This document shows, piece by piece, positions 1 to 41,846 of a DNA stretch of 41,846 nt. The stretch comes from Chiloscyllium plagiosum (taxonomy: Eukaryota): contig NW_025214872.1 of NCBI RefSeq assembly GCF_004010195.1, positions 11,671 to 53,516 of the forward strand. Reading direction: 5' to 3'. A model generated the notes under the pieces. It had not been told where the DNA came from. It saw nothing but the letters and a program-made list of their open reading frames with translations, and did no database searches. Each line of letters begins with the position of its first letter. The first letter of the stretch is position 1. The position numbers were made by a program, and so were the translations under genes.

Positions 1-272
1 CACCCACACTCTCCCAGACACATGCACAGCAACGCACTAACTCCCCTGCATACTGCCCCAGCATCACACTCACTCCCCACTTACTTCCCCATCGTCACAC
101 TCATCTCCTGCACATTCTCTCGCTGCCATATCCTTCCCGCACAGACTCGCACACTGTCAAACTAACTCGACCGCACACTCCCCCACCACCACGCACACGC
201 GGTTGCACATTAACCATTGTAAAAGTCGCTCCAGAACCAATATGCACACTCCCTCACACACAGCCATCGCAT
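1..272. repeat. Degenerate C/A-rich minisatellite (~31-32 bp unit), left part
   Basis: Successive units such as cactaactcccctgcatactgccccagcatca and cactcactccccacttacttccccatcgtca; G-poor strand; the same motif resumes at ~1890. Confidence 0.75.
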
Positions 273-274
273 CA

Positions 275-1845
275 AAGAATATTTTTTGTCAGTATTCACA
301 CTGGAAGAAAGACGCTCGTGTCATGTAAAACTCTGGGATACTGGCTACTAGACAAAATGAGACTGAGGATCACAAGGAGGAGGTCTTAGCAATTCAAGAA
401 AGTGTGAAAGTTGGTAAGTCCCCTGGGGGAATGGGATTTACCTGGGATTGTCTGGGAACCGAGGGAACGGATTGTAGAGCGGTTGGCTTTGTTATTTATG
501 TCGTCATTGTCTTCAGGGATAGTGCCAGAAGACTGGAGGATAGCAAATGTTGATCCCTTGTTCGATAAAAGTGAGTCGAGTCAACCCTAGTAATTGTAGA
601 CCAGTGAGCCTTACTTCGGTTCTAGATAATGTGTCGGAACAGGTTACCAGATATGGGATTAAAATAATCAACCAATAAATAAGAATGATTAGTGATAGTT
701 AACACTGCTATGTGAAGGGTAGTTTGTGCCTCACAAATCTTGTGCAGATCTTTGACAAGGTGAGCAAACAGCTGGATGAGGGAAAGCGGTTTCTGAGTTG
801 CTTATGGATTTCAGTAAGGCGTTTGATAATGTTCCCCACGGTAGGCTGTTGCACAAAATTCTGAGTTATCGGATTGAGGATGACTCAGCGGTTAAAATCA
901 GAAATTGATTGGCTGACAGAAGATCGGTTGTAATGGTTGATGGGAAATTTTCATCCTGAAGATTTAGTTTTGAATGATGTACCGCAAGGATCTGTTTTGG
1001 GCCCACTGCTGTTTGTCTTTTTTGTATATAACCTGGATGAGGGTGGAGAAGGATGAGTGAGTAAAATTGCGGATGACACTGAGGTCGGCAGAGTTGTGGA
1101 TAGTGCTGAAGGATGTTATAAGTCACAGAGGGACAGAGATAAACCGTCGAGGTGGGCTGAGAGGCGGTAAATGGAGTTTAATTCTGAGAAGTGTGAGGTT
1201 ATTCACTTTGTAAGGAGTTACATGAAAGCAGAACACAGGGCTAATGGTCTGATTCTTGGTCGTGCAGATGAGTAGAGATATCGGTATCCATGTACAGAGA
1301 GCCCTGCAAGTTTTAACCCAGGTTTCTAACTTTGTTAAGATCCCTCTGGTGTGTTACCTTTTATTAGAAGAGGGATTGCAGCATGAGGTCATGCGGCAGC
1401 TGCACAAAACTCTGGTGAAGCTACAGTTGTAGTATTGGGGAAAGATCTGGTCACCGCATTATGGGAAGGGTGTGGAAGCTTTGGGAAAGGTTCAAGCAGA
1501 TTTACTTGGATATTGCCTGGTATGGAGGGAAAGTCATACGAGGAAGAACTGAGGGACTTGAAGGTCTTGACCTTGCATTCATTAGAGTAAAGAAAGATGC
1601 GAGGTGGCTTAACTGAGACATATACGATAATCAGAGAGTTAAATAGGGTGGGCAGTGAGAACCTTTTTCCTCGGATGGTGGTAACTAGCACAAGTGTACA
1701 TATTTTTAAACTGAGGGGTGATAGACGGAACATAGATATCAGAGGAAAGTCGTCTTTTTTCAGAGAATAGTAGGCGCGAGAAACAGCCTGCCTGCAACAA
1801 CAGTGGACACGCCAAATGTAAGGGCATTTAAGGAGTCAGATTAGT
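275..1845 (+). mobile_element. Old 5'-truncated CR1/HER1 LINE, reverse transcriptase region
   Basis: Collinear with 7236-8600: gaatatttttt..tcagtattcac, gactggaggatagcaaatgt, gatttcagtaaggcgtttgata, ccgcaaggatctgttttggg (PQGSVLG), ttgcggatgacac (ADD); many stops and frameshifts. Confidence 0.9.
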
Positions 1846-1889
1846 GTCACATTTCGGAGAAGCATCGAGAGCCAAATAACCACTCCTGT

Positions 1890-3754
1890 GCTGTTTTGTT
1901 CTATGATCTATCACACTCACTCAGCCACAAACTGCCATCCCATCGAACTCAATCCCCTGTACATTCTCACATCTAAAGTCTCAATCCACCACATAATCTG
2001 CCACTATCACACTCGCTCGTCCGCATACTGTGACACCATCACACTTCCCTGCACTCTTCACCACCGTCACGTTCATTCCCCAACACTATGTCATCCAGTT
2101 TTGCTCACTCGCCTGCACACGTCCGTAATGCCACATTCTCTCCCACATTCAATCCCCTGTCCATTCCAATCTTCTCACATTAACTCCGTTGTACATTCCA
2201 GCACTATCCGGCTCACTCTCCTGCACACTTCGACACCATCATGCACAGTCACAATACATTCCTCCATTTTCACTGTCACCCCCACACACACTCCGCCACG
2301 ATCACACTGATTATCTCTGCACATTCCCCACTTTCGCACTTTGTTCACAGCACTCTACACCACTATCACGCTCATTCCTCCACACACGTCTCCACGAGCA
2401 CCCTCACTTCACTGCGTTCTCAGTCACTGTGAAGCTCAGACCTGCGCACATTTCCCCACTGCCACTTTCGCTCCACTGATAACCGAACCAATGTCATGCT
2501 TACTCACCCAGACAAACACGCACCCTCATGCTCACTCCCCCGCATGCTCTCTCTTTTTCATGGACACTGTCCCACACAATGACCCACCATCACGCACCCT
2601 CTTCATGCACATCCCCAATGTGGGCGGCACGGTGGCACAGTGGTTAGCACTGCTGCCTCACAGCACCAGAGAACCAGGAGACTGACTGTGTGGAGTTTGC
2701 ACATTCTCCCCGTGTCTGCATGGGTTTCCTCCGGGTGCTCCGGTTTCCTCCCACAGTCCAAAGATGTGCAGGTCAGGTGAATTGGTCATGCTAAATTGCC
2801 CGTAGTGTTAGGTAAAGGGGTAAATGTCGGGGTATGGGTGGGTTGCGCTACCGGTCAGTCGGTGTGGACTAGTTGGGCCGAAGGGCCTGTTTCCACACTG
2901 TAAGTAATCTAATCCAATCTAAAAACTATCACACTCACTCAACCGCACTCAACAGAATTTCACAGCACATCTGCTTCACAGCCCACCACCACCAGAATCA
3001 CTCCTGTGCACACTTCCACATTGTCATGCCCGCTTGCTATAAACCCCAACACCCTGATCCTCATTCCCCCACACAATCCCCTACTGTAAGCTCCACTCTA
3101 TGCACAGGAAGACACCGACACTCTATTACTGTGCACAGGACAACACGGTCATGCTCACTCCCCTGCACTAACGCCCACTTCATGCTAACTAACCTGCACC
3201 CTCTCTAACCATCACACTCACTTCTCCACACACTAGCATACCAAAAAACCGACTCACTTGCAAACACTCTTAATGTCTTTCTGACTCTCTTACCACACCA
3301 TCATCCAACTGTCCCGCACATTCATTCATCGTCACGTTCACTCCCACATACCCTCTCCCACGGTCTCGTTAATTTAACTGAACACTCACCAACTCTCACA
3401 GTCACTCCCCCGAACACTACTCCGCCATCGCACTCATTTCTGCACACACTGTCACTCCATCACGCTCACTCCCCCGCACACGACTTGACCCTCACACTCA
3501 CTGTCTGTGCACCTGTCACCGTCACTCTCACTCCATCACTGACTCCCCGACTTCCATGCTTACTGCTCAGCGCACTCTACCATCGTCATGCTCACTCCTT
3601 CGCTAATTATCCCATGAATATGTACACTCCCCCAGTTACTCCACCAACACCACACACACTCCCCTGCTCTGACTCCAACAGTCATGGTCACTGCGCCGCT
3701 CACTCCCTCTCGATCATGCACACTCCTCCACTTATTACTCCACCATCATGCTTA
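1890..3754. repeat. Degenerate C/A-rich minisatellite, right part (runs into gap)
   Basis: Recurring cacactcactcccc(c)gcacac..caccatca motifs; explains the His/Thr/Pro/Ser-rich spurious ORFs. Confidence 0.8.
2622..2922 (+). mobile_element. HE1-type tRNA-derived V-SINE with internal deletion
   Basis: Head gggcggcacggtggcacagtggttagcactgctgcctcacag (A box), V-domain ggagtttgcacattctccccgtgtctgc..ggtttcctccgggtgctccggtttcctcccacagtccaaaga, LINE-like tail gggccgaagggcctgtttcc and (aatct)n end. Confidence 0.93.
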
Positions 3755-4331
3755 NNNNNNNNNNNNNNNNNNNNNNNNNNNNNNNNNNNNNNNNNNNNNN
3801 NNNNNNNNNNNNNNNNNNNNNNNNNNNNNNNNNNNNNNNNNNNNNNNNNNNNNNNNNNNNNNNNNNNNNNNNNNNNNNNNNNNNNNNNNNNNNNNNNNNN
3901 NNNNNNNNNNNNNNNNNNNNNNNNNNNNNNNNNNNNNNNNNNNNNNNNNNNNNNNNNNNNNNNNNNNNNNNNNNNNNNNNNNNNNNNNNNNNNNNNNNNN
4001 NNNNNNNNNNNNNNNNNNNNNNNNNNNNNNNNNNNNNNNNNNNNNNNNNNNNNNNNNNNNNNNNNNNNNNNNNNNNNNNNNNNNNNNNNNNNNNNNNNNN
4101 NNNNNNNNNNNNNNNNNNNNNNNNNNNNNNNNNNNNNNNNNNNNNNNNNNNNNNNNNNNNNNNNNNNNNNNNNNNNNNNNNNNNNNNNNNNNNNNNNNNN
4201 NNNNNNNNNNNNNNNNNNNNNNNNNNNNNNNNNNNNNNNNNNNNNNNNNNNNNNNNNNNNNNNNNNNNNNNNNNNNNNNNNNNNNNNNNNNNNNNNNNNN
4301 NNNNNNNNNNNNNNNNNNNNNNNNNNNNNNN
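3755..4331. other. Assembly gap (probably holds the GPCR TM6-TM7/C-terminus)
   Basis: Run of N; the GPCR frame enters it within TM6. Confidence 0.95.
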
Positions 4332-4925
4332 CATATGGAATACACCATTAACGTTGACCACAACAGGATGAAATTGGCCGAGATCACAAACAGTAAAATG
4401 ACAGATTTTTGCCGATTTCTCATTTCTGAATCACAATGAGCGTTAGCATTATTGTGAGTTCGGAGTCGCCTGCGGGCTCTGCTGGTCACCAAAATGTGTC
4501 TGACGGTGAAAACATTGAGCAGCAATATCAGAAGAAATGGGACAGCCAGGGTTAGAATGTGGTGGAGGAACTCGATTGGGATCCCGACTCGGGAGTAACG
4601 GACATCCTTTATAACATCACAAAACCAAGGGGCGTTCTCCAGCCAATACTTACCTGTGAACATAAAATACCAGAAAATGTTCTTCAAACAGCTCAGCACA
4701 GTCACTGTTCCGAGTACCACAGCCGCCGTCTTTTCACTGCAATATTTAATTTTCAGCTTCTGGCAACAAATGGCTATAAATCGATCAAAGGTGAAACTGA
4801 CGGTGACCCAAACAGAACAGTCAATGGCTGCATAAAGCAGGACAGCGTGGATATTACACACGGGGATGTAATATATGAAATGAAACTGTTCATAATACAC
4901 AAAAGGAAGGTGTCTCACTATCAAG
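4332..4925 (-). pseudogene. GPR139/GPR142-like class A GPCR, exon 2 distal part (end of TM2 to TM6)
   Basis: Open frame LIVRHLP..CNIHAVLLYAAIDCSVWVTVSFTFDRFIAICCQKLKIKYCSEKTAAVV..VPFLLILLLNVFTVRHILVTSRARRRLR..EMRNRQKSVILLFVISANFILLW. Shows a DRF variant of DRY, hydrophobic TM segments and family-typical CSVW.TV.FTFDRF.AICC. Interrupted upstream by CR1. Confidence 0.88.
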
Positions 4926-5302
4926 GAGTGCGAGCAGCAGCTGAGTTTATACAAACCCGGAAGGCTACAGCTAAGATGAGACAGTTTGTTTTAAAATTAC
5001 TTACCAGTAGCGGGCAGCGGTGTTTTTTGTTCTCTTCACAGAAAGAGCGGGAGCAGCAGGGGGAAGTGACGACGACCAGAGGGGCAGCGGAAGCTGCTGT
5101 GGCGCAAGCTTACCTAGGTAGGTTTTTTTTCCTATAAAAGCGCGCAGGAGAGGAACCCGAGGCACTATCGAGGTAGTGCCTCCCACCCTCCCTCCTCCTC
5201 TCACCTAATAATAAGACCCGTTGTGGAAAGTAGTTAATTGCTGCATTTTGCTTGTTGTATTGTTTAGACCTTTTTAAAAAAATAAACCTTACTTTTAGAG
5301 GG

Positions 5303-6237
5303 ATGGCAGTGAAGGCAGTGCAATGTTCCTCTTGAAACATGTTTGAGGTGAGGGATGCCATGGTCGTCCCTGCTGATTACACTTGCAGGAAGTGCACCCA
5401 TCTCCAGCTCCTCCAAGACCGTGTTAGGGTGCTGGAGCTGGAGTTGGATCAACTTAGGATCATTCGGGAGGCAGAGGGGGTCATAGATCGGAGCTTTAGA
5501 AAGTAGTAACTCCAAAGATTGCAGACAGATGGGTGACAGTGAGGGGGACTGGGAGGAAGCAGCCAGTGCAGGGAACCCCTGCGGCCGTTACCCTCAAGAA
5601 CAAGTATACCGTTTTGGATACTTCTTGGGGGGACGACTAACCAGGGGTAAGCAATGGGGTTCAGGCCTCTGGCACGGAGCCTGCTCCCATTGCTCAGAAG
5701 GGAAGGGTGGAGAAGAGCAGAGCAATAGTTATTGGGGACTCGATAGTTCGGGGCACAGATAGGCGGTTCTGTGGGGGCGAGAGAGACTCACGTTTGGTAT
5801 GTTGCCTCTCAGGTGCACGGGTACGTGACGTCTCTGATCGTGTTTTCCGGGTCGTTAAGGGGGAGGGGGAGCAGTCCGAAGTCGTGGTCCACATTGGCAC
5901 CAACGACATAGGTCGGAGGAGGGCTGAGGATATTAGGCAGGCTTTCAGGGAGCTAGGTTGGAAGCTCAGAGTTAGAACAAACAGAGTTGTTGTCTCTGGT
6001 TTGTTACCGGTGCCACGTGATAGAGAGTCCAGGAATAGGGAGAGAGAACAGTTAAATGCGTGGCTAACGGGATGGTGCAGGAGGGAGGGATTCTGGTATC
6101 TGGATAACTGGGGTTCTTTCTGGGGAAGGTGGGACCTCTATAAACAGAATGGTCTACACCTGATCTTGAGGGGCACCAGTAACCATGGGGGGAGGTTTGC
6201 TAGTGCTCTTGGAGGGGGGGGGGGGGGTTTAAACTAA
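5303..6237 (+). pseudogene. CR1 ORF1: zinc finger/leucine zipper plus SGNH esterase domain, disrupted
   Basis: MAVKAVQCSS*NMFE..YTCRKCTHLQLLQDRVRVLELELDQL (two CxxC, one Cys lost to TGA, then Leu heptads); after a frameshift IVIGDSIVRG, SGARV, VHIGTND, NGLHL (GDS/G/N/H blocks). Confidence 0.9.
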
Positions 6238-6349
6238 CTCTTCAGGGGCATGGGAACCTAGACTGTAGCTTTAGGGTACAGGACCTGGGGTGTAGGGAGG
6301 TTAGGAACATGGCATCAATCTCATAGGAGGGTGCCTGTAAACGGAAAGT

Positions 6350-7040
6350 GGCTTGATGTGTATATAATTCAATGCAAGAATTACACAAAATAAGGTAGGT
6401 GAACTTGCAGCGTGGGTTGGTACCTGGGATTTCGATGTTGTGGCTATTACGGCGACATGGGTAGAACAGGGACAGGATTGGCTGTTGCAGGTTCCAGGGT
6501 TTAAATGTTTTAGTAGGGTCAGAGGTGGGGGTAAAAGAGGGGGAGATGTGGCAGTGCTTGTCAAAAATAGTATTACAGCGGTGGAAAGGACGATGGATGA
6601 AGACTCGCTATCCGAGGTAGTTTGGGTTGAGGTTAGGAATAGGAAAGGTGAGGTCACCCTGTTAGGAGTTTTCTACAGGCCTCCGAATAATCCTAGAGAC
6701 GTAGAAGAAAGGATTGCGAGGATGATTCAAGAGAAGAGTGAAAGTAATGGGGTGGTTGTTATGGGGGACTTTAACATTCCAGATATTGACTGGGAAAGCT
6801 ATAGCTCGAGTTCGTTAGATGGGTCGGTGTTTGTCCAATGTGTGCAGGAGGGTTTCCTGACACAATATGTAGATAGGCCAACAAGAGGTGAGGCCATACT
6901 GCATTTGGTTCTGGGTAATGAACCAGGCCAGATGTTAGAATTAGAGGTAGGTGAGCACTTTGGGGACAGTGACCACAATTCGGTGACCTTTACTCGAGTG
7001 ATGGAGAGGGATAAGTGTGCACTACAGGGCAAGAGTTATA
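6350..7040 (+). pseudogene. CR1 ORF2 apurinic-like (APE) endonuclease domain
   Basis: FNAR, AITATW, GVFYRPPN, VMGDFN, RPTRGEAILHLVL, GDSDHN motifs. Confidence 0.92.
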
Positions 7041-7106
7041 GAGGACCTGAAGAGAGAGCTAAGAGCAGCAAGGAGGGGACATGAAAGGTCCTGAGTTGGT
7101 AGGATT

Positions 7107-8630
7107 ATGGAAAACCCTAAGGCTTTCTATAGGCATGTCAGGAATAAAAGAATGACTAAGGTAGGAATAGGTCCAGTCAAGGATAGTAGTGGGATGTTGC
7201 GTGTGGAGGCTGAAGAGATTGGGGAGACACTGAATGAATACTTTTCGTCAGTATTCACTCAGGAACAGGACATTGTTGCCGATGTGAATATTGAGTCACA
7301 ATTAATTAAAATGGACGGTTTTGAGGTATGTAGGGAAGAGGTGTTGGACATTCTGGAAAGGGTGAAAATAGATAAGTCCCCTGGGCCTGATGGCATTTAT
7401 TCTAGGATTCTCTGGGAAGTAAGGGAGGAGGTTTCAGAACCATTTGCTTTGACTTTGATGTCCTCGTTGTCTACAGGAATCGTGCCAGCAGACTGGAGGA
7501 TAGCAAATGTGGTTCCCTTGTTCAAGAAGGGGAGTAGGGATAACCCTAGTAACCATAGGCTGGTGTGTCTGACTTCTGTTGTGGGCAAAGTCTTAGAGAG
7601 AATTGTAAGGGATAGCATTTATGAACATCTGGATAGGAATTATGTGATTAAGGATAGTCAGCATGGTTTTGTGAAGGGCAGGTCGTGCCTCACAAACCTT
7701 ATTGAATTCTTTGAGAAGGTGACTAAGGAGGAAGACGAGGGTAAAGCAGTAGATGTGGTGTATATGGATTTTAGTAAGTCGTTTGATAAGGTTCCCCATG
7801 GAAGTCTACTGCAAAAAATACGGAAGCTTGGTATTGAGGGTGAATTGGAGTTTTGGATTAGGAATTGGCTGGCTGGAAGAAGACAGAGTGTAATAGCTGA
7901 TGGTAAAGGTTCATCTTGGAGTGCAGTTACTAGCGGTGTTCCGCAAGGATCTGTTTTGGGACCATTGCCGTTTGTCATTTTTGGAAATGACCTGGAGGAG
8001 GGGCTAGAAGGTTGGGTGAGCAAGTTTGCGGATGATACGAAAGTCGGTGTAATTGTTGACAGTGAGGAAAGATGCGTCAGGTTACAGCGGGATATAGATA
8101 AGTTGCAGAGCTGGGCAGAAAGGTGGCAAATGGAGTTCAATGTAGGTAAGTGTGAGGTGATTCACTTTGGTAAGAGTAACAAAAAGACGGGGTACTGGGC
8201 TAATGGTCGGATACTTGGTAGTGTGGATGAGCAAAGGGATCTTGGTGTCCATGTACACAGATCTCCGAAAGTTGCCACCCAGGTAAATAGTACGGTNNNN
8301 NNNNNNNNNNNNNNNNNNNNNNNNNNNNNNNNNNNNNNNNNNNNNNNNNNNNNNNNNNNNNNNNNNNNNNNNNNNNNNNNNNNNNNNNNNNNNNNNNNNN
8401 NNNNNNNNNACCATGAGGACCTTTTTCCACGTATGGAGTCAGCTATTACGAGGGGGCATAGCTTTAAATTAAGGGGTGGTAGGTATAGGACAGATGTTAG
8501 GGGTAGGTTCTTTACTCAGCGAGTCGTGAGTTCATGGAATGCCCTGCCAGTAGCAGTGGTGGACTCTCCGTCTTTATGGGCATTTAAACGGGCATTGGAT
8601 AGACATATGGAGGATAGTGGGCGAGTGTAG
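7107..8630 (+). pseudogene. CR1 ORF2 reverse transcriptase and C-terminus (gap 8297-8409 inside)
   Basis: KSPGPDG, WRIANVVPLFKKG, SQHGF, DFSKSFDKVPH, GVPQGSVLGP, KFADDTK, TRGH..FFTQRVVSSWNALP; separated from the APE by a deletion and frameshift. Confidence 0.95.
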
Positions 8631-8714
8631 GTTTGGTGGGCTTGGATCGGCGCAACATCGAGGGCCAAAGGGCCTGTACTGCGCTGTGTTTTTCTATGTT
8701 CTATGTTCTATAAG

Positions 8715-8826
8715 TCAAGAATAATGACCAGTAGATCTTCCACTGTCATAGCACCCAGGTAATGGTTGACACACGGAGACAATCCACAATCTTTCGCAAG
8801 GAGGACATAGATCGTCACGATGTTAA
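8715..8826 (-). pseudogene. GPR139-like GPCR exon 2 proximal part (end of TM1 to TM2)
   Basis: Minus strand tttgtttgttttccatcctcacag|TT AAC.. (acceptor AG at 8828-8827, phase 1) translates (V)NIVTIYVLLAKDCGLSPCVNHYLGAMTVEDLLVIILD and continues in frame into LIVRH at 4925. Confidence 0.9.
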
Positions 8827-9339
8827 CTGTGAGGATGGAAAACAAACAAATTATGCATCATCCTGGAGACAACTTATCCGTTTGTTTGATGACCCAGTGA
8901 CATTTTCGATAATGTCACTGCGTTCAGAAATTTATTAAAATAAATGGACCTGAAATAACAAATTGGAAGTTCTGAATTAATGACAAAATTGTGTCATTAA
9001 CCGCAAGAAACCTTCCCTCCCCAAGCACACGGAGATACATTCATTAAAAAAAAGATGCTTTCTCGAACATTCCCACATACCTGATCACTTGAGAGTTTAA
9101 ATACGGAGGGGAAAAATTTTGCCGTCTGAAGGATTCTCACCCAGTTCCTTAAAGACAACCGCACATTGGAAATTTCTGTCTTTTAGACTAAATTGTGATC
9201 GATCCTCTGTCGTGTAGATATGTACACGCAGGGAAAATGTATTCACCTCTTTAAATGCCCGAACTGGACCTGCTTTCAATTGCAAAAGGATATCTCCCCT
9301 CCGGATCTTTTCTTTTGTTCAAATCACTGACGTTCATAA

Positions 9340-9666
9340 ATACTGTCAGTGAAAGAGTATTCCTGGGAATGTCAGTTACAGGATGTTTTGGAAAATGTTG
9401 GTTATAGAGTTTTCCAGAGAAGGTCAGTTATAGAATGTTCTGGGAAAATCATTTATCCATTGTTTCAGAAAATGTAGGTTGCAGAATGCTCTGGAGAATG
9501 TCGGTAATATAATGTTCTGGTGTATGTCAGTTGTAGAATGTTCCGGGGAACGTCGGGTATAAAATGTTCTGGACAATGTCAGTGATAGAATCTTCCAAAG
9601 GATGTCTGTTACAAAGTGTTCAGGGGAATGCCAGCTATAGAATCGTGGGGAATGTCAGGTCCAGAA
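9340..9666. repeat. 26-bp minisatellite, about 12 diverged copies
   Basis: ggagaatgtcggtaatataatgttct / ggtgtatgtcagttgtagaatgttcc / ggggaacgtcgggtataaaatgttct / ggacaatgtcagtgatagaatcttcc in direct succession. Confidence 0.9.
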
Positions 9667-10119
9667 GGTAATAGTGTCATGAAGATCCACATCACAAACG
9701 CATTTCTGCCTATTCAGTTTACTGAGACTCACTCACCTTCACGGTGGGAATCTCTCCCAAACCTCAACTGGCACTTTGCTCCAAAAGCAATATGGTGAAG
9801 ACAATATCTCGATCATTTGATGAAAAATCCTTTTTTACAATCATGCAGACGCCATCCCTTATTCCGAGATCTCCCCCACCTCCTTTAAGTTGTTTGTATA
9901 ATACTTCAAAATATGAAATGTTTTCTATTTTCAGTTTCCAATAACAGTCATCCTGCAATCAGGTCTCGCTGATGCCATTAAATCATATGAATTTCCCCTC
10001 AAAGTATGAAGTGAATTCCTTGATCTATTTTGAGGATACAACACAAATTTTGATAGAAGACCTTTCGTTCAGTTTTTTAACCCAATAATCCCTGCTTCAT
10101 TGTTCCCTTTATTCCTCAT

Positions 10120-10920
10120 AATGACCAATCAGGAAAAAAAGGATGAAATTCTCAGACTCACAGAATCAGTACTGATAGGCAGTGTTTCACGAAGCTCCAT
10201 CACGATCCCTGGGCAGATGCTGTGCCACTGATAGGGCAGACCCACCACTGGGTGTACCGTGGTCTGCATTCAGGGTCTCAGATATCTTGGAATTGCTGAA
10301 CATTGATTCCAGAACTCGAGAAATCTCATGGCAGCAGTTCTCGGAAATCTCCTGAGTATGGACATCCATTGTCGTCCACACCAGCCTTTGTTGATCAATA
10401 TGTCACTATTGATGAAGAAAATAAATCAGAAGAAACGCAGAGTGTGGCAATGACACAGAGCGTACTGTGGGTCTGAGACTTCAATGTTGATCACCAAGAG
10501 TGTCTCCAAAATCTCACCAATGATTTAGCAGAGCAAGGACTTAAACACATAGCAGCCAGACTGTGGGAACTGATGGATGAGCCAACAAGAGGAATACATT
10601 CTCACCAAACTACTTGTCACAAATGGATGTGACCAAAACAACATCTGGAGGAGCAGCCAACACATAGACCTGGCGCTGTGAATTTCTCAGCCTCATATTG
10701 AAGATACCGCCTACTCTGTTATCTTGCCAAGTTGGACATACGTCCAAGGGACCGAGAAACTGGAAACCCGGCATTCATGAGGCACTGTGGGCTACCAGCA
10801 GCTGCAAAATCAATGTCCTTGTCTCCATCATAAAGTCAGAGGTGAGCTGTTTCAAAACGTTGGTTTCAAAACGTTCGGCACCACTCACAACTACACCTAC
10901 ACTGAAGCACACCATTCAGC
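10120..10920 (+). mobile_element. Highly decayed LINE endonuclease fragment of a second CR1/L2-group family
   Basis: Remnant motifs ITIPG (atcacgatccctggg), LWV*DFNV.HQE (ctgtgggtctgagacttcaatgttgatcaccaagag), EPTRG; related sequence at 30250-30660. Confidence 0.55.
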
Positions 10921-11049
10921 GAATCAAGAGTTTTAAACAGCAACAGAATGAGGCCATTCAGCCATTCGAGGCTGTTGCTCAGCAATTCGAGCAGATCATG
11001 TAATCCCTCATGTCTGTCACATAGGGAATGTAAAGAAACATTTAGACTT

Positions 11050-11400
11050 TCAAAGCTGCTGCATAGGAGGGTTGGTTACAGAATCACAAGACACGATTAA
11101 ATGGACAAATTAATCTCTATGAGTTTAACGCACATCAACAACTACAGTGACGCAGTGATCAGTGCTGGGTCCACATCCAAACTTTCCCAATGATTTTGAT
11201 AAATGGAAGAAATGTGTTCTAATTAAATACATCAGAGACGCTACGATAACCAGGAAACGGAGTTGTCAACAGGACATGGAGAGTCAGTAATTCGATAAGG
11301 AATAGCAATTTTGCAGATGGAAAATAACGTAGTTCATTGTGAACCTGTGATTTTTTTAGGAAAAATAAAAGGGTGAATATTTTCTAACGAAAATATCTAC
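11050..11400 (+). mobile_element. Highly decayed CR1-like RT fragment
   Basis: gatcagtgctgggtcc (GSVLGP-like), gcagatggaa (WQM-like) in the expected order. Confidence 0.5.
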
Positions 11401-12129
11401 GGGACTTTAGAACAGAGTGTTTACTGGAAGGTTAACTCTGACGCGTTCAGACACTAGATGTGTTGTTCCATCTGCCTGATGATCACTTTCCTTAATGTTC
11501 CCACTGGCATAACTGCTGTCAATGCACACAGGATATTTCATGTTGTTGGTTGGTGGTGGGGAAATGTGAGGGGCAGTGTGTATTGGACCGTTTATCAAGG
11601 CCGTTATCCGAGATGCCATTCTTCCTTTTGTCGTGGAGACCCGAAGACGATGGCACAGTAGGTAATCACCAACGTGATATACTGTGCATGGTCACACTGA
11701 AACGTCAATGGAGGGAGACAAGTGGTCCAATCACAAGAATAAAATAAAGACTTTTCCGTATTCACAGAAGTGTTTTGCCTCATCACATTCTCAATTCGCC
11801 GCACAGGGCCAACCCAAACACCATAAACCCAAAGAAAATAACTATTCAGTCAGAAGCACTGCGTCAGAAGCGCTATTCTGTACAATTATGCAAACTGCTC
11901 AGAGGCAAACACTGTGTTGACCAGACCATTTGCAATGATCTATAAACCCGGCCGAGATATCTGTCCAGAATGCGAGCTGTGCAGACCGCAGCACTAGAGC
12001 CTTTTTCCATACCTTTCTGAGTGGAGCACTATACAAAGGATTGAGATGGATTTTGTTACACCTTTTCTTACTTTTAATGGATTTTGATGTGCTCTGCAAA
12101 ATTATAATGAGAATGAGTTAAAACATTTA

Positions 12130-12345
12130 CCCGGATTGATGCACATCCCCTGCACATTCCTGAAGAGTATGAGCAACTGAGCATGACGAATTGCGCTGCA
12201 CTGCACATCTTGCATTGCGGGAGAAACTGGAGCACCTAGACAACACCCACACAGACATGGGGAGGATGCGCAAACACCACACGTACAATCGCCCGAGGGT
12301 GGAATCAAAACAGGTTCCTCAGCGCTATGAGACAGCAGTGCCAAG
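12130..12345 (-). mobile_element. Decayed HE1-type SINE
   Basis: gcacatct..gggagaaactggagcacc..acccacacagacatggggaggatgcgcaaacaccacac..ggaatcaaaac..tgagacagcagtgc, the reverse complement of the V-domain and head. Confidence 0.8.
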
Positions 12346-12939
12346 AAGTGAGGTTCAGCGCTGCCTGAACATGGACCTAACATGGTGCAATAACTGACAT
12401 TAGAAACGTTTCACTACACTCATCAGATTGCACAGGCAATCAAACTAATTTAATTCAAATGTGAGACAGTCACTGTGTTTGATGCCTTTTCCAAACAAAG
12501 CTGCTGCTTGGAATGGAGAGGCCATCAGAGCCTGGTATAAACAGGAGTGCGTGAGACAGACCGAGAAGGGAAAAGAGTGAAAAGGGACATTTTCATTCCC
12601 GTTTCAATGAATTAATTCCCAAAACGACAGAATTCCGAATGCTCAGTGATACAGATGCAAATTAATACAATACAAATCACACACAAAGACAGAGGAAAAC
12701 ACAGAAACAAATGCATGCTAACACAACAAATATTTAGTCACATGCAAACATTCACACACTCAAGCCAATAATCTAATTAAATATGACCATGGATCATCTG
12801 AAGTAGACCTCTACGTTGTTCCCTCTTGTGAGTACGACAGGGCAGATGGCTGAGCTGTGAGAGTGAGAGAACTATCGTACCAGTGACCGTAATTCTATTA
12901 GTTTGAGAACACTTCTGGAAACGAATACGCCAGGTGGAC

Positions 12940-13284
12940 AACTAAACGTTATACTTTGGGACAAGGATAATTATGACAGTATTAAGCAGGAACTTTCAAA
13001 AGGTGATTGGGGAAAGCTGTTTCCGGGTAAATGAGTGGCTGATAAGCAACATTCTTTCAAAGATGAGACAACGAGCGTTCAGGGACAACTTGTTCCTTTT
13101 AGTGTGAAGGGTAATTCTCGCAGAAGTGGGGTCCAGTACATGACGGGGGATATTGCCGTTCTCGTCAAGAAAACAATGTAGAAATTACATGTTAGGTCTC
13201 GGCAAGTGGGATCAAGTGAATCACTTGAAGAGCAGACGGAATGTAGGAGTACACTCAAGAGGAAAATCAGGAGAGCAAAAAGGG
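12940..13284 (+). mobile_element. Old CR1 ORF2 fragment (APE-RT linker)
   Basis: ttatgacagtattaagcaggaact..gattgggga; ends ctcaagaggaaaatcaggagagcaaaaaggg (LKRKIRRAKR), matching 7045-7080. Confidence 0.75.
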
Positions 13285-13527
13285 TGTGACGATGCTGCTC
13301 TTTTAACAAGGTAAAAGAGTTCTTGGTTTTTTTTCAGTGTCGGAAATGACACACACTCCGAAAAATCTGGGTGTGCAAGTTTTTTTAGTGCAAGTTTGAT
13401 TGTAGGTCATTGATACCCTTTCAGGTTCAAGTCATTCGTGCTTTTTCAAAAAGAAACTTGCAATTTGAAAGGGGCGTGGTCACGTCTCCCAGCTCAGCTT
13501 ATTCTGGTTTGATTTATTGTGATTGGG

Positions 13528-14085
13528 AACATCAGAACATAACAGAACATGAGAACTCGGTGCAGGAGTATGCTGCCCAGGCCTTCGTGCCTACTCTTTC
13601 ATTCAACAATATAATGGCTGTCATTTTCTTGGACCCAGGTCCACGTAGTCGCACTCTCGGCGTACCCCTTAATTATTTTATTTTTCATAAAAACGTTTAC
13701 CTTAGCTTTAAAAACGTTGACTGAAGTAGCGTCAACTCGGTGTCAAGGGCACCCAGGTAGCTGCATGATAGCATGCTACACCTTCATTTCCCATTCAAGT
13801 AACATTCTGTTTTTACTGATTCTCCGACCTAAATGTATGACCACTGGATTATTAACGTTGTATTCCATCTGTCAGACCTCTACCCACTCACTCAATGTAT
13901 CTATGTTCCTCTGCAAATTCTCACAGTCCTCTGCATAGTTGGCTATGCCGTCCATCATAGTGCCATCTGCAAACATTGACACTGTGCACACGGTACCTAT
14001 TTCGAAATCATTTATTTAAATTCTGAATAATTTCGGTCCCAACACTCATCATTAAGCCACACCATTCGTCATGGATTGCATCATT
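13528..14085 (-). mobile_element. CR1 3' fragment nested in the LTR
   Basis: Starts with reverse-complement tail aacatcagaacataacagaacat; ccatctgcaaac is the reverse complement of FAD; gtattccatctg resembles reversed WQME. Confidence 0.7.
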
Positions 14086-14461
14086 AAGTTGGTATAATTT
14101 ATTGTGTATTTGAACAGTTAAGTTATTTTGTATTCTGCTCCATTTTGTTTGTATTTCATTTGTTAATGTGGTATACAGGTTCCGTATTATTTTAACTAAG
14201 TGGTTTGTCCAGTTGAATCACCCCTGGAATATGCACGTTAAACCTGGTTAAAACAACTGACAATTTATTGTTTTGGCTACCTTTTTGAAATGTTTTGAGA
14301 AGGTCTTGCCTTGTTCCTGAAAGATAGAGGTTCTTTGCAGGTTTTGTTTTGTTTGATACTTGCGAATTGGGATTGCATTCTTAGACTAGAAGGAATTGCG
14401 TCGCAGCTCGATAGATCTACAAATAGACGAGCATGAAATAGTGTATATTAGATTGACTTCA

Positions 14462-14530
14462 GATCGATTCCACCTGTGAGCGCAACATCGTGCGCCTGTA
14501 CTGCACTGTGATGTTCTATGATCTATGTTC
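14462..14530 (+). mobile_element. Very short CR1 3' tail
   Basis: gcgcaacatcgtg..gcctgtactgcactgtgatgttctatgatctatgttc resembles 8650-8710. Confidence 0.75.
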
Positions 14531-15114
14531 AATGTTGTTTGTGATGTATTTTGTTCTGGGTGGTGAATAAGGTTCGTTTAAACAGTGCTTCGTATAACAT
14601 TTGCCCTTTCAGTCACCATTAATTTACCGGAGGTGGAAGAAGTTACCTTGGGTTTATGAAAGAAGGTAATTAAGACCAAGCGGCTGGAGTTAGCGGACAA
14701 GTTGGAATTGGAGATGCCTCTCCCCGTGAGGAAAGTGGATATAACTACAAAGATACATCAGCATTTAAATTTGCTGGAACCGCCATCAGACCTTCATAGA
14801 CAGCTAACATTCAGTTGAACATGTCGCACCTTGCGTTTGAGGGAAACGGCATGGAATTATGATAAAAAGCAGAGAGATGAGAAAAATCAATAGAGATAGG
14901 GAATAGAGAGAAAGAGAAGTGAAGGGGACGAGAGAGAGAGAAGAAAGGAAGAAAGAGGGGGTTTGAACTTCACAAAGTGGCACGAAGAAAGGAGATCAAA
15001 ACTTCACTTTCTGAAGCAGTGAGGACTCACGTGGAAGTGCGGAGAGATGAAACGGCAAGATCAGCAGCTGGAATGGCTGACATTTATGAATTGGTTCAAA
15101 AGTCAAAGATCGTC

Positions 15115-15341
15115 AGGACTGAAGTTAGGGGTAGGTTCTTCACTCAGCGAGTCGTAAGTTCATGGAATGCCCTGCCAGCAGCAGTGGTGGACTCTCCCTC
15201 TTTATGGGCATTTAAGCGGGCATTGGAGAGGTATATGGAGGATAGTGGGTTAGTATAGGTTAGGTGGGCTTGGATCGGCGCAACATCGAGGGCCAAAGGG
15301 CCTGTACTGCGCTGTATTCTTCTATGTTCTTCTATGTTCTA
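15115..15341 (+). mobile_element. Young 5'-truncated CR1 3' end, same family as 4926-8711, inserted in gag
   Basis: Close match to 8488-8710 (RGRFFTQRVVSSWNALP..WAFKRAL; gggccaaagggcctgtactgcgctg; ttctatg tail). Confidence 0.93.
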
Positions 15342-16594
15342 CGGTAAAAAGGAAACACTTGAAGTGGAAAGAGAAGTTTAAAAAATCTCACACGTTTTTC
15401 CTCAAAAAGGTAGGCCACGTGAAATCACAGTGTTGGTGGGTTAGGAAAAACATTGGGAATTAAAAGAAAGAACAAGCCAATGAATTTGGTTGGAGCCGCA
15501 TCAAAAAGCGCAGTGAAGGTTAGAAAGCTGCACCAATATGTACAAGCTGGTCAAAAGTTGGTTCAAGAGCAGGTACCACATCTTCTTAAACCATTTACTG
15601 TAAAGGAAAGGTTTATTCGCATTTGCCAGGAGCAGTAGTTTAACAGGTTACAATATTAAGAGTTACAGTTTGCTCTCAATCTGTATGTTGAAAGATGAAG
15701 ACATAAGTACTTCTGACGGCTTACTTCCAAAAAAGTTCTGTGTAACGAGAATTTAAGGTGAGACAATAAAAGCTTAATTATGCAAAGTGAGGTTAAAATG
15801 TCCAGTGAAGAGTGGAAAATTCGCAGAAGAGCAGAGACCACTAGAAATGTGGCATCAGAAAGTAAAGACCATGTTGAAGTCTAATTGTAAAATCTATCCA
15901 GATGATGGGAAAAAGGAATTCAGTTTGTGTGTTTTGTGATCAGCGAAACAACACATGAATCAACGAAATTTCAGTCCATTTTAATTACTTGGGCATGAAG
16001 TGAGAAGAACAGAAAAATTGTTTGAGGATAAATTGTTAAGTCAGCATTCACAGACCACGTATTTGGAGTATGCATAAAATTTTGATCATAACTAAATAGA
16101 GTGGGGAGTTGGCTAGACAGCATTTGAATGTATCACACCATACAATGGAACAGAAAGCATACATGAAATAAAAAGTGCCGTTTTGCTCCCAGGCATAAGG
16201 TGTTCATAGTATTTCCAGTGTTAAGTGAACCTTTACAATTAAGGTTCAGCGGAAATTATCAAGGCAATAGCATAATTCAGTGTGGTGAACTCTACACAGA
16301 AAGGAATCTCACAAAGTGTGTCATGTGAATATGTTCAAAAGGTGTTTGGACAGGGAAGGAAAGCAAAAGAAGACTATGGTAATGAGTACAACACAGAAGG
16401 GAAACCCAAGTTCAGATGATTCTGAATCGAACATACATAAAATTAAATTGGGCAATGACGAAGTTGTCAAAACTGGGATAAATTATTCAGATACCTTCCA
16501 ATGGAAAATCGAAATGACCTGAAAGTGTTATTACGATCATATGGAGGGATACGTGGAAATAACATGGCAAGTACTAGACGAATTATTTTTGATT

Positions 16595-16725
16595 GAAGAC
16601 GTGAGGACTGGAGATGGTGGAGACCAAGTCGAAGGGCATGGTGATGTAAAATCACAAACAATCAGGCAGCATCTGAGGAGCAGGAGAATCGAAGTTTCTC
16701 GAATATAACATCTCCATTAGAATTG
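16595..16725 (-). mobile_element. Decayed Penelope terminal-repeat mini-insertion
   Basis: gtgaggactggagatggtggaga..tcaggcagcatctgaggagcaggagaatcgaagtttc, same family as 17652-17786 and 21722-21815. Confidence 0.75.
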
Positions 16726-16798
16726 GTTAAATGAGTATAGGAAGATAGTCTACCAGTATACTAATGGCAAAAGGAATCTTGTTTTTGTATTCTTCCCC

Positions 16799-17082
16799 GT
16801 GGGTGGCACGGTGGCTCAATGGTTAGCACTGCACCGGGAACCCGGGTTCGATTCAAGCCTCGGGTGACTGTGTAGAGTTTGCACACTCTCTCCGTGTCTG
16901 CGTCGGTATGCTGCAGTTTCCACCCACAGTCCCAAGATGTCCAGGTCAGGTGAATTGGCCATGCTAAATTGTCCCAGACGGTTTGGTGCATGAGTCAGAG
17001 GGAAATGGATCTAGGTGGGCTATTCTTAGGAGGGTGGGTGTGGACTTATTAGGCCGAAAGACCTGTTTCCACACTGTACGGA
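16799..17082 (+). mobile_element. HE1-type SINE
   Basis: gggtggcacggtggctcaatggttagcac (A box), ggttcgattc (B box), V-domain, tail ggccgaaagacctgtttccacactg. Confidence 0.9.
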
Positions 17083-17651
17083 ACCAAGAAAATAAAAATC
17101 AAAGAGTCATCTATGAGCGTAAGCACTGCAGTATAACTTGCTTTTTTTCATATTTATTGTCACATGTCCTCACTCAAAGGTTACAAGTTGCAACACACCA
17201 CACAACCTGAGGTGCGAAGATAAACCACGCTAACCGCGCCGTCCTCATAGAACAGCATCGTTTCACAAAGTAGAAAAGTGGTTAAATGTAAAACACTGTT
17301 GTTATTCCGCTAAAAGTGTAATAATAAAGAAATACGTTTCGACCCCGAGTTCATAAGTGCCTGGTCATGCTGGGTTCACACTGATCACAATGAATCGACG
17401 TCCCTCGATTCTCTGTTGTACAGCCTGTGCCCACTCCATGGTGAAATCCTACATGAGTACATACTGTGAATAAAAACATGGAAGCTCGGGAACTCGGGGA
17501 AATAAATGCAAGTCGTGATGTTTTTAAATTAGGCCACATGATGGAAGAGGAATTCTGGAGGTCTGTAATATGTTAACTGGAGATAAATGTCCGGGGGTTT
17601 ACAGGTTTGCCCCAGGTCATTGTGGGAAGCTAGGGAGACATTTTGGACATT

Positions 17652-17786
17652 TTGATTCCTGAAGAAGGGCTTATGCCCGAAAAGTCGATTCTCCTGTTGC
17701 TTGGATGCTGCTGACCTGCTAAGCTTTTCCAGCAACACATTTCCAGCTCTGATCTCCAGCATCCGCAGATCTCACTTTCTCCTCGA
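17652..17786 (+). mobile_element. Penelope terminal-repeat mini-element with hammerhead motif and 14-bp target duplication
   Basis: ctgaagaagggcttatgcccgaaaagtc..ggatgctgctgacctgct..tccagcatccgcag; agacattttggaca at 17636-17649 and 17787-17800. Confidence 0.85.
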
Positions 17787-17828
17787 AGACATTTTGGACA
17801 CCATAATGAAATATTTCCATCGTTCCTC

Positions 17829-17965
17829 GAAGTTCTGGGGAAGGGTCACTGGATCCAAAACGTTAACTATCATTTCTCTGCACAGATGCTTCCAGACCTG
17901 CTGAAATACATCAACAACCTTTGTTTTTGTTTCTGCTTTACAGTGTCTGCAGTTCTTTCTTTTTG
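17829..17965 (+). mobile_element. Second Penelope terminal-repeat family mini-insertion
   Basis: ttctggggaagggtcactggatccaaaacgttaact..cacagatgcttccagacctgctga; similar to the end of the Penelope at 29535-29620. Confidence 0.7.
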
Positions 17966-19799
17966 TTACTTGTATCATTGACAACCACGGTTGCGGTGCT
18001 GGAAGAATGGAAGACAGCTAACGTTGTGAAAGGGGTGCTGCTGATGTCAGGCGTGGGTAACTGTTGGTAGGAAATTCTTAGAGACAGGACTTACATGCAT
18101 TCGGAAAGGAAAGAACAGAATTGGTATAGTCAGCATAACTTGGTGTGTGAGGGAAAAGTCTCTCATAAACTTGACTTAACTTTTCCAAGTGGTGACAAAG
18201 CAGATAGATGAAGGTAAAGCATCATATGTTGTCGTCGTGGACATCAGTGAGGCCCAACATGGCTCTGCATGGTAGACATTTTAAAGGAAATCAGCGAGAG
18301 TAGCCAATTAGATACACGATTCGCTTGACAGTAGGAGACAGAGGTCGCTGGCATTGGTTCGTTGTTTCAACTAGAGGCCTGTGAGCAGCTGCGTATCACA
18401 AGGATCGGTAATTGGTCCACTGATGTTCGTTATTTTATCAATAATTTGGATGAGAATATAGGAAGCAGACATAATAAGAGTTGAGACGACTCAAAATTGG
18501 CGATATACTGGACAGTAAGGAGTGTTATCTAAGCGGACAATGATATCTTAATCAACTGGGTCAGTAGGCCGAGCAATGGCACATGGTGCATCATACAGTT
18601 AAATGCCATTTGCTGCATTTTAGTTTGAAAAAACAGGGCAGGATTTACACAGTAAACAATCGGGCTTTGGGGAGTGTTGTTAAACGGACAGAACCGAGGT
18701 GCAGTTGCAGGGTTCCTTGAAATGGATTCGCAAATTGACAGGGAAAGTATGAAATTATTAGGCACTTTACAGTCCATCTGTCAAAGCACTGAGAATAGTG
18801 GTCGGAACGTCACGTTATGACTGCACAACGGTAAATACAATTCTTGTCGACCTGTTATATGAAGAATGTCATAAACTGGAAAGGATACAAAACATTTAAA
18901 GTGATGTGACAGAGATTGGAATATTTGAGACACAATGATAGGATGGGCAGCGTCGGACTTCACGTTTGCACTGGAGGATGAGGGGTAACCTTCTGGAGGT
19001 TTATAAAATCATGTCAGACAAAGATAGGAAGAACAGCAAAGGTCTTTACCCCAGGGTAGAGATCTCCAGAAGCGGAAGGCAAAGGATTACGTTGGCAGGG
19101 AAGAGATTTAAACGAGATCTAAGTGGCAGCTGTTTTTCACAGAGGGTGGTGTGTACTTGGAACGAGCTACGAAACAAAGTGGTAGAGGCGAGTACAATTA
19201 CAACATTTTAAAGACAGTTAGACGGGTAAATACATGGGGAAGTGTCAGAGGTTTAAGTGCCAAATGAAGCTAAATCGGACTAGTTACGCTTCGGAAAACT
19301 GATGAGCATGAACGATTTGGGTTAAAGTGTCTGTTTATATATTGCACTACTTCAAGAGTCTATGACTTTGCAACTCATATTTCTTAAAAAAAAACTTTCG
19401 TTACACTCCAGTCATTTCCAAGTCAAATACCCTTTGTAAATGCTTTCAGCGATCTAGTTCTCCCAACTGGCTTTAATAGAGAATTGTTAATGATCACAGT
19501 AGATATAATAAAGGCCCTCCCACCATTCCTGCCAAAGGAATGAAGACTTGTTCTGTATCACAAACAGTGCCGCTGTGGAAGCTGTTTCATTCCAACTCCA
19601 ACTCTGACGTCGACCCACTGCAACTTGGACGATGACTTAACTGTGCCCAGTCCCCAAGAAGAGGTTAATTACATTCTGCACAACTTCCATCCCCATCAGG
19701 ACCACCATGATAATCAAATAGGTGCGATTTTTTTTTTGACAGAACTGTCAGGAAACACAGAAATAACTTCCTCAGTGTGATTTCTTATAGATCCCTACG

Positions 19800-20290
19800 T
19801 GGAGGTGGAGCCGTTGTGGAAATTTCGCTAGATTACTAATCCCAAAAAGGCTAATGCTCTGGCAGTTGGTGGAAGTTAAAAAAACAATTGATAAACTATT
19901 GAAATGTAAAATCTACTGTCCGTAATAGTCACCCTGAAGCGAATGGCTTTTCTCCACCCAGATTTGCTTCACCAATATACGTGCAGGAAGTAAAATTCCC
20001 GTGATTTCCTGGCCTGGCCTAGAAGTGTCGCCAGACACACAGACATGTGATAAACTCTACAATTCTCTCTGAAAAGACCAAGTAAGACAGTCAATTGTGT
20101 CAACTTCTCTGAGTTCTTCAAGTATAATCCCAGAGATAACACCCGACAGCAGCCTTTGTATTAGAAAAGGGAACGGGAAACACAGTCAGTCCTGCAGAAG
20201 GCGCATGGCTAACATCTCAGAGCTTGCGACAACACTTCCAGAGCTTTATCACTGACTGCAAAGAAACATCAAGAAAGAAATAGGCTTTTT
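19800..20290 (+). mobile_element. Decayed interspersed repeat, probably the 5' end of the LINE family at 10120-10920
   Basis: cctggcctggcctagaagtgtcgccagacacacagacatgtg and ctaacatct..gagct resemble a common shark repeat as I recall it; not verified. Confidence 0.4.
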
Positions 20291-21373
20291 CATATCATTG
20301 GGATGTCCTATTCTAGTTATAGGGCGATTATCACTTCAGTGCAATTTTTCCATACAACATGCACACTTCACAATATGATTATAAATATAAAATATGTATT
20401 ATTAACGGCAGTGGTCCCTTCCGTCTATCAGTTTTGCTCCAACTTTCAACATAATGTTGGCCCATTCTGTTTCTCCACACCATTTTCGTGCTCTCCCCCC
20501 ATACCTACAGAATCGAGAAATTCTTATATATATCATGTCTTTTGGCTTCCACATCCTCATGTGTTCGAAAATTAGTCAGGTTCATCTGTCTCTGAGTGTC
20601 AACATTTGTTCTCATCTCAATGCAGTATTGCCAGCCTGCATGTAAGACTGTGACCACTTAGCGTCAATGGTCAACAGACGGCTCTCTCATACAAGTCAGA
20701 TGACCAGGCTTTTTGAACAATGTTCAAGGGGCTGCCCCATGTAATTGAGCGCACGATCAGCTGAGAAGGACAGTCACAGGCATTCAGTGGCCAGGAACAG
20801 GCCAAGTGTCAACGACGTGAGTCAATAATGCTGAAACCTGGCCAACGCGAAGCACCACGTGGGGCACACTGTGAAGTGAACAGGAGCGCGAGGTGAACAT
20901 TTTTTACATTCTTTGTGAGCTTTGTAAAGATGGAAGCTGATCGATCAAGGAGACAAAGACGAAAAGGTAGGTTAAGATAGAGAGGGACATATATTTGCGT
21001 TATAATTGGACTCTTACTTAATCGAAACCAAGCTTCACAATAATAGAGTTTGGCACAAGAAGGGGAATAGCTGGGTTGAGAATTTGCCAGATCCAATCAC
21101 AAGAATGAGAACAGAAATTAAGTGTGCTTCATGATCAGATAAATGGATAATTGTATCACACAGCAATTCACTTTACAAATAGCCTCGATACCAGAAAAAT
21201 GAAAGAATATCTGTTCTGATTTTAGCACTGTGCAGACCAGGGTATGCGACTGCACAATACATCCCGTCAAAATATGCAGAGAGCAAAACTCTGCATGGCA
21301 TAGCAGTGCGTTGATTTTTTAAAAAGTGGAATAGACGGCATGGTGAGCTGTGTTGATGACAACACTGATTTTG

Positions 21374-21720
21374 TAGAATCACAGAGATTACCGCACTTAA
21401 ACAGACCCTTCAGTCCCACTAGTCCATGCCGACCAGATACCCGAACCGAATCTATTCCTATTTACAGCTACACTCTTCCCATTCAGACATCCTTCCAGAT
21501 GCCTTTTAAATGCTGTAATTTGAATTTTTTCCACCACCTCTTTCATTCAATACACTGACCACAATCAGCATGAAAACGTTGCCGCATGGTTTCCTTTTAT
21601 ATATTTATCCTACCAAACTAAACCTGTGTCCTGTAGTTCTGGAATTCCCCAAATATGGAAAAGACCTTTACAATTTATTCTACTCATGCCTCTCATGATT
21701 AAAAAGACTCTGAAAGGTCA
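21374..21720 (-). mobile_element. CR1/HER1 3' end fragment
   Basis: tagaatcacagag..aaacagacccttcagtcc..tccagatgccttttaaatgctgt..ctctcatgatt, the reverse complement of a CR1 C-terminus and tail. Confidence 0.8.
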
Positions 21721-21721
21721 T

Positions 21722-23364
21722 TGCTGAAAATGTGTTGCGGGAAAAGCGCAGCGGGTCAGGTAGCATCCAAGGAACAGGAGAGCCGACGTTTCGGGCATAA
21801 GCCCTTCTTCAGGAATGAGGAAAGTGTGTCCAGCAGGCTAAGATAAAAGGTAGGGAGGAGGGACTTGGGGGAGGGGCGTTGGAAATGCGATAGGTGGAAG
21901 GAGGTCAAGGTGAGGGTGATACGCCAGAGTGGGGTGGGGGCGGAGAGGTCAGGAAGAAGATTGCAGATTAGAAAAGCGGTGCTGAGTTCGAGGGATTTGA
22001 CTGAGACAATGTGGGGGAGGGGAAATGAGGAAACTGGAGAAATCTGAGTTCATCCCTTGTGGTTGGAGGGTTCCAAGGCGGAAGATGAGGCGCTCTTCCT
22101 CCAACCGTCGTGTTGCTATGGTCTGGCGATGGAGGAGTCCAAGGACCTGCATGTCCTTGGTGGAGTGGGAAGGGGAGTTGAAGTGTTGAGCCACGGGGTG
22201 GTGCAGTTGGTTGGTCCGGGTGTCCCAGAAGTGTTCTCTGAAACGTTCTGCAAGTCGGCGGCCTGTCTCCCTAATATAGAGCAGGGCACATCGGGTGTAA
22301 CGGATGCAATAAATGATGTGTGTGGACTGTCCTGATGGCGGTTGGGGGGGCGGGGCATAAGGGCGGAGGAGCGTGAAGTGGAGGAGATTCGGTGGAGGGC
22401 ATCGTCGACTACGTCTTGGGCGAAATTGCAGTCTTTGAAGAAGGAGGCCATCTGGGTTGTATGGTATTGGAACTGTTCCTCCTGGGAGCAGATGCGGCGG
22501 AGACGAAGGAATTGGGAATATGGGATGGCGTTTTTACAGGTGGCAGGGTGGGAGGAGGTGTATTCTAGGTCGCTGTGGGAGTCGGTCGGTTTATAGTAAG
22601 TGTCCATGTTGATTCGGTCGCCCGAGGTAGAAATGGAAAGGTCTCGGAAGGGGAGGGAGGAGTCTGAGACGATCCAGGTGAATTTGACGTCGGGGTAGAA
22701 GGTGTTGGTAAAGTGGATGAACTGTTCAACCTCCTCGTGGGAGCACGAGGCAGCGCTGAAACAGTCAACGATGTAGCGGAGGAAAAGGTCGGAGGTGGTG
22801 CCAGTGTAGCTGCGGAAGATGTACTGTTTCACATATCCTACGAAGAGGAAGGCATACCTGGGGTCCATGCGGGTGCCCATGGCTACTGCTTTGGTTTGGA
22901 GGAAGTGGGAGGATTTGAAAGAGAAGTTGTTTAGGGTGAGGACCAGTTCAGTCAGTCGAAGGAGGGTGTCAGTGGAAGGGTACTGGTTGGTACGGGGGGA
23001 AAGGAAGAAGCGGAGAGATTTGAGTCCTTCGTGATGGGGGATGGAGGTGTACAGGGACTGGATGTCCATGGTGAAGATAAGGCGTTGGGGACCGGGGAAG
23101 CGAAAATCATGGATGATTGGAGGGCGTGGGTGGTGTCCCGAACGTAGGTGGGGAGTTCTTGGACTCAGGGGGACAGGACCGTGTCGTGGTATGCAGAGAT
23201 GAGTTCGGTGGTGCAGGAGCAGGCTGAGACAAAGGGTAGGCCGGGGCCGTCGGGTTTGTGGAGTTTGGGCAGGAGGTAGAAACGGGCGGTGCGTGGTGGT
23301 GGGACTATGAGGTTGGTGGAGGTGATGAAGTTATGGGTGGCCTGGGAGCTGATGGTGTGGTGGT
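21722..23364 (-). mobile_element. Penelope-like element (Neptune-type), RT + GIY-YIG, internally deleted, runs into gap
   Basis: RFYLLPKLHK, MDIQSLYTSIPH, AMGTRM, LRYIVD (YIDD), YYKPTDSH, IPYSQFLRLRRICS; GIY-YIG IYCIRYTRCALLYIRET..RFREH; LGTLQPQGMN; deletion at ~22330. Confidence 0.93.
21781..21816 (-). ncRNA. Minimal type I hammerhead ribozyme motif in the Penelope 3' repeat
   Basis: Minus strand attc-CTGAAGA-a-GGGC-ttat-GCCC-GAAA-CGTC: both core boxes, 4-bp stem II, palindromic ACGT stem III; stem I is weak. Confidence 0.65.
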
Positions 23365-24409
23365 NNNNNNNNNNNNNNNNNNNNNNNNNNNNNNNNNNNN
23401 NNNNNNNNNNNNNNNNNNNNNNNNNNNNNNNNNNNNNNNNNNNNNNNNNNNNNNNNNNNNNNNNNNNNNNNNNNNNNNNNNNNNNNNNNNNNNNNNNNNN
23501 NNNNNNNNNNNNNNNNNNNNNNNNNNNNNNNNNNNNNNNNNNNNNNNNNNNNNNNNNNNNNNNNNNNNNNNNNNNNNNNNNNNNNNNNNNNNNNNNNNNN
23601 NNNNNNNNNNNNNNNNNNNNNNNNNNNNNNNNNNNNNNNNNNNNNNNNNNNNNNNNNNNNNNNNNNNNNNNNNNNNNNNNNNNNNNNNNNNNNNNNNNNN
23701 NNNNNNNNNNNNNNNNNNNNNNNNNNNNNNNNNNNNNNNNNNNNNNNNNNNNNNNNNNNNNNNNNNNNNNNNNNNNNNNNNNNNNNNNNNNNNNNNNNNN
23801 NNNNNNNNNNNNNNNNNNNNNNNNNNNNNNNNNNNNNNNNNNNNNNNNNNNNNNNNNNNNNNNNNNNNNNNNNNNNNNNNNNNNNNNNNNNNNNNNNNNN
23901 NNNNNNNNNNNNNNNNNNNNNNNNNNNNNNNNNNNNNNNNNNNNNNNNNNNNNNNNNNNNNNNNNNNNNNNNNNNNNNNNNNNNNNNNNNNNNNNNNNNN
24001 NNNNNNNNNNNNNNNNNNNNNNNNNNNNNNNNNNNNNNNNNNNNNNNNNNNNNNNNNNNNNNNNNNNNNNNNNNNNNNNNNNNNNNNNNNNNNNNNNNNN
24101 NNNNNNNNNNNNNNNNNNNNNNNNNNNNNNNNNNNNNNNNNNNNNNNNNNNNNNNNNNNNNNNNNNNNNNNNNNNNNNNNNNNNNNNNNNNNNNNNNNNN
24201 NNNNNNNNNNNNNNNNNNNNNNNNNNNNNNNNNNNNNNNNNNNNNNNNNNNNNNNNNNNNNNNNNNNNNNNNNNNNNNNNNNNNNNNTATCGAAATTTAT
24301 GGAACACGACTGTTCACGGACTTCCAGTCTTTAAAGTAGTCCCCTATCACCACACTCTGTCTCCTACTTACGATTTGCTTTTGCAGCCAAATGGCTACAT
24401 CTCCCTGTT

Positions 24410-25750
24410 CTGAATGTAGGTTTGTTCACTGAGTTGGAAGGGTCGTTCGCAGACGTTTCATCACCATACTATGCATCGTCTTTAGCGATCCTCACGATGA
24501 AGCACTGGTGCGATAGCTCGTTTTCTAATTATGTGTCTGGGAATCCTGGTTTTTGATTACATTTGCTGTGCTGTTCATTCTCTCAGGAAATGCTAAATGG
24601 GATCCAGGCGAACTTGTTTGTTGATAGAGTTCCAGTTGGAATGCAATGCTTCCAGGAATTCTCGTGCATATCTCTGTATGGCTTGCACGATGATGGATGT
24701 GTTGTTCCAGTCGAAGTATTGTCCTTCCTCATCTGGATCTAAGAATGTCAGTGAGAGTGGGCCATATCTTTTTGGAACGAGTTGAAGCTCATGTGTTCTG
24801 GTGGCTATTTCTCTTTGTATTTATCCAATGTCGTATTTGTTGCAGTTCATGCAGCATATTTTGAAAATGATATAAGATTTGCCCGATGCCTCTAAAGGGT
24901 GTTTCATATTCATTAGCTGCTGTGTTAGTGTGTTGGTGGATTTTAGGGTTTTATGATGCAAAAGGTCTGAGTAGTCTGACAGTAATTTCCGAGATGTATT
25001 GAATGTATTGGAGAGTGGCTCGGCTTTCTGGACGTGTTTGGTCTGCTTTTTTTGGGATTGTTGCTGAGAAACCAGCGGTTTGTGATTATTGGGTACTCAT
25101 TTTTTGAATACACTGTCTAGGTGATTTACCTCTGCTCTTTGTAGTTTTTCTTTGCTGCAGTGTGTGATGGCTCGTTGAAATAATATTGTAATGCATCTTC
25201 GTTTGTGGATGTTGGGATGCTTGCTTCAGTAGTTCACTATTTGCTTCGTATGTGTTGTTTTCCTGCAGATTCTGGTTTGAACTTCCACATTGGCTGTTCG
25301 CTCTACTGTGACATCTAGGAAGGTCAGTTTGTTTTTGTTTTCCTCCTCTTTCGTGAAGTTTATGCTGGTAAGCTTTTTATTGAACACCTTGAAGGTTTAT
25401 TCTAATTTGCTTCGTTTAGTGATGACAAATGTGGCATCCACAAAGCGGACCCAAAATTTGGGTTGGTTTGACGGCAGAGCTGTCTGTTCGAGTCTCTGCA
25501 TTATTTCCTCTGTTAAAATTCCTAACATTGGAGGTCCCGTTGGTGCTCAGTTGGTTTGTCTGTAGTTTTCTTTTTGTTGAAGGTGAAGTGGGTTTTAAGG
25601 GATAGGTCTCGTAGCTATAAAATATTTTCCTTGCTGATGAAGTTGCTGGAGTTTGGTGTATGTGTCTTTAGTTCTTCTTTTAGTGTAGTCCAGGTTGATG
25701 TTGTTAGATATGAATAGGGCTGTTATGTCAAAGGGTTTTGTTAAAGAGAA
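24410..25750 (-). mobile_element. Decayed Penelope-like element (Poseidon-type), 3' half
   Basis: Minus strand FDITALF, QPKFWVRFVDATFVI (YVDD-like), FTKEEE..LTFLDV, GIY-YIG remnants, and a terminal repeat ending gaaacgtctg near 24450. Confidence 0.85.
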
Positions 25751-25754
25751 ATCA

Positions 25755-26922
25755 ATACCATCCGACAGAGCGCTACCCGCGAACAGCTGTCCTTCCTGCA
25801 CGAATGCCTAATGAAACAAGTATTACATAAATGTCTTAAATAGTATCTTAGTATCCATCTGAGTAAGAGGATTAAATATAGTCCACATTGAAGACCCTAC
25901 GTGCCAAAAGAATGACAGAGTAAAATTACCACTTTATGCTTCAGGATATGCTTTTAATAAGGCCCACAACAGACTCCATAAATACAACTGGGAAGATTTG
26001 TGACAAAAATCTTCACTCTCTAATGTAACGGGCTGTGAATGGAGAGAACACGTTGAACCTGCTGTCGACATTAGACAACGACAAACACAAAAAACATGGA
26101 AAACTAGATCTACAGAAACACGTAAACAAAATTACACAAAATAACAACACAGAGAGCACAGATGCAAGGATTTAAAAACACTTATCTTAACAATCCTGAA
26201 TACACATTGAAAAAAACATCTTAGTAACAGGATTAGGATTCAGACAAGAGCGATTTATTAACAACATTCGAAACCACATTGAATGGCAGCCAACTCAAAC
26301 AATAAACCAAGCAAACCATCGGATAGACAGTCGCTCCAACAGAAGCTGGAAAAGGAAGGAAACACACTCAATCCACAGGAAAGGAGCGCACTAGAAAAAT
26401 GACAATAAAGATAAAATCATTATTATTCCAACTGCACAAAAAAGACGATTGACAGTCATTTTAAATCAAAGATCCTACATTGACAAAGCGAACGCACTAT
26501 TTCAGATACCAACACTTAACAACAAGTGCCGATAGACACGACCCCACAACGAGAGAACCGAATCACAGCCCTATACAAAAACCTTCTGAAATCTGGAGAA
26601 CTAATTAAGACCGTCTTCCAAAAAATGAAACCTGACGGATCCAACACACCACGCTACAACGGATTGCACAAAATACACAAACCAGGAGAATTCTGAGACC
26701 CATAGTCTCGCTACCTGGAACACCAACTTACAGGCTGGCCAAAGAGCTACAACAACGTTTAAAAAACTTAGTAGAAGACACTTGCCATTCCATCCACTCC
26801 ACCCAAAACTTCCTGAAGACTTTTAAAGACAGCAAGATAGATGAGGATGAAAAATGGTCTACTTTGACTGAACCGCCCTGTTGACATCCATCAAAGTCAA
26901 ACTGGACAAGGAAACACTAACG
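25755..26922 (+). mobile_element. Decayed Penelope-like element (Poseidon-type), 5' half, opposite orientation
   Basis: TPRYNGLHKIHKPG, RPIVSLPGTPTYRLAKEL, HSIHSTQNFL, FD*TALLTSI..KETL. Confidence 0.85.
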
Positions 26923-26939
26923 GCACCCAAATGAACAGG

Positions 26940-28230
26940 GTCCACGTTTTCTCATCAACAACGTTTTCTATTTCATACACAGTAACACCCCAATCCCTTT
27001 GTGCTGCAATTTCCTTTGATTTCCTCCACATTAAATACTAGCTTGACTTGCGCTTCTCAGTGCCAAAGTACATGACCTCTTGCTTAGTTTTTACAATAAA
27101 CTCTATCTGTGAATTATTTGCCCACTCACTCAGCGTATCTACTTTCACTTTGAGATTTCTCTCATCATAACTACAACAAGCCTTCCCTCATATATTTTGT
27201 TCAAAGGCAAACTTAGATATTTATCGCACTAAGCACCCACTGATGCCATAACAATGATATTTGTGATTATCCAGGAGATACATTATCCATCATTCTGGGA
27301 GCTCCAGTCTTGTGTAGGACCCTTTATTTTGTAGTACCTGAAGATCGTCTCTTGAAACCCTAATGAAATCTCTGCAAGGATTTCGAGTAAAATATCGCAT
27401 ACATCGACAGGGCAAACATCATCTCCCTTTCGCAAAACCATGTTGATTCTGCCGAAAGCTTGTCAAAATGCCCTGGAAATCCTTAAAAGAAAAATATGGT
27501 CTAACATGATTCCCTGTTTTCTGTCTCGCTGTCTTGTGGAAGGCAGGTTCGACAGTGGAGATTCTTCAGTTTCGTTGGAATACTCTCGTAATCTGGCCAG
27601 TTATGGAATATTTCACGCAATGCCGTCAGTTACTATGTAACCACTTCTTTTAAAACTGTGGATCAGTTGCTGCCAACTTGTCTATCTTTAGTTTCCCTGT
27701 TTTATCAAAATCATTGTTCCTTTGTGAGGGACCATTTGAGTACTTGCCTCCTATTAACACCTTGCTTATATAATTGAAATACACAGAGATTCCCCCTGTG
27801 AACAACAATGTTACGTAGGTTTAAATTCTCCACATTTTCCCTTTTAACGAATTCCCTAATCACATACTCCAGGTCTCCTGTATATACATTCCTGACTTTC
27901 TCGCTTCCAAGTGTCAAACATTAATCTTGAACTACAATAAACATGGAAAATCCGTCCGACACGAGTTCTCAACAAATTGTGATTGAGGAGATCCTTGACA
28001 GCCTTTGTGAACTATCAGTAGTTCATCTTCTTATCGAGTCTTTCTTTTCAAACAGAAACAATTATTGCTGAGCGTTATGAAATGTTTGCTGAAGTGTCCA
28101 CCTGTCTTCACACACTGATATTCTCCTGAATATATTTTCACATCCAACATAAGGTAGAAAACTGCAATTTCGATGTCTGATTGTTTTCAATCATTTGCAT
28201 GCGGCTGAACATTTTATCATCTGAAAGTGA
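26940..28230 (-). mobile_element. Highly decayed CR1-like fragments
   Basis: ttgcccactcactcagcgtatc, aaaaccatgttgatt (reverse of SQHGF-like) in collinear order. Confidence 0.55.
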
Positions 28231-28239
28231 CAAAATTTC

Positions 28240-29620
28240 CCAGTTTCTGTTCCCTCTGTCATTTCCGTTTAAATGATTCCATATTTCAAGAGCAAGCGTC
28301 CTACATGACTTCCTTTTCTGTCAATGACAAATCCCCCTAACTCTAGTGGACATGACCTTCAGCTGTTCCCGTCCTATCTTCTGCTACTAACCCCTCAGCC
28401 TTCCCCGCCTGCCCAGAACAATGACAGAGATTCCCTCGTCCTCACATTCGACTGCACTAGAATCAACATTCAGAGGACCATCCTCCACAACTTCCCACTC
28501 CACCAGCAGGACAGCACCATCAAACACCTCTTCCAGTTCCATCCACTGTTGGTAATTCACAGGGACCATTTCCTCTGTGACACCCTCCATCCTGGCGAAA
28601 GAGAGGACTGCAGAATTTGGAGATTAGAGTCGAGAATGTGGCGCTGTAAAGGCACAGCAGGTCAGGCAGCATCCGAGGAGCAGGGAAATCGACGTTTCGG
28701 GCAAAAGCGCTTCAGCAGGAATGAGGCTGAGTGCCTCTGGGGTGGAGAGATAAAACGTCGATTTCCGTGCTCTTCGGATGCTGCCTGAATGGCTGTGCTT
28801 TTCCAGCACCACACTTTTGACACCTTCCACCACCCCAAACATTTCCCTCCTCCCCCATCGCACTTTTCATGCAATTGCAGAAGATGCAACGCTTTCGTCT
28901 TCACCGTTACCCATTATCCTGTCCAAGGCCCATACCTTTTAGATGAAGCAGTATTTCATTTGTTTCAATCCAGTCCACTGTAATTGTTGCTCACAATGCA
29001 GTCTCCTTTACTTTGCTGAGGCTGAGAAAAAAGACTGCTTGAGGAGCAATTCCATCTGTCTGTAAGAATAAACCTGGCCTTCTCATTGCTTCACACTTCA
29101 ATAATCTACCTTGCTCTCATGCTGACATTTCGGTCCTGTTTTCCAATTAAGCACAACCCAAGCTCTAGTAAGACCTCACTTTACATTTAGGTACGTTCTA
29201 GCCTGACGGAGTTAATATTCAATTCCGAAACTTCAAGGTCTTATTCCCATCATGACTGTTCTCCATTTTTCATACATTCACCCTCTTCATTTCGCTTATA
29301 AATTGTGTGGCTGAGTCTTGTTTATCTTTCATTCCAAAGACAGAACGTCTTTGCCCCATTCATTCACACCTTAATTTACATTAATCTAACATCTATATCT
29401 CTTTCACCACAATTGAAAGCCCACTGTTTTGTGGAATTGCTCCTCCCTGTGCTGTGTTGCCCGCCATCCAAACCACCCTCCCCCGCCACCTCTGTGAAGG
29501 CATTAAAAAGCCGATTTTCCAATTCTTTTTTTCATTTCTGAAGAAGTATTACACTGGATGTGAAATATTAAATGTTTTTCTCTGTCTCTACAGATGCTGC
29601 CAGACCTGCTGAGTTTCTGC
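28240..29620 (+). mobile_element. Old Penelope-like element (Neptune-type), 3' half
   Basis: SQFL, DRDSLVLTF, IQRTILHNF, RDHFLCDTL, CNCRRCN Cys-rich linker, VHCNCCSQCSLLYFAE (GIY-YIG-like), PDGVNIQF, terminal ctgaagaag..cagatgctgccagacctgctgag. Confidence 0.82.
28590..28817. mobile_element. Penelope terminal-repeat insertion with two inverted partial copies
   Basis: gcacagcaggtcaggcagcatccgaggagcagggaaatcgacgttt followed by aaacgtcgatttccgtgctcttcggatgctgcctgaatggctgtgc; flanked by tgacaccctcca and tgacaccttcca. Confidence 0.85.
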
Positions 29621-30249
29621 AGACTATAATGGGCACAGAACAAAATTTCAATTAAACAAGTAGCTATGGAGATCGGAAAAGAAAATGAAAATAGCTGGAG
29701 AAACTGGAAGCGAAGAGGAATGCTCCCTGGATTTGAATGACTAACTCTGCTATTACTCCACAGATGCGGTCAGACTTGCTTCGGTTCTCCAACAATTGCT
29801 GCTGTTGAACAAGTTTCAAAGGCGTGTGTCAGAGCTCCTGAAACACCCTGACGCACATGGAGTGTCATACTATGGAAAGTGAGCGATACCACAAGGTGCA
29901 CAAATTCATTGATTCTGAATTTGGTATCACTGACAGCACAGAGCTCTTAACCACGGACGAGAAGAGAAACAGAGGGAAATACATTGACATCAATCTTCTC
30001 ACAAACTTTGAACATTCACATTAAATACAGAAGATATGCCTCCTGGAAGGGAAAAGATTCAGATGATATGTCAAATGGTTTTGAGGAATGAGTCAAACTG
30101 GATGCGTGACACCATGGCGAGATGCTAACAGAATGAGAATATTAAAATAACCACATCAGAGTCCAGAGTAGGTCACTGAGCTCAGGATTAATGGGTGAAG
30201 GGCTCTTGGTCTAAACTGCGGGACAGCCAATACAATGGTATTACAGGTA

Positions 30250-30660
30250 TTGCAGCTCAGAACTCGGCATTCATGTGCTGCTGTAGAAGCCATCAGCAGC
30301 AGCAGCAGAATTGTGTTCAATCACAAACTGTAACATTTTCCCCAGGGATAATTCCTTAGCCTACCATTAACATCAACTGATCTATTCTTCAGTGATGAGT
30401 GTGGTGACCATGCATGTGTCAGAACCATACGTACTTAAAAATATTTACAGTTCTGTACAACTAACGCACCTGATTGCTTACATTCCTAGATGCAAAACCA
30501 ACATCTGTTGTGCTGGGAGTTTCAGTCAATTGTATGGATAAGCATTGGGGAATGACCACATAAAAAAAATCTGATCAGATCGAAGCTGTGCTGTGCTGCC
30601 ACATACAGTCATAAATGGAGATGTACTATGCAACATCTGACTGGAGAACAGGCGTCCATG
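30250..30660 (+). mobile_element. Decayed LINE fragment related to 10120-10920
   Basis: ggcattcatgtgctgctgtagaagccatcagcagcagcagcagaatt resembles ggcattcatgaggcactgtgggctaccagcagctgcaaaat at ~10770. Confidence 0.5.
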
Positions 30661-30761
30661 TTGTTTTTTACTACTCAGAGGTTTACCATATCGTTGGTTG
30701 TACCATCATTTGCTGCCCATATCTAATTGACAAGAGGGAAATTCAGGGTCAAACACATTGT

Positions 30762-31049
30762 TTAGATTAGACTACTTACAGTGTGGAAACAGGCCCTTCG
30801 GCCCAACAAGTCCACACCGACCCGACGAAGCACACGCACCCAGACCCATTGCCCTACATTTGCACCTGCACCTAACACTACGGGCAATTTAGCATGGTCA
30901 ATTCACCGAACCTGCACATTTTTGGGCGGTGGGAGGAAACCGGAGCACCCGGAGGAAACCCACACAGACACGGGGAGAATGTGCAAACTCCACACAGTCA
31001 ATCGCCTGAGGCGGGAGTTGAACCCAGGTCTCTGGCACTGTGAGGCAGC
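30762..31049 (-). mobile_element. Young HE1-type SINE (head cut by gap)
   Basis: Reverse complement of 2650-2920, including B box gggttcaactccc. Confidence 0.93.
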
Positions 31050-31672
31050 NNNNNNNNNNNNNNNNNNNNNNNNNNNNNNNNNNNNNNNNNNNNNNNNNNN
31101 NNNNNNNNNNNNNNNNNNNNNNNNNNNNNNNNNNNNNNNNNNNNNNNNNNNNNNNNNNNNNNNNNNNNNNNNNNNNNNNNNNNNNNNNNNNNNNNNNNNN
31201 NNNNNNNNNNNNNNNNNNNNNNNNNNNNNNNNNNNNNNNNNNNNNNNNNNNNNNNNNNNNNNNNNNNNNNNNNNNNNNNNNNNNNNNNNNNNNNNNNNNN
31301 NNNNNNNNNNNNNNNNNNNNNNNNNNNNNNNNNNNNNNNNNNNNNNNNNNNNNNNNNNNNNNNNNNNNNNNNNNNNNNNNNNNNNNNNNNNNNNNNNNNN
31401 NNNNNNNNNNNNNNNNNNNNNNNNNNNNNNNNNNNNNNNNNNNNNNNNNNNNNNNNNNNNNNNNNNNNNNNNNNNNNNNNNNNNNNNNNNNNNNNNNNNN
31501 NNNNNNNNNNNNNNNNNNNNNNNNNNNNNNNNNNNNNNNNNNNNNNNNNNNNNNNNNNNNNNNNNNNNNNNNNNNNNNNNNNNNNNNNNNNNNNNNNNNN
31601 NNNNNNNNNNNNNNNNNNNNNNNNNNNNNNNNNNNNNNNNNNNNNNNNNNNNNNNNNNNNNNNNNNNNNNNN

Positions 31673-33070
31673 TAAAGCCATTGGAATGCAATTCTATACT
31701 TCCAGTTTTAAAGTGGAAAAATGCATGATCTCCCAGGCAATCAATATGTCGATTTCTGCTTCCTCTGATATTCGGTATCTAGTGTATCTGGTCCGTCAGA
31801 TTTATCAATGCTCAATAAAGCTATATTTCCAATTACTACCTCGTCACTGATATAAATGCTTGGGTTTTAGTTACATAGGTTCCTGCGCCATGCGTTGTTC
31901 CTGGGAGATTTTCTAGACCTTCCTCCATGAACACAGTCACAATGTAACAGTTTAATTGCTCTGTCATTTTTCTGTTCACTATAATATATTATCGTGCTCG
32001 CACATTCACTGCTCCACATTTAGAGTTCTTTTATTCTCCTCTCAAGTATTGATAGAAGCTTTTCGTCAGTCTTTATGTTTCTTGTTATTCTGCATCCTTG
32101 TTTTCATTTTTTGATTTCCTTATCTGTTTCTTGATCCTTCATTGTTAGTCCCAAATTTCACTGAATTCAAATTGTCTGACATTTTCTGAGCCATTTCTTT
32201 TGATCTCATAACATTTTCAGCTTTTGTTGTTAACCATTATTCCATCACCTTTCTCTTTTGCTATTTGCACCCTCAAGGGATAGATGCACACTTTGTACCC
32301 TGGAGTGTTTCAGTAAGTAACAGTCATTGTCTGTCTTTGTGAAACCTTTTACAAGTTCATATCCAATTAATTGAAGCCATCATGTTCTTCATTCCTTCTT
32401 GGCTTACGTGACTCAGGCACTTGCAATTGAAAAACAAATCTGGTTTGTGTTCAGACGTCATGTCAATTTCTTTATTCCCAATAGCTCCTTTACAGCAAGG
32501 TTTTCAATTAGCTCTTTTCATGACAGAACAGCAATTCCAAAACAACCTGATCTGAAATTTTGTGCTCAACAGATTGTGAAAGGGAAGTATTTCATTCATG
32601 CTCATGATATCCATTTCTCCTTGAATTAGCATTCCCATGGTTTAATACAGGTTTGACGCAAATTGAATTGCTTCTTCATTTCTGTTGTACCCACAAACTG
32701 GTTTATCTAATTTCCTGATTTATACCATGCCCAACTTTCGCACTGCAGCTTATTTTTTACTATGCAACTCCCCTCAATATTTGCTTCCTCTTGCTTCTTC
32801 TAATCTCCACCTTATCAGATTCAGTGGAGTCTGAGTGACGTGATCTCTGGGTAATTGACAGGAGATAGAGGGAAGCTGATTGGCAAGTCTGACCCCAGCA
32901 TTGATATCATGTTGCAACATCATATCTCTTTTCTCAAGTGTCCATGTGAAATGTTTACCAGATCTGCTGTTATTCTGGTGGAGCCGGCAAAGACAATGAC
33001 CTTTCAACAACGCTGTGTGTTCCCCCAGAGAGCTGCAATTGTTCTAACTTGTCTGCTGGGAACCTTTCAG
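31673..33070 (-). mobile_element. Highly decayed CR1-like ORF2 fragments (APE to linker)
   Basis: ccccagcattgatatc, tgtgttcccccagag and aaaatactgct-type remnants typical of reversed CR1 APE; weak. Confidence 0.45.
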
Positions 33071-33223
33071 TAGGCTGGCAAAATACTGCTGCTGCTGCAC
33101 AGGATCGTTGTGAAGTCACAATTGGAGCAGTTTGTACAGATTTAACTGCCTCACTGAGGAAAGGACATTTGAATTAACTCAGAGATTATTCCCTCAGAGT
33201 ATTTCTGAAACAACGGTGTTCAT

Positions 33224-33572
33224 CATAGAATCATTACAGTTTGGAAGCAGGATATTTGACACACCTACTTCACACTAATCCTCCACAGGCAATTCCATGC
33301 ACACTCACACCCTACCAAATCTCTGTCACTCTGCATTTTCCATCGTTAATGCACCCAGCCTGCACGTCCCCGGATATTGCAGATAACTTAGTTTGACCAA
33401 TCCCTAGGAGCTGGTCGTCTTGGGACTGTGTGGGGAAGGTGGAAAATTTGCGGAATCCCACACAGGCAAGGTGAGAATTTGCAAAATCCACTCAGACAGC
33501 AACCTATGACTGGAATTGAACTCCGGTCTTTGACATTGCGAAGCAGTAGAGCTAACCACTGAGCTACCCTCC
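33224..33572 (-). mobile_element. Decayed HE1-type SINE
   Basis: catagaatcattacagtttggaagcagg tail; tgggactgtg..gagaatttgcaaaatccac; ggaattgaac (B box); gctaaccactgagctacc (A box). Confidence 0.82.
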
Positions 33573-33617
33573 GTGGACGAAGGAACGCTACTGCACAATG
33601 AAGCATCAGCAAAGCCT

Positions 33618-33690
33618 TGTTTCTGCCCAGTATCGGAAAGGAAAACTTTCCTATATGAATTGAATCTGACAACCACTACACCATAGAAAC
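33618..33690 (-). pseudogene. tRNA-Val (probably CAC) pseudogene
   Basis: Minus strand GTTTCTATGGTGTAGTGGTTGTCAGATTCAATTCATATAGGAAAGTTTTCCTTTCCGATACTGGGCAGAAACA, 73 nt, collinear with vertebrate tRNA-Val GTTTCCGTAGTGTAGTGGTTATCAC..CGGGCGGAAACA; anticodon and T-loop are mutated. Confidence 0.8.
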
Positions 33691-33826
33691 ACAGTGTGGC
33701 TGCTGACAACAGACGCTTCTGTGCTGTCACGCAGCATAGATCCATTTGCACGAAAAAGGTTATATTTTGTTGCGTTCAACTTGAACAGAACTCACCTGCA
33801 ACAAGATGCAACTTAACAGAATAAGT

Positions 33827-33907
33827 TGGAGCAATGCGATACAAACCCACACCTACTATGACACCAACGCCTAAATCCAGCACCTTAGCCAAATCAGCCA
33901 AGCTACC
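33827..33907 (-). pseudogene. tRNA-Leu(TAG) pseudogene
   Basis: Minus strand GGTAGCTTGGCTGATTTGGCTAAGGTGCTGGATTTAGGC..GGTGTGGGTTTGTATCGCATTGCTCCA versus tRNA-Leu GGTAGCGTGGCCGAGCGGTCTAAGGCGCTGGATTTAGGC..GGCGTGGGTTCGAATCCCACCGCTGCCA. Confidence 0.85.
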
Positions 33908-34025
33908 ACGTTGAACTGAATCCATGAGAGAGATTTTCAACCAGCTATTGAGGGTATTACTACATATTTCGCTGCACAGAGAAGTGATAAAACCAGTGAG
34001 CCATCATTTAACACTTAACACGAAA

Positions 34026-34088
34026 TTCTCTGTCTGGGAGCAAACCCAGGTAACAGGAGTGGGAGCACTGTTTCCTTTAAACACGGGA
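34026..34088 (-). pseudogene. Possible tRNA-Glu pseudogene (D-arm partly deleted)
   Basis: Minus strand AGGAAACAGTGCTCCCACTCCTGTTACCTGGGTTTGCTCCCAGACAGAGAA versus tRNA-Glu AGGATTCGGCGCTCTCACCGCCGCGGCCCGGGTTCGATTCCCGGTCAGGGAA. Confidence 0.5.
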
Positions 34089-34205
34089 ATCACGTTCAGT
34101 CAATATCTGCCTTCCTTCTACATCACCAAGTGGAATCAACATCCTGATGGAACAGCAAGATGGTGTTGAGAGAAGTTTAAGCAAGAACTGATCCATGTGA
34201 GGTGT

Positions 34206-34280
34206 CGGCATCGCTAAGGTTTAAACCCCGGATATCTGTGTTCAACGAGATGGCCCTTTAACCAACGAAGCCACAACGTC
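34206..34280 (-). pseudogene. tRNA-Thr pseudogene
   Basis: Minus strand GACGTTGTGGCTTCGTTGGTTAAAGGGCCATCTCGTTGAACA..ATCCGGGGTTTAAACCTTAGCGATGCC versus tRNA-Thr GGCGCCGTGGCTTAGTTGGTTAAAGCGCCTGTCT..ATCCTGGGTTCGAATCCCAGCGGTGCC. Confidence 0.78.
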
Positions 34281-35179
34281 ACGTTAACGGATGAGAGAAG
34301 GATGGGCAAGTTGATGCAATATCTATTAAAATTTACAAGATTTTGTTTTAAAGCTCACCAATAGAAGGCAATTGCACAGCAAATTGAGGAGTCCAATTCA
34401 GATATCGAGCCTGGAACATAGGAACCGCAAGAGAAACTTCATCAAACCTGTTGTTACAGATAGGGAGGATGCTGTTCAATTCTTGTATCCTCATACACCG
34501 TTTCAGGTAGAAGCCATTTAGCCCATCCACACTACAACATAGGGCCCATAATAGACCAGGCAGCACTTGTATCCTGTTACACAATAGAAGAATGAGACCA
34601 TTCAGCCTTCTCAATGATGCAAGACATGAACTGGAAGAAGCCACAAAGTGAGGTGAAATTGTCATCTTAAGGCAAGGCTATTTCGCCCATTGAGTGTGTT
34701 GCACAAGAAGAGCAGAAAAACGTGAAGCCTTTTGAGTTTGTTTTTACACAAACATAACGAGGTAATCCAATCGCATTTCTGTTGACTTGGAACAGGAGCA
34801 AAACAGTCACTTTCTCAAACTCATTTCAGCGATGTAAGAGGAGACTGTTCAGGATCTCGAGCCTGTTGTGGAAGGATTTGAGAAGTCACTTGAGCCCCTT
34901 GAAATGTTGCACCATCGCAGGAAGATTCTGTAAGTCCCCAAACGTCTCCATCGCATTATGAGGAAAACATTCAGATCTTGAGCGGCTTGGTCAGGAACAG
35001 GAACAGGACATTCAGAGCATCGAGACTATAAAGTCGGAAAACCCGGAATACATTCAGCCAATGAAGTAAACCAGGTCACAAATGAATCCACTCAGCCAGT
35101 CATGCCAATACACTCTGATCGGAGCAGATCTTTGAACGTTTTGTGTCTGTTACACAAGAAATGAATTGGGAACGCAGAG

Positions 35180-35560
35180 GTTATAGAAAGGGAAGAACTG
35201 AGAATAACCAGTTCTATGAGAGAATATAAAGCAGTGTGCAAACTATCGGAACTGAAGCTGTTGTTGAAACCTGTTGTTAAGAGATTAATAAAATGGGATT
35301 GTCAAAGTTCAAGTAAAATCCATCACAGTCAACATTATTTTAAGAAGGACAAATCTCGTTTGAATTGTTTGCCGGAGTGTCTGCATAAATGTGTCAATCA
35401 AAGTGGATAAAGTGCATCCTATCGATATATATCAACTGGATATCCAGATGGCATTGGCTTAAGATACCCCACAAAAATGACCATGCAATACAAGCGCCCA
35501 CCGGCTTTGTAAAAAATTACTATTTCCTTGGAGAGATGATTGGCTAACCAATGAATGCCA
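35180..35560 (+). mobile_element. Decayed CR1 RT fragment
   Basis: agtcaacatt (SQH), ggacaaatctcgtttga, gatatatatcaactggatatccag (D.IY.DF-like), gattggcta. Confidence 0.6.
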
Positions 35561-35599
35561 TGCTATGGATGTACCCGTGTTGGATTGGCTTGGATAATG

Positions 35600-36130
35600 C
35601 CAAAAAAATCACATGAAACTAGGTTATAGTCCAAAGGGAGGTTTTTTGAAAACACTGGCTTTTTGAGCGCTGCTCATTCCTCAGGTGTTCATGAAAAAGA
35701 AGACCACATAAAGAGAATTTATGAGGAAAAGATCAAAGGGTCATACAACTTATGCACATGGATTCAATACATTTAAGATGGCTCTTACATCTTTACTCAG
35801 TGAAAATGGAAGTGTTGGTCTTGATACATCAATATGCAAATCTCAACTTTATGCCAAATCACTGCCGGGAGATAACTTAATGTATTATCGATGTAAAGGA
35901 GGGGACCCGTCTGGTTATACAATATATTTTAGGCGTGAGGACTGTTTTTGAGTCTGTCTGTGTCTTCACCTAGTGTCAGACTCGTTTTGTTTCCGAAGTA
36001 GGAGTGTATAAAATGTCACATTATCTGATGTCTATATATTTTATGGTTTTGAACAAAATATAATCTATCTGCAAATACAAATTTTCAAATGCACTTTCAC
36101 AACAAATATTAAAATATGTGTGCTTGTGTA
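35600..36130 (-). mobile_element. Decayed Penelope-type 3' terminal region of another family
   Basis: aaaaatcacatgaaactaggttatagtccaa..ggctttttgagcgctgctcattcctcaggtg; reverse complement gives CTGAGGA-a-TGAGC-agc-GCTCA-AAAA, a hammerhead relic. Confidence 0.6.
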
Positions 36131-36720
36131 CGCAAGAGAGCATAAATGTGAGTGTGTGTAAAGGGGAGAGTGAGAGTGTGTATCCATTTAAGACAGATAC
36201 CATGACCAGGAAGAGATACAGATGGACAGAGAGACTCACAAATAGATAGAAACAGATAATTCATTAACTGAGTGCATGTTGTGGAAATATAGCGGAAGGA
36301 AAAGGTAGAGGTTTTACGCTTTGAGGGGTTTAATTCAAAAGCATGAGAATATTTATAAAAGAGGCATTGCCAGGTCAACTGATATGGCATGTTACATCAC
36401 ATTCTAAAACTTCCTCTCAGAACCAGCCCAGGCAGTCGAAACCGAGACAAGGTAACAGACAAGCACAGAGAGCTGTGCAGACAGTGCTAGTGCATTTATC
36501 AACAAACCAAGCTATGAACCCTACATTGGGAGTATTGCAAAGCCTTGTCAGTATATTGCTGTGAAACGTGGACGAGATATCTGCAAACACGGGAGGATTT
36601 GCAACCCCTACTGCGAGTGACAGTAATTGGGGTTCCCGCAAATTTACGTCTGTATCTGTACATACTAGCTCAAGGCACGTTGTTTCATGTGTGCATGCAT
36701 GTCTGTATCTGAGGCGGTGG

Positions 36721-36925
36721 TTAGATTAGATTAGATTACTTACAGTGTGGAAACAGGCCCTTCGGCCCAACAAGTCCACACGGACCCGCCGAAACGCAAC
36801 CCACTCATACCCCTACATTTATCCCTTACGTAACACTACGGACAATTTAGCATGGCCAATTCACCTGACCTGCACATCTTTGGACTGTGGGAGGAAACCG
36901 GAGCACCCGGAGGAAACCCACGCAG
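36721..36925 (-). mobile_element. Young HE1-type SINE (5' half in gap)
   Basis: (ttaga)n tail then acttacagtgtggaaacaggcccttcggcccaacaagtccacac; close match to 30762-30960. Confidence 0.93.
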
Positions 36926-37569
36926 NNNNNNNNNNNNNNNNNNNNNNNNNNNNNNNNNNNNNNNNNNNNNNNNNNNNNNNNNNNNNNNNNNNNNNNNNNN
37001 NNNNNNNNNNNNNNNNNNNNNNNNNNNNNNNNNNNNNNNNNNNNNNNNNNNNNNNNNNNNNNNNNNNNNNNNNNNNNNNNNNNNNNNNNNNNNNNNNNNN
37101 NNNNNNNNNNNNNNNNNNNNNNNNNNNNNNNNNNNNNNNNNNNNNNNNNNNNNNNNNNNNNNNNNNNNNNNNNNNNNNNNNNNNNNNNNNNNNNNNNNNN
37201 NNNNNNNNNNNNNNNNNNNNNNNNNNNNNNNNNNNNNNNNNNNNNNNNNNNNNNNNNNNNNNNNNNNNNNNNNNNNNNNNNNNNNNNNNNNNNNNNNNNN
37301 NNNNNNNNNNNNNNNNNNNNNNNNNNNNNNNNNNNNNNNNNNNNNNNNNNNNNNNNNNNNNNNNNNNNNNNNNNNNNNNNNNNNNNNNNNNNNNNNNNNN
37401 NNNNNNNNNNNNNNNNNNNNNNNNNNNNNNNNNNNNNNNNNNNNNNNNNNNNNNNNNNNNNNNNNNNNNNNNNNNNNNNNNNNNNNNNNNNNNNNNNNNN
37501 NNNNNNNNNNNNNNNNNNNNNNNNNNNNNNNNNNNNNNNNNNNNNNNNNNNNNNNNNNNNNNNNNNNNN

Positions 37570-37674
37570 CAATGGCAAATAATCGTAATATGTAGATAGA
37601 GCCCAAATATTCCAGGATAAATCCCTGTCCACTGTTGGAACATTCCGGTATAATGTACTCAGATTCTGATCCAT
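37570..37674 (-). CDS. Probable exon 1 (extracellular N-terminus) of a GPR139-like GPCR, truncated by gap
   Basis: ataATGG start; MDQNLSTLYRNVPTVDRDLSWNIWALSTYYDYLPL with an NLS sequon. Same strand as and upstream of the orphan phase-1 exon 2; resembles N-termini of shark GPR139-like paralogs as I recall them. TM1 and the donor site are not visible. Confidence 0.6.
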
Positions 37675-37774
37675 TATGGAACACTCCAGTACAATGCAGT
37701 CAGATTCTGATCTGTTCTCCCCCTCTCTCTGGAGCTGCTGATTCCTGCTAATGCTTCAGTGGCTGCCACTCATG

Positions 37775-37786
37775 TTTTGATATAAC
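37775..37786 (-). promoter_or_regulatory. TATA-like element ~100 bp upstream of the putative GPCR start
   Basis: Minus strand ctgtgTTATATCAAAA; position only. Confidence 0.3.
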
Positions 37787-38399
37787 ACAGTGAATGGAGC
37801 GCATTTTTCATTAAAATGATTCAAACCGTCCACTGGGATAATTAGAATCCAATGGACAATCTCATTAATCACAGTCACTGTACAAACAGTTTCAGTTAAC
37901 CCCTTCTTTTCATCACTTTTCATGTCCTAATAAAAGGGAACATTTACCCAGGGGGTATGGTTGGAATGGAATAGGGTTTTTGAAGGATGGACCATAAATC
38001 TTTCAATGTTTTTAATTCTTCTTCATTGTATGTGGGAATAGTGCCATGCCACTGCAGCGTTGTACACATTCCACCCTGTTTATAAGAAACCAGCCGCAGA
38101 AGGTGACAGATGGGGAAATTAATAGAGATCATAAATCAGGGTAACAATATTTATGGCTTATTGACTTCATGTAATGCTGCACCTATCGTGAAATGAAGTG
38201 TTTTCAAATCGTGTCGTAACATTTGGAAATCATTTAGAGCATTGGGTGGGCTTGTCCGGAACAGTGGGTCGCAATCTGTCACCATATTTCTGTAAGAAAG
38301 TGACAGGAGGAGACCATTCAGCCTTTCGTGCCTGTTACAAGAAGTCTTGAGCTTGTTATGCCGTAACTGTTAGTTCTAAAACACATGTGGAGAAGGATT

Positions 38400-39365
38400 G
38401 TCCTGACATAAATATTAAAGTTCTGAATTTGGTAAGGCCAATAATGAAGGTTTTAACTAAGCACTTTGAAAAACTACTTAGGAGAGATTATTCGCATAAT
38501 AGTGGGATACCTTCAGAAACGAGATTACAGAGTCTAACAGCAGTATATTCCTGTTCATAAGTAGAGCAATGCTGGCAGTTGTAACGTATTTCGGATGGGT
38601 AGAAGGTGAGGGATTCTACCAATTCAGTCAGGGCAAGAGATCAGTTTGGGAGAGAACTGCAAGGCCACCTCTCTGTGAAACCACAGATGTTTGGTGGGAT
38701 ATTATATGAATACTTCATATCAATATTTGTTGTGGAGAAGTTTATGGAATCTAGAGAAATTGTGGAAATACATAGCGTTATCTTGGGAAGTGTCTGTACT
38801 AGAGAAGAGGAAGAATTGAAGTATTAAAATGCACAAAGGCGGATATAGCCCGAGGACCTGATCAGTTATAACCCTAAACTCCTTGGAATGCTAAGGAAGT
38901 GATTGTTTGGGCATCTTAATGAGATATCTGCATCATCGATATCCAAAGATGCGGTGCCAGAAGATTGGAGGTTGGATAATGTCGTACCATTATTTCGGAA
39001 AGGTGATGAGGAAACGCCAGGGAATAACACACCGGTGAGTCGGATGTCAGTGTGGGCAAGCTCTTGGAGGATATTCTGAGGGACTGGAAATACTTGTATT
39101 TGGAAAACAAAGGACTGAGTAGAGGTAGTCAACAGGGCTTTGTGCGTGGGAAATCGTGTGTCACTAAACTTATTGATTTTTTTAAAGAAAGGATGAAGAA
39201 GAATGATGAAGGCACAGCACGGATGTTGGCGACATGGAGCTCAGTAAGGTGTTCGACAATTTTTCATATGATAGTCTGTTAGCAAAGTTAGATTCTCTGG
39301 AATCCGTGGAGAGCTGGATATCATTAGCTCGAAGGTAAGAAACGAAGGTGGTAGTGGCAGGTTGT
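38400..39365 (+). mobile_element. Old CR1 ORF2 fragment
   Basis: LYEYFISIF, gattggaggttggataatgtcgtaccattattt (DWR..NVVPLF), SQQGFVRGKSCVTKLIDFF. Confidence 0.82.
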
Positions 39366-39689
39366 TGACAATGAAGGTCAACACATCATTTATCATCCTC
39401 ATTGCTTTCTTCACCTGAAATATTGCTTTCACTGACTTGTGATAAGGATATCCAGATCTCTTTTCAATGTCACAGCTACCCACCACGTGGGTCTATGTAC
39501 ATTGCTCGGCGTGAAAAACTCATTGATGTCCAGCTTGAGAGCACACTGTACTGCATTGACATCAGAGGTCTGCGCTGAAGAAAAGAATAAAAAGCGGATA
39601 AATCACTTTATAGATCAATATTTTTCAAACAATCCTTTTTCAAATATCGGCTGCTGTTTTCTATCTATCATCAAAGTGCGCAAAGTCCA

Positions 39690-40230
39690 AATCGCCCTTT
39701 GTCTGCCATGTATTTCCTGATTCACTCTACTTGTCTCAATCAAATTAGAGATTTACTAATCTCCTCCTCATCTACTCATAACTAGACATTGTTTCGTGAC
39801 ATCAGCAGGCTTGGAAACATTAAATTTGAATCCTTTAACCAAATGTTTGATATGTATCGAGATAACTGGGGCCGAAGAACAGATTCTTGCGATATTACTT
39901 AAGCCTTCGGATGCAAAAACATGTTGCTTTCTGTCAGCTCGCCCATTCTTAAAACATGGTAATAACCTGGCCCCAATTCCATAAGGTTTGATTTTCTCCA
40001 CTAAGCTTGGGTTTCTTGATTCTTTTTTCCGATAACGCAATGCGTTGATTCGATCATTTCTCCATAATTTACCTACTAGTCAATTTCTCTACATACATCT
40101 ATCGAGGCTTTCATTCCCAATAGTTTCTCTGAAACCAATTATTTCCTAATTAATTCAATTTTTCTCTCACCATACTTAGAATTTCGAGCACTACTGATTT
40201 TTTTTTTTTGCTGTCTTTCTGCCCAGGAAG
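39690..40230 (-). mobile_element. Decayed CR1 RT fragment
   Basis: Minus-strand translation LVEKIKPYGI..RKQHV..NVSKPADVTK (FADDTK-like). Confidence 0.65.
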
Positions 40231-40249
40231 TCGTAGTCAGGAGACATGG

Positions 40250-40750
40250 ATTTGTTTAAGAAGGATCATGCGAAATTAATCTTTCTGCTTCGGTTCGAGA
40301 CAGTAACTTGCAACTTGATGTGATGTACTTGGGTTTGATAAGAGAACACACAGCATATCGTTTAAAAACAGAATCTACTGGGCCGAGGTGAATGAAGCAA
40401 ACAACCAAGAGAAGTGCAAGACAAAGCATTGGTGGGGGAGCAACGATAGAGAGGAATACACAGCAACTGAGAGAATTGACAGTGTGTGCTGATCCCAGAA
40501 GATAAAAGAACACTTCAATAATATCTTTAAGTGACAGAATGGCTTCATTTTCTCGATCATCCAAAGTGCAGAACATAAGATCAGGAAGATTATGCTGGAA
40601 CTGTGTACATAATAAGTTCATTCGCAGCTTGCGGATTGTGTGCAGTTCTGGGCACCCTGTCACAATGAAGGATGGAACTGAACTAGAGAGAAAACAGAGG
40701 AAATTCGTTATTCTGTGAAAGTGAAAGTGCAATTATGAGGAAAGGAGATT
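40250..40750 (+). mobile_element. Decayed CR1 ORF2 C-terminal fragment
   Basis: ttatgctggaactgt, attgtgtgcagttctgggcaccc (CVQFWAP), gagagaaaacagagg. Confidence 0.65.
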
Positions 40751-40814
40751 TGATCAACAATACTGATCAACATGGTGTCCTCAGCAATGTTCTCTACAGC
40801 CACAGCATGACGTC

Positions 40815-41846
40815 TCAACTCCGACTGTCAACGTTTTCATTGTGACATCTAGGAAGAGGAAAGTGGGTACTTCAAATGCTGGAGATTAGATTCAAGAGTA
40901 GAGTGGTGCTGGAAACGCACAGCAGGTCAGGCAGCATCCGAAAAGCAGGAAAATCGATGTTTCCGACTAAAGCACTTCGTCTGGGAAGGGGAGTCTGTTT
41001 TTGTTCTCTTCCTCTTGGTTGAATATTATACCAGTAAATATGTTGTTTATGAGATTGCAGGTTTCTTCGAATTTGTTCCATTTCGGGATGCAAAAACGTG
41101 TCATTCAAATACCGGACGCAAAGAATGGTTTGGAACATGTGAACGGCTGTTTGTAAGAGTTTCCGGATAACTGCTTCTGCTAAGAATCCTGGTATTGGTA
41201 ATCCCATGCGTGTCCCGTTGATTTGTTTGTATGGCTTGTCGTTGAAAGTAAAATGGGCAGTGAGGCACAGGACTCCTACCTTGAAGATGCTGTCCTTGCT
41301 GATGGAGTTGATGCTGTTCGTTACGTGTGTCCTTGGTTCCGTCTCTTAGTGTGCAGTTTGTGTTTCTTTGGCCAGGCTGATATTAATTTATTTTGTTACG
41401 TCGAAGGAAAACATAACTTTGCCTTCCCCTAGCTTGGTGCATGGGTAATGTTCAAGAATTGTTGGGTGGAGTGGATGGAATAGCGTCAGGCTGCTAATAC
41501 CTGTTTTGAGTTTTTGGTGAAGTATCTTTGCTCGTCTGCATTTTGGTGCGCCATTGAGTGGCAATTTGGGTCTGAAGGCCCGCCCTTCCCCACCCCCCGA
41601 CCCGGTTTGTGTACCTTCAGTAATTCGTCAAAAAGGGATGTGATGTATCCAAATGGTTTCATTCCTTGAGCCGTTAGTCTTTTCCATTTCGCCAGCTTTT
41701 GGAGATTCTGCAGTGCGCTGTGATCTGGTTTTCTTGCTGTGGTATCAGGTCCTTTCCCACATGTAGAAAAGTGTCATTGTCTGCGAGTATTGAGTTTGCC
41801 TTTTCAATGTACTGTGTTCTGTTTGGGATGACGGCCACGTGCCCTT
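40815..41846 (-). mobile_element. Decayed Penelope-like (Poseidon-type) RT, with a terminal-repeat mini-insertion at ~40860-40985
   Basis: QINGTRMGLPIPGFLAEAV..VRYLNDTF (YVDD-like), FLDV, LLKVHKPG; insert gctggagattaga..gcaggtcaggcagcatccgaaaagcaggaaaatcgatgtttc. Confidence 0.8.

What the first reader, a model, noticed from the sequence alone, without database searches (positions are those of the whole stretch)
4332..8826. GPR139-like receptor exon split in TM2 by a near-full-length antisense CR1, with exact frame restoration
Seen: deleting 4926-8714 joins ATT CTT GA|C TTG ATA GTG AGA CAC (ILDLIVRH), giving ~235 stop-free codons from a phase-1 acceptor at 8826 through TM6. The ORF track's N-terminus (MYKLSCCSHS) is LINE sequence. 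The junction shows a 3-bp repeat (aag), and the tail ctataag resembles the target ctatcaag, consistent with microhomology-assisted priming. Inference: insertional death of one member of an expanded elasmobranch GPCR family, possibly recent or polymorphic.
Basis: partly seen in the sequence, partly recalled or inferred. Interest (0 to 1): 0.7.

Follow-up and report, generated by a model that had tools for sequence, protein, structure and literature searches.

The report
Old LINE knockout of shark receptor
A common jumping gene sits inside the coding exon of one member of a very large shark receptor family, and the same broken gene is found again elsewhere in the genome about 5% diverged, so this is likely an old, dead gene copy rather than a recent knockout, an ordinary event in a large gene family.

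Summary
A CR1-type LINE (4926-8711, + strand, AAG repeated at both ends) splits exon 2 of a minus-strand class A receptor; removing it gives 234 stop-free codons collinear with uninterrupted paralogs. Exon 1 lies at 37674. 'Recent' is not supported: the element is 4.2% from its family majority, and a 37-kb segmental duplicate on contig C8, about 5% diverged, carries both junctions, a premature stop and no exon 1. That duplicate also excludes misassembly. The microhomology argument weakens: the C of 'ctatcaag' is private to this copy. dN/dS is inconclusive. Presence/absence among individuals is unresolved: one run bridges the junction, four do not. The gene is not GPR139 proper but one of at least 150 paralogs. 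The scan noted this family before on other DNA, not this insertion. Verdict: likely pseudogene by old insertion, then duplicated; ordinary.

The parts
8715..8826 (-). 5' part of receptor exon 2 (end of TM1 to mid TM2), after a phase-1 acceptor
   Evidence: (79-85% to P0024/P0017 over 39 aa)
4332..4925 (-). 3' part of receptor exon 2 (rest of TM2 to TM6); the end of the exon is in the N gap 3755-4331
   Evidence: 7tm_1, E 2.5e-10; 80% to shark proteins named probable GPR139
4926..8711 (+). CR1-type LINE, 5' end nearly complete, now broken
4923..4925 (+). AAG, 5' copy of the 3-bp target-site duplication
8712..8714 (+). AAG, 3' copy of the 3-bp target-site duplication
5303..6207 (+). ORF1 remnant with SGNH/GDSL esterase domain, frameshift near 5500
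   Evidence: (Lipase_GDSL_2, E 2.6e-11)
6344..8627 (+). ORF2 remnant (AP endonuclease + reverse transcriptase); about 94 codons missing near 7040, a deletion that the C8 copy does not have
   Evidence: (Exo_endo_phos, RVT_1)
8297..8409 (.). assembly gap inside ORF2; spans about 107 codons of the nearest full ORF2, so it is undersized
8692..8711 (+). 7-mer microsatellite tail (TTCTATG x2.9)
37570..37674 (-). exon 1 of the receptor (ATG at 37674, 35 open codons, rest in the N gap 36926-37569); close copies end in a phase-1 donor after 181 nt
   Evidence: its link to this exon 2 is inferred from the same arrangement at four close paralogs
4918..4919 (-). AG private to this copy; a predicted phase-1 acceptor that would skip the element and 40 codons in frame
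   Evidence: use not shown
4678..41845 (.). block duplicated at G000:C8:65.32-65.36 Mb (89-95% in blocks), both junctions included; a second partial unit at C8:65.276-65.297 Mb

Best explanation
A CR1-type LINE lies antisense in exon 2 of this receptor gene and puts a stop codon right after mid TM2, so the gene is likely a pseudogene, killed by one old insertion and later copied by segmental duplication. Shown: element anatomy, 3-bp duplication, the stop, the second copy with both junctions, its extra lesions. Inferred: ordinary target-primed reverse transcription with a 3-base staggered cut; a single insertion before the duplication; an age of the order of tens of millions of generations; loss of function of the window copy (nonsense decay or a two-helix fragment). 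Whether the block is fixed in the species is not settled.
For: Read-through stop one codon into the element. Exact 5' junction at only two places among 4 pattern matches, window and C8; same for the 3' flank. Both lack the ATTTT leader and share TTTATA where most copies read TTTAAA. Duplicate: 2406 mismatches in 46,188 aligned bases, 5.2%, both C8 units pooled; 5.0% over 12,791 intron bases for the junction-bearing unit. At 7e-10 per generation (PMC10587355, another shark; passages read) 5.2% is about 3.7e7 generations (my arithmetic; about 1.9e7-1.9e8 over the paper's interval) and 26 times that paper's diversity of 0.002. Element 42 of 992 columns from the majority of 30 copies. The C8 copy has TAA at codon 102 and lacks exon 1. 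The window copy departs from 9 columns conserved in at least 90% of paralogs, among them A29E, W151G, P163L. Broken neighbours are common: 8 of 15 close loci aligned show frameshifts or stops, one of them poorly aligned.
Against: dN/dS does not show release from selection: window vs C8 7 nonsynonymous and 5 synonymous differences in 119 codons, ratio 0.52, p = 0.33 against neutral, and not clearly above the 0.41 median of 325 pairs of open paralogs; private changes 12:11 vs 241:201 in others, p = 0.83. The window copy has no stop or indel in 234 codons; simulation gives 0.54 (2.6%) or 0.38 (4.2%) for no stop, and 1.26 indels are expected at the intron rate, about 0.15 jointly since the duplication (my arithmetic). 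Some open paralogs carry as many conserved-column changes (L013 10, L015 9, L024 13). No contig crosses the 5' junction in 4 of 4 runs, one of them under the same organism code as the run that does. No RNA was laid.
Confidence: 0.82

Rival explanations
1. The insertion is old but the element-bearing block still segregates: window, C8 and C5527 types are copy-number haplotypes of a receptor cluster, and some individuals lack the broken copies. Compatible with the main reading except on fixation.
For: Run X1 has a contig across the 5' junction with 0 differences over 4847-4983, but X5 (same organism code), X10, X13 and X18 have zero depth at 4921-4925. Over 9016-9124 the only listed X4 contig bears C5527-type letters, while X1 shows three types at depths near 8-9. 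Contigs in X1, X4, X9 join 8714 to about 4867.
Against: These are contigs, which drop variants and are filtered; 82-85% of those runs were read; two runs of one sample gave word shares of 0.42 and 0.30. The joined contigs may be ordinary paralogs. The assembly holds all three types and no empty version of this sublineage. X1 may be the source sample.
Confidence: 0.15
2. The gene is rescued by splicing: exon 1 would join a new acceptor at 4917, skipping the element and 40 codons in frame, giving a receptor without most of TM1-TM2 that is kept by selection.
For: The AG at 4918-4919 is private to this copy, in phase, with an open frame behind it and 14 of 20 pyrimidines upstream. No stop or indel in 234 codons; ratio 0.52. 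Exon 1 start is open here but lost or frameshifted in the C8 units.
Against: The tract is T-poor (6 vs 11 at the native acceptor) and similar in-phase AGs exist at 4827 and 4773. The native acceptor at 8826 is intact. Loss of TM2 with its conserved aspartate is expected to disable a class A receptor (established knowledge, not tested). Radical changes at conserved columns.
Confidence: 0.04
3. The two halves come from different paralogs joined by misassembly at the 8297-8409 gap.
For: Repeat-rich unplaced scaffold with five gaps; no single run record spans the element.
Against: A separate scaffold 5% diverged has the same order of both halves and both junctions; both halves have the same nearest paralogs, L003 and L004; the AAG duplication matches at both ends.
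Confidence: 0.01
4. The site is a hot spot and the two copies were hit independently.
For: Same base in two genes.
Against: Same 5' truncation and shared private letters; 37 kb of shared flank; no other paralog examined has an element there.
Confidence: 0.01

Closest known systems
Canonical CR1 LINEs of vertebrates (CR1 group; PMC13343379, passages read)
   Same: Esterase ORF1, endonuclease + RT ORF2, microsatellite tail, short target duplication; best named RT hits are bird and turtle proteins at about 42-53%. The paper gives CR1-group elements 22-34% of elasmobranch genomes.
   Different: 7-mer tail rather than the amniote octamer (PMC4316615, passage); this copy is broken in both ORFs.
Shark proteins annotated 'probable G-protein coupled receptor 139' / 'neuropeptides capa receptor-like' (e.g. 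P0001-P0020)
   Same: 75-80% identity over the 3' half, two-exon structure with phase-1 intron.
   Different: This copy is interrupted; its exon end lies in a gap.
Human GPR139 (PDB 7vug, 9m42)
   Same: The only solved structures matched by an intact family member, over the whole 7TM region.
   Different: Very distant (27.9 bits, E 1.4e-5); the window's 3' half finds no PDB match at 0.001; at least 150 paralogs here against one gene in human (recalled).
Birth-and-death evolution with retroelement-killed pseudogenes in olfactory, vomeronasal and MHC clusters (recalled, no call)
   Same: Tandem segmental duplication, many broken copies, duplication of an already broken copy.
   Different: The ligand and tissue of this family are not known.

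Membership tests
Canonical CR1 LINE | Esterase-type ORF1 | tested here: met
   Lipase_GDSL_2 E 2.6e-11; per PMC13343379 chondrichthyan L2 and Zenon lack ORF1
Canonical CR1 LINE | ORF2 with AP endonuclease and RT | tested here: met
   Exo_endo_phos E 4.8e-15, RVT_1 E 2.3e-31
Canonical CR1 LINE | Microsatellite 3' tail, no poly-A | tested here: met
   TTCTATG x2.9; the same tail, variably degraded, in the 14 of 16 fetched copies whose 3' end was found
Canonical CR1 LINE | Short target-site duplication (3-5 bp peak for L2 and similar for CR1, PMC4245944 passage) | tested here: inconclusive
   3 bp here; family survey 4 of 12 with 3 bp or more vs 23 of 132 mismatched pairs, 3 copies skipped, 2 without 3' end
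Canonical CR1 LINE | RT falls in the CR1 clade in a tree with curated references | tested here: inconclusive
   No tree built; named hits are bird and turtle RTs, which fits CR1 by recalled knowledge of those genomes
GPR139 ortholog | High identity to human GPR139 | tested here: not met
   P0024 vs human GPR139 27.9 bits; no hit for the window half
GPR139 ortholog | Single-copy gene at conserved synteny | tested here: not met
   150 of 150 scored candidates match at 70-85% (self 99%), 6803 candidates; synteny and the true ortholog not searched
GPR139 ortholog | Activation by L-Trp/L-Phe | not testable with these tools
   needs assay
Class A GPCR (7tm_1) | 7tm_1 match above the curated cut-off | tested here: met
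   40.7 bits vs 30.5
Duplicated (unprocessed) pseudogene | Disabling lesion in the coding sequence | tested here: met
   3.8-kb insertion with immediate stop; C8 copy also TAA and no exon 1
Duplicated (unprocessed) pseudogene | Neutral evolution (dN/dS near 1) | tested here: inconclusive
   0.52 on 12 differences
Duplicated (unprocessed) pseudogene | No functional transcript | not tested

The most novel reading that the evidence does not exclude
After an ancient CR1 knockout, this copy gained a new in-phase acceptor at 4917 that splices the whole LINE out, making a shortened receptor (lacking most of TM1-TM2) that is kept open by selection while its duplicate decayed; the block may also segregate as a very old presence/absence haplotype in a huge undescribed shark receptor repertoire.
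Probability: 0.04. Interest if true: 0.6.

Novelty: new member of a known kind. Interest (0 to 1): 0.2.

Why it matters
As it stands it is one dated example of gene death in a family of hundreds to thousands: it shows that the family grows by block duplication that also copies broken genes, so raw copy counts overstate the working repertoire, and the insertion is a clean presence/absence marker for dating the cluster across related sharks. The family is the more interesting object: four literature searches listed no paper on its expansion, and earlier scan notes already cover it.

Tried and rejected
Hot-spot lead: C8:65.686-65.690 Mb looked like a third interrupted gene but is two tandem copies, both empty. 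L002 ends at an N gap exactly at the site; its one informative base fits the empty state, undetermined. Splicing the element out as a GT/GC-AG intron near its ends: 5 in-frame pairs, all deleting 16-46 codons. Exon-1 profile from 38 of 120 proteins gave no significant hit (best E 0.51; the true exon 1 scored E 2.7); it was confirmed by DNA search. Automated duplication survey was too noisy to separate from chance. Branch-wise dN/dS was not obtained; pairwise and site counts were inconclusive. No RNA holder listed. Junction absence in contigs of X5, X10, X13, X18 proves nothing by itself; for X4, X9, X16 the tables were cut, so their junction state is unknown. Literature: GPR139+shark+expansion 4 papers (listings only), GPR139+cartilaginous fish 1 (passages read, irrelevant), shark genome+full name 0, elasmobranch/orphan GPCR/GPR142 1 (listing only); listings only. 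The library lacks most subscription papers, and no supplements were read.

Full report
Observation. On the minus strand an acceptor at 8826 opens a frame NIVTIYVLL...ILDL that stops one codon inside foreign sequence. AAG stands at 4923-4925 and 8712-8714. Removing one copy with the 3786 bases between gives 234 stop-free codons up to the N gap at 4331. Frame restoration alone is not rare (551 of 2601 nearby breakpoint pairs are stop-free), but the join is gap-free against all 28 of 29 paralog loci with sequence on both sides. The 3' half is 7tm_1 and 80% identical to shark proteins named probable GPR139; the 5' piece matches the same proteins at 79-85%.

The gene. It belongs to a very large family: 150 of 150 scored candidates out of 6803 matched, most with open frames of about 312 codons. 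The closest named proteins are from carpet sharks. An intact member matches human GPR139 only weakly (27.9 bits) and the window half finds no solved structure, so it is a distant GPR139 relative, not the ortholog. Exon 1 starts at 37674 and runs into a gap; its close copies end in a phase-1 donor after 181 nt, and the same exon lies 16-52 kb upstream of exon 2 at four close paralogs. Earlier scan notes describe this family as thousands strong and possibly chemosensory; I tested only size (lower bound) and distance from GPR139.

The element. ORF1 has an SGNH esterase domain, ORF2 endonuclease and RT, the tail is a 7-mer repeat, and named RT relatives are bird and turtle proteins. PMC13343379 (passages) says canonical vertebrate CR1s carry or cluster with esterase ORF1 and that chondrichthyan L2 and Zenon lack ORF1; PMC4245944 (passages) gives 3-5 bp duplications for L2 and similar for CR1; PMC6007223 (passages) says one to several bases of 3' overlap are usual for CR1. 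So this is an ordinary CR1-type copy. Its 5' end coincides with that of the family, less the ATTTT leader. It has an ORF1 frameshift, a 94-codon ORF2 deletion and an undersized gap; sister copies measure about 4.4-4.7 kb with gaps.

Age and duplication. The best of 40 scored relatives of the 5' end is 93% identical, and this copy differs from the majority of 30 copies at 42 of 992 columns (range of the others 1.6-5.2%). One hit carried the same receptor flank. It proved to be a duplicate of window 4678-41845 at C8:65.32-65.36 Mb with both junctions, 5.0-5.2% substitutions, a TAA at codon 102 and no exon 1. Only these two places carry the exact junction or its flank; every other locus that reaches the site is empty. 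One insertion followed by duplication is the simplest history. With 7e-10 per generation from another shark (PMC10587355, passages), 5.2% is about 3.7e7 generations, with wide bounds; ordinary alleles in that paper differ by 0.2%. The duplicate also removes the misassembly worry.

Microhomology. The tail ends CTAT and the duplication starts AAG, with no overlap. The resemblance of 'ctataag' to 'ctatcaag' needs a one-base slip, and its first C is private to this copy: the C8 copy and the six closest paralogs have A. The remaining 3-base match within one slip is found at 21% of random sites; even the 4-base match is found at 6%. Pairing-assisted priming is known for the clade but is not shown here.

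Is it dead? The stop after ILDL makes that likely. The duplicate has decayed further, and 8 of 15 close loci aligned are broken. Against: dN/dS is uninformative (7:5, ratio 0.52, p = 0.33; background median 0.41), the window copy has kept 234 codons open, which has a rough neutral chance of 0.15 since the duplication (plus my arithmetic), and a private change creates an in-phase AG at 4918-4919 that could in principle let exon 1 skip the element and 40 codons. No RNA was laid, so this stays a 4% possibility.

Polymorphism. Run X1 holds a contig across the 5' junction with no difference; it may be the source sample. Runs X5, X10, X13 and X18 show none, and X4 shows only a third, C5527-like type over 9016-9124. 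Contig sets drop variants and were read only in part, so this cannot be decided; an old copy-number polymorphism keeps about 15%.

Verdict. Observation confirmed; interpretation partly supported. An old CR1 knockout of one member of a large birth-and-death receptor family, later duplicated: a new instance of a known kind of event, interest 0.2. No paper on the family's expansion came up in four searches, and no earlier scan note on this insertion.

Noticed in passing
L035, L039, L041, L049, L058, L083, L088, L089 (just upstream of the element start): Most copies of this CR1 family start at an ATTTT leader; several carry an extra upstream element-derived unit with a TATA-like box about 30 nt before it, which fits a repeated 5' promoter unit.
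   Followed up: no
G000:C8:65,276,000-65,297,400 (L136-L138): A second partial duplicate of window 21288-41568 at 93-97%, with exon 1 shortened by 7 nt (frameshift) and no exon 2 found in the 106 kb examined other than the interrupted one.
   Followed up: partly
L117 (G000:C5527), L091, L092, L094, L095: Further close copies: an intron piece whose letters match run X4, and four exon-1 copies at 94-98% with open frames and phase-1 donors; their exon 2 was not found.
   Followed up: partly
window 9344-9643: A degenerate 26-bp tandem array about 500 bp upstream of the exon-2 acceptor; the stretch aligns in many paralogs.
   Followed up: no
window 21949-23330 (-) and 40872-41345 (+): ORF remnants that read like reverse transcriptase and GIY-YIG endonuclease of Penelope-like elements (label recalled, not tested).
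   Followed up: no
window 15115-15330: A short piece of the same CR1 3' region (90% to the C8 element) present here but not at the matching C8 position, so likely inserted after the duplication.
   Followed up: no
L105/L109 (G000:C93238), L111/L132 (C8:65.686-65.690 Mb): Closely spaced tandem copies of exon 2, several with frameshifts.
   Followed up: partly
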